A DNA stretch of 64,000 nucleotides from Candidatus Sulfomarinibacteraceae bacterium. GTDB lineage: Bacteria > Acidobacteriota > Thermoanaerobaculia > Thermoanaerobaculales > Sulfomarinibacteraceae. The notes beneath the pieces are model-generated. The model did no database searches. It was not told the DNA's origin and saw only the letters and a program-made list of their open reading frames with translations. Positions 1 to 64,000 of the stretch are shown one piece after another (positions within the stretch are counted from its first letter, which is position 1; the number at the start of each line of letters is the position of its first letter). The stretch covers positions 155,757-219,756 of the forward strand of contig CAWCLO010000005.1 of assembly GCA_963796455.1 (NCBI GenBank). Reading direction: 5' to 3'. The position numbers were made by a program, and so were the translations under genes.

Positions 1-620
1 TGGAGACCGGAAAGATCGTGTTGACCGGCGGAGTTCCAGATCTCGAGAAAAGCCTCCTGATCGCGCTTGACGCCGAGATGCAGACCGCGGTGGTCTGGTC
101 GAGGTCGGATGGCGAACCAAAGAGCGTGAAGTTCGTTGTTGACGCCGTCGACGGATCGCGCATCAGAGTGCTCGGCAACGGAGGTTTCCCGCGTTTTCTC
201 GGCGACGGGCGACTGCTGACCATGGATGTCGGCGCAGAGGGGGTTCCGATCCTCATCATCGAGTCGGTTGATGGCGGCGAGCGGATCGAACACCAATTGC
301 CCGCTGGCAGAGCGGAGCGCCTCATCGGCGAGGTCATGCCGGGCTTGGTGGCCGTCTCCAGACATGTCGATCCGATCGACCCAACCCGGGGAGTGGAAGT
401 CGATCTCATCGATCTCCAGACCGGAGAGGTCCAACCCATGGCTTCGCCCCTCCGTGGACACGTCCGGTCGTCGCCCTGGCAGAACGGTCATGCAGGCGCC
501 ATCCTCTGGTATGCCGAACAACCCGAGGCCCACCGGTTGTTCATCGATCAGACGGGTGCCGTCGTCAGGTGGGAGCCGGGAAGCGGAGAACTGATCCATG
601 TAGTTGGTGGTGGACGGTAG
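1..620 (+). CDS. Partial CDS (5' end outside window), hypothetical protein with beta-strand-rich, propeller-like C-terminus
   Basis: Frame is open from nt 3 to TAG at 618-620; composition looks coding; no diagnostic motif. Confidence 0.6.
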   Translation, partial: ETGKIVLTGGVPDLEKSLLIALDAEMQTAVVWSRSDGEPKSVKFVVDAVDGSRIRVLGNGGFPRFLGDGRLLTMDVGAEGVPILIIESVDGGERIEHQLPAGRAERLIGEVMPGLVAVSRHVDPIDPTRGVEVDLIDLQTGEVQPMASPLRGHVRSSPWQNGHAGAILWYAEQPEAHRLFIDQTGAVVRWEPGSGELIHVVGGGR

Positions 621-631
621 ACCGGAACCCT

Positions 632-698
632 GCAGAGGAGCAGAGGGGCAGAGGGGCAGAGGAGCAGAGGGGAAAGGGGGAAAGGGAGAAAGGGAGAA
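632..698. repeat. Purine-rich octamer tandem array (GCAGAGGR / GAAAGGGA units)
   Basis: gcagaggagcagaggggcagaggggcagaggagcagaggggaaagggggaaagggagaaagggagaa; inverse array at 1267-1312, same-strand array at 43172-43220. Confidence 0.85.
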
Positions 699-756
699 CG
701 CCCGCCCACGAAGGAAGAGCGAACTCCGCAGTTCACCGCAGATGAGGAGGAAATCG

Positions 757-1014
757 ATGAGCAGAAACCGTTCATTGCGCTTGGCGAGTATCTTGTTGAT
801 TGGAGCGATTGGCGTCGTTTTCGCACTCAGTGCTGACGGTATCTTGGAAGCTGATTCGCAGCCTGAGTACAAGTTTGTGCGTCTAACCGATGATGGCGCG
901 ATGCCGGTCATCAGCGATGCGCTCAATCGTGAAGCAGAGCGTGGCTGGGAACTCGAGGAGATGGCCGTGGTGGCGGGTGAAACGGGAACGATCTATCTGG
1001 TGTTCAAGAAGTAG
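757..1014 (+). CDS. Small exported protein, DUF4177-like
   Basis: SD GAGGAGG before ATG 757; N-terminal hydrophobic signal; EYKFV...LNREAERGWEL...LVFKK pattern. Confidence 0.7.
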   Translation: MSRNRSLRLASILLIGAIGVVFALSADGILEADSQPEYKFVRLTDDGAMPVISDALNREAERGWELEEMAVVAGETGTIYLVFKK

Positions 1015-1103
1015 GACGAGAAATCTAGTTTGGTCCATGTCGGCGTGGGTAGACGGTGAGTCGGAACCGGATCTCCAGCTCATCTACCCTTTTCCTATCG
1101 GCC

Positions 1104-1241
1104 GGAAACAGCCGTTGTGGTGTAGGCGTCTCGCCTGCGCACCGTGCGGCCGAGACGGCCGCACCACAAAGACCGGAGCCCCGAAGAAATGGTTGCTGTT
1201 CACTGTCCCTGTGCGCTATCCGAGACTCTGTCTTGGACAAG
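1104..1241 (+). repeat. Modular intergenic element, copy 1 (REP-like doublet plus 3' module)
   Basis: Closely matches 26338-26485, including TTGTGGTG...CACCACAA doublet and ctgtccctg..cgctatccgagac..tgtc.tggacaa tail. Confidence 0.85.
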
Positions 1242-1266
1242 AGCGCATCGAGCATCAAGCGAGCGA

Positions 1267-1312
1267 TCTCCCTTTCTCCCTTTCTCCCCTTCTCCCTTTC
1301 TCCCTTTCCCCT
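1267..1312. repeat. Pyrimidine-rich octamer tandem array (TTCTCCCY)n
   Basis: Reverse complement of the units at the 3' end of the 632-698 array. Confidence 0.85.
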
Positions 1313-1378
1313 ACCGGGAGCATCCGTGCGGAGGGAACTAAATTCCTCACCCATGCGTAATGAAGAATGGAGGACGAG

Positions 1379-1588
1379 ATGTGGACCTTTATTCTGTGGT
1401 TGATTCTGCTGGTGGTGTGTTGGCCGCTGGCCTTTCTGGCCCTGGTGCTCTATCCGATCGTGTGGCTTCTGACACTGCCGTTTCGCCTGATCGGGATCAC
1501 GGTGGATGCGGTCTTCAAGCTGCTCCACTCGATTCTCACGCTGCCTGCACGGGTTCTTCGAGGACCAACCGCGGCAAGCGCCGGGTGA
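1379..1588 (+). CDS. Small hydrophobic membrane protein
   Basis: SD GGAGG; MWTFILWLILLVVCWPLAFLALVLYPIVWLLTLPFRL. Confidence 0.75.
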   Translation: MWTFILWLILLVVCWPLAFLALVLYPIVWLLTLPFRLIGITVDAVFKLLHSILTLPARVLRGPTAASAG

Positions 1589-1634
1589 GTTCAAAAGTTT
1601 GGAGGGGAGGGGATTATCCCCTCCCTTGCATCTT

Positions 1635-2021
1635 TCAGCCCTCTTCTGCAGGCTCTGGAGTTTTGAGCAGAAACGCGGCCAGCTTCTGCAGGTCTTCCTC
1701 TGCGAGGTCGGGATAGCCGAGCATCGCTATCGGGTACTGTTCGACCATGTAAGACAGCCGTGGGTTGGATTCAACAAAAGCCTTGGGGTACTTGAGGTAC
1801 TCGACCAGGGTGTCCTGCTGCCAGCGTTCGGCCAGGGTGTCGAGCGGTGGCCCGGAGCGCTGTCCTTCCCCCTCGGGGCCGTGACATTTCGCGCACCCGA
1901 GATCGATATACATGGCCTCCGGAGTGCCGGGTTCGGGCCCGGAAGCTCCGCATGCGGCGAGAGTCAGAATTGATGCGGCGGCGACGGCGAAGGACGCATA
2001 GACACAGCGGGTGGCGTTCAT
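1635..2021 (-). CDS. Monoheme cytochrome c, probable lipoprotein
   Basis: Signal ending LAAC; CAKCH heme motif; distal Met candidates (YPIAM); SD GAGGAG. Confidence 0.85.
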   Translation of the reverse strand: MNATRCVYASFAVAAASILTLAACGASGPEPGTPEAMYIDLGCAKCHGPEGEGQRSGPPLDTLAERWQQDTLVEYLKYPKAFVESNPRLSYMVEQYPIAMLGYPDLAEEDLQKLAAFLLKTPEPAEEG

Positions 2022-2047
2022 GATGACTCCTCGTACAGGCAAGATTT

Positions 2048-2383
2048 TCAGTCGCCCACCAGGTGGTCGACTTTTGCGGAGCAGATGAAGTCGTTCTTGG
2101 AGATCCCGCCGATGGAGTGGGTGCAGTATCGGATGGCACAGGAGTTGTAGCCCACCGTCATCTCCGGGTGATGGTCCTCGCGGTGTGAGATCCACGACAC
2201 CGCGTTGACAAAGGCCATCGTTTGGTAGTGGTCCTCGAATTGAAAGGTCTTGGTGAGTTCTCCCTCGGCCACCTTCCAGCCCTCCGCGTGACTCAGCATG
2301 TGCTCGAGGTCATGACCGGTGAGGGGAGGCGTATCCGGCGACAGCGATTTGCACGCCATCATCAACAGTTCGTTGTCACACAT
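2048..2383 (-). CDS. phhB: Pterin-4-alpha-carbinolamine dehydratase (PCD/PhhB family)
   Basis: EDHHP motif and THSIGGISKNDFICSAKVD C-terminus. Confidence 0.9.
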   Translation of the reverse strand: MCDNELLMMACKSLSPDTPPLTGHDLEHMLSHAEGWKVAEGELTKTFQFEDHYQTMAFVNAVSWISHREDHHPEMTVGYNSCAIRYCTHSIGGISKNDFICSAKVDHLVGD

Positions 2384-2421
2384 ATTGAATCCTCCGGCCG
2401 CATGATAACCGATTCCGGGGC

Positions 2422-2456
2422 TTGCGTTCTGAAAAAGTTTAGGCTAGCCTAACTTT
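2422..2456 (+). promoter_or_regulatory. DtxR/MntR-type operator overlapping a sigma70 promoter
   Basis: Perfect palindrome TTAGGCTAGCCTAA (2439-2452) within AAAGT...ACTTT; TTGCGT (2422)-N17-TAGCCT (2445). Confidence 0.85.
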
Positions 2457-2459
2457 ATT

Positions 2460-3149
2460 GTGATGCAACTCGAAACCACCCGCCCGGACCTCTCAGAGTC
2501 GCAGGAAGACTATCTCAAACAGATCCTGTTGCTGGAGGAAAAAGAAGCCAAGGTGAGCACCAAGGCTCTGGCCGGTCGACTCAAGGTTCGGCCGGCTTCG
2601 GTGACCGAAATGGTGGGGCGTCTGGCGCAGCTCGGTCTGGTCGAGCACGCGCCGTATCGGGGGTCACGCCTCACCGAAGCCGGCCGAAAAGTGGCCTTGG
2701 AGTTGTTGCGGCACCACCGCCTGCTCGAAACCTATCTGGTGGAGTTCCTGGGCTATACCTGGGACCAGGTCCACGAGGAGGCGGAGCGGCTCGAACACGT
2801 GATCTCGGAACGATTTGAAAAGCGGATTGCAGCCGCGCTCGGCCACCCGACCCACGATCCCCACGGTGACCCCATACCGGATGAAGATCTTCAGATGCCT
2901 TCTTCAGGCCGCCCGATTCAATTGTCGGAGCTCGCGGTCGGCGCCGGTGGAACCCTCATCCGGGTGACGGCTCAAGACGGCGAGGCACTCGACCGCTTCG
3001 GGCGGCTCGGTCTGGGTCCGGGATCGAGGATCGAAGTGCTGGCATACGACGATTCCGAGCTGCGCCTCATTTGTGACGACAAGACAATGGTTTTGAGCCA
3101 GGAACTGGCTCGCAAACTGTGGATCGAGGGAGAGAACAAATGCGAATAA
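2460..3149 (+). CDS. mntR: DtxR/MntR/TroR-family metal-dependent repressor with FeoA-like C-terminal domain
   Basis: SESQEDYLK, RHHRLLETYL, EEAERLEHVIS, DPHGDPIP. Confidence 0.92.
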   Translation: MMQLETTRPDLSESQEDYLKQILLLEEKEAKVSTKALAGRLKVRPASVTEMVGRLAQLGLVEHAPYRGSRLTEAGRKVALELLRHHRLLETYLVEFLGYTWDQVHEEAERLEHVISERFEKRIAAALGHPTHDPHGDPIPDEDLQMPSSGRPIQLSELAVGAGGTLIRVTAQDGEALDRFGRLGLGPGSRIEVLAYDDSELRLICDDKTMVLSQELARKLWIEGENKCE

Positions 3150-4087
3150 AAACACTGGCTGCGGCAATCGCAGCCGCGATTCTCATCGTTGGGTGCGGTG
3201 CCGGCGAAAAGCCAGGAGATCAGGATAGAAAGCTCAGAATTGTCGCGACCACGACGATTGTCGGAGATCTCGTAGGGGTGGTGGGCGGCGAAGATGTGGA
3301 AGTGGACGTTCTGATGGGACCGGGGATCGATCCCCACCTCTACAAGGCATCTGCCGGCGATGTCCGGCGGATGAGCGGCGCCAAGGCCATCATTTACAAC
3401 GGTCTCCACCTGGAAGGCAAGATGAGCGAGATCCTCGCGGAGATCGGCGAGCGAGGAGTGACCACGTTGGCTGTCGCGGAGTGCCTTCCCGAAGAAGATC
3501 TTCTGGAACTCACTGGATTTCAAGACCTCCATGATCCACACGTCTGGTTTGATGTCGGTTTGTGGTCGGGTACGGTGGATTGTCTTGCGGAGGCTCTGAT
3601 CGAACTCGATCCGGAGGCGGCCGCCGGCTACCGCGATCGCGCCGGCGCGTTCAAAGAGGAACTCGCTTCCCTTGACGCCTGGGTCGAACAGCGAACCGCA
3701 GGGCTCGAAGCCGAACGACGGGTGCTGGTGACCGCACACGATGCGTTTTCATACTTCGCCCGCGCCTATGGTTTCGAAGTCCGGGGTCTCCTGGGTGTCA
3801 GTACCGCCGCCGAGGCCGGAACCTCGGATGTGAAGGATCTGGCCGCCTATATCGTGGATCGGAAAATCCCAGCGATCTTTGTCGAGACTTCGGTCTCGCC
3901 CCGTTATGTCGAAGCCTTGCAGGAGGCGGTTGCCGCCCGCGGTTTTGATGTGGTCATCGGTGGGACCCTGTACTCCGACTCTCTCGGGGACCGCAATTCA
4001 CCTGCGGGTTCCTACGCGGGGACTGTTCGTGCCAACGTCGAGACCATCATCGGAGCGCTCGAGGTGGTGGAGGGGACGGGGCAATGA
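3140..4087 (+). CDS. troA: Mn/Zn/Fe ABC substrate-binding lipoprotein (TroA/PsaA cluster)
   Basis: Lipobox IVGC; GIDPHLY, DPHVWFD, TAHDAFSYF, LYSDSLG. Confidence 0.92.
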   Translation: MRIKTLAAAIAAAILIVGCGAGEKPGDQDRKLRIVATTTIVGDLVGVVGGEDVEVDVLMGPGIDPHLYKASAGDVRRMSGAKAIIYNGLHLEGKMSEILAEIGERGVTTLAVAECLPEEDLLELTGFQDLHDPHVWFDVGLWSGTVDCLAEALIELDPEAAAGYRDRAGAFKEELASLDAWVEQRTAGLEAERRVLVTAHDAFSYFARAYGFEVRGLLGVSTAAEAGTSDVKDLAAYIVDRKIPAIFVETSVSPRYVEALQEAVAARGFDVVIGGTLYSDSLGDRNSPAGSYAGTVRANVETIIGALEVVEGTGQ

Positions 4088-4879
4088 AGGTTTCGAGATC
4101 TCTTGTTGTTGTCACGCTTGCGGTCTGGGTTTTAGTGACGGGCTGGACCCACGAGGTGACGGCCAAGGAGCCGTTGGTGACCGATCGGCCTGATTTCACC
4201 GAAAGCTCGAGTTCGGTCGGAGCGGGTGTGATTCAGCTTGAAGCAGGGACGACCTACTTCGAGACTTCGGGTGGTTCGGATGTGTGGACCCTTGGCGAAG
4301 GTCCTTGTCCGCTGGGGTGTCATTGAAAAGCTGGAACTGCGATTTGTGCTTCCGACCTATTCATGGGAACGCGGAGGCGGTGATTCGAGTTCGGGTTTCC
4401 TTGGTACTTCTGTCGGTTTCAAGTACGACCTCAAAGAGGGCACGGGCAGTGGTTTCATCGGCGGGATGGAGGCTGCCGTCATCGCCTCGACAACCGTTCC
4501 GACCGGAACCGCGGACTATTCGAGCTCGGCCTGGCAACCGTCTGCCGTGGCCTCGGCTTCCTGGGAACTGGGTCCATCGGTCGGTCTCGGAGCCAACCTC
4601 GGTCTCGGCAGGCCATCCAACGGTGAGGAACGATTCACCAGCCTCTGGTTGAGTGCCGCTCTGGGCGTCGGTATCACCGACACGACGTCGGTTTTCTTCG
4701 AGCTCTTCGGTTTTGATCGCGAAGAAGACAGGGGCCCGAACACTCTGACCTTTCAGACCGGCGTCGTCTATTTATTGAGCCCTGATCTCCAGCTCGATCT
4801 GCGGGCGGCGCGGCGGCTGAGCGGCGAGGGAGTCAATGTTCTGATTGGTGCCGGAGTCTCATGGAGACTTGGAGGATGA
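4084..4879 (+). CDS. Outer-membrane beta-barrel, MetA-phenol-degradation/COG4313-like family; split by +1 frameshift near 4300
   Basis: Signal peptide, [11 protein letters not shown]...QLEAG, terminal GAGVSWRL; removing one G in gaaggtcctt joins ORFs 4084-4326 and 4238-4879. Confidence 0.75.
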
Positions 4880-4881
4880 TC

Positions 4882-5643
4882 ATGTCCGAGCCCGAAAACC
4901 AGTGGGCGCTGGAGGTCGAAGATCTCACCGTGGCCTACGCCGAACAACCGGTTTTGTGGGATGTTGATCTCCAAGTTCCGGCCGGAATCAAGATGGCAAT
5001 TGTCGGACCGAACGGAGCCGGGAAGAGCACGTTGGTCAAGGCCGCGATGGGCCTGGTGCAGCCGGTGGCTGGCGAAGTTCGGGTCTTTGGCCGGCCATTC
5101 GACAGGGCGCGCGGCGAGATCGCCTACGTGCCGCAACGATCGACTCTTTCATGGGACTTTCCGACCGACGTTCTCGATGTCGTCACCATGGGCACCTACG
5201 GCAGCCTGGGGTGGATTCGGAGAGTCGGTGCAGCACAGAAACGTGATGCAGAGTCCGCTCTCGAGAAGGTGGGCATGACCTCGTTCATGCGGCGGCCGAT
5301 CGCCGAACTCTCCGGCGGCCAACAGCAACGGGTGTTGCTCGGAAGGGCTCTCGCTCAGGATGCGCCGATCTATATCCTCGACGAACCATTCCAGGGGGTC
5401 GATGCGCCGACGGAGCGAGCCATCATCGGTGTCCTCAACCAACTCGCGAAGGACGGCAAGACAATTCTCGTGGTCCACCATGATCTCCAGACGGTGCCGG
5501 AGTACTTCGACTGGGTGCTTTTGCTCAACGTCCGTGCTTTCGATTTCGGACCGGTGGAGGAGGTCTTCACCGAGGCGAATCTGCGCCTCACCTTTGGCGG
5601 ACGGGTCGGTGTGCTCGCGGATCAAGAGGTGGGTAAAAGCTGA
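4882..5643 (+). CDS. troB: Metal ABC transporter ATPase (TroB)
   Basis: [23 protein letters not shown]. Confidence 0.92.
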
Positions 5644-6764
5644 TGGATCTCTTCGCGGACTATACCTTGCGACTGGTGGCAGTCGGGTCTGCTGTCCTTG
5701 GGGCGACCAGCGGTGTGCTCGGTTCCTTTGCTTATCTCCGCCGTCAGAGTCTGTTGGGAGATGCCGTCAGTCATGCGGCCTTGCCCGGGATCGCGCTGGC
5801 CTTCATGCTGACCGGCTCCAAGGCGCCGCTTGTTCTGATGCTCGGGGCGGCTCTTGCCGGTTGGTTGGGAACCCTCGTGATGCGCGGGATCGTCGCCCGG
5901 TCGCGGGTTCCATTCGATAGTGCTCTCGGTATCGTGCTCGCGGTGTTCTTCGGTCTCGGCCTCGTCCTGTTGACGGCGATTCAAAAACAACCGAATGCCG
6001 CCCAGGCCGGGCTCGACAGCTTTCTTTTCGGGCAGGCGGCCTCGTTGTTGCGACGCGATGTGATCACAATGAGCGTGCTCGGTTTTCTGGCCCTGCTTTT
6101 TGTGGCGGCATTGTGGAAAGAATTCAAGGTCCTCAGCTTCGATCCCGATTTTGCCGCCAGCATCGGCCTGCCGGTACGGAGGCTCGACGGTCTGTTAACC
6201 CTGTTGCTGGTCGTCGCCATCGTCATCGGTTTGCAGACGGTGGGGGTGGTTCTGATGAGCGCCATGATCGTCGCCCCGGCTGCGGCGGCGCGGCAATGGA
6301 GTCGCCGCCTCGCGCCGATGGCCTTGATCGCGGCCTCGATTGGAGTGTTCGCCGGGGTTGCGGGGTCGATCGCGAGCTCGGTGGTTCCTCGCCTGCCGAC
6401 CGGACCGACCATCGTCCTCATTCTCAGTGCGGTGGTCCTGATTTCGCTTTTTTTGGCTCCGCAACGAGGCCTCTTGTGGCGGTGGGTGCGCCTCGGCCAC
6501 CTCCGTCGTGCGCCCGACATCGACCCGGTTTTGATCCATCTCTATGCGCTTTCCCTGCACCACCTCGATGATCCCGAACACGGGCACTCGATCGCCGTCC
6601 TGCAGACCATGAGTCCGGTTGAGGTCGATGTCCGGTCGGCGCTCGACAGGCTGGCCAATCGAGGCCTGGTGCGACAGGCCGCCGATGGTTTGTGGGCGCC
6701 GACCGAAATCGGCCGTCATCACGCGGCGAAGATCGTCGATCAGGAATCGGGGGGGTTCTCATGA
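5643..6764 (+). CDS. troC: Metal ABC permease (TroC) with C-terminal winged-helix-like extension
   Basis: LLGDAVSHAALPG, FLFG, FDPDFA; soluble ~90-aa tail. Confidence 0.88.
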   Translation: MDLFADYTLRLVAVGSAVLGATSGVLGSFAYLRRQSLLGDAVSHAALPGIALAFMLTGSKAPLVLMLGAALAGWLGTLVMRGIVARSRVPFDSALGIVLAVFFGLGLVLLTAIQKQPNAAQAGLDSFLFGQAASLLRRDVITMSVLGFLALLFVAALWKEFKVLSFDPDFAASIGLPVRRLDGLLTLLLVVAIVIGLQTVGVVLMSAMIVAPAAAARQWSRRLAPMALIAASIGVFAGVAGSIASSVVPRLPTGPTIVLILSAVVLISLFLAPQRGLLWRWVRLGHLRRAPDIDPVLIHLYALSLHHLDDPEHGHSIAVLQTMSPVEVDVRSALDRLANRGLVRQAADGLWAPTEIGRHHAAKIVDQESGGFS

Positions 6765-7882
6765 GCCCTGAATTCGAAATCGTCCTGATCGCGGTGGTGA
6801 CCGCTGTCGCCGCTTCACTGCCGGGCACCTATCTGGTGCTGCGGAGAACGGCGCTTGTCTCTGATGCTATCTCGCACGCGATTCTTCCAGGAATCGTCGT
6901 TGCATTCCTGGTGACCCGTGACCTCAACTCGCCGTTTCTGCTGTTGGCGGCGGCGGCGACCGGGGTCCTGACCGTCTTTCTGATCGAGAGCCTGTTGAAA
7001 TCGCGGCTGGTGCCGGAGGACGCATCCATCGGTCTCGTCTTTCCCGTTCTGTTTTCGATCGGGGTGATCCTGATTTCCCGCTGGGCGGGCGACGTCCATC
7101 TCGACACCGACGCGGTCCTGCTCGGTGAACTCGCCTTTGCTCCCTTTGATCGGATGATCATCGGCGGCGCTGACCTCGGTCCCAGGGCACTGTGGACAAT
7201 GGGCGTGATCCTGATCCTCAATCTGATGCTCATCGGCCTCGCGTGGAAAGAGCTCAAGCTGGCGACGGTGGATCCCGGGTTGGCCGCACTGCTTGGGTTT
7301 TCTCCGGTTGTGGTGCACTACTCGTTGATGGCAGCGGTTTCAATGACCGCGGTCGGGGCCTTTGACGCGGTCGGTTCGATTCTGGTTGTGGCGCTGATGA
7401 TCGCGCCCCCAGCGACCGCCTACCTGCTGGTGGATCGATTCAAACCCATGTTGTGGATCGGTGCCGGTGTGGCGGCGGCCAGTGCGGTGCTCGGCTTTGC
7501 CGCGGCCTTTGTCCTGGATGTGTCCATTGCCGGGTCCATGGCGGTGGCGAGCGGTTTGCTCTTTGGACTGGCTTTCGCTCTGGCACCGCGCCGCGGACTC
7601 CTGGCCCAGACGCGACGACGCAGTTCGCAACGCCTCGAACTCGGTCTCCGCATGTTGGTTGTCCACCTCATGCACCATCAGGAGACGGCTGCGGAAGCCG
7701 AAGAATGTCGGGTCCCCGGGCTCCACCGTCATCTTCGGTGGTCCGAGGCCCGAACCCGCCAGGTTGTCCGGGAGGCCCTGAACCGTTCTTTGGTGAGGCG
7801 ATCCGGTGAGCTTTTGCGCGCGACCGGCGAAGGGCGTTTTCTAGCCGATGCAGCCGTGGTGGGTGAGACCGGCGACTCCTAG
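6761..7882 (+). CDS. troD: Metal ABC permease (TroD) with C-terminal winged-helix-like extension
   Basis: [27 protein letters not shown] overlap with troC. Confidence 0.88.
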
Positions 7883-7970
7883 TGAGCGCATGCGGATGAG
7901 GCGGGGCGAGTGCCTCACCCGGTGGCCGAAAGTCACTCAATCGCGGTACAATAGCCTTTCTGGAGGGCCC

Positions 7971-8444
7971 ATGAAGGTTCTTGAAGGACATCTCGACGCA
8001 GAGGGTCTGCACTTTGCCCTCGTGGTGAGTCGATTCAACGAGGCACTCACCTCACGTCTCGAGTCCGGGGCAGTGGATTGCCTCGTGCGGCACGGGGCCA
8101 TGGAAGACGACATCACGATCGTCCGGGTGCCGGGTGCATGGGAGATCCCGATGGTCGCGGCACAGCTCGCCCGTGGCGGCAATTTTGAGGCCATTATCAG
8201 CGTTGGCGCGTTGGTGCGCGGAGGCACGGCTCACTTCGAGCTCATCGCTGCCGAGGTCGCCAAAGGTCTGGCGCAGGCCTCCATGAGCACCGGCGTGCCG
8301 ATGACCTTTGGTGTCATCACCGCCGAGACGCTCGAGCAGGCCGTGGAGCGCGCCGGCACCAAAATGGGCAACAAGGGCTGGGAAGCGGCGCTGGCCGCCA
8401 TCGAGATGGCTCGACTCAAAGTCGAGCTGGACAGGGGAAAATAG
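7971..8444 (+). CDS. ribH: 6,7-dimethyl-8-ribityllumazine synthase
   Basis: [29 protein letters not shown]. Confidence 0.95.
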
Positions 8445-8491
8445 TGGATCAGTCGGTCGCTTCGTTATCCCTCGAAGAGAGGGAGCCATAG

Positions 8492-8905
8492 ATGGGAACC
8501 CGACGGCGAGCTCGCGAGCTTGCGCTGCAGCTTCTTTATCAATCCGAGCTGACCGATTCTTCACCGGAAGAAATGCAGGCCGGTTTTGAAGAGTGGCGAA
8601 ACTCAACCGAGATCGTGCAGGGATTTGCCGATGGGCTCCTCCGCGGAACCCTCGAATACCTCCCTGAAATCGATGAAGAACTCGTTCGCCAGACGACCCA
8701 CTGGCGCCTCGAGAGGCTCGCGGCCGTCGATCGGAATATCCTTCGCCTCGCCATGTACGAGCTGATTTACGAAGAAGGGACCCCACACGCGGTGGTCATC
8801 GACGAGGCGATCGAGATTGCCAAAAAGTTCGGCGCCAAAGATTCGGGTCGTTTTGTCAACGGTGTGCTCGACGGATTCGTCAAGCGGAGAGCCAAGGCCG
8901 GATGA
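8492..8905 (+). CDS. nusB: Transcription antitermination factor NusB
   Basis: RRRARELALQLLY, DRNILRLA, FVNGVLD; follows ribH. Confidence 0.95.
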   Translation: MGTRRRARELALQLLYQSELTDSSPEEMQAGFEEWRNSTEIVQGFADGLLRGTLEYLPEIDEELVRQTTHWRLERLAAVDRNILRLAMYELIYEEGTPHAVVIDEAIEIAKKFGAKDSGRFVNGVLDGFVKRRAKAG

Positions 8906-9879
8906 GATGCATCGCCTTCGCCGCGGGTCTGCTTCTCTCGGTTCTGTGCCTTGCCGAGGAGGCCGACTACATCGTGAGAGGCGGTGATCTCCCGGTGGCT
9001 GCGGCGAGCAACGGCTATCTCCAGGAAATTCGAACGCGGCCGGATGGTGGTCTGGACGTGCACGTCGCAACGTCCCTTGCTCCCATCGGTGCTCGAGCCA
9101 CTTATGCGGATATCGTAGCTCGTGGAGAGGCGGTGGCGCCGCTGGGTTTCGAGCTTCCTCCGCGATTGACGGCTGGTCTTCGTCCCGAGATGAGCGCCTG
9201 GGAAGCCGCGACCGCGATCATGGCCTGGACTGCGAATCGGGTCGCGGTCGACGTTCAAGATCGCGGCCCCCAGGATGCGGTATCGGTCCTTTCGAGGAAA
9301 CGCGGCCGATGCTCAGGACTGGCCAACGCCACGGTCGCCCTTCTCAACGCAGCGGGCTATGAGGCCCGCACGGTCAGCGGTTTACTGGTGGGGGACCGGG
9401 AGACGATCGCCCATCGATGGATCGAATGTCGGCTTCCCGGAGCTGGTTGGGTTGCCAGTGACCCGACCCTCGGTTTGTGGGCAATGACTCCGCGCCACCT
9501 GGTGTTCGGCGACACCGTGACATCCATGCCCCAGGTTCAGATCCAGAAAGCCGGAGTAGACGGTCTCGATCGTCTGCCGAGCTATGAGGGACGATTCCTC
9601 AGACCGAACAACGGTGCGGAACTTGTCTGCAACATTCGCTTGAATACGCCCGACCCGACGGCAGTGGCGGTTCTCAAAGGCGGCGGCAGCGAAGTGCGAC
9701 GGGCACAATTCGACCCCGACGCCAGGTTCGCCGGTCTCCTGCCCGGTCTCTGGGTCTTGGAGGTCGTGGTCGGGGGTGTGGTGGTCGAACGGCGCGAGTT
9801 TGAACTCCGATCCGGAGATGTCAGGGTTTACACAGTCAAGGATCTGGGCGATCAGTCCGTCAGGGAATCGGAATCGTGA
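8902..9879 (+). CDS. Exported transglutaminase-like (Cys-His-Asp) protein
   Basis: Signal peptide; GRCSGLAN...ARTVSG...HRWIE...WVASDPT. Confidence 0.8.
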   Translation: MRCIAFAAGLLLSVLCLAEEADYIVRGGDLPVAAASNGYLQEIRTRPDGGLDVHVATSLAPIGARATYADIVARGEAVAPLGFELPPRLTAGLRPEMSAWEAATAIMAWTANRVAVDVQDRGPQDAVSVLSRKRGRCSGLANATVALLNAAGYEARTVSGLLVGDRETIAHRWIECRLPGAGWVASDPTLGLWAMTPRHLVFGDTVTSMPQVQIQKAGVDGLDRLPSYEGRFLRPNNGAELVCNIRLNTPDPTAVAVLKGGGSEVRRAQFDPDARFAGLLPGLWVLEVVVGGVVVERREFELRSGDVRVYTVKDLGDQSVRESES

Positions 9880-11195
9880 AAAGGGTTCTCTCCGGGAGTC
9901 TCGAGCACCTGTCGCCGACATCCTTGTTGCGGCTGGTCTCGGCCACCTCTCCGAGCGGGAAACTCGAGCTCGATACGGCCGACGGATCGTTGCGCCTCGA
10001 AGTCGATCGGGGTCGCGTGAGAATGCCCTCGAAGGCCGAGCTGGAGATTGCCGGACGAATCCTCGGGTGTCGCCGCGGTGAGTTTCGCTTCACACCGGGG
10101 GATGTCGCGTCCTTTGCCGGAGAGGCTCTCAGTTTGACGGCCTTTGCCGAAGCGGCCGGTGGGGCGGCTTCAGATGTGGAGCTCGATCGTCTTCTGGCCG
10201 AGGAGTTGTTGGAAGTGGCGGGCCCGGAGAACCGGCCCAAGATCCACGTGTTGCCGATCGCACCCCCGGTGAACCCCCTCGATGATCTGGTCTCGGGCCT
10301 CGATGTGGGGGCTCCTGTGGAATTGAGCCACGCAGAGATCGGGGTGATGGCGCAAGACCCGAGGTGGTGGCGGGGTACGCTGGAACACGAATGGCAGCAA
10401 CGGGGCTGGACGATTCGCCAGCTCAGTTTTGATGATGCAATCGATCTCGCGGCGGTCGACGTGGTGGTGGTTCACCACCATGGATCCAGTGCCTGGGCCG
10501 GGCGAGAGGAGCAGTGGCTCGAAATGGTTGCTGCGGCAAACGAGTTGGAACCGCCGGTACCGGTGGTGTGGGTAACGCCAGTTGGTGATCCGGTCTGGGT
10601 ACAACGGCTGATCAGGGCCGGAGTCGCGTTTCTGATTCCGGCACACCCGGCGGATTCCGGTGAGGCGGCAACTCAGTTCGCTGAGGTGGTGTCCCTGGTG
10701 GTCGAGCGGAATCTCCAGTCGCGAGCCGGTGCCGAGCACACAATTCTGCCGTCGGGCGTTTCCGAACTCGTTGGTGCGTTATTGTCGGAACACGATCCGG
10801 ACCAGGGAATTGCCTCCTTGTTGCAGCTTGCGGCCGAACACTTCACCCGCGGTGCAGTCTTGATGGTCGAAGAATCGGCCTTCCGTTGCCGGGCGGGTTT
10901 TGAGTATCCTCTCGATCGGGACCGGACGACGTTGCCCCGTGGTATCGATCTGCTCGAGCGGGTGATCGGGGAAGGTGAAGCGGTTATGTCCGTCGAGCCG
11001 GATTCGGACGACGGGCAGCAGCTGGCGGCGGTCATGGGAGTCGACCGGTTGGTCCCCGAAACCGCACTGATTCCCCTGGGTCGAAGTGGCACGGTTGCGG
11101 GTGTGCTTGTGGCCGATCGACATGGGGAAGACCTCCCCGATCTTGCGGACCTGGTGCGTCTCGCGGGACGGCTTGGAGGCGCAGCGGTTTCCTGA
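9876..11195 (+). CDS. DUF4388-like N-terminal domain, degenerate receiver-like middle, GAF-like C-terminus
   Basis: LSGSLEHLSPTSLLRLV..SGKLEL...GEFRF; C-terminal ALIPLGRSGTVAGVLVAD. Confidence 0.6.
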   Translation: MKRVLSGSLEHLSPTSLLRLVSATSPSGKLELDTADGSLRLEVDRGRVRMPSKAELEIAGRILGCRRGEFRFTPGDVASFAGEALSLTAFAEAAGGAASDVELDRLLAEELLEVAGPENRPKIHVLPIAPPVNPLDDLVSGLDVGAPVELSHAEIGVMAQDPRWWRGTLEHEWQQRGWTIRQLSFDDAIDLAAVDVVVVHHHGSSAWAGREEQWLEMVAAANELEPPVPVVWVTPVGDPVWVQRLIRAGVAFLIPAHPADSGEAATQFAEVVSLVVERNLQSRAGAEHTILPSGVSELVGALLSEHDPDQGIASLLQLAAEHFTRGAVLMVEESAFRCRAGFEYPLDRDRTTLPRGIDLLERVIGEGEAVMSVEPDSDDGQQLAAVMGVDRLVPETALIPLGRSGTVAGVLVADRHGEDLPDLADLVRLAGRLGGAAVS

Positions 11196-11297
11196 GACTG
11201 TTGTCGCGTTGTTCCCAAAATGTGCTGAATTCCACTTCAAAACGTGCGAATCATCACCAAAAGTGGCGGTTTTTTCCCGATCGGGGTGTTGCGTCGT

Positions 11298-11326
11298 TTG
11301 ACACTCACTGATCCCGGACCTAAGCT
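11298..11326 (+). promoter_or_regulatory. Sigma70-type promoter
   Basis: TTGACA-N17-TAAGCT upstream of 11448 CDS. Confidence 0.65.
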
Positions 11327-11447
11327 TTCTCGTGAGTCTGTCTGGCGAGTGTACCGGAGGGCAGCTCGATTGCGCCAAGATCGAACACCAGGTCTGCCTG
11401 GGTATTTTCGATTTCTGGTCGATCGGGTGGAGGGTGGCAGAGAGGCA

Positions 11448-13268
11448 ATGTTCAAGTTGATGATCGAATCCGGTGGCAGCGCCGAGTTGAGCTATGAGCT
11501 CGACGCGGATGTGGTTGCTATCGGCGCAGCGAGCAGCAACGATGTTGTCGTGACGGCGCCCGGAGTGGCTCCGAATCACCTCGTCATTCGCCGTACCGGT
11601 CGCTCCTACACATTTGTCGGGCAACATCGGCAGATCGTGATCCTCAACGGTAAACGGAGATCTCGCGGAGTCCTCACCGAGGGGGACAGGATCCGTATCG
11701 GCACCGCGACCATTACAGTCACAGGCTCCGACGACCGCGAAGAAGCGACAACCGATATCGAGGTGGTGACACCCACAGCCCCTGAAACCGTCGAGATCCC
11801 GGTGATTCCGGAAGAAGAGCCCGAACGGCAACGTGCCGAGGTTGCTCTATTCAACGAGCCGGAGCGGCTGGCGAGGAGCCGCCGGAAATTGCTCGAGGTG
11901 TTCCAGACCGGAATTCAGATGGATATGGTTGCGGCCCTCGAGAGCTACCTCGATGGGGTTTTCCCCGGCCGGAAATCAATGTTGGCCTGGCTCGATCAAA
12001 AGGGCCACCTGCAGCCGATTGTCAGTAATTGGCAGGGATCCATACCGCAGCTTCCATTGCGGACCTTTGCCGAGCTTGCTGTCGGCGACAGGGTTGCCGT
12101 CCTTCGCGGAGCCAACCGTGAGTTGATCATCTATCCGGTGCCGCTCGGAGATGAGGCCAACGTCTATCTTTTTGCCGAAATCGACGGTGGTGATCTTGAC
12201 GAGGATCGGATTCTCCTTGCGGAGCTTGCGGGGATGCTTGCCCTCCAGTGGGAGAGTGTTTCCAATTCCAGCTCATTTTTCGGGCGATGGGAGGCCGATG
12301 CCAGAGATCGTCTGGAAAAGCGTCTTCCCGGAACCTCGCAGGCGGTTCAGTTGCTTCGTGACCAGATGTTGTCGGCGGCTCGCGCCTCGGCACCGGTCAT
12401 GTTCTACGGCCGTTCCGGGTCGGGAAGAGCCTATCTGGCGTCGTTGATCGCCGGTCTGTGTCCGACTGGCAAACCGTGGATCCGGGTCGTTCAGGTTCGG
12501 GACGAAGAAGCAGCGCTCCGCGCCGAGCTCTTTGGCACGGGAACCACACTGGGTGTGCGCGGGCTCGCCGAACGTGCAGGTGGGGGCGTTGTGGTCGTTC
12601 GTGATTTCCACCGCATGACGCCGCAACTGCAGCGTGAAACGGCGGCCGCCATCGAGCAGGATCTAGGCAGCGGCATCGGTCCGCAAGTCCGATGGGTATT
12701 GACGACAGACGAAGACTGCATGGATATGGTGGCGGATGGACGCCTCAATGCCCTTCTCGCCAACCTTGTTGAGGGACAGCTGATCCGGGTTCCACCGCTC
12801 GACGAGCGACGTGAAGACCTGCCGTTGGTGATCGTCAGAATGCTCGAAACCGTCGGTGTCGAACAGGGCAAGAAGATCCAAGGAATCGCGTTGGAGACCA
12901 TCGACAGCCTGCTCAGTCATCCCTTTGATGGTCAGATGACCGAGCTTCTGCACGAGCTGAGGCGTCTGGTTTCTGCGACCCCGGATGGCGAGATCGTGCG
13001 CGGCTCGGTGAGTCGATCGACGATTCAGCTGGGTGGTTCGGCCGCCGATGTTGAGGACGCCGTCGATACGTCCCTGGTTCTGGGGCATGATGATCTCAAG
13101 GTAGTGATACCCGCAGTCGAGAAGTTGTTGATCGACCGTGTGCTGCGGCGCGCGCTCGGCAACCAGAGCAAGGCCGCCCGTGAACTCAATCTCTCGCGGG
13201 GCGCCCTGATCGCCAAGATCAAAGAATACGGCATCGAAGACTACCGGGCGCTCCGCCGTAGCAAATAG
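11448..13268 (+). CDS. FHA-like + GAF-like + degenerate sigma54-activator AAA+ + Fis-type HTH regulator
   Basis: IGAASSNDVV...LTEGDRIRIG; VPPLDERREDLP; GNQSKAARELNLSR. Confidence 0.8.
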   Translation: MFKLMIESGGSAELSYELDADVVAIGAASSNDVVVTAPGVAPNHLVIRRTGRSYTFVGQHRQIVILNGKRRSRGVLTEGDRIRIGTATITVTGSDDREEATTDIEVVTPTAPETVEIPVIPEEEPERQRAEVALFNEPERLARSRRKLLEVFQTGIQMDMVAALESYLDGVFPGRKSMLAWLDQKGHLQPIVSNWQGSIPQLPLRTFAELAVGDRVAVLRGANRELIIYPVPLGDEANVYLFAEIDGGDLDEDRILLAELAGMLALQWESVSNSSSFFGRWEADARDRLEKRLPGTSQAVQLLRDQMLSAARASAPVMFYGRSGSGRAYLASLIAGLCPTGKPWIRVVQVRDEEAALRAELFGTGTTLGVRGLAERAGGGVVVVRDFHRMTPQLQRETAAAIEQDLGSGIGPQVRWVLTTDEDCMDMVADGRLNALLANLVEGQLIRVPPLDERREDLPLVIVRMLETVGVEQGKKIQGIALETIDSLLSHPFDGQMTELLHELRRLVSATPDGEIVRGSVSRSTIQLGGSAADVEDAVDTSLVLGHDDLKVVIPAVEKLLIDRVLRRALGNQSKAARELNLSRGALIAKIKEYGIEDYRALRRSK

Positions 13269-13300
13269 CTTCACCCGCAACAGTTCGTTCGAAACCACTC

Positions 13301-13545
13301 GTTTCCAAGACAGAGTCTCGGACAGCGTTCAGGGACAGCGGCAGCGAACGGGAGTCAGCGGCAACGACAGTGATCAGCGCCAGCCAACCGTAGTCAGCGA
13401 TCAGCGCGCACTTCTTCTCGACCCTGGCTTTTGTGGTGCGGCCGTTCCGTTTGTTGAACGACCCGGAGGTGGCCAGGCCGTCACTGCACCTGATCGCCGC
13501 CGCTGATCGCTGTCCCTGTCGCCGGATACTGTCGCTGCCGCTGTA
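13301..13545 (-). repeat. Modular intergenic element, copy 2 (44-bp core at 13454-13497; most of REP doublet absent)
   Basis: Reverse complement aligns with 26221-26485. Confidence 0.85.
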
Positions 13546-13661
13546 ATTCGGGCACGGGCGCGGGGGGACCCGCGAACCGGAAATGCCAAAAACCAACCAG
13601 AGAGTCTCGTGCTGCCAAGTGGGCAACTTCATCGAAGATTTATTCTGGACCGCAGTGGTTC

Positions 13662-16202
13662 TTAGCCTGCCACATGCAGCGCTTCGAGCGCCGCACGCAG
13701 TTCAGCCGCGCTGGCGAAACGGTTGCCAGGCTCCTTTTCGAGGCAGCGCAAGATGATCCTCCCGAGCTCCGGATCGAGATCCGGAACCAGGTCGAGCGGA
13801 TCGGGGGGCTGGGCCTTGAGGTGAGAATCGATGACGTTGCCCTTGTGGAACGGCGGACGTCCCGTAGCGAGGTGAAATGCGGTGGCTCCGAAGGCGTAGA
13901 TATCGGTGGCCGGGGTCGGTGGGAGACCGCGAATCTGTTCCGGAGCCATATAAAAGGGGGTGCCGCTGATCGAGGCCCGTTCGCCATCCTCATGGTCGAG
14001 CCGGGCAGCGATCCCGAAGTCGAGAATCTTCACATCGAGTTCGGGTGTCAGAAGAATATTCCCCGGTTTGAGATCGCGGTGGATGACGTGATGGCTGTGG
14101 GCGTATGTAACGGCCGCGGCGACCCTGGACAACAGGGGCGCGAGAATCGAGCGGATTCGGGTTGGGTCCTTTTTGAGCAGGACATCCAGGGCCTCGCCGG
14201 GGACGTATTCCATCGCGATGAAATAACCATCAAAACCGACTTCGAAGTCATGGATCGTGACGATCCCCGGGTGATTAAGGGTTGCGGCCGCTTTTGCCTC
14301 CTGGCTGAGACGGGCCGCCTCGGTCGAGGAGGTCGTTCGCAGAACCTTGATCGCAACATCCCGTTCGAGGCGGGTATCGCGGGCTTTGTAGACGACCCCC
14401 ATGCCGCCGCGGCCGAGCTTGGTCAGAATTTCGTAGCGGTGTTGTGCGGTCGGCGTGTCCCCTGCTGTTGCCGGCCGGCTTCGAGTTCCGGCCACTGCGG
14501 CGTCCCGGGCCTCGGAGATCTCGGATCGCAGTTTTCGTGCCGGTTCGAAGGAGTAGTCGAAGGCGAGGATCCTCTCGAGTTGGACATTCGCCTGTTCATG
14601 TTCGCCGGCGAGATATAGCTCCCTTGCCAGGGCGACGGCGGGGTCTAGCCGCCCCGGTTGCAGGGCGACACCGATGACTGCCCTTTGCAAACAGGAAATG
14701 GCGACTTCGGTGGAGCGGTGCTCGCGCGCCCATTCGGCCATGTCGAGAACCACACGAGGAATATCGGGAATCGGCCCGGGGTGGTTTTGCAGCACATCGC
14801 AGGCTTCGGCCAGGAGCCCGGCACGGTGGAGCTCTGATAGAGCATCCTGCAGATAACCAAGCCTCGCCATACAATGGGCGGTTCCGTCGGCGATCCCGAG
14901 ACCACGATAGAGCTGAAGCGCCCGTTCGTCCTCCCCGGCGAGCTCCGCGCATCGAGCGGCGGCCTCGATACTTCCGGCGAGCTCGTAGATGTCACTCGCC
15001 TCACCCCACCGGCTCAATCGTTCGAGGATCGGTGCGGCGAGATGCCACAATTGGGCGTTGATCGCCAGATCGGCGGCCTCCGCCTCCTCGTTCTGCTCGA
15101 GAAGCTTTGCGATCGATTCCTCGGCTCTTCCGGAGGCACCGATGACCTCCACCATCTCGCGACGCATGCCGAGGTCGGAGAGGACCGGAATCAACGCTTC
15201 CTCTTCGCGCTCGATCTGTTGGCTCAGTTCCACCACCTCGGCTCGTCCCGCCTCGCCGCGGGCCTGGGCCATCTCCAGGCGATCGCGCGATCGTTTGAGC
15301 TGTTGCAGGCGGATCGTTGCTGCCTCGTGTGGATGGCCTGCTGCCGATTCGGCGACAGCCGCGTCATGCATGTGGCCCGCCTTGCGGAAAATGTCGGCCG
15401 CGTGGGCGTGGTCTCCCGCCGATCTCCAGGCGTGGGCCGCGGCGTGCCAGTTGCCTTCGATCTCGTGCAGCCGTGCCAGTGCCCGATGGTCGCCGATGGT
15501 CTCGACGGCTCGGCGAGCCGCCGGCAGGGACGGGTGTGATGAACTGAAGCGTCCCTCTTCAAGAGCGACCCTCGCTGCACCGGCGGCCCGCTTTGGCTCG
15601 CCGGCGCGCATCCAGGCTTCGACCGCCTCTTCGTAGCGACCCCGGCTCGAGAGCCACTCGGCCAGATCCCTGTCACACTTCTGGGCGCCGCCGATGTCAC
15701 CGGATCGCCGGTGGAGACGCGCCGCTTCAGCCAGGTGATGGCCACCGGCCCGCCGGAGGAGTTCCGCCGCCTCGTGATCGCGGCCGAGATCGACGGCGAT
15801 CCGCGCGGCGTCGCTCCAGGCTCGGGCTTTCTTGTAGAGGGAGAGCGCGTTCTTGAGTTTGCCCTCGCGGGCCTGCATCTGGGCCGCACCGAGAAAATCG
15901 CCCCGGTTGACCAGAGTTCGGACCAGGCGTTGTTGCGGGCTCCCGCTGAGGAGAAGTTGCCACAGGCCACCGGCGATGAGCAGGCCAGCGGCCGCGTTGG
16001 CGATCACCAGCACGGTCGGATCGGTCAGGAGTTGGGGAATCAAAGCCTCGACCGAATCGGAGGGCACCAGGGTCTTTGCCAGCCATGGAAGATTGAAGAC
16101 CGCGGCGAGGGTAAAACCGATAAACAACAGAATCACCGACCGTCGTGTGCTCGACGGGACTGCGGCGATCAGCAGCAGGGGCAGAACCGGTTCCAAACTC
16201 AT
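13662..16202 (-). CDS. Membrane-anchored Ser/Thr protein kinase with long TPR/alpha-solenoid region
   Basis: N-terminal TM helices; AAxxxxxAG repeats; LGRGGMGVVY, VAIK, HRDLKPGN, DFG, GTPFYMAPE. Confidence 0.9.
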   Translation of the reverse strand: MSLEPVLPLLLIAAVPSSTRRSVILLFIGFTLAAVFNLPWLAKTLVPSDSVEALIPQLLTDPTVLVIANAAAGLLIAGGLWQLLLSGSPQQRLVRTLVNRGDFLGAAQMQAREGKLKNALSLYKKARAWSDAARIAVDLGRDHEAAELLRRAGGHHLAEAARLHRRSGDIGGAQKCDRDLAEWLSSRGRYEEAVEAWMRAGEPKRAAGAARVALEEGRFSSSHPSLPAARRAVETIGDHRALARLHEIEGNWHAAAHAWRSAGDHAHAADIFRKAGHMHDAAVAESAAGHPHEAATIRLQQLKRSRDRLEMAQARGEAGRAEVVELSQQIEREEEALIPVLSDLGMRREMVEVIGASGRAEESIAKLLEQNEEAEAADLAINAQLWHLAAPILERLSRWGEASDIYELAGSIEAAARCAELAGEDERALQLYRGLGIADGTAHCMARLGYLQDALSELHRAGLLAEACDVLQNHPGPIPDIPRVVLDMAEWAREHRSTEVAISCLQRAVIGVALQPGRLDPAVALARELYLAGEHEQANVQLERILAFDYSFEPARKLRSEISEARDAAVAGTRSRPATAGDTPTAQHRYEILTKLGRGGMGVVYKARDTRLERDVAIKVLRTTSSTEAARLSQEAKAAATLNHPGIVTIHDFEVGFDGYFIAMEYVPGEALDVLLKKDPTRIRSILAPLLSRVAAAVTYAHSHHVIHRDLKPGNILLTPELDVKILDFGIAARLDHEDGERASISGTPFYMAPEQIRGLPPTPATDIYAFGATAFHLATGRPPFHKGNVIDSHLKAQPPDPLDLVPDLDPELGRIILRCLEKEPGNRFASAAELRAALEALHVAG

Positions 16203-16272
16203 TTCAGCATTTTATCTTGCCTTGCGCCCAAGCTGACATCGGGTCAGCTGGGATCCGCTTTCAAACAGGCGG

Positions 16273-16300
16273 TTGAAATATTATGTAAACTCGCTCATAT
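16273..16300 (+). promoter_or_regulatory. Possible sigma32 (RpoH)-like promoter
   Basis: TTGAAA-N14-GCTCATAT upstream of a DnaJ-family gene. Confidence 0.35.
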
Positions 16301-16385
16301 TTCTGTTTGTCCATCGAATCGTGAGGCGGTCTTGAGCGACAAGCGCCGATCGTGATTGGACACCGCGAGATGCCTGGGAGGTATT

Positions 16386-17414
16386 GTGCCGTCAGATTTC
16401 TACACAACCCTTGGGGTTGAACGCAGCGCTTCGAAGGCCGAGATCAAAAAGGCCTATCGGAAGCTGGCGCGTAAGTTTCACCCCGATGTGAATCCCGAGA
16501 ATCCGGAAGCCGAGAAGAGATTCAAAGAGATTCAGGAAGCTTACTCAGTGCTCTCCGACGAGAAGAAGCGCAAGCAGTACGATACTTTCGGTCATGTCGA
16601 GGGCGGTCCCGACGGTGGATTCGATCCATTTCGCCAGACAAGTTCCTCTTGGCGGGATGCCGGAGGATATCGATTCGATTTCGGAGATGCCGAGGGTCGC
16701 GGAGGTGGGGCTCCGGATCTCGGGGACCTCTTCAGTCAGTTTTTTGGTGGCCGGCAAGGTGCCCAGGCGCAGCCTCGTCCGCGCCGCGGAAGTGATCACG
16801 AGGTCGAGTTCGAGATCGCCTTCAAGGATGCGATCAATGGCACCAGCGTGACGATTCCGGTCCAGCGTCAGGTTTTCTGTTCCGAGTGCGGCGGCAGCGG
16901 AAACAGCAGTGGCCGTGTTTGCCCCAGTTGCCACGGTTCGGGCGTTTTGATCTCGACCGAACGGCTGCGGGTAAAAATCCCTGAAGGGATTGCAGACGGA
17001 AAACAGGTTCGCGTGCTTGGCAAGGGGGCCGAGGGACGTGATGGCGGTCAGCCGGGGAATCTCTATGTCCGGGTACGTGTGCGACCGGACAGCTTCTTCA
17101 AACGAGAAGGCGACAATATTTTGACCGCGATTCCGGTGACCTTTACCGAGGCCTATCGCGGCAGTGAAATCGAAGTCGGGACGATTCATGGACCGGTTCG
17201 CGCCAAGGTTCCGGCCGGCACCAACTCGGGTCGGACCTTCCGCCTCCGAGGCAAGGGTGCCCGCAATACCAAGACCCGGGCCTACGGTGACCATCTCTAC
17301 ACGGTGCAGATCGTGGTTCCGAAGGTCATGTCGCCGGCCGGGGAGGAAACCGCCCGCCACGTCGCCGATCTCTACCAGTCGGATCCGCGGGAGGACCTGC
17401 CCACAGGGCTCTGA
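16386..17414 (+). CDS. DnaJ-family co-chaperone (J domain, G/F region, two CxxCxGxG, C-terminal domain)
   Basis: [37 protein letters not shown] before GTG 16386. Confidence 0.9.
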
Positions 17415-17527
17415 GTTCGGAATTCGGAATTCGGAGTTTTCCACCTGAAAATAACGCCAACGGTTTTGGCGGAAGAGCTCACTCCGAATTCCGAACTCCG
17501 AACTCCGAACTCCGAACTCCGAACTCG
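17413..17527. repeat. Inverted heptamer tandem arrays between convergent genes
   Basis: (GARTTCG)n at 17413-17438 facing (CGAAYTC)n at 17481-17527. Confidence 0.9.
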
Positions 17528-17532
17528 GCAGC

Positions 17533-18057
17533 CTACGCAGTAGGTTGCCAGACGCCGAGCTTGCGCATCTTGGCGACCCGGCGAAGGAAGAGGCGCCGTT
17601 TCAAACCGCGCAGGTGGTGGATGAGCAGGACGCCATCGAGATGATCCATCTCGTGGCAGACAGCCTGGGCGAAAAGACCCTCGGCCTCAAACTCTCTCCA
17701 GGCGCCGTTCTGATCCTGTGCGCGCACCCGAAGCGAGGTCGGTCGATCGATGCTTGTAAAGAGCCCGGGGAAAGAAAGACAACCCTCTTCGAGGCTCGAT
17801 CGTCCCTGGCTGTGGACGATCTCCGGATTGGCAAGGACGATCTGTGAATCGGGGTCCTTCCCGACCGAGAGATCGATGGTGGCAAGCTTGAAATTGACAC
17901 CGATCTGGGGGGCCGCGAGCCCGAGGCCGGGAGCCTTCCACCCGGTTTCGAAGAGGTCGTCGATCAGCGATTGCAGATCCGCTCCAAAGTCCTCGACCGT
18001 TTGATTCGCGTTTTCGAGGCGGGGATCGCCGTAAACGAGGATCGGCCGGACCGTCAT
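17533..18057 (-). CDS. def: Peptide deformylase
   Basis: GLGLAAPQIG, EGCLSFPG, HEMDHLDG. Confidence 0.95.
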   Translation of the reverse strand: MTVRPILVYGDPRLENANQTVEDFGADLQSLIDDLFETGWKAPGLGLAAPQIGVNFKLATIDLSVGKDPDSQIVLANPEIVHSQGRSSLEEGCLSFPGLFTSIDRPTSLRVRAQDQNGAWREFEAEGLFAQAVCHEMDHLDGVLLIHHLRGLKRRLFLRRVAKMRKLGVWQPTA

Positions 18058-18953
18058 GCTTCGGTATCAGCCTCGTTGTCCGAATTGCCGAACTTGATCA
18101 CCATTCTCTTGACCTGGGCCCCGTGTCCACGAATGCGGCCGATGACCGCTTCCACCGTGTCTTCTGCCCGCCGGTTGCAGAATTTTTCGAGCACGTCACG
18201 AACTTCTGGGTGGCCCTCGGCGATGCGGTCGACATCGGCGCGATCGAGTTCGATGGCTGTGACCTCGGTTCGCGCGGTGATGGTCGCGGTCCGGGGTTTG
18301 CCGGAGACGAGAGAGACCTCACCAAAAAAATCTCCGGGACCGAGTTCGGCAAGAGGAAGGTTTCCACCATCGGTTCCGCGGGTGAAAACCTTGACGGTGC
18401 CGCCCACGATCAGAAACAAACTCGAGCCGTGTTCTCCTTCGGTGACGATGATGTCGCCCTCGTCGTAGGACCGCAGCTCGGTGGAGGCGATGATTTCGAT
18501 CAGGGTCTCCCTCTCGAAGGACGAAAAGAGGGTCGAGGCCTGGATCTCCTTGAGTTCCTGATCGACGGCAACCGCCTCTTCTTCGATGGAAGCCTTGATC
18601 TGCCGTTGTTTCTGATCGGCCTCCCGGCTCTGCTGATCCTCTTCGATCAACCGCGCCAGATCCGAGTGAATGTCCTGCTCGGGGTCGAGGCGGAGGATTT
18701 TTTTGTAGATGGCGATGGCCCGCGCGTAGAAACCATCACGGGCCTGTTGTTCCGCGATGTCACGATAGATGAAAATGGCCTTGGCCCGGTCGCCTTTGAG
18801 ATCGATGATATCCGCCTGGCGGAGCCGTAGATTGAGTTGTTTGGGGTTTTTCCACAGCTCCTTTTTGATGGCTTCGAGTGCACTGTCGTAATCCTTGGCG
18901 GCCAGGTACTGATCCAGTTTGTCGATTCCGACGCCCGAGGGGCCGATTTTCAT
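18054..18953 (-). CDS. TPR + cyclic-nucleotide-binding domain protein
   Basis: AIAIYKKILRLDP; GDFFGEVSL..KPRTATITA. Confidence 0.85.
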   Translation of the reverse strand: MKIGPSGVGIDKLDQYLAAKDYDSALEAIKKELWKNPKQLNLRLRQADIIDLKGDRAKAIFIYRDIAEQQARDGFYARAIAIYKKILRLDPEQDIHSDLARLIEEDQQSREADQKQRQIKASIEEEAVAVDQELKEIQASTLFSSFERETLIEIIASTELRSYDEGDIIVTEGEHGSSLFLIVGGTVKVFTRGTDGGNLPLAELGPGDFFGEVSLVSGKPRTATITARTEVTAIELDRADVDRIAEGHPEVRDVLEKFCNRRAEDTVEAVIGRIRGHGAQVKRMVIKFGNSDNEADTEA

Positions 18954-20287
18954 GACATCTCCTCCATCCTGCTCCGGGTCGCCGTCCAGGCTTCACCGAC
19001 CCTTTCCCTCAATTGCACTGTATCGGTCGTGACGAGTTCATGGTCGACGACCACCGACGTTCCGTCAACCAGGACATGCCGGACCGCCGCGGCCGAGCTC
19101 CCATGGACGATCCGGGATGCCGGGTCGCCACCGGGAAGAGCGGACCACTCTTCGAGATCAACGATGACGATATCGGCCGCCTTTCCCACTTCCAGGGTGC
19201 CGATCTCGTTCGCCAGGTGCAGTGCGGCCGCGCCATCCCGGGTGGCCATGGCAAGAACCTGCCAGGCATCGACGGCGGTGGGCCCGTGGCGCAGGCCGTG
19301 GATCGTCGCCGCGAGGCTCATCTCGTGAAATATGGATAGCCGATTGTTGCACGGAGGGCCGTCGGCCCCGAGTGCGACCCGCACAGAGTGCTCGAGCAGC
19401 TTTGGGACATCGGCGATGCCCGAAGCCAGCTTCAGATTGGCGCCAGGGCAATGGCAGATCGTCGTGCCCGTTGCGTACAAGCGCGCGATCTCTTGATCGT
19501 CGAGGTGCACGCCGTGGGCCAGGATGACGTCCGGCCCGGTCAGGCCGTGTCGATCCAGAAAATCGATATTGCTGAGACCGCTCAGCCGCCGTACCTCCGC
19601 CACTTCCGCGAGGTTTTCCGAGGCATGGGTCTGCAGCAGCCAGCCGTGGCGGCGGGCCAACCGCGCCGTGCCGCGGAGAAGATCCTCAGAACAGGACAGT
19701 GCGAATCGCGGCGCCACCGCATAGAGCAGCCGTCCGTCGCACGCACCGTTCCAGCGCTTGCCGAGTTCCTCAGCATCGATGATGGAGCGATCCGGGTCTT
19801 CCAGAAGTGCCGAGGGCGTCGACTCTCCGATGTCCATGTGGGTCTTGCCCGAGACAAAGCGGATTCCGAGCCTTGCAGCGGCCTCGAAAACCCGTCCATG
19901 ATCGTGGGTGGTGCCGAAGTCCAGGGCCGTGGTGGTGCCGCCGCACAACAGTTCCGCAATTCCGAGTTCGGCCGCTGCTTCGACGCCGTCGCCGTCGAGG
20001 GCAGCCTCGTAGGGCCAGGTCTTCCGTTGCAGCCAGTCGAGCAGTTCGAGTCCGTCGGCCTGATGTCTGAGCAGAGATTGTACGACGTGAACATGGGCCT
20101 GAACAAAGCCTGGTAAGACGGCAGCACCGCCGGCGTCGATCACCCGATCCGGGGTGCAGTGGATCGTCGATGAAGGGCCCATCTCAGCGATGCGGCCATC
20201 GCGAACCAGCAGATCGCCTGTCTGCCATTCCCGGTCCCGTACCATGGGGACGAGGGTCCCCCCATGAATCAAGATCTCGTTATTCAC
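18950..20287 (-). CDS. Amidohydrolase, 5'-deoxyadenosine/MTA-SAH deaminase-like
   Basis: PGFVQAHVH, APRF, THASE, AHGVHL, HCPGANLKLASG, GADG; GTG 20287 preferred over ATG 20314. Confidence 0.85.
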   Translation of the reverse strand: MNNEILIHGGTLVPMVRDREWQTGDLLVRDGRIAEMGPSSTIHCTPDRVIDAGGAAVLPGFVQAHVHVVQSLLRHQADGLELLDWLQRKTWPYEAALDGDGVEAAAELGIAELLCGGTTTALDFGTTHDHGRVFEAAARLGIRFVSGKTHMDIGESTPSALLEDPDRSIIDAEELGKRWNGACDGRLLYAVAPRFALSCSEDLLRGTARLARRHGWLLQTHASENLAEVAEVRRLSGLSNIDFLDRHGLTGPDVILAHGVHLDDQEIARLYATGTTICHCPGANLKLASGIADVPKLLEHSVRVALGADGPPCNNRLSIFHEMSLAATIHGLRHGPTAVDAWQVLAMATRDGAAALHLANEIGTLEVGKAADIVIVDLEEWSALPGGDPASRIVHGSSAAAVRHVLVDGTSVVVDHELVTTDTVQLRERVGEAWTATRSRMEEMS

Positions 20288-21032
20288 GATCACCCGCCGG
20301 GCTGACCGCCTCATCGTCTTGCCGTGTATCGAATTGTTGTTGCGCTTTCAGGATCTTTTTGACGGCCGTGTCGACATCATCGACCAGCGACGGCAGCAGG
20401 AGGTCCTCGGCACTGACATAACCATTTCCAAGGGCCTGTTGGGTCAACCAATCGTGGAGGCCGCGCCAATGGCTGCCATAGAGCAGAAAGGGTGTCGGAG
20501 GCATGTGTTTGGCCTGCAGCAGTTGCCAGACCATGATGGCTTCAAGGGTCGAGCCGATCCCTCCCGGCAGAACCACAAAGGCCGAAGAAAGACGAACAAA
20601 GTGATGCAGGCGGGAGAAAAAGGTGCGGTGACGATAGACCCGTTCAACAAATGGTTCGCTGCCACCATCGGTCACGGTTCGGACCGGCAGATCGCCGCCG
20701 GCGGGGTGTTTCAGGTTTCCGCTGGAAGCACCCTGGTCGACTGCCTGCATCAAGCCACCACCGCCACCGGTAACGATCTCACAGCCGGCTTCGGCCAGTC
20801 GGCGGCCGAGTTCCCGGGCCTGGGTGAACAAGGGGTCGGACTCCTCGATCCGAGCCGAACCGAAGACCGAGACCCGAAAGCGTTCGAGGTTTCGCGGCTG
20901 CAGCCGCTCCAGGGTTTCGATGGTTTCCCAGAGTTGGGCGACGGAACCGTCGATGACCTCGACAAGGTTTGCCGCCACATCTTCGATGTCTCCATGTGGC
21001 TTTTGCTCGAGTTCGTCGAGGCGATCATTCAT
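20280..21032 (-). CDS. LOG-family nucleotide phosphoribohydrolase
   Basis: VSVFGSAR, TGGGGGLM, PGGIGSTLE. Confidence 0.85.
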   Translation of the reverse strand: MNDRLDELEQKPHGDIEDVAANLVEVIDGSVAQLWETIETLERLQPRNLERFRVSVFGSARIEESDPLFTQARELGRRLAEAGCEIVTGGGGGLMQAVDQGASSGNLKHPAGGDLPVRTVTDGGSEPFVERVYRHRTFFSRLHHFVRLSSAFVVLPGGIGSTLEAIMVWQLLQAKHMPPTPFLLYGSHWRGLHDWLTQQALGNGYVSAEDLLLPSLVDDVDTAVKKILKAQQQFDTRQDDEAVSPAGDRE

Positions 21033-21598
21033 GGATTGCTCTCTTCGTCCTCAAACAGTGGCAGGGTCGGTTCCAGCAGCGGGAGAAGCTTTTCGACGAT
21101 CGTCGTACACCAGGCGTTGCGGTCGCTGCGGTCGAGTCGCAGGGGGCTCAAGCCTCGTGTGGCGATCATTCCCTCCAACAAGAGCTCCACCTGCTCCTGG
21201 AACCTGGGGTCGACGGCACGAACTCCGTCGTAGGAAGGCCGCTCGGTGATTGGCAGGTGAACCAGGACATCGTAGCTGGGCATCCAGTAGTCGAGGAAGT
21301 GCTCCCACCCCCGGACAGTGCCCGTCGCGTGGACCAGATAACAATAATTGTCGAGCACCGAACGATCACAGAGAACCACGTCGTGCTCCGCGTCGGCCTC
21401 GAGCTCCCATGCAATCTGGGTGTGGAGAATCCACTCCTGGGCCGCCACCGTTGTCTCCTGATTGATCGGAAGAGGACAACGGCGCGCGATTTCACGCACC
21501 ATTTCGAGATCGGCGTTCCGTCGTTTCAGGGCTGCCGCAAGCTCAAAACAAAGCGTCGTCTTGCCGACACCATGGCTACCGATGAGAGCGATTTTCAT
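21029..21598 (-). CDS. P-loop nucleotide-kinase-like protein (AAA_28/NadR-like)
   Basis: GSHGVGKTT, CDRSVLD, DGVR. Confidence 0.8.
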   Translation of the reverse strand: MKIALIGSHGVGKTTLCFELAAALKRRNADLEMVREIARRCPLPINQETTVAAQEWILHTQIAWELEADAEHDVVLCDRSVLDNYCYLVHATGTVRGWEHFLDYWMPSYDVLVHLPITERPSYDGVRAVDPRFQEQVELLLEGMIATRGLSPLRLDRSDRNAWCTTIVEKLLPLLEPTLPLFEDEESNP

Positions 21599-21630
21599 AG
21601 GCGATACATTTTAGACGAGAAAGGGGCGAA

Positions 21631-21750
21631 GGGCCATAAGCTATGGGCTATGGGCTAGTAAGCTATGGGCTATAAGCTATGGGCTATAGGCCCTAAGCTC
21701 CAATTCTAATACCTATAGCCTATAGCGAATGGCGCATAGCCTATTGCCTA
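21631..21750. repeat. Inverted heptamer tandem arrays (GCTATRR)n / (YYATAGC)n
   Basis: gctatgggctatgggc...gctataagctatgggctatagg then cctatagcctatagc...catagcc. Confidence 0.85.
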
Positions 21751-21784
21751 CTCGGCCTTGCGCTCAGCGTTGGCCGATTGTGTG

Positions 21785-22498
21785 TCAGCGACCCGCGGGT
21801 GCTCCGGTCGGGCGCAAGGCCCCGGGCAGCGCTTTGGCGGCTTCGAGCATCGCCTCGTGGATCGCGTCGGCCGAGTCGGACTCCACCAGACGACCGAGAC
21901 GGGACGGGCTGCGAACGATCCACGCAAGACGAGAGAGCCACCGCAGGTGGAGCGCGTCGTTGCGGAGTGCAAGGAGAAAGAAGATGTTGGTCTTGCCCAT
22001 GTCGGGAGAACCGAAAACCACGCCTTCGGGCGACCGGCCCATGGCGATGAACTGCTGCGGGAATTTGTCGGCCGCACGGCGGCGGGCATGGAGGAAAGCA
22101 ACGCCCTCCGGAACAGCTGTCGGCACCAGGCGCTCGCGGGCCGCAAGTGCAGCTTCCAACCATGATTGGTCCTCGACCAGACCGAGTCCGGTCACATGCT
22201 CTGCCATGGCGTGGATGACCTCGGGCCGACTGCCGGCCTTGAGATCCGGGATGATCTGGTCGACGGTGAAGATCTCTTCCATCGGGGCATCGATCACCTG
22301 ATTCGGGGCCGTGCCCGAGGTCGCGACCGATTCCGAGGCGAGAGTATCCAGATACTCGTCGAGCAGGGCACGGCGGAATCGCCATTGGCCGCCGATCTTG
22401 ACGCCCGGGATTTTGCCTTCGTGCGCGAGCCGAACGAGGGTCCTTTCGGCCAACTTGAGATACTCGGCGGCTTCCTTGGCTGTCAAATACGATTCCAT
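21785..22498 (-). CDS. Excisionase-type HTH fused to PTS EIIA (PtsN-like) domain
   Basis: [43 protein letters not shown]. Confidence 0.85.
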
Positions 22499-22823
22499 CG
22501 CTTGCCTCCCCATTGCCGACCGAATGCGGCTGTATCTGGCTGAATACTCCTTTTTGGAGGGAATGTCAAGCAAAGACCGGGGCATCCGGGCTTTGAGATC
22601 TTTGGCGCACCTCAACGTCTCAGCTCCCCTTGCGTGCATTCACGCTGTGTGCTATCACGTATCTCCGTCCGGGAGTGAGGCCGACGCCGCAGATCACCCG
22701 GGAACGGTCGAGGAGGGTGTCCAGGAGCTGGCCGCCGACGCCGCGCTCGCAAAAAGGGTGTGGTGCCGGTCGCTTTGCTGTGAAACACTCTTTGAAATTG
22801 AAGACGACGAAAAGGGGACAATC

Positions 22824-23060
22824 ATGGATGTAGAAGCGAAGGTCAAAGAAATCATTGTGCAACAGCTCGGTGTCGACGCCGGCAAGGTGACCGCCGACGC
22901 ATCGTTTGTGGACGACCTGGGTGCGGACTCGCTCGACGTTGTCGAGCTCGTCATGGCATTCGAAGAAGAGTTCAGCGTCGAGATTCCGGATGAAGCCGCC
23001 GAGAAGATCGCGACCGTCAAGGACGCCAACGAGTTTCTGAAGGCGAACCTGAGCAGCTGA
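22824..23060 (+). CDS. acpP: Acyl carrier protein
   Basis: [21 protein letters not shown]. Confidence 0.97.
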
Positions 23061-24298
23061 TGGCTCGCCGCGTAGTCGTCACGGGTGTTGGGCTGCTCTC
23101 GCCCCTCGGGGTCGGGACGGAACCGACGTGGGACGGCCTCGTGGCCGGAAAGAGCGGCGTCTCGACCATCACCCGATTCGACACCACCGATTACCCGGTC
23201 CACATTGCCGCCGAGGTCGAGGGTTTCGAACCGACCGACTGGATCGAGCACAAAGAGGTCAAGAAGTTTGACCTCTTCGTCCACTATGCGCTGGCAGCGA
23301 GCCAGATGGCCCTGCAACAGTCGGGGCTCGAAATCACCGATGAGAACGCGCCGCGGGTCGGCGTCGTGGTCGGTTCGGGCATCGGTGGATTCCCATTGAT
23401 CGAGAAGCAACACAGTGTCCTTCTCAATCGGGGGCCGCGAAAGGTGTCGCCCTTCTTCATTCCCGGCGCCATCATCAACATGTGTTCGGGGCTCATCAGC
23501 ATCAAGACAGGGGCCAAGGGCCCGAACATGGCGACCTGTACCGCCTGCTCCACCTCGGCGCACGCGATCGGGGACGCCTTGCTCTATATCCGCCACGGTT
23601 ATGCCGACGCCATCCTCGCCGGTGGTTCGGAGGCGGTGATCACACCGATGCCGGTGGCCGGTTTTTCTTCGATGCGTGCTCTTTCGACCCGTAATGACGA
23701 ACCGGAGCGGGCCTCCCGACCCTGGGACAAGGACCGTGATGGATTTGTCATGGGTGAGGGAGCCGGAATCGTGATGCTCGAAGAGATGGAACACGCCAAA
23801 CGGCGTGGCGCGCCGATCCTGGCCGAGGTGCTGGGCTTTGGCATGTCCTCGGACGCACATCATATTTCCGCTCCGTCAGAAGACGGCGATGGTGCGATTC
23901 GGGTGATTCGGTCGGCGCTCGAAGACGCCTCCTGCAACCCCGAGGATGTGGACTACATCAACGCGCACGGAACCTCGACGCCGGCTGGTGACATCGTCGA
24001 GACCATCGCGATGAAGGCCGTCTTTGGAGACCATGCCCGTAAGCTCATGGTGTCCTCCACCAAATCCATGTCCGGGCATCTTCTCGGTGCGGCGGGTGGA
24101 TTCGAGTTCGGGGTCGTCGTGCAATCGTTGCTCAACGGTATCGTGCCGCCGACCATCAACCTCGACGAGCCGGATCCGGAAAATGACCTCGATTATGTGC
24201 CGCACACCGCCCGCGATGCCGATCTGAAGATCGCTCTGACCAACAGCTTTGGATTTGGCGGCACCAACGCATGCCTGGTGGTAGGTAAGATCGACTGA
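23060..24298 (+). CDS. fabF: 3-oxoacyl-ACP synthase II
   Basis: TACSTS, INAHGTST, GHLLGAAG, NSFGFGG. Confidence 0.96.
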   Translation: MARRVVVTGVGLLSPLGVGTEPTWDGLVAGKSGVSTITRFDTTDYPVHIAAEVEGFEPTDWIEHKEVKKFDLFVHYALAASQMALQQSGLEITDENAPRVGVVVGSGIGGFPLIEKQHSVLLNRGPRKVSPFFIPGAIINMCSGLISIKTGAKGPNMATCTACSTSAHAIGDALLYIRHGYADAILAGGSEAVITPMPVAGFSSMRALSTRNDEPERASRPWDKDRDGFVMGEGAGIVMLEEMEHAKRRGAPILAEVLGFGMSSDAHHISAPSEDGDGAIRVIRSALEDASCNPEDVDYINAHGTSTPAGDIVETIAMKAVFGDHARKLMVSSTKSMSGHLLGAAGGFEFGVVVQSLLNGIVPPTINLDEPDPENDLDYVPHTARDADLKIALTNSFGFGGTNACLVVGKID

Positions 24299-24325
24299 CG
24301 ATGAGCCAGCGATAAATCAGATAAA

Positions 24326-26143
24326 ATGAATTCCGGAAACCCACTGGTCAAGGCCCTCGTTCGGTTCTCGGACCGCGTCGATTTTTACAATTTCGGGCGT
24401 TGGCTGGTGCTGGCCCTGTTGGTCGGGGTCGTTGCCGGTCTCGGGGGCACCCTGCTGACCTGGGGCGTCGACGGAATCAGTTCGGTCCTCCTTCACGGTG
24501 TGGTCGGTTTCGACGTACCGGGTCACGGTGCGACGGCTCACGATGGATGGAGCCAACCCGAACGACCGTGGTATCTCCTGCTGATCCTTCCCGTTGCCGG
24601 TCTGATCGTTGGTTGGATCGTGCGGACATTCGCGCCCGAGGCCGAGGGGCACGGAACCGATGCCGTGATCAATGCCTATCACAAGGGCCGGGCCGTGCTC
24701 CGCAAAAGAGTGATTCCGGTCAAATTGATCACCTCCATGTTGACCATCGGTTCGGGTGGATCGGCAGGTCGCGAGGGCCCGGTGGCTCAGATTGGTGCCG
24801 GATTCGGATCGTACCTGGCAGATCTCCTGCGACTCGGATACCACGATCGGCGGGTGCTTGTGATCTCGGGCATGGCGGCCGGTATCGGCGGCATGTTCAG
24901 GGCGCCGCTCGGGGCCGCGCTCTTTGCGGTCGAGGTCCTGTACTCGGATCCTGATTTTGAATCCGAGGCGCTGATCCCGGCGATTATTTCGTCCATCGTG
25001 TCCTACGTCGTGGTTGCTTCCCTCACCGGTTGGCACTCCATCTTCGACACCGTGGATATTCGTTTTGCCCGGCCCCACGAGCTCGTCGCCTACCTGGTGC
25101 TCGGGATGGTGGTGGCGATCGTCGGAGTTATCTACGTCAAGGTTTTCTACGGCATGCGTGACAATGTCTTTGCACGCTTGCCGATCCCGGGCTGGACCAA
25201 ACCCGCGGTCGGCGGCCTCTTGCTGGCACTGCTCGCGCTGGCGGTGCCGCAGGTGCTGGGCGGCGGTTACGGTTGGCTCCAGTTGACCATCGACGGAGAG
25301 CTCCCGTTGAAGATACTTCTCCTCCTTCTGCCGGCGAAGATCCTGGCGACCTCGTTTACGATTTCCTCCGGTGGTTCGGGAGGTGTCTTTGCACCCTCCC
25401 TGGTGATCGGCGGCGTCACCGGTGCGATCTTTGCCGTCCTCGTCGAGCGGGTTGCGCCTCAGTTCGCGCCTCAGTCCGCAGCCTGCGTGCTGGTGGGCAT
25501 GGGTGGTTTTTTTGCCGGCGTTGCCAAGGTGCCCATCGCTTCCCTCATCATGGTCGCCGAAATGAGCGGGTCTTATGGCCTGCTGGTGCCGATGATGTTG
25601 GTCTCCTCGGTCGCCTACATGCTGATGCGTGGCGTCAGCATCTACGAGGCGCAGGTTCCCGGACGGGTCGACTCGCCCGCCCACATCGGCGAATTCCAGG
25701 TCGACGTCCTCGAAAGGCTGACTGTGGCCGAGGTGATGGAGCCCGATCAGAGCGTGGTCTCGATCCACCCCGGAACCTCTTTCGAGCGCGTCCTCGAGAT
25801 TGTCGGTGATGCCGATCAGGAGGCCTTTCCGGTTGTCGATGAACACGGCACGATCGAGGGCATGTTCAGCATCAACGACGTGCGCCGCGTGATGGCGACC
25901 CCCGAAGTGTGGCCGCTGCTGGTGGCTTCTGATCTCGGTGTGACCGCCCGCGGTATGGCCTATCTCGAACCCGATGACGATCTCCACTCGGCGCTGCAGC
26001 GCTTCACCGCCTTCAAACGTGAGATTCTCCCGGTGGTCGATGGACACCCTCCGGCGCCGGTGATCGGTATTCTCCGTCACCATCAGGTGATGGAGGCCTA
26101 CGACCGCGAGATCAAGAAGCATCAGGAAGAGCACGGGGACTGA
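24326..26143 (+). CDS. ClC-family chloride channel/antiporter with CBS pair
   Basis: GSGGSAGREGP, GGSGGVFAP; C-terminal CBS domains. Confidence 0.92.
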   Translation: MNSGNPLVKALVRFSDRVDFYNFGRWLVLALLVGVVAGLGGTLLTWGVDGISSVLLHGVVGFDVPGHGATAHDGWSQPERPWYLLLILPVAGLIVGWIVRTFAPEAEGHGTDAVINAYHKGRAVLRKRVIPVKLITSMLTIGSGGSAGREGPVAQIGAGFGSYLADLLRLGYHDRRVLVISGMAAGIGGMFRAPLGAALFAVEVLYSDPDFESEALIPAIISSIVSYVVVASLTGWHSIFDTVDIRFARPHELVAYLVLGMVVAIVGVIYVKVFYGMRDNVFARLPIPGWTKPAVGGLLLALLALAVPQVLGGGYGWLQLTIDGELPLKILLLLLPAKILATSFTISSGGSGGVFAPSLVIGGVTGAIFAVLVERVAPQFAPQSAACVLVGMGGFFAGVAKVPIASLIMVAEMSGSYGLLVPMMLVSSVAYMLMRGVSIYEAQVPGRVDSPAHIGEFQVDVLERLTVAEVMEPDQSVVSIHPGTSFERVLEIVGDADQEAFPVVDEHGTIEGMFSINDVRRVMATPEVWPLLVASDLGVTARGMAYLEPDDDLHSALQRFTAFKREILPVVDGHPPAPVIGILRHHQVMEAYDREIKKHQEEHGD

Positions 26144-26220
26144 CGACCCACCCGCCCGATTCTCGAGGCTCGATACTCGATTCGCCCACCAATTCTTCGT
26201 TTTTGTCTCTGAGGCCGGAT

Positions 26221-26485
26221 TTCAGCGGTTGTGACAGTTGGCAGCGACAGTGTCCAGCGTCAGCGATCAGCGGCGCCGATCAGCGGCGGCGATCAGGTGC
26301 AGTGACGGCGTGGCCACCTCCGGGTCGTTCAAGAAAAGGAACAGCCATTGTGGTGCAGGCGTCTCGCCTGCACACCGTGCGGCCGAGACGGCCGCACCAC
26401 AAAAGCCACGGTCCAGAAGAAGAGCGCGCTGTTCGCTGGCGGTGTCGCTGTCCCTGAACGCTATCCGAGACCATGTCCTGGACAA
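26221..26485 (+). repeat. Modular intergenic element, copy 3 (most complete: core 26289-26332, REP doublet 26348-26402)
   Basis: CAGCGA-type repeats, core, doublet, TCGCTG-type repeats, 3' tail. Confidence 0.88.
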
Positions 26486-26596
26486 CGGCCTCCAGCATCC
26501 ACCATCGAGTGTCGAGTATGTGTGGGCGGCGAACGATCCGTTCGATAGCGAGACCGTTCCAGGCTACGCCAATGGCTCACGGCCCACCGGCGAACC

Positions 26597-26635
26597 GCCC
26601 ATAGCCCATAGCTCATAGCTTATCGCCCATAGCCT
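26597..26635. repeat. Heptamer tandem array (GCYCATA)n
   Basis: gcccata gcccata gctcata gcttatc gcccata; same family as 21631-21750. Confidence 0.8.
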
Positions 26636-26712
26636 GAGGCGCCGCGCAGTGCTAAACTACGCCCTGTGAATACCCATTCATTTTTCCCACAATTCAACGA
26701 AGGAGGCATGCC

Positions 26713-27492
26713 GTGAACTGTATCGTGTGCGTGGCCAGCGTTCCGGATACGGCGTCGGTCATCAAGGTTGGAGCGGACGGCAAGGGCATCGACTCGGCCG
26801 GAATCAAATGGATCGTCTCGCCCTATGACGAATACGCCCTCGAGGCAGCCCTGCTGCTCACCGAGGACAAGGGCGGCGAAGTCACCGTCGTTACCTATGG
26901 GCCGGATTCGGCCGAGGCGGCGCTGCGCGACTGCCTCGCTCGAGGTGCCCACCAGGCGGTGCATGTGCTCGGTGGCGAAGCGACTCTCGGCGACAGTCTC
27001 ACCATCGCCAAGGTGCTCGCCGCGGTGATCAAGGATCGTGAATACGACCTGGTGCTGTGCGGCATCAAGGGCGTCGGCACCGACTGCGGTCAGGTTGGGC
27101 AGATGCTTGCGGAATTGCTCGATCTCCCGCATGTGGCTGTCATCACCGAGCTCGAGGTGGGCGACGGCACGCTCGTTGCGGTGCGCGAGGTCGAGGGCGG
27201 TAAAGAAAAGGTCGAAAGCCCGCTGCCGGCCCTGCTGACCTGCCAAAAAGGCCTCAACGAGCCCCGTTACGCTGCGCTCAAAGGGATCATGGCCGCCAAA
27301 CGCAAACCGGTGGACAAGGTCGAAGTCTCCAGCCTCGGCATCGAGGAGGGGGCCGATCCGTTCTACATGGTCGAAACCTTCGAACTGCCGCCGGACAAGG
27401 CGGCGGGAACCATCATCCAGGGCGGGGACGACGCCGCAGCCGCGGCCGCCGAGCTCGTCAAACTGCTTCGCGAAGAAGCGAAGGCGATTTAG
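26713..27492 (+). CDS. etfB: Electron transfer flavoprotein beta subunit
   Basis: PYDEYALEAAL, REVEGG, NEPRYAALKGIMAAK. Confidence 0.95.
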   Translation: MNCIVCVASVPDTASVIKVGADGKGIDSAGIKWIVSPYDEYALEAALLLTEDKGGEVTVVTYGPDSAEAALRDCLARGAHQAVHVLGGEATLGDSLTIAKVLAAVIKDREYDLVLCGIKGVGTDCGQVGQMLAELLDLPHVAVITELEVGDGTLVAVREVEGGKEKVESPLPALLTCQKGLNEPRYAALKGIMAAKRKPVDKVEVSSLGIEEGADPFYMVETFELPPDKAAGTIIQGGDDAAAAAAELVKLLREEAKAI

Positions 27493-27499
27493 GGAGGCG

Positions 27500-28457
27500 A
27501 TGATGGCTGGCATTCTCGTTTTTGTCGAACAACGTAATGGTGAAATCAGAAAGGCCTCCCTGCAGGCGGTGTCGGAAGCCAAGCGCCAGGGTGGCCCCGT
27601 GACCGCGGTTCTGCCGGGTTCGGGCATCACTGACGCGGCTGCCGGGATCGGCGCCTTTGGTGCGGACAAGGTCTTCGTGGCCGACGACCCAAATCTCGGC
27701 TCTCTACTCGTCGGAAGGATATGCCGAGGCGGTGGTCAAAGCCACTGAACTGAGCGAACCAATGGCGATCTTCTTTGCCGGTTCGGCCATGGGCAGCGAT
27801 CTCGCGCCGCGGGTCGCGGCTCGGCTCGGTGTCGGTGGTTTGGCCGACGTCGTGGAGCTCAGCCTCGATGGTGATGCATTCAGCGCCAAGCGGCCGGTTT
27901 ATTCGGGCAAGGCATTCTCGACCGTGACGACGGCCGGAAAGAGGCCCCAGGTCATCAGCCTTCGCCCCAACGTCTTTGCAGCAGAAGAAACGGGCGGTAC
28001 GGCCGAGGTGGTGGCCCTCGATGGACTGTCGCTGTCGATCCGCGCCGTGGTCAAGGAGCTCATGTCGGCCGCCGGCGGTGAGCTCGACGTGGCCGAGGCG
28101 GACATCATCGTGTCGGGCGGACGCGGCATCAAGGGCCCGGAAAACTTCGCCCTCATCAAAGAGCTCGCCGATGCTCTCGGCGGCGCGGTCGGCGCATCGC
28201 GTGCGGCGGTGGACGCGGGTTGGATCGAACACTCACACCAGGTCGGCCAGACCGGCAAGGTCGTGAGCCCCTCGCTGTATATCGCGGCCGGGATCTCCGG
28301 TGCGATCCAGCATCTTGCGGGAATGAGCTCTTCAAAGGTCATCGTCGCCATCAACAAGGACCCCGATGCGCCCATCTTCAAGGTTGCCGACTATGGCGTT
28401 GTCGGTGATCTTTTCGATGTGATCCCACCCATGGTGGAGGCCATCAAGTCGCTGTAG
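27500..28457 (+). CDS. etfA: Electron transfer flavoprotein alpha subunit; split by +1 frameshift near 27698
   Basis: VSGGRG, GASRAAVD, QVGQTGK, GISGAIQH; removing one base in ctcggctctc restores DDPNL(A/G)LYSSEGY. Confidence 0.92.
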
Positions 28458-28480
28458 CGCGGCCCCCATTTCAAACTTAC

Positions 28481-28509
28481 AACGGCGGGCTTCGGCCCGC
28501 CGTTTTTTT
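28481..28509 (+). terminator. Rho-independent terminator after etfA
   Basis: AACGGCGGGC-TTCG-GCCCGCCGTT followed by T run. Confidence 0.9.
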
Positions 28510-28746
28510 CTCGAATCAGGTAGATCCTGTCCCTGAAGTGCCAGTATCAACTCGGCGGATGTCGGTGATACACTCCCGCCCTGATCATAATGGCTGAGGA
28601 TTTCCTGCACAGCCGGACCGAAAAAGCGTTAGCGCTTCGCCGCAACGGACGGGTCCCACGTCAGTCCGGATGCGATGCTCGTCCTGCCGCTGGTCTATCC
28701 CGGCCCTGGAGTCCCCGTTGAGTTCCCAAATGGAAGGAGATTCCGC

Positions 28747-30120
28747 ATGGACGTCGTAGTGCTCGCGCGGCTGCAGTTTGCCGTGACCACGGTCTACCAC
28801 TTTTTCTTTGTGCCGCTGACCCTCGGGTTGTCGCTCCTCGTGGCAATCATGGAGACGCAGTACGTCCGTACCGGCGACGAGACCTACAAGAAGATGACCA
28901 AGTTCTGGGGCAAGCTCTTCCTCATCAATTTTGCGATGGGGGTTGTCACCGGACTCGTGCAGGAGTTTCAATTCGGAATGAACTGGTCCGAGTATTCGCG
29001 ATTCATGGGAGACATTTTTGGTGCTCCTCTCGCGATCGAGGCGCTGCTCGCCTTCTATCTCGAGTCGGTCTTCCTCGGGGTCTGGATTTTCGGGTGGGAC
29101 AAATTGTCGAAGAGGGCTCATGCCACCGTGATGTGGATTGTCGCGATCGGCTCCAACTTGTCTGCACTGTGGATACTGGTCGCCAACTCATTCATGCAAC
29201 AACCCGTGGGCTACGTGCTGCGCAACGGCCGCGCCGAGATGGACGATTTCTTTGCTTTGCTCGGCAACGGTCATGTCTGGGTGCAATGGCCTCACGTTTT
29301 TGCTTCGGCTATGGCCACCGCAGGGTTTTTTGTTGTCGGTATCTCGGCCATTCACCTGCTTCGGGCAGACAACAACTCCGAGGTGTTCAAGCGCTCCTTC
29401 CGGCTCGGAATTCTCTATGCAACCATCGGTACGGTGCTCGTGATCATGGTGGGCCACAGCCAGGCCCAATACATGACCAAGGTGCAGCCGATGAAGATGG
29501 CGGCCGCCGAAGCGTTGTGGCAAACAGAGGACCCGGCGGCGATGTCGATCTTCACGATCGGGAACGAGAGCGAACGGCGGGACGTCTTTGCGATCCGTGT
29601 TCCGGGGCTCCTGAGCTTTCTGGCACACAATTCGTTCAGCGGTGAGGTGCGGGGCATCAACGACCTCCAGGAGGAGTACGTCGGCCGTTATGGGCCGGGG
29701 GACTATGTTCCGCCGGTGGCCATCTCCTACTGGACCTTCCGTGCGATGGCGGGAGCGGGATTCGTCATGTTGCTTTTGTGCGTCTACGGTCTGTGGAAGT
29801 CATCGGGCCAACGGGTGGTTGATTCACCACGGTACCTCCGGCTCATGATCTGGGCGATCGCGCTGCCGTACATCGCCAACTCCACCGGTTGGATATTTAC
29901 CGAGATCGGTCGCCAGCCGTGGATCGTCTTCGGGTTGCAGAAGACCGCCGACGCCGTCTCGCCGACGGTCGGCGTCGCGGAGGTGCTTTTCTCGCTGATT
30001 GCCTTCACGTTGGTCTACGCATTGTTGATGGTTGCCGACGTGGTTCTGCTCAAGAAATATGCCCAAGCTGGTGTTATCGGTTCTTCCCCGGACGAGCCGA
30101 AGACCGCAGCGGCCGGGTGA
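28747..30120 (+). CDS. cydA: Cytochrome bd oxidase subunit I
   Basis: ARLQFA..YHFFF, QEFQFGMNW, QPMKMAAAE, EIGRQPW. Confidence 0.96.
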   Translation: MDVVVLARLQFAVTTVYHFFFVPLTLGLSLLVAIMETQYVRTGDETYKKMTKFWGKLFLINFAMGVVTGLVQEFQFGMNWSEYSRFMGDIFGAPLAIEALLAFYLESVFLGVWIFGWDKLSKRAHATVMWIVAIGSNLSALWILVANSFMQQPVGYVLRNGRAEMDDFFALLGNGHVWVQWPHVFASAMATAGFFVVGISAIHLLRADNNSEVFKRSFRLGILYATIGTVLVIMVGHSQAQYMTKVQPMKMAAAEALWQTEDPAAMSIFTIGNESERRDVFAIRVPGLLSFLAHNSFSGEVRGINDLQEEYVGRYGPGDYVPPVAISYWTFRAMAGAGFVMLLLCVYGLWKSSGQRVVDSPRYLRLMIWAIALPYIANSTGWIFTEIGRQPWIVFGLQKTADAVSPTVGVAEVLFSLIAFTLVYALLMVADVVLLKKYAQAGVIGSSPDEPKTAAAG

Positions 30121-30135
30121 GGAAAGGAGCACATC

Positions 30136-31149
30136 ATGGATCTCAACATTCTCTGGTTCGGACTGATCGGCGTGCTCTTTGTAGGGTTCTTCTTCCTCGA
30201 GGGCTTTGACTACGGGGTCGGCATCCTGTTGCCCTTCCTGGGCAAAAGCGACATCGAGCGCCGGATGATCGTCAATACCATCGGACCGGTCTGGGATGGC
30301 AACGAAGTGTGGATGATCACGGCGGGCGGCGCGATCTTTGCCGCCTTCCCACACTGGTACGCGACTCTCTTTTCGGGCTTCTATATCGCCCTGGTGCTGA
30401 TGCTCCTCGCACTGATCGTGCGGGGCGTCTCCTTCGAGTTTCGTTCGAAGATGGAGGACCCGCGCTGGCGACGATTGTGGGACACGTGCATTTTCTTCGG
30501 CAGCGCGATCCCGGCGTTGCTGTGGGGCGTGGCGATGGCCAATCTGGTGCGCGGGGTGCCGATCGATGCCGAGATGAACTATGTCGGTGGATTCTTCAAT
30601 CTCCTCAACCCCTACGCACTGATTGCGGGTCTTGCCTCACTTACCGTTTTCATTTTGCACGGGGCCACATTCCTGACCCTCAAACTCGGTGGTGAGATGG
30701 CCGACCGGGCACGGCGGGCGGCCAGGGTCGCGTTTTATCCGGCGGCGCTCTTTCTCTTCCTTTTTGTAGTCGGCACCTACTGGATGACCGATGTTCACGA
30801 ACGGATCGGACTCAACCCGGGTGTGGTGCCGGTGACGGCGGTGATCGCCCTGTTTGCGACTCGCTGGACGATCGCCAGCCGCCGCGACGGTTGGAGCTTC
30901 ATTCTGACCGCCATCGCGGTGATATTCGCCACGGTGACGATCTTTATCGCTCTCTTCCCGCGGGTCATGGTCTCGAGTCTCGATCCGACGTGGAGCCTGA
31001 CGATCTACAACGCCTCGTCGAGCCCCTACACCCTCAAGGTGATGAGCATCGTGGCGGTTCTCCTGGTGCCGGTGGTGTTGGTTTACCAGGCATGGACCTA
31101 CTGGACCTTCCGGCAACGCATCACCCCGGAATCTCATCTGGAATACTGA
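30136..31149 (+). CDS. cydB: Cytochrome bd oxidase subunit II
   Basis: LEGFDYGVG, IGPVWDGNEVW. Confidence 0.96.
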   Translation: MDLNILWFGLIGVLFVGFFFLEGFDYGVGILLPFLGKSDIERRMIVNTIGPVWDGNEVWMITAGGAIFAAFPHWYATLFSGFYIALVLMLLALIVRGVSFEFRSKMEDPRWRRLWDTCIFFGSAIPALLWGVAMANLVRGVPIDAEMNYVGGFFNLLNPYALIAGLASLTVFILHGATFLTLKLGGEMADRARRAARVAFYPAALFLFLFVVGTYWMTDVHERIGLNPGVVPVTAVIALFATRWTIASRRDGWSFILTAIAVIFATVTIFIALFPRVMVSSLDPTWSLTIYNASSSPYTLKVMSIVAVLLVPVVLVYQAWTYWTFRQRITPESHLEY

Positions 31150-31172
31150 GTTCCGGATATGCGCCGAATTCG

Positions 31173-31202
31173 ACCGGGGAGGCGGGCCTCCCCGGTTTTT
31201 TT
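31173..31202 (+). terminator. Rho-independent terminator between cydB and cydD
   Basis: ACCGGGGAGGC-GG-GCCTCCCCGGT followed by T run. Confidence 0.8.
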
Positions 31203-31247
31203 GATCCGAATCAGATCTCTGAATCCAACCGTCGTATGCTGATGTCG

Positions 31248-32990
31248 ATGCAGCTTGACCGGCGGCTTTTTGAACTCGCCGCGAACCAGGGTGCACCGCT
31301 CGGTGGTGCAGTGGCCCTTGGCGGCCTCGGCGGAATCGTTATCGTGGCCCAGGCGTGGCTCCTGGCGCAGGTGATCGCGTCCGTTTTCATTGCCGGCGCG
31401 GATCGCGCGGACGTCACCTTGCCGTTGATCCTCTTGCTCGTGGCCGCGGGGCTGCGGGCGCTGCTGTCCTGGCTTGCAGACGGTTTTGGTGCCGAAGCGG
31501 CGGCCAGGGTCAAACATGAAATCCGCTCGAGGGCCTTTGCCCACCTCCTCGATCGAGGGCCCCTCGAAGCGGGCGGGGAACGAACCGGTGAGCTGGTCGC
31601 GACACTGACCGATGGGGTCGAGGCCCTTGATGCCTACGTCGCACGCTATCTGCCCCAACTCGCGCTGGCGGCGGTGATTCCGCTCACGGTGGCGGCGGTG
31701 GTGCTCAGCCGCGATCTGCTCTCCGGATTCATTTTGTTGCTGACCGCTCCCTTGATCCCAGTGTTTATGGTGCTCATCGGGCGACTCGCTGAAGGACGGG
31801 CCCAGCGGCAATGGGTTTTGATGGGCAGGTTGAGCGCGTTGTTCCTCGATACGATCCAGGGACTGGCGACGATCAAGATCTTCGGCCGGTCGCGGGAACA
31901 GCAAGAGGCCGTCCAGAAGGCCGGCGAGGCCTTTCGTGCCTCGTCGATGTCGGTGCTCCGCATCGCGTTCCTGTCGGCGCTCGTGCTCGAGCTTGTCGCC
32001 ACCCTGAGCGTGGCGGTGGTTGCGGTGGAGGTCGGTCTCCGCCTGCTCCATGGGAGGCTCGCCTTCGAAGAGGCCTTTTTCGTATTGCTCCTCGCGCCCG
32101 AGTTCTATCTTCCACTCCGGCGCCTTGGCGGCGAGTTTCACGCCGGTCTGGCGGGAATCACGGCTGCCGACCGGCTCTTTGCCCTGATCGGCACTCCGGT
32201 CCGAAGCGCGACCCTGGGCGCCACTTCCCCGATGCCGCGGCAACCGTCGATCGTGCTCGAAGACCTTTCCTATGACTACCCCGGCGCCGAACCGGAGGGC
32301 GCAGACCGCTGCGGCCTGAAGAGGGTGGATCTTTCGATCGAATACGGCGAGAGGATTGCTGTTGTGGGGCCGTCGGGGGCCGGAAAGAGCACCTTGGCGG
32401 CGGTTCTTCTGCGCTTTGCCAAACCGACGGGAGGGCGCCTTCTGGCCGACGGAATCGAGAGCGAAACCATCGATCCGGAAGACTGGCGCCGTTCCTTTGC
32501 CTGGGTTCCACAGCGCCCCCATCTCTTCGCCGACACAATTGCCAACAATATTCGTTTTGCCAGGGCCGGGGCCTCCGATCAGGATCTTTTGGTAGCTGCC
32601 CGGCGGGCTCGGGCAGACGGATTCATCGATGACCTGCGCGAGGGTTATGACTCGCAAGTGGGGGAGGGCGGTGCCCGGCTCAGCGGAGGCCAGGCGCAAC
32701 GCCTTGCTCTCGCCCGGGCCTTTGTCGCCGATGCGGAGATCCTGGTTCTCGACGAACCGTCTTCCGACCTCGATCCCCGCCTCCAGTTCGAGATCGACGA
32801 GACCCTGGATGCCTACCTGCCGGGGAGATCCGCAGTCATCATCGCCCACCGCATTCCGACCGTCCTCAAGGCCGACCGGGTGGTGGTGATAGACGGCGGC
32901 AGGGTGGTCGATGTCGGCCCGCACGACAAGCTCCTCCAACGCTGCGCCCTCTATCGTCGACTGGTGAGTTCCTACGGAGGTGGCGATTGA
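31248..32990 (+). CDS. cydD: ABC exporter CydD
   Basis: YLPQL, FLSALVLE, LAPEFYLPLR..G..FHAG; GPSGAGKS, LSGGQAQR. Confidence 0.92.
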   Translation: MQLDRRLFELAANQGAPLGGAVALGGLGGIVIVAQAWLLAQVIASVFIAGADRADVTLPLILLLVAAGLRALLSWLADGFGAEAAARVKHEIRSRAFAHLLDRGPLEAGGERTGELVATLTDGVEALDAYVARYLPQLALAAVIPLTVAAVVLSRDLLSGFILLLTAPLIPVFMVLIGRLAEGRAQRQWVLMGRLSALFLDTIQGLATIKIFGRSREQQEAVQKAGEAFRASSMSVLRIAFLSALVLELVATLSVAVVAVEVGLRLLHGRLAFEEAFFVLLLAPEFYLPLRRLGGEFHAGLAGITAADRLFALIGTPVRSATLGATSPMPRQPSIVLEDLSYDYPGAEPEGADRCGLKRVDLSIEYGERIAVVGPSGAGKSTLAAVLLRFAKPTGGRLLADGIESETIDPEDWRRSFAWVPQRPHLFADTIANNIRFARAGASDQDLLVAARRARADGFIDDLREGYDSQVGEGGARLSGGQAQRLALARAFVADAEILVLDEPSSDLDPRLQFEIDETLDAYLPGRSAVIIAHRIPTVLKADRVVVIDGGRVVDVGPHDKLLQRCALYRRLVSSYGGGD

Positions 32991-34735
32991 GACTGCTCGC
33001 CAGGCTTCTCCGCCTCATCCTCCCGGATGCGGGCAAAGTCGCGCTTGCCGCTTCTTTGGGGATCGCCACAGTCGCCAGTGGCGTCGGGCTGATGGGGACG
33101 GCCGCCTATCTCATCGCCAGTGCGGCCCTCCATCCGTCGATCGCCGAACTTCAGGTCGCCATCGTCGGAGTTCGCTTCTTCGGCCTCAGCCGAGGGGTCT
33201 TCCGCTACCTCGAGCGGCTGGCCTCCCACCGCCTGACTCTGGATCTCCTCGGCCGCTTCCGCGTGTGGTTCTATCAGGCACTGGAGCCGTTGGCGCCGGC
33301 CCAGACTCTCGAATTCGAGAGCTCGGATCTGCTCACTCGGGCCGTCAACGATGTGGAGACATTGCAGGGGCTCTATCTACGGGTCGTTGCGCCGCCGATA
33401 GTGGCGCTCGTCGTGGCTCTCGGGACGACGGGATTCATCGCCACCTATGCCCCGCTTCCGGCGGCGGGGTTCATCCTGGTTTACAGTTTCGCCTGCATTG
33501 GAATTCCGGTGGCGGTCAGCCGAATAGATCGACCGGTCGGTCTCCGTCTTGCTGTCGCCCGGGCCGGGCTTGCCGCCGCGGTCGTCGACGGCGTACAGGG
33601 TATGGCGGATCTGCTCGCGAACGGCAGGGCCGAAGCGCACAAGAAATCCCTGAACGCGCTCTCGCTCCGGCTCGTTCGGGATCGCGTCAGGGTCGCTCGC
33701 GTCGAGGCCTTTGCATCCGCGGCGACCACCTTTCTGACCCATCTCGCCGTCTTCGTGGTGCTGGTTGTCAGCATCCCTTTGGTCCGGCAAGGCCTCTTGG
33801 ACGGGGTCGGATTGGCCGTCATCAGCCTGGTGGCCATGGCTGCTTTCGAGGCCGTCCACCCCTTGCCCATTGCTGTCGGTCACCTTGTCGAGCAGCTTGC
33901 TGCGGCGCGACGGGTCTTTGCGGTCATCGACTCGACCCCGGCCGTCGCCGAGGCTCGAAATACCGTTTGTTTTTCTGCGGTGTCCGATCGAGCCCTGCTC
34001 GAAGTCCGCGACTTGAGCTTCACCTATCCGGGCGCTTCACGGCCGGCCCTCGACGGGCTCGATCTGGAGCTCCCGGTGGGCGGACGACTGGCGGTAGTCG
34101 GTCCCTCGGGTGCCGGGAAGTCCACCCTCGCCATGCTGTTGTTGCGTTTCTGGGATCCGTCCTTCGGCAAGATTGTTCTCGCAGGCGAAGAGCTGCGACG
34201 ATACGGCCTTGATGACCTGCGACAGCAGATTGCTGTTCTTTCGCAGACCACCGATCTGTTCACCGGGACCATTCGCGAAAATCTCTTGTTGGCGGCGCCG
34301 GACGCCAACCAGGAGGAACTGGAAGAAGTCGCTGAGGATGCCGAGATCCTCGAGTCCATTCGGGGATTCCCCGATGGTTGGAACACGTGGATCGGCGAGC
34401 ACGGTCTTCGCCTTTCCGAAGGGCAAAGAAGGAGGGTGGCGATCGCTCGGGTGCTGCTTCGGGATCCCCGGTTGCTCGTGCTCGACGAACCCACGGCGGG
34501 CCTCGATCCGGTCACCGAGTCGCACCTGCTCCGATCACTTCGCCGCCTCACTTCCGGCCGGACGGCGATCCACATCACCCACCGTCTGATCGAAATGGAA
34601 GAGATGGATCAGATTCTCGTGCTCGATCGAGGGCGGGTCATCGAGCTGGGTCGGCATGAAGAACTTCTCGGTCGTGACGGTCTTTACCGGCAGCTCCACG
34701 ATTCCCAGAATCTCACCCTCCGGACTGTCGTGTGA
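32987..34735 (+). CDS. cydC: ABC exporter CydC
   Basis: VRFFGLSRGVFRYLERLASH; GPSGAGKS; LDEPT. Confidence 0.92.
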   Translation: MRLLARLLRLILPDAGKVALAASLGIATVASGVGLMGTAAYLIASAALHPSIAELQVAIVGVRFFGLSRGVFRYLERLASHRLTLDLLGRFRVWFYQALEPLAPAQTLEFESSDLLTRAVNDVETLQGLYLRVVAPPIVALVVALGTTGFIATYAPLPAAGFILVYSFACIGIPVAVSRIDRPVGLRLAVARAGLAAAVVDGVQGMADLLANGRAEAHKKSLNALSLRLVRDRVRVARVEAFASAATTFLTHLAVFVVLVVSIPLVRQGLLDGVGLAVISLVAMAAFEAVHPLPIAVGHLVEQLAAARRVFAVIDSTPAVAEARNTVCFSAVSDRALLEVRDLSFTYPGASRPALDGLDLELPVGGRLAVVGPSGAGKSTLAMLLLRFWDPSFGKIVLAGEELRRYGLDDLRQQIAVLSQTTDLFTGTIRENLLLAAPDANQEELEEVAEDAEILESIRGFPDGWNTWIGEHGLRLSEGQRRRVAIARVLLRDPRLLVLDEPTAGLDPVTESHLLRSLRRLTSGRTAIHITHRLIEMEEMDQILVLDRGRVIELGRHEELLGRDGLYRQLHDSQNLTLRTVV

Positions 34736-34777
34736 TCACGAGAAGGGGGCTCTGGCAAGAAGAGCGTCCAAAATGGT

Positions 34778-35479
34778 TCAGATTTCCGAGACGTCGACCC
34801 GATCCGCGACGTTGATCGCCCCCGATTGATAATCGGTGCGGTAAGCAAAGACCTCGACACCGTTGCTGGCAGCCCGTCGCAGTTCCTCGGCATAGGCGGG
34901 ATCGATGTCTGCGGCAGGGGCGAATGTTGAACCATCCGAGCGCTGGATGATGAAAAGCATCACGGCGCGGTCGCCCCGGAGCACCATTTGCTGGAGTTCT
35001 CGAAGGTGTTTGCGTCCGCGTTCGGTGACGGCGTCAGGGAAGGCATAACGTCCTTGATCGTCCACCAGGGTCACATTCTTGACCTCGACCCAACAGGGAT
35101 TGTCCGTTCCTTCGAGCAGGATATCGATGCGGCTCGAGGATCCGTAGGACACCTCTCGACGAAGCGAGTCGTAACCGCACAGTTCGGGGATCGCGCCCCC
35201 TTCGATGGCCTCCACGGCGAGGATATTGGCGAGGTGGGTGTTGATGCCGATCCAGCAGCGGCCGTTGTGCACCATCTCCCAGGTCAGCGGGTATTTGCGT
35301 TTGGGGTTGCCGCTTTGACTCAGGAGAACCGGCCACCGATCGCCGAGACAACCGCGCATGGATCCCGTGTTTGGACAGTGCACGGTCACGGTTGATCCGT
35401 CCTCCAACTCCACATCCGCCAGAAACCGTTTGTAGCGGCGAAGCAGTACCCCGGGCAACAATTCGTGATCAAAATTCAT
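34778..35479 (-). CDS. sfsA: SfsA (PD-(D/E)xK nuclease-like)
   Basis: RYKRFLADV, HCPNTGSM, EVKNVT, FPDAVTERGRKHL. Confidence 0.95.
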   Translation of the reverse strand: MNFDHELLPGVLLRRYKRFLADVELEDGSTVTVHCPNTGSMRGCLGDRWPVLLSQSGNPKRKYPLTWEMVHNGRCWIGINTHLANILAVEAIEGGAIPELCGYDSLRREVSYGSSSRIDILLEGTDNPCWVEVKNVTLVDDQGRYAFPDAVTERGRKHLRELQQMVLRGDRAVMLFIIQRSDGSTFAPAADIDPAYAEELRRAASNGVEVFAYRTDYQSGAINVADRVDVSEI

Positions 35480-35723
35480 GGCAAATGCAGCTCGCGTCCG
35501 CAAATATTACACCGGGGGGGGAGACGCGGTGTAACAGAATGTGGACCGAGACCGATGCGAGGAGGTCGAGCCACCATGTCGGCGGACGCCCTCTCGTCGT
35601 TTTGAAAGAGTGAGCCCGAGCGCAAGTGCCTGTTCGAGCCTGAAGAACGTCAGCGCTCGGGTGTTGAGTTGACCCTTGCGTTCAAAGAACCGAGTCATAT
35701 TGAATCCAGCCGATTATGGGATC

Positions 35724-37298
35724 ATGGTGCCCGTGAACTCACTGGTGGCCTTGTTCCGGCGTCGCGCCTGTTGGATCGTGTTTGCTGTTCTCGCTGTGTT
35801 GATCGTGGGAATACGCTGGAATTACCGTTTCGAGCCCCTGGAGCGCGACATCACGGCCTACGCAGTCATCGGTCAAGAGCTGCTGACCGGGCGGCCGCTC
35901 TATTCCGATTTGTGGGACCACAAGCCCCCCGGCGTTCATTTGATTTTTGCCGGGGCGACGGCGATTGTCGGTCCCGGGGTGCCTGCCGTTCTTCTGGTCA
36001 ATGTGGTCCTGTCGCTCGCCCTCCTGGGAGCCCTGATGATGGCCGCCAGGGCGATTGGTGGCTCCCGTTGCGCAATCATCTGCGGAGTACTGTGGACATT
36101 TGTCGGTGGTGATCTCGGCCTCCAGGCGAACCAGCCGAACGTCGAGTTGGCCATCAACCTCTGTATCGCATTGGCGCTCTCGATTTCGTTGCTCCCGCAA
36201 TCGCGAAAGACCGGCCGGGTGCCCGCAGTCACTGGTTTGTTGACCGCCGCCTCCATCCTCTTGAAACCAGTCGCCGTCGCACAATTCGGTGCGCTCGCTG
36301 CGGTCGAACTCAGCGATCGGTGGATGTCGGGCAACAGAAAGGAAACTGTGAGCTTTTTGGGCCGATGGCTCGGATGCGCTGTTGCCGGCGTGACCACGGT
36401 CATGACCTGGGCTGTTCTCCGCGGTGGTTTCGAGCCGGTATGGGATGCGGTTGTTCGCTACAACCTGGCCTACACTCGGGGGAATCTGTTCGGCAACCTC
36501 GTTGAAATGGCGCGGATCGGGACCCATCTTCCACTCGAGTCGGCGGTCATCATTGGACTTCTCGCACTGCCCGCGATCGAGGGTTGTCGGGTCATGGCGC
36601 CGCCTCAGCGTCATCGAATCCTGGCGGTTCTGGTGGGGTCGGCAATCGCCGTCGCGGCTCCCGGCAGGTTTTTTCCGCACTACTATCAGTTGCTTCTTCC
36701 ACCCCTGGTTGTGGCGGCGGCGGCTGGCTTGTCCCACCTGCTCGACCTTGCCGGTGCCAAGAAAACCATGGCCTTCGCTGTGCTCTTGATGGTGACGATC
36801 ATCGAGGTAGCTTCGTATAGATACTCTCCGGAACAATGGTCACGGCAGAAGTATGGTGAGGAATTCCTCAATGAAAGATCGCTCGCCACTCAGCTTCAGA
36901 GCCATCTTGATCCGGGTGAGGCTTTCTGGCAGCTTGGCACGTCGCCGGGTCTCTACCTCCTTACGAAGACCGTGCCTGCCAGCGGGGTGCTGTATGACAA
37001 TCCGCTTCGCGAAGGCTCTCCGGTCAAAGATCGGCTCGGTGCCCGGGTCATCGCCGATCTGAGCCGTGCGGCGCCGAGGTGGGTGGTGGTCCGAAATGTT
37101 CACGATGACCGGGGCATCATGCAGTGGCTTCGTGAAAATTACCGCCGTGCTGAAGTGACCCTGTACGTCGAGCGCTTTTCGCTTTGGACCCGTCGGGAAT
37201 CGACGACACCCGAATCGCCCTCTGGTGTGGTTTTTTCGGACGATTTCGAAGCTGGTAGGCACGCCGGCTGGATTAGCAGTCAGGTTGGCGGCAGATAA
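35724..37298 (+). CDS. GT-C (ArnT/PMT-like) membrane glycosyltransferase
   Basis: ERD..Y...[12 protein letters not shown], many TM helices, FFPHYY; start uncertain. Confidence 0.75.
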
Positions 37299-37390
37299 CC
37301 ACCGATCGCGTCGGTCGTTTTCAGAAAATCTCCCCGCAATCCCGCCGTCATGGTATATTTCCCGCTCGTGTGACATGCCCCGGAGGCACC

Positions 37391-38299
37391 GTGGACCTGC
37401 AGTCTCTGATTCTCAATCTCCAACATTACTGGGCGGATTCCGGATGCATCATCCAGCAGCCGTATGACGTCGAAGTCGGTGCGGGCACGATGCACCCGGA
37501 GACCTTTCTGCGAGTCCTGGGCCCGGAGCCCTACCGCGTCGCCTACGTGCAGCCATCGCGGCGTCCGGCGGATGCCCGATATGGAGAAAATCCCTTCCGC
37601 CTCGGTCGTCATCTGCAACTTCAGGTGATCCTCAAACCATCACCGGAAAACGTGCAAAAGCTTTATCTCGAGTCGCTTGGAGCGCTCGGTATCGATCCCG
37701 CGGTGCACGATATTCGTTTTGAAGAGGATAATTGGGAGTCACCCACCCTCGGGGCCTGGGGAGTCGGCTGGCAGGTGCTGCTGGATGGCATGGAGATCAC
37801 CCAGTTCACCTACTTTCAGCAGGCTGGAGGCATCGAACTGACGCCGATCTCCGCCGAGCTGACCTATGGTCTCGAACGCATCGCCATGTTTCTGCAGCGC
37901 AAAGACTCGATTTACGACATCGAATGGGGTGGCGGCGTGCCCTACGGACAGGTTCGCCTCGAGGACGAGCGCGAATCGTCGGTTTATGGCTTTGAAGTCG
38001 CTGATGTGGAGATGTTGCGCCGCCATTTCGAGGATTGGGAGAACGAAGCCCGGCGCTGTCTCAAACACGAACCACCGCTGGTCATCCCCGCTCTCGAAGC
38101 AACGCTGAAGACCTCGCACCTTTTTAATCTGATGGATGCCCGCGGCGCTGTGTCGGTGACCGAACGGGTCGGACTGATCGCCCGGGTTCGCCGGAATGCG
38201 GTGGCGGCCGCGAAGGCTTCGCTCGCACAACGCGAGCGCCTCGGCTTTCCGCTTGGCGGTGGTCCCAGTCAAACCAACGGCGGGGAGGCATCGTCGTGA
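37391..38299 (+). CDS. glyQ: Glycine--tRNA ligase alpha subunit
   Basis: [33 protein letters not shown]. Confidence 0.97.
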
Positions 38300-40380
38300 C
38301 CACCTTCCTGCTCGAGATCCGCACCGAGGAGATACCGGCGGCGGCCCTTCCGGGCGCGCGGCGGCAGCTCGAGGACCTTTTCAAGAAGGGCTTGGCGACG
38401 GCCGATTTCACAGATGTTTCGATCACTGTCTATTCGACGTCGCTGCGCTTGGCGGTGGTGCTGGAAAACCTGCCCGAGCGTCAAGCCGATCGGCAAGAGG
38501 AGATGACGGGCCCGCCCCTCAGTGTCGCAGTCGGCGCTGACGGGAGCGCGACGCCGGCGGGTGAGGGATTCGCAAGGAAGGTCGGTCTGACATTCGATCA
38601 GCTGCGCCGGGTGGAGACCGAAAAGGGCGAGTACCTGCAGGCGACGGTTGTCTACAAGGGTCGCTCCAGCGCTGAGATTCTGAGCGAGTTGATACCTGCG
38701 ACGGTGAACGCTTTGCGCTTCCCCAAGATGATGCGTTGGGGTGACGGCAGCCACCAATTCGTGCGCCCGGTGCACGGGGTGGTGGCCCTGCTCGACGACG
38801 AGGTCGTGCCTGTCGAGCTCTTCGGGATCACGAGCGGTCGCTCAACAGTAGGACACCGGGTCCACGCGCCGGCGGCATTTGACCTCGAACAGGCATCGGA
38901 CTATGTGGGTGCTCTCGCCGAGCGCGGCGTTTCGGTGGATCAGAATGAGCGCCGGGATCAGATCGAGGCGCAGGCAAAGCGTTGTGCACAAGATGAAACC
39001 GCGCTTGTTCACCCTGATCCCGAGCTCATCGCCGAGCACGTGGAACTGGTTGAGTGGCCGGGACTGCTGGCGGGCTCCTTCTCGGCCCGTTATCTGGATC
39101 TGCCGCCCGAAGTCGTCGTGACGACCCTGCGCTATCACCAGAAGTGCCTGGTCCTCGAAGATGCCGACGGCAATCTCCGGCCAGGGTTTATCGCGGTGGC
39201 CGATCGTCGGGATGATCCCGAGGGTCTGGTCCGGCAGGGAAACGAGTGGGTCATCGGCGCCCGCCTGGCCGATGCCGAGTTCTTTTTCCTCGAGGACCGC
39301 AAACGATCCATGGCAGAGATCGCGTCTGGACTCGAACGGCTCGAGTTTCATCGTGTCCTTGGATCGATCAACGACAAGGCATTGAGGGTCGGGGAACTCG
39401 CCGAGGCAGTCGCCGATTCCGCGGAACTGCCTGTCGACCTTGCGATCGTGGCTGACACCGCACGGCTCGCCAAGACCGATCTTCTGACCAATATGGTCGG
39501 TGAGTTCCCGGAACTTCAAGGCATCATGGGCGGCCACTATCTCCGCCTCGAGGGCGCGAATGACGAGGTCTGGACGGCGGTTCGCGATCACTACCAACCG
39601 GTGGGTTTTGATGGCCCCGTACCAGAGTCCACAACTGGAAAACTGCTCGGTCTCGCAGATCGGCTGGACACGGTGGCAGGGCTCTTTGCGGTCGGCCAAC
39701 GGCCGTCGGGCTCGAAGGACCCCTTTGGTCTGCGTCGGGCAGCGCAAGGTGCCGTCAAGATCGTGGTCGAGAGCGGCTGGAATCTCGACCTCGGTGCCGC
39801 GATCAGGGCCGCCGTAGAGCTTGTGGTAGAACACTCTGACGACGATGCGGAGCAGCTCGCCGAGGCGGTGACGGTTTTTGTTGCCGAGCGATTCCGACGC
39901 TGGCTGACCGACGTGGCCGGGGTGGCCGGCGACACCGCGGATGCGGTGATGGCGGCGGGCTGGTTCGATCTGCCGAATGCGGTGGCCCGGGCCGCAGCCC
40001 TGGAGCAGGCCCGAAAAGCGGCGACCTTCCGATCGTTGGCTCAGGCCTTCAAGCGGGTCCGCAACATCACCGAAGATCAACCGGATGCTGTCGTCGATGT
40101 GCAGCTCTTCGAGCAGGCGGAGGAGCGCGAACTGCACGAAGCAACGGCGGCCTTTCGGACGGCCCTCGAAACCCTGCTCCCCGACAACCGGGTGGACGAG
40201 GCCTTTGCGGCCATGGAACCGATTTCTGATGTGCTCGAGCGCTTCTTTGTCGAGGTGCTCGTGATGTGTGAGGATGACCGGGTGCGGTCCAACCGGATCG
40301 CGCTACTGAAAAATCTTGGGAAAAACTTTGCAGAACTTGCAGATCTCTCGAAGCTGCAGGTCGAAGGAGGCGAAAATTGA
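38296..40380 (+). CDS. glyS: Glycine--tRNA ligase beta subunit
   Basis: [35 protein letters not shown]. Confidence 0.96.
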
Positions 40381-43100
40381 GTCAAGAGAAATATGTTTAT
40401 TCGTTTGGCGGTGGCACCGCTGACGGTAAGGCGGAGATGAAGAACCTGCTCGGCGGCAAGGGCGCCAACCTGGCCGAGATGGCGAGCCTGGGGATTCCGG
40501 TCCCGGCCGGTTTCACGCTCACCACCGAGGTTTGCACCTACTACTACGATCACGACCAGACCTATCCCTCGACCATCGAGACTGAGGTCGATGCGGCAAT
40601 GGCCATGGTCGAAGAGGTCATGGGCACGAAGTTCGGTGATCCGACCGATCCGCTGCTCGTGTCGGTCCGTTCGGGCGCGCGTTCTTCCATGCCCGGCATG
40701 ATGGAAACAGTGCTCAACGTGGGTCTGTGCTCGGCCACCATCCCCGGTCTGATCAAAAAGACCGGCAACCCCCGGTTCGTTTATGACGCCTATCGCCGCC
40801 TCATCATGATGTACTCCGATGTCGTCATGGAGAAGGCCGCCGGCGTCGAGCCCAGTGAGGGCCAGGGAATCCGCCAACAGCTCGACCGGATGCTCGACGA
40901 GGTCAAGGAGTCGAAGGGCTACGCATCCGACGCCGACATCTCGGCCGAGGATCTCGAGGATCTCTGCAACCGCTTCAAGGCCAAGGTCAAGGAAGTGCTC
41001 GGCAAGGATTTCCCGGATGACCCCAAAGAGCAGCTCTGGGGCGGCATCGGCGCGGTATTCTCTTCCTGGAACGGAAAACGCGCCATCTCCTATCGCCGGA
41101 TCGAGAGCATCCCGGACGAATGGGGCACCGCGGTCAACGTTCAGGCAATGGTCTTCGGCAATATGGGTGACGACTCGGCCACGGGCGTTGCCTTTACCCG
41201 CAACCCTGCTACCGGTGACAACAAGTTCTACGGCGAATGGCTCGTCAACGCCCAGGGCGAGGACGTGGTGGCGGGTACCCGCACCCCGAATCCTCTGAAC
41301 GAGGACACCAAAAACGAGCAGAACGACCACCTTTCCTCGCTGCAGATCGCGATGCCGTCGGTCTACGAGCAGCTCTTCCTGATCCGCAACCAGCTCGAAA
41401 ACCATTATCACGACATGCAGGACATCGAGTTCACCATCCAAGGCGGACGGTTGTGGATGCTCCAGACCCGGGTTGGCAAGCGGACAGGCACCGCGGCCCT
41501 CAACATGGCCATGGACATGCTCTCCGAGACCCTGATCGACAAACCGACCGCAGTGCTTCGGGTTCGCCCCGAACAGCTCGACGAGCTCCTTCACCCGATC
41601 GTCGACCCGGCCGCCGAGGCCAAGGCCGAGCTGATCGCCAAGGGTCTTCCTGCAGGTCCCGGTGGCGCTTTCGGCCAGATCGTCTTTTCGGCCGACGATG
41701 CGGTCGAGTGGGTCAAGGCCGGCAAGACCGTGCTCCTGGTTCGTGAAGAGACCAACCCCGAAGACGTCGAAGGAATGCGCGCAGCAGTCGGCATCCTCAC
41801 CGGTCGCGGCGGCATGACCTCGCACGCGGCGCTGGTTGCCCGCGGCTGGGGCAAGTGCTGCATCGTCGGCGCCGGCGCTCTCAACATCGATGTGATGGCC
41901 AAGACCATCAAGGTCGACGGCAAGACCTTCGTTGAAGGTGATGTCCTGACCCTGAACGGCACCCGCGGAATGGTCTATGCCGGTCAGCTCGACATGATCG
42001 ACGCCACCGAAAACCCACGCTTCGTGGACTTTATGGCACTGGCCGACGAGATCCGGGCGATGAAAGTTCGCACCAACGCCGAAACACCCGAGGATGCCTC
42101 GATCGCCATCGGCTTCGGGGCCGAAGGCATCGGCCTCTTCCGCACCGAGCACATGTTCTACGGCAAGGGCTCTGAAGAGCCACTCTTCATCCTGCGCAAG
42201 ATGATCATGGCCGGTTCACAGGAAGAGCGTCGTGCGACCCTCGAAGAGCTCTACCCCTTTGTCAAAAAGGACATGAAGGCAACCCTCGAGATCATGGGTG
42301 AGCGGCCGGTGACCTTCCGTCTGCTCGATCCGCCCTTGCACGAGTTCGTGCCCCAGAACGAGGCCGAACGTGCAGAGCTCGCCACGGCCCTCGGGATCGA
42401 TGCCGCCGAACTCAACCGTCGCGCCGACGAGCTCCACGAGCTCAACCCCATGATGGGTCACCGCGGCGTGCGTCTCGGCATCACCTTCCCCGAGATCTCC
42501 GAGATGCAGTTCCGCGCCATCCTCGAGTCGGCCGCCGAGCTGCGGCAGGATGGCAAAGAGTGCCACCCCGAGATCATGGTCCCCGTGACCTGCGCCAAGG
42601 AGGAGCTCGATGCACAGCTCGTATTGGCCAAACAGGTCCACGCTGAGGTCTGCGAGAAGTACGGAGTCGATGAGGTCGAGCACCTCTACGGCACGATGAT
42701 CGAGATCCCGCGCGCGGCCCTGACCGCCGACGAGATCGCCAAATCGACCCAGTTCTTCAGCTTTGGCACCAACGACCTCACGCAGATGACCTTTGGGTTC
42801 TCGCGCGACGATATCGGCGGTTTCCTGCCCGACTACCTCGACCAGAAGATCCTGCCGGTCGATCCCTTCCAGGTCCTCGATCGCGACTCGGTTGGTGTTT
42901 TGGTCCAGACCGGCATCGAAAAGGGCCGCTCGACCCGCCCCGATCTCAAGGTCGGAATCTGCGGCGAACACGGTGGCGAGCCGAACTCCGTGGAGTTCTG
43001 CCATCTGGTCGGCATGAACTACGTCAGCTGCTCGCCGTACCGCGTGCCGATCGCACGGTTGGCCGCAGCCCAGGCGCAGATCAACCACCCGCGTAAGTAA
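40377..43100 (+). CDS. ppdK: Pyruvate, phosphate dikinase
   Basis: LLGGKGANL, GGMTSHAALVARG, GICGEHGG. Confidence 0.97.
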   Translation: MSQEKYVYSFGGGTADGKAEMKNLLGGKGANLAEMASLGIPVPAGFTLTTEVCTYYYDHDQTYPSTIETEVDAAMAMVEEVMGTKFGDPTDPLLVSVRSGARSSMPGMMETVLNVGLCSATIPGLIKKTGNPRFVYDAYRRLIMMYSDVVMEKAAGVEPSEGQGIRQQLDRMLDEVKESKGYASDADISAEDLEDLCNRFKAKVKEVLGKDFPDDPKEQLWGGIGAVFSSWNGKRAISYRRIESIPDEWGTAVNVQAMVFGNMGDDSATGVAFTRNPATGDNKFYGEWLVNAQGEDVVAGTRTPNPLNEDTKNEQNDHLSSLQIAMPSVYEQLFLIRNQLENHYHDMQDIEFTIQGGRLWMLQTRVGKRTGTAALNMAMDMLSETLIDKPTAVLRVRPEQLDELLHPIVDPAAEAKAELIAKGLPAGPGGAFGQIVFSADDAVEWVKAGKTVLLVREETNPEDVEGMRAAVGILTGRGGMTSHAALVARGWGKCCIVGAGALNIDVMAKTIKVDGKTFVEGDVLTLNGTRGMVYAGQLDMIDATENPRFVDFMALADEIRAMKVRTNAETPEDASIAIGFGAEGIGLFRTEHMFYGKGSEEPLFILRKMIMAGSQEERRATLEELYPFVKKDMKATLEIMGERPVTFRLLDPPLHEFVPQNEAERAELATALGIDAAELNRRADELHELNPMMGHRGVRLGITFPEISEMQFRAILESAAELRQDGKECHPEIMVPVTCAKEELDAQLVLAKQVHAEVCEKYGVDEVEHLYGTMIEIPRAALTADEIAKSTQFFSFGTNDLTQMTFGFSRDDIGGFLPDYLDQKILPVDPFQVLDRDSVGVLVQTGIEKGRSTRPDLKVGICGEHGGEPNSVEFCHLVGMNYVSCSPYRVPIARLAAAQAQINHPRK

Positions 43101-43123
43101 TCAAGCACTCAACTGAACGCAAC

Positions 43124-43156
43124 AACCCGCGCTCTCCGGAGCGCGGGTTTTTCTTT
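43124..43156 (+). terminator. Rho-independent terminator after ppdK
   Basis: AACCCGCGCTC-TCCG-GAGCGCGGGTT-TTTCTTT. Confidence 0.88.
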
Positions 43157-43171
43157 CGGCCCGAACCCGAC

Positions 43172-43220
43172 AAGGGGGCAGAGGGGCAGGGGAGAGAGGG
43201 AGAAGGGGAGAAAGGGAGAA
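43172..43220. repeat. Purine-rich octamer tandem array
   Basis: Same unit family as 632-698. Confidence 0.8.
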
Positions 43221-43363
43221 CCGCACAGTCGCACGATGCTGGATGCCCGAGCCTGTTGCCGTTACCGTTACCGTTACCGAACGGGGAAAAGAAAGAGAGG
43301 GAGCAAGGGAGAAGGGGAGAGCCGTCCGGTGTTGATCCCGCACACAGGCGAATGTCGCCTCCC

Positions 43364-43486
43364 GATGTCATCCTGAGCGGAGCGCCGTGGGCGCGGAGTC
43401 GAAGGATCTGCGGTCGAAGCAACTTAGGTTTCATCTCATAGATCCTTCGACTACGCCCCTTTGGGGGCTCCGCTCAGGATGACATC
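43364..43486. repeat. Long palindromic REP/MITE-like element
   Basis: 20-bp perfect IR GATGTCATCCTGAGCGGAGC / GCTCCGCTCAGGATGACATC plus inner 13-bp IR AGTCGAAGGATCT / AGATCCTTCGACT. Confidence 0.88.
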
Positions 43487-43579
43487 TTGAATGTATGCTG
43501 CCAGCTCAAAAACCCACGCGGCTGGATGTCACGAGGAGGGCGAGGAACTACTGAGAATGTCTTTTCGCCATCGAAGGAC

Positions 43580-43705
43580 TGCAGCGGCGGTGTCCGTCGA
43601 CAGGGACAGCGAGCAGCGATAGGAAACAGCGACAGAGAACAGCGTTCATGGTTCAGCGACAGCGATCAGGTGCAGTGACGGCGTGGTCACCTCCGGGTCG
43701 TTCAA
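43580..43705 (+). repeat. Modular intergenic element, copy 4 (5' repeats plus 44-bp core at 43662-43705)
   Basis: Core differs from copy 3 at one position. Confidence 0.88.
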
Positions 43706-43836
43706 CGGAAGGCAGACACCGGACAACCGAGAAAGCGCAGATGGATACGTGCCCGGTATCTGCGTTCATCTGCGTGATCTGCGGTTGCTCCGTTTCGGAT
43801 CCTCTGATTTGTCGGTCGCAAACTGGACCGGAAACG

Positions 43837-43866
43837 AAAAAACCCGCACTCGAGGGAGCGCGGGTT
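43837..43866 (-). terminator. Rho-independent terminator for minus-strand OM barrel gene
   Basis: Minus strand AACCCGCGCTC-CCTC-GAGTGCGGGTT-TTTT. Confidence 0.75.
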
Positions 43867-43962
43867 GTCGTTTCCGTCTGATTGGTGAGTCCGATTGTTC
43901 TCGCTATCGGACTCGCTGAGCTCACGCGTTCGTTACAACGCGGTTCCTGTTTTGGATCCCAG

Positions 43963-44646
43963 TTAGAAAATCCAACCGAAATCGAGCAGGAACACGTCGA
44001 AACGCGGCGTGCCGTCGGCGCCCGAAAAGTCCATCCACTGGCTGGTGTAACCGAAGCGCAGGAAGGTGTTGTCGCTGTCGAAGGTGTAGCGGAGACCGAG
44101 CGTTGCCTGATAGGAGAAGGCGTCGGTCGTCCTGGTCGGGTAGGTCGTGTAGCAGACGTAACCCCACCAAGGGTCCCACCAGCAACCGGTCGAGGGCAGT
44201 CCGTTGGGGATGTTGGTGTCGATCCATGTCCAGCCGATACCGGCGCCGACGTAGGGTGTGAGCTGATTTTCGGTGAAGTTGTAGACCAGGTTGCCCGACA
44301 GGGTGAACGCATCATAGCTGCCCCTGATGTCGAACTCGCTGCCATCCTCGTCCATTCCGGTCGCGTCGTACCCGATTCCCGACCATTGCAGACCGAAAGT
44401 GGTGGCGAGATGTTCATTGAAGTTGTAGCCGGCTCCCAGCGCAAAACCGAAATCGTCATTGGTGTCTACGAATGTTCCCTCTTTGGTGTCGATTTCGGCG
44501 CCAAGTTGGTAGAAGGTCCCAAGGCTGAACTCCCAGCGACCTTCCCGGTACTGGGCGTCGGCCGCGGGGGCAACGGCAAGAAACCCGATGGTCAAAGCGG
44601 CGACGGCGAGAATCGTGCCGGTACGTGATGTTTTCGAATGTGTCAT
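43963..44646 (-). CDS. Outer-membrane beta-barrel protein
   Basis: Signal peptide; LTPYVGAGIGW; CWWDPWWGYVC loop; terminal FGWIF. Confidence 0.85.
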   Translation of the reverse strand: MTHSKTSRTGTILAVAALTIGFLAVAPAADAQYREGRWEFSLGTFYQLGAEIDTKEGTFVDTNDDFGFALGAGYNFNEHLATTFGLQWSGIGYDATGMDEDGSEFDIRGSYDAFTLSGNLVYNFTENQLTPYVGAGIGWTWIDTNIPNGLPSTGCWWDPWWGYVCYTTYPTRTTDAFSYQATLGLRYTFDSDNTFLRFGYTSQWMDFSGADGTPRFDVFLLDFGWIF

Positions 44647-44802
44647 AAGTTCTCCATTTCCAAGTTGTTTTGTTGATAATGCATCTCTTTGACGATGCGG
44701 CCGGGGATCATAACATAAAGAGAAGAGGGCTCGCACCATGCCCTCAACTCCCTCTATCGGTATTGATTGTCTGCGGCGGAGATTTCTTCAGTGTCGAGGC
44801 GG

Positions 44803-45360
44803 CTAGAATTTCACCAAATACTTCTTCCCCTCGAGACATACGCTAAAAGCCTTCTTGAAGTTTTCGGTCTGCTCCGCCGTCGCCTGCTGGGCCTGCTGGT
44901 TCTGCTGCTCGACCTGCTGGCTGGCATCCTTCTTGACGCGCTTCGTCTTGCGGCGGGCGACGACCGCACCGGCGGCCGCGCCGTAGGCGGCGCCCCTGCC
45001 GGCATCGTCGCTGGCGATCTCTCCAATCAACGCACCCGCTGCGGCCCCACCCACGGCACCCTTCGCCCCGGCGCCCTGGCCGGCGGAGGCAATCTCCTGT
45101 TGCGCTTGCTGGGACTGCTGCTGCACCTGTTGGGCCTGTTTCTGCAAATCAAAGGGGTCGACGCCGGTGTTCTCGACCGCCCAGCTGTAACAGGTGGCCT
45201 CATCGACCGACTGTTGCTCGGGGGTCTGCCCCTCATTCGGAAAGACGTAGGTCTCGAGCGTTGCGGCGAGGGACTGCTGCGACGCCGGCTCGGTCTGTGC
45301 CACGGCGACTCCGGCGATCGCTGCGATCAAAGTAACTACAATCGTGATTCTGATGTTCAT
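44803..45360 (-). CDS. Exported glycine-zipper (YMGG-like) protein
   Basis: FPNEGQTPEQQSVDEATC; GAVGGAAAGALIG; FKKAFSVCLEGKKY. Confidence 0.85.
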   Translation of the reverse strand: MNIRITIVVTLIAAIAGVAVAQTEPASQQSLAATLETYVFPNEGQTPEQQSVDEATCYSWAVENTGVDPFDLQKQAQQVQQQSQQAQQEIASAGQGAGAKGAVGGAAAGALIGEIASDDAGRGAAYGAAAGAVVARRKTKRVKKDASQQVEQQNQQAQQATAEQTENFKKAFSVCLEGKKYLVKF

Positions 45361-45374
45361 GTTGTGTATTCCCT

Positions 45375-45812
45375 TCACTTATCGCCAGGCTCGGTGGTTT
45401 GTGCGATCGGCGTGCAGGCGCCGAAGACCGCTACCGCAACCCCCTCGAACGCGACGGCAACCGTGACCTGACCGGTCTGCTCGTTGATCACCCAGCTGAA
45501 TGCCCGGCCCATCTCGAAGCCTTGCAGGAAAATATCCCCATCCTCGCGGTTCACGTGCTTGATGGGGGTCACCCGGTTCTGGCCGCTCGCCTTGGTGGTG
45601 CTGAGTTGCTGCGCTTCGAGGTCGACCTCGACGAATGCCGGAACGTTGAGGTTGGCCGGCAGATCCACCAGGCATTCACCATCCTCGAAACAGATGGTGG
45701 CCTGAACAGAGGCGCACAGGAATCTATTCGAATCGCTGAGGTCGTCAGCCCACACTACCTGGCCCCCGAGAGCCAAAAGCACCGTCAGAACAAATCCACA
45801 AATCTTCTTCAT
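45375..45812 (-). CDS. Exported hypothetical protein with four Cys in the mature part
   Basis: Signal peptide; FLCAS...C...C...FGAC. Confidence 0.75.
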   Translation of the reverse strand: MKKICGFVLTVLLALGGQVVWADDLSDSNRFLCASVQATICFEDGECLVDLPANLNVPAFVEVDLEAQQLSTTKASGQNRVTPIKHVNREDGDIFLQGFEMGRAFSWVINEQTGQVTVAVAFEGVAVAVFGACTPIAQTTEPGDK

Positions 45813-45849
45813 TTTCTGTCTCCATTTCCAGCCGATCCGTAGACGAGCC

Positions 45850-46593
45850 TCAGAAACTGAAGGCCACAGCGAGCTGCGGCCCGGCGATCAGCATGTCGTA
45901 GCGGAAGAGGTCCCGCCCGCTCCCGTCCTCATAGTCCATGTCGATCGCGCGATAACCCAAGACAATTGAAACCACCTTCGAGGCGCGGAACCCGACATCG
46001 GCATAGGCCTGCCACGCCATCTCCGAACCGACGCCAAAGCCGCCGATGTCGCCACGGGCACCGAACCACCAACGCTGCGACAGCGGCGTCATGAGATGGA
46101 CGCCGACAAAGGGGTCGATCCAACTCTTACCCGTGCTGACGTCTTCGTCGAGGATCTCGCCCGTGTACCGGATGCGATTTTCGAGGTCCACCCAGCGCGC
46201 GCCCGCAAGGAGGGTGAAGGCGGGCGAGATGCGGTAGCCTCCTGCGACCTCGAAGAGGGTCTGCTGGACGGCCACTGTGGCAGTGCCCAGAGCGATGTCG
46301 TTACTCCCCTCGAGGTCCACGTAGAACAGGTCAGACATCAGCGCCCAGTGATCGTTCCTCATATCGAAGTGGGCCATGAGGGCAAGGTCCAGATTGTCGA
46401 TGATGTCGCTGAAGGGGACATCGACATCGGCCTCGATGCCCTTGACCGTAATCGAACCGTCCATCCCCGCCGCGACGAGGTACGGTGCAATCGAGAACTC
46501 CCAACCATCCGTCCCCGACTGGGCCTCCGCCTGCGGTACGGCCAGGGTCATGACGGTTGCGGCGAGGATCGCGAGCAGTATCTTATTCCTCAT
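45850..46593 (-). CDS. Outer-membrane beta-barrel protein
   Basis: Signal peptide; WEFSIAPY; WIDPFVG; GDIGGFGVGS; terminal AFSF. Confidence 0.85.
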   Translation of the reverse strand: MRNKILLAILAATVMTLAVPQAEAQSGTDGWEFSIAPYLVAAGMDGSITVKGIEADVDVPFSDIIDNLDLALMAHFDMRNDHWALMSDLFYVDLEGSNDIALGTATVAVQQTLFEVAGGYRISPAFTLLAGARWVDLENRIRYTGEILDEDVSTGKSWIDPFVGVHLMTPLSQRWWFGARGDIGGFGVGSEMAWQAYADVGFRASKVVSIVLGYRAIDMDYEDGSGRDLFRYDMLIAGPQLAVAFSF

Positions 46594-46613
46594 GTCCTGA
46601 CCTCCATGCCGGC

Positions 46614-46658
46614 ACGATATCCGGAATCCCCGGTTTTCGAAACTCGCAAAATTACGGG
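46614..46658 (-). promoter_or_regulatory. Shared-motif promoter C
   Basis: CCCGTAATTTTGCGAGTTT-N20-TATCGT. Confidence 0.75.
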
Positions 46659-46721
46659 GTCAACGGCGGAGAATCACCACCTTCAGGTGCTGCGAGTCTC
46701 TCCCCCCTCCGCAATTCCAGG

Positions 46722-47720
46722 TCAGTCGAAGGCGACCGGATCCCACGAAGAGTCGGGGTTGTAGAGTTCCATGGCGCGAAACTGGTCAAGCGTGGCCTCT
46801 CCGAGATCCTGTTCGTAGACAACGCCGTTGTGGCTGACGATGAAGGTCTTGACGCCGGTCACACCGTAATCTACCGGGGCGGCGGCAAGCGCGAAACCAC
46901 CGATCATGGCGCCCATGACGACAAAGTCCGTCTCACCCAGCGGCGCGTCCGGGCCCTGGCCCTTGAGGACCTTGAAGTAGTAGCCGTGGTAGGGCTCGAA
47001 GCGTTCGGTGTAGCCCTCGGCGATGACCAGGGCAATCTCTTCACCCAAGGGCCCCTCCCAGGTACCGTCCGGGGCCCGCCACGCCAGACCATTCTGTTTG
47101 CCGGGAGTGCTGATGATGTGCTGCGCGTACTGGTTCACGAGGACATCGTCGTGCTTGACCAGGGCGTACTGGCGCTGCGCGTCGACGTAGTTCAGGCAGA
47201 CGTCGATGGCATCGAATTCGTTGCTCCCGACGCGGCGGTAGAGCAGTTCCTCACGGCCGGCCTCGGTGTCGAAGAACCAGCGCCCGCCCTCCTCGACGAT
47301 CGGCATCGGCACCGGCCAGTCCTCGGCTCCCACCGACAAAATGGCGACATGGGGGTCCAGGGGGACCCGGTCGACCTCGGTCTTGATACGCGCCTGCGCT
47401 GCAAACGCCAGGCTCTGATTGCGGTCTTGGACCGGGTCGCCCGTTTCCATCAGGTCGGCGCCGTCCGGCCCCAGGATCCGGGTCAAGGCCTCTACGTCGT
47501 ATGTTTCGGCCGCAACGATGAGGGCCTCGGCCGCATCTTCGGGGGTTGCGAAATCCATCTGGTTGACCGTCTGGGCCGCTCCGGAAGTCTCGCCGGAACC
47601 GGTCGCACACCCGGTGGCAAGCACGAGGGGCGTGGCCGCGATCACGAGACAGAGCCCGAGACGCGCGATGCGCGCGCGATGCTGCTGAACGAGATACTGG
47701 TTACCGTGTGTCAGGATCAT
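46722..47720 (-). CDS. DUF2950-family protein, probable lipoprotein
   Basis: LATGC; RRVGSNE; PYHGYYFKVL; YGVTGVKTFIV; YEQDLG. Confidence 0.88.
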   Translation of the reverse strand: MILTHGNQYLVQQHRARIARLGLCLVIAATPLVLATGCATGSGETSGAAQTVNQMDFATPEDAAEALIVAAETYDVEALTRILGPDGADLMETGDPVQDRNQSLAFAAQARIKTEVDRVPLDPHVAILSVGAEDWPVPMPIVEEGGRWFFDTEAGREELLYRRVGSNEFDAIDVCLNYVDAQRQYALVKHDDVLVNQYAQHIISTPGKQNGLAWRAPDGTWEGPLGEEIALVIAEGYTERFEPYHGYYFKVLKGQGPDAPLGETDFVVMGAMIGGFALAAAPVDYGVTGVKTFIVSHNGVVYEQDLGEATLDQFRAMELYNPDSSWDPVAFD

Positions 47721-47724
47721 CGCC

Positions 47725-48990
47725 TTACCTCCGCCGTCCGCCGCCGCCCCCGCCCCGGGATCCCATGCTGGAAGCGCCTCGCGAGCTTGCCGATCGGGCG
47801 CTCGATCCGCTGAAACCACTCGAACTGCCCCCGAAGCCGCTGGCACCCATTCCGCTGCTCGAGGGCATGCTGCGGTTTGCGGTGGCACCGGAGGACCCTC
47901 GGCTGGAAGCGCTCGGCGCTCGGTTGGCGGTTCCAGGGCTTGCCCCGCGGTTGGCGGTAGAGGGGCTTGCAGCCCTGTTTGAAGCTCCGGCGCTGCCCGC
48001 CCGATTGGAAGTCCCTGCGCTGGGTCCCCCCGCCCGATTCCCTGTTCCCCCTTGCTGGCGGGCGCTTGCCTGCCGGCTGCTCAACGAGTCACCGCGGGCC
48101 GATCCGCCGTACTTGTTCGCGGTCGCCTTGTCTGCATACGGGGTCCCACCACGGTGGTTGGCGTTGTGTTGCCAGTTTCCGCCGCCGGCGTTGATGTTGT
48201 TGTTCCTATTGAAATTGTTGTTGATGTTGATATTGACATTGTTGCTTCCCCAGCCACAGTGGCAACACGAACCGCCCCAGATTGCGGCGCCCCACATGAC
48301 CCCGACACTGAACGCGACGAAGGCCCCGCCGGGTGGGTAGGGGGGGTAGTAGATCGGAGGGTACGGGTAGACGGGCGGGCCGTAGACCACAGTCGGGCTG
48401 TAGGACGGCACGTAGATCACTTCAGGCTCCGCGGCCTCGACGATGATCACGGTTTTTTCCTCTACGATCTGGGTTTCGACCACCTGCTGTTCGTTGGATT
48501 CGAGGGCGCCGTTGTCCTGCGCCTTCTTCCGCATCCGTTGCACGGCATCCATGACGTCCTGCTGCTGCGCGAGAAAGGCGTTGCCGAGTTCCGTGGCCCA
48601 CTGGACGTCGTCGGCGAGACGCGTCACCACCTCGGGCACCGCCGCCATCGACTGGATGCTGGGATCCCAGGGCTGTTTCGCCACCGCCTCGGCCAGCGCG
48701 TCGCCCTCGAGCCCGGGGTTTTTATCGAGCCACTGTTGGAGCTGAATGATCTCGAGCGGGTAGGTCGAGGCGACCAGCACCTGCGCCAGTAGTGGGTCGG
48801 GATATAGAGCGATCGGGGCGACCAGCGAGTCGAGTTGATCGGCCGGGATGCCGACAGGGGCCGCATCAGCCGCGGCGGCCTCCTGCGCCCCCACGAACGA
48901 AGCACCGCTCATTTGAAGGATCACGGCCGCAATCGCGATCAATGCGACAGCCCTTCTTCTCGGTTGGGATGGAATGGTCGAAGCGCTCAT
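47725..48990 (-). CDS. DUF3300-family protein with Gly/Ser/Arg-rich tail
   Basis: QLDSLVAPIALYPDPLLAQVLVASTYP; WDPSIQS; IYVPSY. Confidence 0.9.
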   Translation of the reverse strand: MSASTIPSQPRRRAVALIAIAAVILQMSGASFVGAQEAAAADAAPVGIPADQLDSLVAPIALYPDPLLAQVLVASTYPLEIIQLQQWLDKNPGLEGDALAEAVAKQPWDPSIQSMAAVPEVVTRLADDVQWATELGNAFLAQQQDVMDAVQRMRKKAQDNGALESNEQQVVETQIVEEKTVIIVEAAEPEVIYVPSYSPTVVYGPPVYPYPPIYYPPYPPGGAFVAFSVGVMWGAAIWGGSCCHCGWGSNNVNININNNFNRNNNINAGGGNWQHNANHRGGTPYADKATANKYGGSARGDSLSSRQASARQQGGTGNRAGGPSAGTSNRAGSAGASNRAASPSTANRGASPGTANRAPSASSRGSSGATANRSMPSSSGMGASGFGGSSSGFSGSSARSASSRGASSMGSRGGGGGGRRR

Positions 48991-49074
48991 GTTGCATGCC
49001 CCCAATTCGCGCCGCTTCCGTCGGTCGGCATTCCCCTGGGAAGCACGCGTCAGATCTTTTTGATTGCCAATCAT

Positions 49075-49119
49075 ACGGTAGCTGCCGCGCGCCATCCTGG
49101 GAACTCGGAAAAATACGGG
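49075..49119 (-). promoter_or_regulatory. Shared-motif promoter B
   Basis: CCCGTATTTTTCCGAGTTC-N20-TACCGT. Confidence 0.75.
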
Positions 49120-49171
49120 GATGCTGCCCTCTCACCCAGCAATTTTCTCTCGAGGTCTCCTCGGGGGCAAG

Positions 49172-49216
49172 CCCGTAGTTTTCCGAGTTTACAGGCCATC
49201 GATTTCGAGCTACCGT
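49172..49216 (+). promoter_or_regulatory. Shared-motif promoter A
   Basis: CCCGTAGTTTTCCGAGTTT-N20-TACCGT (TTTACA-N17-TACCGT). Confidence 0.78.
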
Positions 49217-49309
49217 CCAGGTTAAGATCAGTCGACCCGGGAACCTGAAACGCGGAGTCCGTCAGCAGGAGGCACTCATGATCCGTCAATTCCACACAAG
49301 GCCACAGCC

Positions 49310-50410
49310 ATGAAATACGCCACCGACCATCGTCAGGGGTGGCTGCCCGCAACCGTTGCCTGCTGTCTCTTGGCCTGCGTCGGCTGCGCCAAAGAGGCAC
49401 CGCCGACACCGGAGCCGACGGTGCGGGCGGTCAGGTTGTTCGAGGTCGGATCGCAGGATCTGTTGTCGCAGCGGGAGTACCCCGGCCACATTACGGCCGC
49501 CACCGAAGCCCAGGTCAGCTTCGAGGTCCGCGGTCGCATCCTCGAGCTGCCGGTCGGCCAGGGCCAGCGGGTTCGCGAGGGCGACCTCCTGGCCCGGATC
49601 GATCCGAGCGACTACCAGGCGCAACTCGATGCCTCCATCGCCCAACGCAACGCCGCGCTTGCCGACTACGAGCGATTCGAGGAGCTGCTGGCAAAGGACG
49701 CCGTTTCGCAGCGCGACTTCGAGACCCGCAAGCGGAACTGGGAGGTGGCCGAGGCAAACCTGCGGATCGAAGAAAAGAACTTCGCCGACACCACGCTCCG
49801 CGCTCCTTTTACCGGGCGGGTCGCACGGACGTACGTCGAGCGCTTCCAGAACGTCAAGGCGCAGGAGACCGTCCTGCTGCTGCAGGACGACCAGCACCTC
49901 GAGATCGATGTCTCGATCCCCGAGGCCGCGCTGATGCAAATCGGTCGGTCGATCAACTTGCGTGCTCTGAACAGTCTGTTGAAACCGGTCGTCGCGATTT
50001 CGTCGCTGCCACCAGACACCACTTTCCCGGCTCGAATCAAGGAGCTCGCCACCGCGGCCGACCCGACGACCCGCACCTTCGAGGCCACGTTCGCCTTCGA
50101 CGCACCGTCCGAGGTCCTGATCCTCCCAGGGATGACGGCGCTGGTGAGGATGAGCGCCACCATTGACGAGCTCGGCGCCGGCATCGCCGTCCCGGCGAGT
50201 TCGAGCGTGATCGACGCCAACGGTGCCTCCTCGGTCTGGCGGGTGGACCGCGACACCATGCAGGTGCACCGTGTCGCCGTCGAACTCGGTGAGTTGTCCG
50301 GCGACTCGGTCGTGGTCGAGCGGGGGCTCGAGCCCGGCGATCTCATCGCCGCATCGGGAGCGAACCAGCTTCGCGAGGGCATGCAGGTCCGTTCGTCGGT
50401 GACGCCATGA
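49310..50410 (+). CDS. RND efflux periplasmic adaptor (MFP)
   Basis: Lipobox-like CVGC; VSFEVRGRI; LRAPFTG; LPGMT. Confidence 0.92.
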   Translation: MKYATDHRQGWLPATVACCLLACVGCAKEAPPTPEPTVRAVRLFEVGSQDLLSQREYPGHITAATEAQVSFEVRGRILELPVGQGQRVREGDLLARIDPSDYQAQLDASIAQRNAALADYERFEELLAKDAVSQRDFETRKRNWEVAEANLRIEEKNFADTTLRAPFTGRVARTYVERFQNVKAQETVLLLQDDQHLEIDVSIPEAALMQIGRSINLRALNSLLKPVVAISSLPPDTTFPARIKELATAADPTTRTFEATFAFDAPSEVLILPGMTALVRMSATIDELGAGIAVPASSSVIDANGASSVWRVDRDTMQVHRVAVELGELSGDSVVVERGLEPGDLIAASGANQLREGMQVRSSVTP

Positions 50411-50453
50411 GCCCCGCGTCGGACCCTCGTGACGGGAAAGGCGTGTTCGCACC

Positions 50454-53400
50454 ATGAAGCTCGCCGATAGCGCCATCGACAACAAGGTCTTCACTCTCGT
50501 CCTCACGGTCGTGATCCTCGGCGCCGGCGTGATGGCCTTCCAGGGCATGAGCCGCCTCGAGGACCCGGAGTTCACGATCAAGGACGCCCTCGTGGTGACG
50601 CCATACCCCGGCGCGACCGCCTTCGAGGTCGAGGAAGAGGTCAGCGACTCGATCGAGATCGCGGTGCAGAAGCTCGGCCAGCTCGACGAGATCGAATCGC
50701 GGTCGGTCCCCGGGCTCTCGACCGTGACCGTGACCATCAAGGACAAGTACGACAAGAGCACCCTGCCGCAGGTCTGGGACGAACTCCGGCGCAAGGTCAA
50801 CGACGCTCAGGGCGATCTTCCCCCCGGGGCCGGGCCGTCAATGGTGATCGACGACTTCGGCGACGTCTACGGCATCTTCTTCACGGTCTCGAGCGACGAC
50901 TACTCGTACGCCGAGCTCAAGGAAGTGGTTGACCTGCTGCGGCGCGAACTGCTGCTCGTTGAGGACGTCGCCAAGGTCGAGACCTTCGGCGAGCGGGTGG
51001 AAGCCGTCTACGTCGAGCTCGACCGCGACCGCATGTCCCAGCTCGGAATCTCGCCGGACATCATTGTCAACGAGCTGCGCGAGAAGAACCTGGTCGCCGA
51101 CGCCGGCCGCGTCCAGGTCGGCTCGGAGTTCATCGCCATCTATCCGACAGGTGAGTTCAACGACATCGCGGACTTCGAGGACATGTGGCTGAGCGGCGGC
51201 AGCGACCAGATCTACCTGCGCGACGTGGCGAAGGTCCGGCGCGCCTACCTCGAACCGCCGGCCAATCTCATCGTGCACGACGGCCGGCGATCGATCGGGG
51301 TCGGCATTTCGACCGCCTCGGGCGGCAACGTCGTGGTCATGGGCCAGGCCGTCGAGGAACGGATGCACGAGCTCTCTGGGCAGATACCGCTCGGCATCGA
51401 GATCGGCATCGTCTCCCTGCAGTCGGGCGCGGTGACCACGGCGATCGCCGGGTTCGTGACCAGCCTGTGGCAGGCGGTGTTGATCGTCATCGTGGTGCTG
51501 CTCTTCTTCATGGGCGTGCGCTCGGGGCTCCTGATCGGTTTCATCCTGGTGCTGACGATCATCGGCTCGTTCATCTTCCTGGCGCCGATGGGCGTGGCGC
51601 TCGAGCGCATTTCTCTCGGCGCCCTGATCATCGCCCTCGGGATGCTGGTCGACAACGCCATCGTGATCGTCGACGGCATGCTGGTCCGAATGCAGGCGGG
51701 CTCCAAACCTCGCGACGCCGCCACCGAGGTCGTCGCCCAGTCCGCGATGCCGCTGCTCGGTGCGACGCTCATCGCGATCCTGGCCTTCGCCGCCATCGGC
51801 ACCTCCCAGGACGCTACCGGCGAGTTCTGCCGCTCGCTCTTCCAGGTGGTCATGGTGTCGCTGCTCTTCAGCTGGGTCACGGCTGTGACCGTCACCCCCC
51901 TGTTCGGAATCATGTTCCTCAAACCGCCCGCAGGCGACCCCGGGGCCGACCCCTATGAGACCCCGTTCTACAAGAGATTCAAGGGTCTCCTGAAAGGATG
52001 CATACGCTACCGTTGGGTCACGGTCGTGGTGGTCCTCGTGCTCTTCGCGGGGTCGATGTGGGGATTCAAATTCATCGACCGCAGCTTCTTTCCTTCCGCG
52101 ACCCGGCCCCAGTTCACCGTCGACATGTGGTTGCCGTTGGGCACCGACATCAACGAGACCGGTGCCAGAGCCGCGGAGGCCGAAAGCCACATCCGGGGAC
52201 TCGACGGCGTCACCCACGTGACCTCGCTGATCGGTCAGGGCGGGCTGCGCTTTCTCCTGACCTACACGCCGGAAAAGCAGAGTGACTCCTACGCCCAGCT
52301 TCTGGTGGATGTCGACGACCCGGGGAAAATCGACGGGCTGATCGAGGGAATCGAGACCTACCTCACCGAGACCTATCCGAACCTGTTGGCCTACGGCGCC
52401 AAGTTCCAGCTCGGGCCCGGCAGCACCGGCAAGATCCAGGCGCGTTTCAGCGGCCCCGATCCCGATGTCCTGCGCGAGCTCGCCAGCGAGACGGTGGCCA
52501 TCTTCCAGGACCACCCCAACACCAAGGCAGTCAGGACCGACTGGCGAGAACGGACAAAGACCTTGCGACCGGTCCTGGCCGAACAGCGGGCAAACCTCGC
52601 CGGCGTCGGCCGAACGGATGTCGCGAATACCGTCCTGGAAGGATTCGAAGGCCGGACCGTCGGCCTCTACCGCGAAGGTGATCTTCTGCTGCCGGTCGTG
52701 CTGCGCGCCACGGAGGCCGAGCGGCAGAATGTCGAGAACATCAACCAGCTGCAGATCTGGAGCCCCAGCGCGCAACGCATGATTCCGCTGCGGCAGGTGG
52801 TCGAGAGTTTCGAGACTTCTTACGCCGACGAGATCGTGATTCGGCGAGACCGCAAACGCACGCTGACGGTGTACACCGATCCGATCACCGGCTCCTCCAC
52901 GGCCCTGTTCGGCGAGCTGCGGCCGCAGATCGAGGCGCTCGAACTGCCGTCCGGCTACACCCTCGAGTGGGGAGGCGAGTACGAGGACTCTGCGAAAGCA
53001 CAAGGTGCCCTCGTCGCCAGCCTGCCGATGTTCATCCTGATCATGGTGCTGGTGACCATCGCCCTGTTCAACTCGCTGCGCCAGTCGGCGGTCATCTGGC
53101 TCAACGTGCCGTTGGCGCTGATCGGAGTCACGGTCGGGTTGCTGGCCACCCACCAGCCGTTCGGATTCATGGCGCTGCTCGGTTTCCTGAGTCTCTCCGG
53201 CATGCTGATCAAGAACGGGGTGGTGCTGGTCGACGAGATCAACCTCCAGGGAAAGACCAAGGACACGTTCAGCGCCATCGTCGACTCGGCGGCTGGCCGC
53301 CTGCGGCCGGTCGCCATGGCGGCCTCGACCACCGCTCTCGGCATGATTCCCCTGCTCTTTGACGCCTTCTTCGTCTCGATGGCGATCACCATCATCGCCG

Positions 53401-53492
53401 GCCTCATATTCGGCACCGTCCTGACCATGTTCGTACTGCCGGTGCTCTACTCCATCTTCTACCGGGCCAAACCCACGGAGGTGTCGGGATGA
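50454..53492 (+). CDS. RND efflux permease (AcrB family)
   Basis: 1012 aa; GMLVDNAIV; GMLIKNGVVLVD; RLRPV. Confidence 0.95.
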   Translation: MKLADSAIDNKVFTLVLTVVILGAGVMAFQGMSRLEDPEFTIKDALVVTPYPGATAFEVEEEVSDSIEIAVQKLGQLDEIESRSVPGLSTVTVTIKDKYDKSTLPQVWDELRRKVNDAQGDLPPGAGPSMVIDDFGDVYGIFFTVSSDDYSYAELKEVVDLLRRELLLVEDVAKVETFGERVEAVYVELDRDRMSQLGISPDIIVNELREKNLVADAGRVQVGSEFIAIYPTGEFNDIADFEDMWLSGGSDQIYLRDVAKVRRAYLEPPANLIVHDGRRSIGVGISTASGGNVVVMGQAVEERMHELSGQIPLGIEIGIVSLQSGAVTTAIAGFVTSLWQAVLIVIVVLLFFMGVRSGLLIGFILVLTIIGSFIFLAPMGVALERISLGALIIALGMLVDNAIVIVDGMLVRMQAGSKPRDAATEVVAQSAMPLLGATLIAILAFAAIGTSQDATGEFCRSLFQVVMVSLLFSWVTAVTVTPLFGIMFLKPPAGDPGADPYETPFYKRFKGLLKGCIRYRWVTVVVVLVLFAGSMWGFKFIDRSFFPSATRPQFTVDMWLPLGTDINETGARAAEAESHIRGLDGVTHVTSLIGQGGLRFLLTYTPEKQSDSYAQLLVDVDDPGKIDGLIEGIETYLTETYPNLLAYGAKFQLGPGSTGKIQARFSGPDPDVLRELASETVAIFQDHPNTKAVRTDWRERTKTLRPVLAEQRANLAGVGRTDVANTVLEGFEGRTVGLYREGDLLLPVVLRATEAERQNVENINQLQIWSPSAQRMIPLRQVVESFETSYADEIVIRRDRKRTLTVYTDPITGSSTALFGELRPQIEALELPSGYTLEWGGEYEDSAKAQGALVASLPMFILIMVLVTIALFNSLRQSAVIWLNVPLALIGVTVGLLATHQPFGFMALLGFLSLSGMLIKNGVVLVDEINLQGKTKDTFSAIVDSAAGRLRPVAMAASTTALGMIPLLFDAFFVSMAITIIAGLIFGTVLTMFVLPVLYSIFYRAKPTEVSG

Positions 53493-54946
53493 GAAATTAC
53501 AAGGCATCCATCCTCCTGGTGTCGCTGGCGGCGGCGTTCCTGCCGGGGTGCACCACGGTGGGGCCCGATTACGAGGCCCCAGTCTCCACCGTCCCCGACG
53601 TCTGGTTCGAGACCGCGGTGGCGGGTGTGGCCGAAGGCGACGCGTCCCTGCAGACCTGGTGGACCCAGCTCGACGACCCGATGCTGTCGTCGCTGATCGA
53701 ACGGGCCGGGGCCTCGAACCTCGATCTGCGTGAGGCCGTCGCACGCATCAACGTTGCACGCGCCAATCTCGGCATTGTCTCGGGCGAGCGCCTGCCGCGG
53801 GTGGACGCCGCCGGTGACGCCTCGAGAAACCTCCTCAGCGACAACGGGGCCCTCGACCAGGTGGCACCCGCCGACGGCTTCGAGGCCCAGAATCTTTTCA
53901 ACCTCGGCATCGACGCCAGTTGGGAGATCGATGTATTCGGGCGGATCCGCCGTTCCACCGAATCGGCCCAGGCTTCCTACGAGGCATCCCTTGAAGACTA
54001 CCGCGACGTTCTGGTCACCCTGTTCGCCGAGGTGGCGAGAAGCTACATCGGCGTGCGCGAGACCCAGAAGCGGATCCAATTCGCCGAGACCAACGCCGCC
54101 GCCCAACGGTCCACCCTCCGGCTCACCCGGGATCGCCACGACGCGGGGGCAACCTCCGGCCTCGACGTGGTCCAGGCCGAATCGAATCTGCGCAACACCG
54201 AGGCCCAGATTCCCAGCCTGAAGATTCAGCTCAATATCTACCTCAACTCGTTGGCGGTCCTGCTCGGAGAGTACCCCGGCGCGCTCGACGAAGAGCTGGA
54301 GCCGGAAGCCCCAATGCCGCTGCCACCGGGCGAGCTCACCATTTCCATCCCTGCCGACCTGCTGCGCCAGAGGCCGGACATTCGCAGCCGCGAGCGGGCG
54401 CTGGCGGCCCAGACGGCGCGGATCGGCGTCGCCACGGCGGACCTCTACCCCCGCTTCTCACTCTCCGGGTTTTTCGCCGTCTCCGCCCGTGACGTCGGCG
54501 ATCTGTTTGACGGTGACAGCGTGACCTGGGGCATCTCGTTGCCCATCCGCTGGCAGATCTTCGACCGCGGCCGCATCCGCAGCGCCATCGATCTCGAGCA
54601 GGCGCGCACCGACCAGGCGCTGGTCGCTTACGAACGCACTGTGCTGCAGGCCTTTGCTGAGGTCGAGAACTCGCTCGTCGCCTACTCGCTCGAACGCACC
54701 CGCAGGGACTCGCTCGCTGCGGCCACCACCGCCACCCAGCGCGCGGTCGAACTGGTCTCGATCCAGTACCAGGAAGGCCTCGCCGACTTCCAGAACGTCC
54801 TCGACATGGAGCGTTCCCTGTCGACGCAGCAGGACCAGCTCGCGGTCAGCGAGGGCCAGATCCTGCAGGACCTGATCGCCCTCTACAAGGCGCTCGGCGG
54901 CGGCTGGGACCCGAATCAGGAGCAGGCGCCCGTACCAGAGAGCTGA
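53489..54946 (+). CDS. RND outer-membrane factor lipoprotein (NodT/OprM)
   Basis: LPGC-TTVGPDY; SWEIDVFG; LLRQRPDI; LYKALGGGW. Confidence 0.95.
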   Translation: MRNYKASILLVSLAAAFLPGCTTVGPDYEAPVSTVPDVWFETAVAGVAEGDASLQTWWTQLDDPMLSSLIERAGASNLDLREAVARINVARANLGIVSGERLPRVDAAGDASRNLLSDNGALDQVAPADGFEAQNLFNLGIDASWEIDVFGRIRRSTESAQASYEASLEDYRDVLVTLFAEVARSYIGVRETQKRIQFAETNAAAQRSTLRLTRDRHDAGATSGLDVVQAESNLRNTEAQIPSLKIQLNIYLNSLAVLLGEYPGALDEELEPEAPMPLPPGELTISIPADLLRQRPDIRSRERALAAQTARIGVATADLYPRFSLSGFFAVSARDVGDLFDGDSVTWGISLPIRWQIFDRGRIRSAIDLEQARTDQALVAYERTVLQAFAEVENSLVAYSLERTRRDSLAAATTATQRAVELVSIQYQEGLADFQNVLDMERSLSTQQDQLAVSEGQILQDLIALYKALGGGWDPNQEQAPVPES

Positions 54947-54961
54947 CGGGAAACGCGGGAT

Positions 54962-55271
54962 GTGAGGCTCGCGACGACACTCGTCGTCTGTCTGAGCGGC
55001 CTCGGCGTCATGTCGGCGGCGGCAGCGCAGAGTTTTGAGCTCACGCCGTTCGCGGGATGGCGGTTCGGTGGTGGGTTTCTCGGCCAGCGCCGCCGTCGGC
55101 CTGCTGTATCACGCCTCCGATCGGGTCGGCATCCGGCTCGAGGCCCGCGGGTGGTTTACTTTCACCGAAGCCGGAGGCACCGTCTTCTGCTCTGGCGGTT
55201 TCGTCATTGCATTCTCCGGCAGCGGACTTGGCCAGGGCGAGCTGACAGCCGGGCTGCAGCTGGGGATCTGA
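54962..55271 (+). pseudogene. Internally deleted paralogue of OM barrel 56638-57264
   Basis: FELTPFAG.RFGGG joined directly to FSASAAVGLLYHASDRVGIRLEARGWF; ~306 bp missing plus one extra base. Confidence 0.85.
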
Positions 55272-55337
55272 TCCTCTTCGAGTCCGTTACGGTTCTCCGC
55301 TGCCAACGGCACCTCTCGTACCGAATCCTCGAACAGC

Positions 55338-55382
55338 CTCGTAGTTTTCCGAGTTTGCAGTCCTTCGAATTCCGACTAACCT
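55338..55382 (+). promoter_or_regulatory. Shared-motif promoter D
   Basis: CTCGTAGTTTTCCGAGTTT-N20-TAACCT. Confidence 0.78.
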
Positions 55383-55450
55383 GGATATCTCACCGGTTTT
55401 GCGCCCGACGTGGTGATGATAGCGGGTTAAGGTCGGGGTCGTAGGAGGTT

Positions 55451-56602
55451 ATGGAGATCATGGAAACCAAGTACGCACCCGCCGAGCGGGCGCCCGAACT
55501 GGAAGTCATCAACCTGTTCGAGCTGCTTTCGGGTGTTCCGCTACTGGAAGAGATCCTGTGTTCGGTTCCTGATGTTCTGCTGTTTCTCAACGAACACCGG
55601 CAGATTGTCTTCGCCAATCGTGCGACCTTCTGTCTCCTGGGCATCGAACCGACGACCGACGTGCTCGGGAGTCGACCCGGTGAGGCCCTGGGTTGCCTCC
55701 ATGCAACGGAGACGGAAGGAGGTTGCGGCACGACCGAGTCCTGTCAGACCTGTGGTGCGGTGCAAGCGATCCTTGCCGCCCAGAAAGGCAGCGCAGACGT
55801 CAAAGAATGCCGCATGGCGGTCAAAGACTCCTTCGATGCCGTGGACATGAAGGTCTCGACGATGCCCTTCGAGTATGACGGTGAGCTCTTCACCATCTGT
55901 GCGTTGCAGGACATCAGCCACGAAAAGAGGCGGCAGGCGCTGGAGCGTACCTTCTTCCACGACGTCCTCAACACCGCCGGCGGGCTTCGAGGTTATACGG
56001 AGCTGCTCCTGGAGTCGGAGCCCGACGAACTTCCCGAGGTTGCGGCGACGGTCAACGAAATTTCTCAGCGCCTCATCGACGAGATCCAAAACCAGCGGTC
56101 GCTGATGGCCGCGGAGGCCGGCGAGCTGTCGCCGGCGTTGACCTCGATCCGGACGAAGGAGCTCCTCGAAGAGCTGGCGGTGGCCTACCGGCACCACGAG
56201 GTGGGCGAGGGCAAGATCATCACGGTTGACGCAGATTCCGACGACCTGACGCTTTGGTCGGACCGCACATTGCTCCTTCGGGTGCTGGGCAACATGGTGA
56301 AGAACGCCCTCGAGGCGTCGTCCGAGGCCGAGACGGTCAGCCTGGGCTCCAAGGTCCAGAGCGACGAGGTGCAGTTCTGGGTGAACAACTCGGCGGTCAT
56401 GCCGCGCGAGGTCCAGCTTCAGGTCTTCAAGCGCTCGTTCTCCACCAAGGGATCTGGGCGCGGCATCGGCACCTACAGCATCCGGCTCCTCGTCACGAGG
56501 TATCTCGGTGGTTCGGTAGATTTCGAGAGCTCGGAGGACGACGGCACGACCTTCCGGGTTCGCCTGCCGAGGGCAAACACAAGAAAAGGTGGTGCCGATT
56601 GA
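55451..56602 (+). CDS. Cytoplasmic sensor histidine kinase with Cys-rich PAS-like domain
   Basis: FFHDVLN H-box; NMVKNALE; FSTKGSGRGIG; CX9CX5CX2C. Confidence 0.88.
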   Translation: MEIMETKYAPAERAPELEVINLFELLSGVPLLEEILCSVPDVLLFLNEHRQIVFANRATFCLLGIEPTTDVLGSRPGEALGCLHATETEGGCGTTESCQTCGAVQAILAAQKGSADVKECRMAVKDSFDAVDMKVSTMPFEYDGELFTICALQDISHEKRRQALERTFFHDVLNTAGGLRGYTELLLESEPDELPEVAATVNEISQRLIDEIQNQRSLMAAEAGELSPALTSIRTKELLEELAVAYRHHEVGEGKIITVDADSDDLTLWSDRTLLLRVLGNMVKNALEASSEAETVSLGSKVQSDEVQFWVNNSAVMPREVQLQVFKRSFSTKGSGRGIGTYSIRLLVTRYLGGSVDFESSEDDGTTFRVRLPRANTRKGGAD

Positions 56603-56637
56603 AGCTTGATTGGAGCGCGAATGGCCAGAGAGCTTCC

Positions 56638-57264
56638 ATGACCGCGCGGACGACGTTCGTGACGACGATCGTCGGTTGCCTGCTCGCGGTGGGTGTCGCG
56701 TCGAGCGCCCAGGCGCAGAAATTCGAACTCACGCCGTTCGCCGGATATCGCTTCGGTGGCGGATTCTCGGAACTTGCCACCGGCGCGGATCTCGATATGG
56801 ACGACGGGCTCAGTTACGGCCTGATTTTCGGGATTCCGTGGAATGCACAGCATAGGTCGCGTCTCGAACTCATCTGGAGTTGGCAGGACACGACCGTTGG
56901 CGCCACGAGCACCGGAGATCCCGGCTTCGATCTCGACGTGCACTACCTCCACCTCAACGGCATGGTGCCTTTTGCCACGTCGAGCCCGAAACTTGACGTG
57001 CTGCTCTCGATCGGCGCGGGCGCCACCTTCATGTTGCCCGGCATTGACGGGGCAGGATCGGAGGCGCGCTTCTCGGTCAGCGGCGCGGTCGGCCTGCTGT
57101 ACCACGCCTCCGATCGGGTCGGCATCCGGCTCGAGGCCCGGGGTTGGTTCACCATCACCGAAGCAGGCGGCGCGGTTTTCTGCTCCGGTGGTTGCGTGGT
57201 CGCATTCTCCGGCAGTGGATTCGGCCAGGGCGAATTGACGGCGGGGTTGCAGGTTTCGTTCTAG
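56638..57264 (+). CDS. Outer-membrane beta-barrel protein
   Basis: Signal peptide; FELTPFAGYRFGG; terminal GLQVSF. Confidence 0.85.
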   Translation: MTARTTFVTTIVGCLLAVGVASSAQAQKFELTPFAGYRFGGGFSELATGADLDMDDGLSYGLIFGIPWNAQHRSRLELIWSWQDTTVGATSTGDPGFDLDVHYLHLNGMVPFATSSPKLDVLLSIGAGATFMLPGIDGAGSEARFSVSGAVGLLYHASDRVGIRLEARGWFTITEAGGAVFCSGGCVVAFSGSGFGQGELTAGLQVSF

Positions 57265-57275
57265 CCCGCAACTGC

Positions 57276-57725
57276 CTATGGCAGTTCTTCGAGATCCGCG
57301 AGGTCTTTTGCCCGAGCTGCGGCTTGCTTGTTGCGTTTGAGGTGGCGGAGTCCGATCAGCTTTACCATGACCCCGTCGAGTTCGTCCTCGACCCGTTGCT
57401 GATACGCATCGTCGAACTCGACGCCGTCGATCGAGGTCATGATCTCGATGCGCATCGGTGGAAGGCCCATGCGGATGATCTGATCGGCCGCGAGAAACAT
57501 CGCCTCGCTCAGCTTCTGCCCGCCAAAACCGAAATCTTCGAGTGCTGCCACGACTCGTCGAGCATTCTCCGGCGTCGAGGCGATCCATACGTCGATGTCC
57601 ATCGTTGCTCTGGGGTAACCGTGATAACCGACCGCATACCCGCCGACGAGGAGGTACTCAACGTTGTGGCGATGGAACCACTGAAAGAACTCTTTGAAGT
57701 CGGGTGGTAGATGGATCGTACCCAT
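57276..57725 (-). CDS. Stand-alone nucleotidyltransferase-fold protein
   Basis: EYLLVGGYAV..HGYPRATMDID; R.KDLADL. Confidence 0.82.
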   Translation of the reverse strand: MGTIHLPPDFKEFFQWFHRHNVEYLLVGGYAVGYHGYPRATMDIDVWIASTPENARRVVAALEDFGFGGQKLSEAMFLAADQIIRMGLPPMRIEIMTSIDGVEFDDAYQQRVEDELDGVMVKLIGLRHLKRNKQAAARAKDLADLEELP

Positions 57726-57870
57726 AGATAACCTGCCTCATCAGCTCGAGGGCGGCGAGCCTGTCGGTGGGTGTTTGCATCAGCCAAAAGGCGCGTTCGT
57801 TCGATTGATCGTGAAGGCCTGCGACCACCACAACAGAGCGTTCAAACTTCGCTGATTCAACGAGATTCAT
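57658..57870 (-). CDS. Small partner protein upstream of the nucleotidyltransferase
   Basis: 70 aa; AFWLMQTPTDRLAALELMR; overlaps the NTase 5' end. Confidence 0.65.
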   Translation of the reverse strand: MNLVESAKFERSVVVVAGLHDQSNERAFWLMQTPTDRLAALELMRQVIYGYDPSTTRLQRVLSVVPSPQR

Positions 57871-57998
57871 GGCTCGATCATACAATAGAGTAGATCTGCG
57901 ACCGTCAAGTGGTTGTCTGATTCTCATCGAGGGACCCACCCCGGTTCGCCGCGAACCCACGTCGGATCTTTCGTCTTCAGAGTTTCTCATCGCCGTTC

Positions 57999-58043
57999 CC
58001 CGTAGTTCTTCGAGGTTACAACCGTTCCGGCACCGGCTAACCT
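57999..58043 (+). promoter_or_regulatory. Shared-motif promoter E
   Basis: CCCGTAGTTCTTCGAGGTT-N20-TAACCT. Confidence 0.72.
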
Positions 58044-58095
58044 CAAGACTGGTTACAATCAAGCCTCACTCGTTGCACCCATATTGGAGGTACGT

Positions 58096-58647
58096 ATGAA
58101 AAGGTTCGGGCTCTCAATCACTCTCACCGCTCTGCTCGCCCTTCCGGCCGCCGCGGCCGACAACGGCTTTTATCTCGGTGCAAGCGTCGGTGAATCGGGC
58201 ATCAGGATCGATCAGGATTTCGAGGATATCGAATTCTCGGGAGGGGACACATCCTTCAAGGTGTTTGCCGGTTTCCGCTTCCTCACCTTCCTCGCCGTCG
58301 AGGGGAGCTACGTCGACCTCGGCGCGCCCAGCGAATTCGTCGAGGCCATCGATGGGACCATCGAGACCGACCTCACGGGATACGACGGGTTCGTGGTCGG
58401 GTACCTGCCCCTCGGCATCGCCGATATCTTCATCAAGGCCGGAGCCATTTCCTGGGACGCCAGGATTTCCGGGCAGATCGACGGCGTGCCCGAAAGCCAA
58501 TCCGACAGCGGGACCGACCCGGCATACGGCATCGGTTTCCAGTTCAGAATCAAATCCTTCGCGATTCGCGGCGAGTTCGAGTACTTCGACATCGATGGTG
58601 CCAAATACGTGTACATGTACTCGATCGGCGGCAGCTACACCTTCTGA
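58096..58647 (+). CDS. OmpA-like 8-strand outer-membrane beta-barrel
   Basis: ADNGFYLGASVG; KVFAGFRF; AVEGSYVDLG; terminal SYTF. Confidence 0.88.
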   Translation: MKRFGLSITLTALLALPAAAADNGFYLGASVGESGIRIDQDFEDIEFSGGDTSFKVFAGFRFLTFLAVEGSYVDLGAPSEFVEAIDGTIETDLTGYDGFVVGYLPLGIADIFIKAGAISWDARISGQIDGVPESQSDSGTDPAYGIGFQFRIKSFAIRGEFEYFDIDGAKYVYMYSIGGSYTF

Positions 58648-58688
58648 GACTGATCAACGACCCAGCGCAGCAACCAAAGGAGCCCACC

Positions 58689-59516
58689 ATGACGAGGCAG
58701 GAAGAAGAAACCGGGGCGGTCTCCCGCCGCAATATGCTCAAACAGTCAGCCGCTTTCCTGGTGGGCGGTGCTGCAGGTGGCGCCGCGGTCGCGTACGCGG
58801 AAACTCCCGCCGTAAACGACGTGCCCCCGGCCGCACCCCCCTTGCCCTGGAAATGGGTGACTCTCGACCCCCTCGAAGTGGGCAGAAGGGCCTACCGCAA
58901 CTACACAAAGGGCGGCTGCGGGTATGCGACCTATCAGGCCTTTCTCAGCATGCTGAAGGAGAAGGTCGGCTATCCCTACACGACGCTTCCGGACATGATG
59001 ATGATTCACGCCGGGTCCGGTTACGCCGGCCAGGGGACCCTGTGCGGCGCCCTCGGCGGCACCGCCCTGATCATCAACCTCGTGGTCTACGACGGCAAGA
59101 GCAGTGTTTACAAGGAAATGATCGACCGCCTGTTCTGGTGGTACGCGGAACAGAATTTCCCGACCGATCGCTTTGACGATATCTCCACAATGCCCGGGCA
59201 GATCCAGGTCAAGACGATGTCGCCGCTATGCCACACCTCGGTGTCAAAGTGGACCCTGGCCGCCGGCGCCGAGGTGAGCTCCAAGGCGAAGGTCGAGCGC
59301 TGCTCCAAGGTGGCGGGCGAAGTCGCCTACATGGCGACCCTCGCGCTCAACGAGTACTTCGCCGGCAAGTGGACCCCGCCGGTGTGGAAACCGTCGGAGG
59401 AAATCAAGCACTGCATCAGCTGCCATGGCCCGGACAAAATGGAGCACACCGACGGCCCCAACAACCAACAGGGCCACATGGAGTGCCTGATGTGCCACGG
59501 CGATCACACACTTTGA
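58689..59516 (+). CDS. Tat-signal C-GCAxxG-C-C family protein with two C-terminal CxxCH (split-Soret cytochrome c-like)
   Basis: SRRNMLK; GGCGYA; GTLCGALGG; PLCHTS; ERCSK; CISCH; CLMCH. Confidence 0.82.
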   Translation: MTRQEEETGAVSRRNMLKQSAAFLVGGAAGGAAVAYAETPAVNDVPPAAPPLPWKWVTLDPLEVGRRAYRNYTKGGCGYATYQAFLSMLKEKVGYPYTTLPDMMMIHAGSGYAGQGTLCGALGGTALIINLVVYDGKSSVYKEMIDRLFWWYAEQNFPTDRFDDISTMPGQIQVKTMSPLCHTSVSKWTLAAGAEVSSKAKVERCSKVAGEVAYMATLALNEYFAGKWTPPVWKPSEEIKHCISCHGPDKMEHTDGPNNQQGHMECLMCHGDHTL

Positions 59517-59539
59517 CCACGTCTCGACCCAAGGAAGAT

Positions 59540-60658
59540 TCACTCGCGTACCTGTTTGGCCTCAGCTAGCCGATAACTGGTACTTCGACCCCCACCCGGG
59601 TTCTTCACAATGATGCCTCGTTCGAGCAGCGTCTGAATATCTCGAAGCGCAGTGTCGTTTGAGCACTCCGCAAGATTTGCGTACTTCGATGTCGTCAGGT
59701 GCCCCTTGAAGTCGTCGAGCATGCGGCTGATGACCTTTCGCTGGCGCTCGTTGAGCGGGTTCTGGTTGATCCGTTGCCAGAGGCTCGCCTTGTAGAGCAC
59801 CGACGACAGCGCCTTGTCCGCGCCTTCGATGGTGCGGTCGAGACAGGCGAGGAACCACGCAAGCCATGCGGTGACATCGAGGGATCCGCGCTGAGCGGAT
59901 TCGAGCTGGAGGTAATATTCCCTCCTCTCTGCCTCGATAACCGACGACATGCTGTAGAAGCGTTCCTTCGTGCCATCTGCCTGCGAGAGTGCCATTTCAG
60001 CGATGGCACGAGCGATGCGCCCGTTTCCATCCTCGAACGGGTGAAGGGTCACAAACCAGAGGTGTGCGACGCCGGCCTTGAGCACCGGGTCAAGCGACGG
60101 AGGCCTGTTGAACCACGTGAGGAAGGACTCCATTTCGCTCTCGAGGCGTTCTGCCGGAGGCGCCTCGAAATGAACTCTCTCCTTGCCGATAGGCCCGGAA
60201 ACGACCTGCATCGGACCCGCTTCACCGGTTCGCCACGTACCAACCGTGATTCGCCCCATCCCGCTGCGGCCGGTAGGAAAGAGCGCGGCATGCCAATCAA
60301 AGAGGCGTTCCGCTGTGAGTGGCGCGTCGTAGTTCCTCGCCGCATCGAGCATCATCTCGACGATCCCGTCGACTTCCCGGCCCGGCTTGGGAAGGCCCGC
60401 AATATCGAGCCCGAGCTTGCGAGCGATTGATGAGCGAACCTCGTCAGGGTTGAGGCTCTGTCCCTCGATGGCGGAGGTAGTCACCACTTCGTCAGTGAGC
60501 GAGGTGAGACTCGCTTCGGTCCGGAAGTCGAACCCGAGAGCCTCCATCTTGCCGAGGTGCCTGCCCTGCTTGTGGCGCACCGCCGCCAGCGCCCCCGACA
60601 GGGCTTCACTGTCCCACTTGAAATCCGGCCATCCGGGCCGCTGGTAGATATAAGTCAT
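59540..60658 (-). CDS. Fic-family protein with DUF4172-like N-terminus and C-terminal HTH
   Basis: YIYQRPGWPDFKWD; HPFEDGNGRIAR; DTALRDI...GGGRSTSY. Confidence 0.92.
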   Translation of the reverse strand: MTYIYQRPGWPDFKWDSEALSGALAAVRHKQGRHLGKMEALGFDFRTEASLTSLTDEVVTTSAIEGQSLNPDEVRSSIARKLGLDIAGLPKPGREVDGIVEMMLDAARNYDAPLTAERLFDWHAALFPTGRSGMGRITVGTWRTGEAGPMQVVSGPIGKERVHFEAPPAERLESEMESFLTWFNRPPSLDPVLKAGVAHLWFVTLHPFEDGNGRIARAIAEMALSQADGTKERFYSMSSVIEAERREYYLQLESAQRGSLDVTAWLAWFLACLDRTIEGADKALSSVLYKASLWQRINQNPLNERQRKVISRMLDDFKGHLTTSKYANLAECSNDTALRDIQTLLERGIIVKNPGGGRSTSYRLAEAKQVRE

Positions 60659-60673
60659 AATCGACGCATTTCT

Positions 60674-60702
60674 TGCGGTGATTATATCTTCTAATCACCG
60701 CA
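60674..60702. promoter_or_regulatory. Palindromic operator upstream of the Fic gene
   Basis: TGCGGTGATTA-N7-TAATCACCGCA. Confidence 0.7.
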
Positions 60703-61025
60703 TCGGCAAGCTTTCGCTGCATTTCATACAGCAAATATCCCGCTCATCACCGCACGAAGGCGCTATGAACCCTATTGCTGCTTTGGCGGACAATGCAACA
60801 AGGAGGCACCCTCAAAAACCCTGCGCCGAGAACCTGATTCATTACATCCACAACAAGCGCACCAGAAGCATTCTGGTATTGCCTCGGGTTCCGTGCTTGT
60901 CAAGGCCGGCATCGCCGTCGGAGATCCCAATCTTCCACTGGGTCAATGCCCACCAATCGGCGCCGAAGTTCCACTTGCCCAGCACACCGCGGCTCTTGGC
61001 GGCCCGATTCAACATGCGCAATCAG

Positions 61026-61889
61026 TCACTCCGAAACCTCGCGGGGGGCGGCAGCAAACTTCGCAAACACCGGCGGCACTGCCAGAAGCCCGATGATGAC
61101 GTGCAACGGAACCACCAGCAGAACCATGGTGAACATCCCCGCCGGCGGGTCCGTGATGCCGAAGAACGCCACGAACCCTGCCGAGATGTTGCGCGAACTC
61201 TGTCCGAGCGCCACGACGCTGCGCTGATTCTGTTGCAGGCCGAAGCCGATCAGATAGGGCACGACGGCCATCACGACCATGAAGATCACCCATGCTCCCG
61301 GGGCAAAGCTGCCCACCGTGTCGAGCATATCGTCGCCGTAGATCCACAGGCACGTGCCCAGGCAGAGCAGCAGGAAGATGCCGCCGGTCTTTTTGATCCA
61401 TGGAAAGATCTTCTCGGCCACTTTCGGCTTGTACGCACGGATCGCAATTCCGATCAGCAACGGAATCAGCACCAGGATGATGAGCGGTTTTGCAAGCGGC
61501 CAGGTGCTCAAGGTCAGCCCCTTGATCAGCAGCGGCGCCATCACCGGCATCAACACGACCGTGACGACGGTGCCCAGCAGGATGTAGGCCCCCGTGAAGG
61601 TCATGTCGCCGCGGGCTTTCATCGCAGCCAGAGGGAGGAACGGTGCGATCGGCGCCAGACTTGTCAACATCAGCCCGGCGGCATGTCCCTCCGACAGTGG
61701 CAGCACGAGGATGATCAGCCATGCGAGAGCCGGTCCGGCCACCCAGCCCCAAAAGAGGCTCGGTACGAGGAGCTTGGCGCTCCGCAGCCACTTGAGCGCC
61801 TCTTTCAGATCGCACTCGAGGCCTCCGGCCATCAGATTTGCCACGGTGAATACCACCACCGTGATGTTGAACCACGTCATTATGTCCAT
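61026..61889 (-). CDS. Bile acid:sodium symporter (BASS)-family transporter
   Basis: Many TM helices; APIAPFLP; GQSSRNISA. Confidence 0.8.
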   Translation of the reverse strand: MDIMTWFNITVVVFTVANLMAGGLECDLKEALKWLRSAKLLVPSLFWGWVAGPALAWLIILVLPLSEGHAAGLMLTSLAPIAPFLPLAAMKARGDMTFTGAYILLGTVVTVVLMPVMAPLLIKGLTLSTWPLAKPLIILVLIPLLIGIAIRAYKPKVAEKIFPWIKKTGGIFLLLCLGTCLWIYGDDMLDTVGSFAPGAWVIFMVVMAVVPYLIGFGLQQNQRSVVALGQSSRNISAGFVAFFGITDPPAGMFTMVLLVVPLHVIIGLLAVPPVFAKFAAAPREVSE

Positions 61890-61974
61890 GGTCTGGTCCC
61901 TTTTCTGCTTCTCAGCGATCTGTCCGCTCGCATAACACGATCCCCCCTCGACGGGTACCTCGACCGGCCATACG

Positions 61975-62100
61975 CTAGACCTCAGCCACCATGTTGCGTA
62001 GGCGCATCTCTTCCCACTCCGCCATGTTCGAGGGAGCGTGGAACCACTCCTTCAGGGCATCCGCCAGCCATTCGTAGATCTCGACGTCTTCCGTTGTCAT
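61975..62100 (-). CDS. 41-aa small ORF coupled to the activase (not in ORF track)
   Basis: ATGA overlap with activase stop; MTTEDVEIYEWLADALKEWFHAPSNMAEWEEMRLRNMVAEV. Confidence 0.6.
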   Translation of the reverse strand: MTTEDVEIYEWLADALKEWFHAPSNMAEWEEMRLRNMVAEV

Positions 62101-63073
62101 TTCGTCCCGCCGGGTTCTTCGCCGGTACGGCCGAAGGCCTCGTCGATGATGGCCTGGAGGTGCTTGACCACGTCGTCGGAGGGCGTCTTGTAGTCTTCCA
62201 GCTCATACTTCACGCCCAGGCTCAGGTATTTGCCGAGGCCGAATCGGTGATACGGCAGGAGCTCGTAGTCGATGACGTTTTTGTGGGGCCGGATGAACTC
62301 GAGGACCGCCCGGATGTGCTCCTCGTCGGCGTTGATGCCGGGGATCAGTGGCGTGCGGGCGATGAAGTCGATGTCGGGGAAGGCCTCGTAGGCCTTCTTA
62401 TAGTTCTCAAGGATGCGCTTGTTGCTGACGCCGGTCCACTTCTTGTGCCTTTCCGGGTCCATCAGCTTGAGGTCGTGCAGCATCGTGTCGACGTGCGGTA
62501 GCACCTGTTCGACGTACTTCCAGGGCACGTTGCACGCGGTTTCGATGGCGGTGTTGATGCCTCGTTCGTGCGCGCCCATGAGGAGAGCAGCGCTGAAGTC
62601 GGGCTTGAGCAGACACTCGCCGCCGCTCAGCGTGAGGCCGCCCCCGGTGGATCGGTAGAACGATTCATCCTTCTCCACCTCTTCGAGCACCTCGTCGACC
62701 GTCATTTCGTTGCCGAACATCTCCAGGGCGCCCTCGGGGCACAGTGAAGCCAGTGCCTCGTCGCAGTCTCCGGCAAGGTCCCAGTTGACGTGAACCGTGT
62801 CGTCAGCTGCGCCCTCCACGACATAGAAGGTGCCTTCGGGAAAGGGGGCCTTCAGACAGATGCCACACGCCTCCTTGCCGGTGCACTTTCTGGGGTCGTA
62901 GGAGAGCTCGGGTTTGAAGGCGATGCTCTCGGGGTTGCCGCACCACTTGCAGCGCAGCGAGCAGCCCTTGAGGAAGACGTTCGTCCGGGTGCCCGGGCCG
63001 TCGTGGGTGCAGTAGCGTTGGATGTTGAGGACGATGCCAGTGGGAGCGGATGGTTTGACAGTTTTTTGCTCAT
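62097..63073 (-). CDS. Glycyl-radical enzyme activating enzyme (radical SAM); start codon out of frame by one base
   Basis: NIQRYCTHDGPGTRT.VFLKGCSLRCKWCGNPES in frame with ORF 62097-62819; GGLTLSGGE; LLPYHRFG; SD GGGGAG before ATG 63073. Confidence 0.9.
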
Positions 63074-64000
63074 GAGCTCGCTCCCCAGGAAGATGCCGAG
63101 GGAGCGGGCGATTTTCACGAACCCGCCGTCTACGGGCACGGTTCTGATCTTGTTGATGGCTTCGGCCAACGGCACGAAATTCACGTTCGGTGGAATAAAA
63201 GCCACCATCGACCCGTAGTTGCCTTCCTTTACGGCTTGCATGGCCCCGACGCCATAGGCCATGGCCAGCTGCCGGTCGACGGCGGTCGGGGTGCCGCCCC
63301 GGACCCAGGGGCCCATGACCATCGGAAGGGTCTCCTGGGCAAGCTGGAGCTGCAGCCCTTCGGCCACGGCTTCGGCCGCTTTGCCCGAGCGCCGGATGAC
63401 GTGGTCACTCGCATCACCCGTCGCCAGCGGCGACAGCGACGCCTTGAGGGACGAGGGCTTCTCCTCGGGCTTCCCGTCGTCGACGATCTGCTTCGCCCCT
63501 TCGGCCACCACCACCAGGCCGTAAGGCCTCGTGGCTGTCACCTTGTCCTGCAACCTCGACGCCACCGCCTGGAGGTCGCAGGGAATCTCCGGGATCAGCA
63601 CCGCATCGGCGCCCACGGCAATCCCGGCCTGCAGGGCAATCCACCCGGCTTGCTCGCCCAGGACCTCGACCACGCCGATCTTGTGCGCAGCCTGGGCCGC
63701 CTGACGAACCCGGTCGAGTAACTCGATGGTCGTGCTCAGTGCGGTGTTGAAGCCGAAAGAGACCATGGTGCCGGCGATTTCGTTCTCGATCGAGCGCGGC
63801 ACGCACACTACGTTGAGCCCCTTGCGGTGGAGCTTGTACATGATGGTCAGCCCGCGGCCACCGACGACGGCAATCAGTGCGTCGATATTTTCGGCCTGCA
63901 ACTTGTTGATCAGTTCATCGGACATGTCGACTTCTTCGACCATGTCGTCCTCATTGACGGTACGCACGTTAAACGGGTCGACCCGGGCGCCTGTCCGAGC
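63070..64000 (-). CDS. 6-phosphofructokinase-fold protein with degenerate catalytic motifs; 5' partial, 3' end uncertain
   Basis: SFGFNTA, VVEVLGEQAGWIAL, LIPEIP, RGGTPTAVDR; homology ends near ARSLGIFLG although the frame runs to 62852. Confidence 0.85.

Follow-up and report, generated by a model that had tools for sequence, protein, structure and literature searches.

A 16-bp palindrome at predicted promoters of a Sulfomarinibacteraceae gene island, and its association with one clade of NarL/FixJ-family response regulators

Introduction

At the Escherichia coli yeaR promoter, NarL acts from one 16-bp site just upstream of the -35 element, centred at -43.5 in a non-canonical class II arrangement, and reads it as a 7-2-7 sequence, TAACCAATAAATGGTA (PMC10853779). 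Rhizobial FixJ recognises a 16-bp imperfect palindrome, TAAGTAATTTCCCTTA (PMC4999443), and SsrB binds a degenerate A+T-rich palindrome of 18 bp (PMC5562331). ComA of Bacillus subtilis, a homodimeric activator with a tetrahelical HTH, uses a 6-4-6 inverted repeat with the half-site TTGCGG, its sites lying upstream with extra direct repeats (PMC4797271). The box of the archaeal regulator MsvR, described as unique to methanoarchaea, is TTCGTAN4TACGAA (PMC3729527).

The window analysed here, a 64,000-nucleotide stretch of DNA from a sediment acidobacterium, a Candidatus Sulfomarinibacteraceae bacterium (genome G000), carries an island of envelope, efflux and signalling genes with five copies of an element whose ideal form is CTCGTA-N4-TACGAG. 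It provides a dyad of about 16 bp, as NarL/FixJ-family regulons require, and at all five sites it directly abuts a predicted sigma70 -35 element, much as the NarL site does at yeaR. In contrast to the 7-2-7 site of NarL, it is a 6-4-6 repeat with inward-facing GTA...TAC. With FixJ sites it has GTA and an A/T-rich core in common, and two of the window sites, 49172 and 55338, agree at 9 of 10 bases with the class I FixJ sequence obtained by SELEX, GTAGTTTCCC, but the outer triplets are TAA/TTA for FixJ and CTC/GAG here (PMC4999443). The 6-4-6 spacing is that of the ComA box, with CTCGTA in place of the ComA half-site. The inner 14 bp of the MsvR box, TCGTA-N4-TACGA, are also shared, although the outer base differs and MsvR boxes have no bacterial -35/-10 context; this resemblance is most likely a coincidence. 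In the literature within reach, which included few subscription papers, we found no description of the motif together with the regulator clade described below.

Results

The element and its promoters

A sequence-only reading of the window had described five 19-mers, each separated by 20 nt from a -10 hexamer. Coordinates, strands and 20-nt gaps hold at all five sites, but the asymmetric 19-bp motif does not: the unit is a 16-bp palindrome, and bases 17-22, where the motif had been thought to run into the -35, are the -35 itself and lie outside the palindrome. That reading had overlooked both the dyad symmetry and the occurrence of the element beyond the island. The symmetry surfaced at a position left unconstrained in the GTDB pattern, where 51 of the 85 sites taken from loci with at least 50% GC have A. 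The sites, and the genes that they are predicted to control, are as follows.

43963..46593, minus strand: predicted target operon of site 1, four genes
46643..46658, minus strand: palindrome of site 1, predicted promoter of the barrel operon (-35 46637-46642, -10 46614-46619); orthologous sites in G006, G008, G012, G014, G020 and G062
46722..48990, minus strand: predicted targets of site 2, DUF3300 (likely start 48990) and DUF2950 (Pfam PF11737, PF11453)
49104..49119, minus strand: palindrome of site 2, predicted DUF3300-DUF2950 promoter (-35 49098-49103, -10 49075-49080); orthologous sites in G006, G008, G020, G062 and G094
49172..49187, plus strand: palindrome of site 3, predicted divergent RND pump promoter (-35 49188-49193, -10 49211-49216); orthologous site in G006
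49310..54946, plus strand: predicted targets of site 3, RND adaptor, AcrB-family permease and outer-membrane factor
54962..55271, plus strand: barrel-gene pseudogene upstream of site 4, an internally deleted, frameshifted copy of the 56638-57264 gene
55338..55353, plus strand: palindrome of site 4, predicted promoter of a Cys-rich kinase and a barrel gene (-35 55354-55359, -10 55377-55382); orthologous sites in G006 and G020
55451..57264, plus strand: predicted targets of site 4, histidine kinase 55451-56602 and barrel gene 56638-57264
57999..58014, plus strand: palindrome of site 5, predicted promoter of a barrel gene and a split-Soret-like gene (-35 58015-58020, -10 58038-58043); orthologous sites in G016, G062 and G094
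58096..59516, plus strand: predicted targets of site 5, OMP beta-barrel 58096-58647 and C_GCAxxG_C_C split-Soret-like protein 58689-59516

The site 1 operon encodes a signal-peptide protein (45850-46593), a 145-aa protein, a glycine-zipper protein and an OMP beta-barrel (likely start 44646). The 55451-56602 kinase has an N-terminal sensor region with five near-invariant cysteines. The last protein in the list, previously called diheme, is really a C_GCAxxG_C_C protein like split-Soret cytochrome c, scoring under the NCBIfam cut-off. That all sites are intergenic holds with one qualification, since site 55338 falls within a listed 160-aa ORF; this ORF traverses the deleted barrel-gene copy, whose C-terminal frame ends at 55271, and the site is thus effectively intergenic.

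The distance from the palindrome to the predicted -35 and -10 is constant, the gap between these two hexamers is 17 bp at every site, and the -10 has the form TAnnnT. A palindrome followed immediately by a -35, 17 bp and TAnnnT puts the predicted centre of the dyad at -43.5, which is the NarL/yeaR geometry. The promoters are likely to be of the sigma70 type and weak. Their spacers had been judged mostly dissimilar; nine pairs do share only 5-8 of 17 bases, but those of 49172 and 55338 share 11 of 17. Across lineages the -10 keeps the T, A and T of TAnnnT alone while the middle bases vary, an invariance that is partly circular in the footprint comparison because the sites had been selected using T/A/T.

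Could the element instead mark promoters of an alternative, ECF-type sigma factor that work without any activator? ECF promoters typically have CGT-containing -10 boxes, and CGT closes three of the five boxes here. The suggestion is nevertheless hardly credible. A sigma-specific -10 without an upstream dyad would be expected; what is seen is conservation limited to three bases of the -10, and a conserved element that is itself a dyad upstream of the -35. The element moreover co-occurs with a response regulator, often directly behind the regulator gene.

Rarity and conservation

With up to two mismatches allowed, CYCGTANTTYTNCGAG has six matches in the window (five exact) compared with 1.08 expected, and none of 100 shuffles reaches six, although this significance is overstated because CYCGTANTTYTNCGAG was built from the five sites themselves. 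A genome-wide matrix scan, as had been proposed, bears the sites out: they score 36-44 bits and the next match about 24, and with a broader matrix 27-36 bits against a runner-up of 15.8. The five window sites are the sole strong copies in the 5-Mb genome. Look-alikes of the motif alone elsewhere in it have no -10 at that offset, and the two that were checked are coding DNA (C4:1228955, and C5:150833, in an opposite-strand ORF); the latter, an extra exact match, was accordingly rejected as a site. With the threshold at 9 bits, a second island, on contig C10, yields no site.

The pattern is present in 11 of 61 related genomes, with no match to the reversed control; within the genus 11 of 25 genomes conserve the element, and it recurs in other phyla. 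Over 40 orthologous promoter pairs the arms of the palindrome differ at 44 of 480 positions (9%), compared with 36% in the spacer and 66% in the 30 nt upstream.

This footprint has an edge that might point to a different function: the palindrome could serve to shuffle promoter-gene units, as a site of recombination or a cassette boundary, with only a secondary link to promoters. Homology between orthologous promoters often ends 0-2 nt from the 5' edge of the site, two contigs from sequencing runs start exactly at 49172, and in another the split-Soret gene is followed at 55334 by the kinase cassette; contigs of four runs compared with the island represented relatives' DNA only. A sharp edge is also expected, however, simply where constraint ends, and other promoter pairs retain homology for 26-150 nt upstream. 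No recombinase is found among the Pfam matches of the island, and neither the fixed -35/-10 spacing nor the gene-ward orientation calls for one, so that we consider a recombination site very improbable.

The linked regulator clade

The element tracks one clade of NarL/FixJ-family response regulators with the recognition helix RTVEFHKY. The clade proteins of the relatives match PF00072 and PF00196 above cut-off, giving the receiver plus GerE HTH composition of NarL, and D13, D14, D57 and K107 are invariant in an alignment of 14 rows. A HisKA_3 kinase gene with an ELHD H-box lies immediately upstream of the regulator in 12 of 12 loci checked, and PF07730 is above cut-off in all six kinases scanned; the sensor domains of these kinases differ between lineages. 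The best sequence matches of the regulator are SsrB/EsrB, MctR and UvrY/GacA, all below their curated cut-offs (165 vs 242 bits for the SsrB-type PRK15369, 157 vs 300 for MctR). It is likewise below the cut-off for FixJ (112 vs 255) and far below that for NarL (124 vs 250), whose base-contacting residues K188, V189 and K192 align to E, F and Y. Two clade members fall under every NCBIfam equivalog cut-off, for NarL, NarP, FixJ, SsrB, UvrY, EvgA, RcsB, MctR and MadR. The kinase is not a FixL, the targets are also unlike those of FixJ, and the combination that marks a FixJ regulon, a TAAGTA-N4-CCCTTA-like site with a FixL partner, was not found. The clade is apparently uncharacterised and cross-phylum, and comes mostly from uncultured soil and sediment bacteria.

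Six genus genomes carry the clade regulator, frameshifted in one of them, and in each a site is no more than 10 kb away from it. In G062 and G094 a single contig holds both the kinase-regulator pair and, at a distance of 17-27 kb, the island orthologues. Taken alone, the within-genus association is weak (6/5 vs 2/12, P=0.08). An independent test used 80 metagenome loci chosen by regulator protein with the motif ignored: a site is found in 26 of 43 RTVE[FD]HKY loci, in none of 11 loci of a TVAFHKY sister group and in 6 of 26 others, with none in 377 kb of shuffled sequence. Within 400 nt downstream of the regulator the corresponding counts are 20/39, 0/11 and 4/15. None of the training sites recurs verbatim in these loci, and many of the 17 clade loci that have no site are short contigs. 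Of 45 matches in these loci to the 16-mer only, 15 have TAnnnT at the expected offset, 4 have it one base further on, and no other offset has more than 2. Among the predicted targets, a receiver-only gene directly behind the regulator recurs most often.

If they were unlinked to the element, regulators with a strong adjacent site would be expected to scatter over a tree. Of 15 such regulators, 14 are flagged in a quick 78-row IQ-TREE result without bootstrap; all 14 rows instead fall in one 30-row clade with an SH-aLRT of 96, and the other 48 rows include none. In an even sample of 300 genomes of the phylum, several sites occur only in G353, whose regulator scores highest and is directly followed by a site; the strict pattern is missing from 16 of the 17 phylum genomes with a wider-family regulator, and four rows of the 30-row clade are among these. 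The motif served to pick a further 50 genomes (59 chosen GTDB loci minus nine, mostly of low GC or duplicate taxa). A wider-family regulator is present in 20 of 23 of them with at least two sites compared with 6 of 27 with one, in counts where 12 of the 50 contributed rows to the search model, kin are included though not independent, and in 4 of the 20 the best match belongs to a sister subclade. The low-GC GTDB matches are probably due to chance, because they are single and mostly without a regulator.

The earlier proposal of one activator, encoded outside the window and acting at class-II-like sigma70 promoters, fits the phylogenetic footprint and the co-occurrence with one regulator clade. 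We conclude that the palindromes at these weak promoters are likely the binding sites of a single RTVEFHKY regulator that activates the island, as judged from comparative sequence evidence.

The NarL regulators of the RTVENHRANL type in the islands of G001 and G005 were considered and rejected as candidates: they have no site in their own loci and occur in many motif-free genomes.

Where is the regulator?

Neither tblastn, blastn nor a six-frame HMM search gave any trace of the regulator in G000, an assembly that is 90.5% complete, and searches of it for the kinase output half and for the receiver-only gene were equally negative. Nor was a clade regulator found in the motif-bearing G005, G006, G012 and G020. 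It must therefore be either unassembled or lost. In the genus it is present in 6 of 11 motif-bearing genomes and absent from 5, where marker completeness predicts 1.3 absences (P ~0.005, assuming random and independent losses).

The regulator assignment may thus be right while the island here is an orphan, acquired or kept without its kinase-regulator module, with promoters that are basal or silent. Besides the failed searches, two of the five regulator-less genomes are 95% complete, and the island shows decay and shuffling, with the pseudogene at 54962 and a gene facing the DUF3300 promoter that varies among relatives. The sites nevertheless stay conserved among the regulator-less genomes themselves (arms 8/120 differences, spacers 37/170). 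The regulator gene, where present in the genus, also tends to sit near contig ends, no more than 20 kb away in five of six genomes, and is thus easily dropped from assemblies. We give the orphan state somewhat less than an even chance; for the gene itself, we lean only slightly towards a place in the tenth of the genome missing from the assembly over true loss.

A different protein of G000 might alternatively read the sites. The sequence-only reading had suggested that the activator is perhaps the partner of the 55451 kinase, and this kinase is indeed present in 3 of 5 regulator-less motif genomes compared with 0 of 6 that have the regulator. It was found, however, in just 6 of the 61 related genomes, 8 of 11 motif-bearing genomes lack it by the query used, G018 carries the kinase without any site, no regulator adjoins it, and its H-box, FFHDVLN, is unlike the ELHD/HisKA_3 class upstream of the candidate regulators. 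The kinase is a predicted target of site 4, not the partner of the regulator. Six GerE-domain matches in G000 offer further candidates, namely a MalT-like LuxR protein (C5:8156-12214) and the small core LuxR proteins, but the recognition helices of its LuxR proteins are unlike those of the RTVEFHKY clade and the MalT-like gene has no site nearby. All told, a reader other than the clade regulator is very improbable in G000.

Discussion

On the favoured reading, that of activation by an RTVEFHKY regulator, the HisKA_3 kinase would phosphorylate the regulator, and a regulator dimer would bind at about -43.5 with one protomer on each CTCGTA half-site, recruiting RNA polymerase as NarL does at yeaR. 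Activation would cover the envelope, efflux and signalling genes of the island; the regulator would also turn on the receiver-only paralog, which may damp the response. The switch mechanism is textbook; the DNA address is new.

More tentatively, the HisKA_3 kinase, RTVEFHKY regulator, site and receiver-only feedback gene might form a portable module that has retained one DNA code in Acidobacteriota, Gammaproteobacteria, Nitrospirota, Desulfobacterota, Planctomycetota and a Rhizobium plasmid, its sensor domains and operator-started target cassettes being exchanged along the way. Target islands would then both travel and survive in the absence of the regulator as pre-wired orphan regulons, of which the island in the window would be an example, and a renewed acquisition of the module could activate them. 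We hold this broader scheme to be possible but doubtful.

A probable DNA specificity and a predicted target set can now be assigned to the RTVEFHKY clade. The assignment also offers a first way into the regulation of DUF3300-DUF2950, two genes that an earlier study noted as induced in rhizobia yet uncharacterised (PMC4653623). The E in the motif-linked clade and the A in its motif-free sister, at the position of NarL residue 188, offer a test of the recognition code. Finally, a cultured strain of Rhizobium leguminosarum has a copy, with the regulator WP_112908158.1, on a plasmid, which makes the system testable.

Architecture of the promoter element

Re-reading the window sequence places the five shared motifs and their -10 hexamers exactly where the sequence-only reading had put them, and each has a gene or operon ahead of it.

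46643-46658, minus strand: site leading a barrel operon
49104-49119, minus strand: site leading DUF3300-DUF2950
49172-49187, plus strand: site leading an RND pump
55338-55353, plus strand: site leading a histidine kinase and a barrel
57999-58014, plus strand: site leading a barrel and a split-Soret-like protein

The sequence and spacing of the 19-bp motif are thus real, but it is not a single unit: bases 1-16 make up an imperfect palindrome, and bases 17-22 are the -35 hexamer (TTTACA, TTCCCA, TTTGCA, TTTCGA and GTTACA at the five sites). The order is in each case 16-bp palindrome, -35, 17 bp and TAnnnT and, taking the predicted -10 as -12 to -7, the dyad would be centred at -43.5. The five sites are the top five matches to their weight matrix in the 5.02-Mb genome (G000), with a wide score gap below them. 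The window holds six matches to the motif pattern against 1.08 expected, a number reached in none of 100 shuffles, for a pattern built from the five sites themselves. Among 40 orthologous promoter pairs, 9% of positions differ in the palindrome arms, 11% in the central four bases and 17% in the -35, compared with 36% in the spacer and 66% in the upstream 30 nt. The five promoters are not fully independent, since those at 49172 and 55338, with 11 of 17 spacer bases in common, are probably paralogous. The 55338 site lies outside any real ORF, behind a barrel pseudogene (54962-55271) that is a frameshifted, internally deleted copy of the barrel gene at 56638-57264.

Distribution of the site

The Sulfomarinibacteraceae are a group known from marine sediments (PMC8528874). 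Of 61 relatives, 11 carry the broader pattern, and these belong without exception to the genus (11 of 25 genus genomes); a reversed-control pattern has no match in the same 61. The strict pattern finds 85 stretches in GTDB, from Acidobacteriota, Gammaproteobacteria, Nitrospiraceae, Desulfobulbaceae, Planctomycetota and others; a minority, in low-GC genomes, are probably chance matches. In a set of 85 site sequences taken from loci of at least 50% GC, one position left free in the pattern is A in 51, and this completes an ideal palindrome, CTCGTA-N4-TACGAG. In three Bacteroidaceae genomes (L116, L131, L150), the perfect palindrome CTCGTA-CTTT-TACGAG also stands 146 nt ahead of one and the same 218-aa gene, and the spacing downstream of it matches. 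It may have arisen by chance in an ancestor or may serve another regulator; the regulator discussed below was not found in the two of these genomes searched.

Linkage to a regulator clade

An HMM search of the site loci gives a recurrent REC+GerE regulator with the recognition helix RTVEFHKY, whose gene ends within a few hundred bases of a site. It is directly preceded by an ELHD/HisKA_3 kinase in all 12 loci checked. A site lies no more than 10 kb from the regulator in all six genus genomes that carry it (one copy is frameshifted), and island orthologues lie 17-27 kb from it on the same contig in G062 and G094. Among 50 genomes picked by motif, a family member is present in 20 of 23 with at least two sites (two of them split) compared with 6 of 27 with one site, an association that is partly circular because twelve of these genomes supplied rows of the model. 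Of 300 genomes sampled evenly across the phylum, 17 have a wider-family member; the only multi-site genome, G353, has the best-scoring of these regulators with a site just behind it, and the other 16 have no strict-pattern site.

An independent sample of 80 metagenome loci was selected on protein only. Sites are present in 26 of 43 loci with RTVE[FD]HKY, 0 of 11 with the sister helix TVAFHKY and 6 of 26 others, compared with none in 377 kb of shuffled sequence; the corresponding counts for a site no more than 400 nt downstream of the regulator are 20/39, 0/11 and 4/15. No training site was found verbatim in these loci. The 16-mer search did not require a -10, yet T, A and T occur in 24, 29 and 27 of the 45 matches, and 15 have the complete TAnnnT at the offset expected, although a few matches may be one palindrome counted on both strands. 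In a quick tree of 78 rows, the 14 regulators that have a strong site no more than 1.5 kb away all fall in one 30-row clade; the remaining 48 rows contain none.

On a Rhizobium leguminosarum plasmid, where the regulator is 63% identical, a site with an imperfect -10 lies ~12 kb away, upstream of DUF2092. This plasmid, from strain ATCC 14479 (NZ_CP030763.1; L324:27990), carries a kinase-regulator-second receiver trio, offering a system in a cultured organism that is open to testing.

Proposed mechanism and targets

At yeaR, a single NarL dimer centred at -43.5 occupies 16 bp immediately upstream of the -35 and recruits polymerase through alphaCTD (PMC10853779). By analogy, a phosphorylated dimer of the clade regulator would bind the palindrome and activate these weak promoters in the same way. 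In alignment, the base-reading NarL residues K188, V189 and K192 are E, F and Y in the clade regulator; in the sister clade that lacks the motif, the K188 position is A. The 6-4-6 layout is shared with the ComA box (PMC4797271), the GTA and T-rich core with FixJ sites (PMC4999443), and 14 bp, probably by chance, with the archaeal MsvR box (PMC3729527). The clade regulator scores below every listed NCBIfam equivalog cut-off, and we found no description of the motif or regulon in open-access papers. We conclude that the element is real and well supported and its mechanism conceptually ordinary; what appears new is the DNA specificity predicted for a cross-phylum clade of apparently unstudied regulators.

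Across 141 sites, the most frequent target is a ~130-residue receiver-only protein (a cluster of 20, one doubtful), which keeps the phospho-Asp position and in which the second pocket Asp is mostly replaced by Arg; our guess is that it could provide negative feedback. Among the 41 of 64 cluster representatives scanned, the remaining targets are for the most part envelope and secreted proteins and sulfatases, with scattered genes of anaerobic metabolism (pyruvate formate-lyase, DcuA/B, serine dehydratase, PPK2), a possible sign of a programme for low oxygen or stress. The kinase sensor domains are GAF-PAS-PAS in the genus and include MASE3 and PAS elsewhere.

The missing regulator

An activator encoded outside the window had been anticipated, and the clade regulator is indeed found neither there nor elsewhere in G000; nor is a receiver-only gene. 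Either the regulator has truly been lost, leaving the island an orphan, or it is merely unassembled. Four further motif-bearing genus genomes also lack a detectable regulator, and the total of five exceeds the 1.3 expected from completeness, favouring loss. Against this, the sites are still conserved among regulator-less genomes (7% differing, compared with 22% in spacers), and in five of the six regulator-bearing genus genomes no more than 20 kb separates the gene from a contig end.

Of the clade kinase, G000 has only the sensor half, fused to a sigma54 activator on contig C10. A second island on that contig (G000:C10:756000-795368; L325-L326) has similar cargo (DUF2092, sulfatases, DUF4136, MscS, barrels), no palindrome, two sigma54-like boxes and a pair of PAS-sigma54 activators; the sensor half of one of these shares 44% identity with the clade kinase. 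G005 and G006, where the regulator is also missing, have a similar sensor-half match. One sensor may be wired to either output, HisKA_3 kinase or sigma54 activator.

The kinase at 55451

The suggestion that this kinase partners the activator is not borne out: the same query finds it in 6 of 61 relatives and fails to find it in 8 of 11 motif-bearing genomes, G018 has such a kinase without a site, and no regulator gene adjoins it in the window. On this genomic evidence it is a predicted target of the regulator, not its partner. The N-terminal sensor region of the protein (55451-56602; 4493 homologs among 8000 scored candidates) has five near-invariant cysteines (in 116-119 of 120 homologs) and a histidine, as C-x-H-x7-C-x5-C-x2-C-x18-C; the region may be a redox sensor that binds zinc or an Fe-S cluster. 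A search of open-access papers turned up no description of such Cys-rich sensor kinases.

Surroundings of the island

Elsewhere in G000, a large MalT-like LuxR regulator lies upstream of outer-membrane protein genes (C5:8156-12214; L327), with no palindrome near it. At the island's right edge, 59540-60658 encodes a member of the Fic/DOC family that carries DUF4172 and, at its C-terminus, an HTH, and the adjoining 607-aa ORF (60678-62501) has no match in Pfam or NCBIfam. The slot opposite the DUF3300 promoter (49119-49172 and orthologues) holds a site-led cassette that differs between relatives: the RND pump in G000 and G006, a kinase in G020, a barrel in G062 and a 171-aa protein in G008, with homology often stopping 0-2 nt from the 5' edge of the site. 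Within the island, a DUF6036 nucleotidyltransferase-like gene and a small upstream ORF (57276-57725 and 57658-57900, minus strand) form an insertion, possibly a toxin-antitoxin-like pair, with close copies in the islands of G006, G016 and G062.
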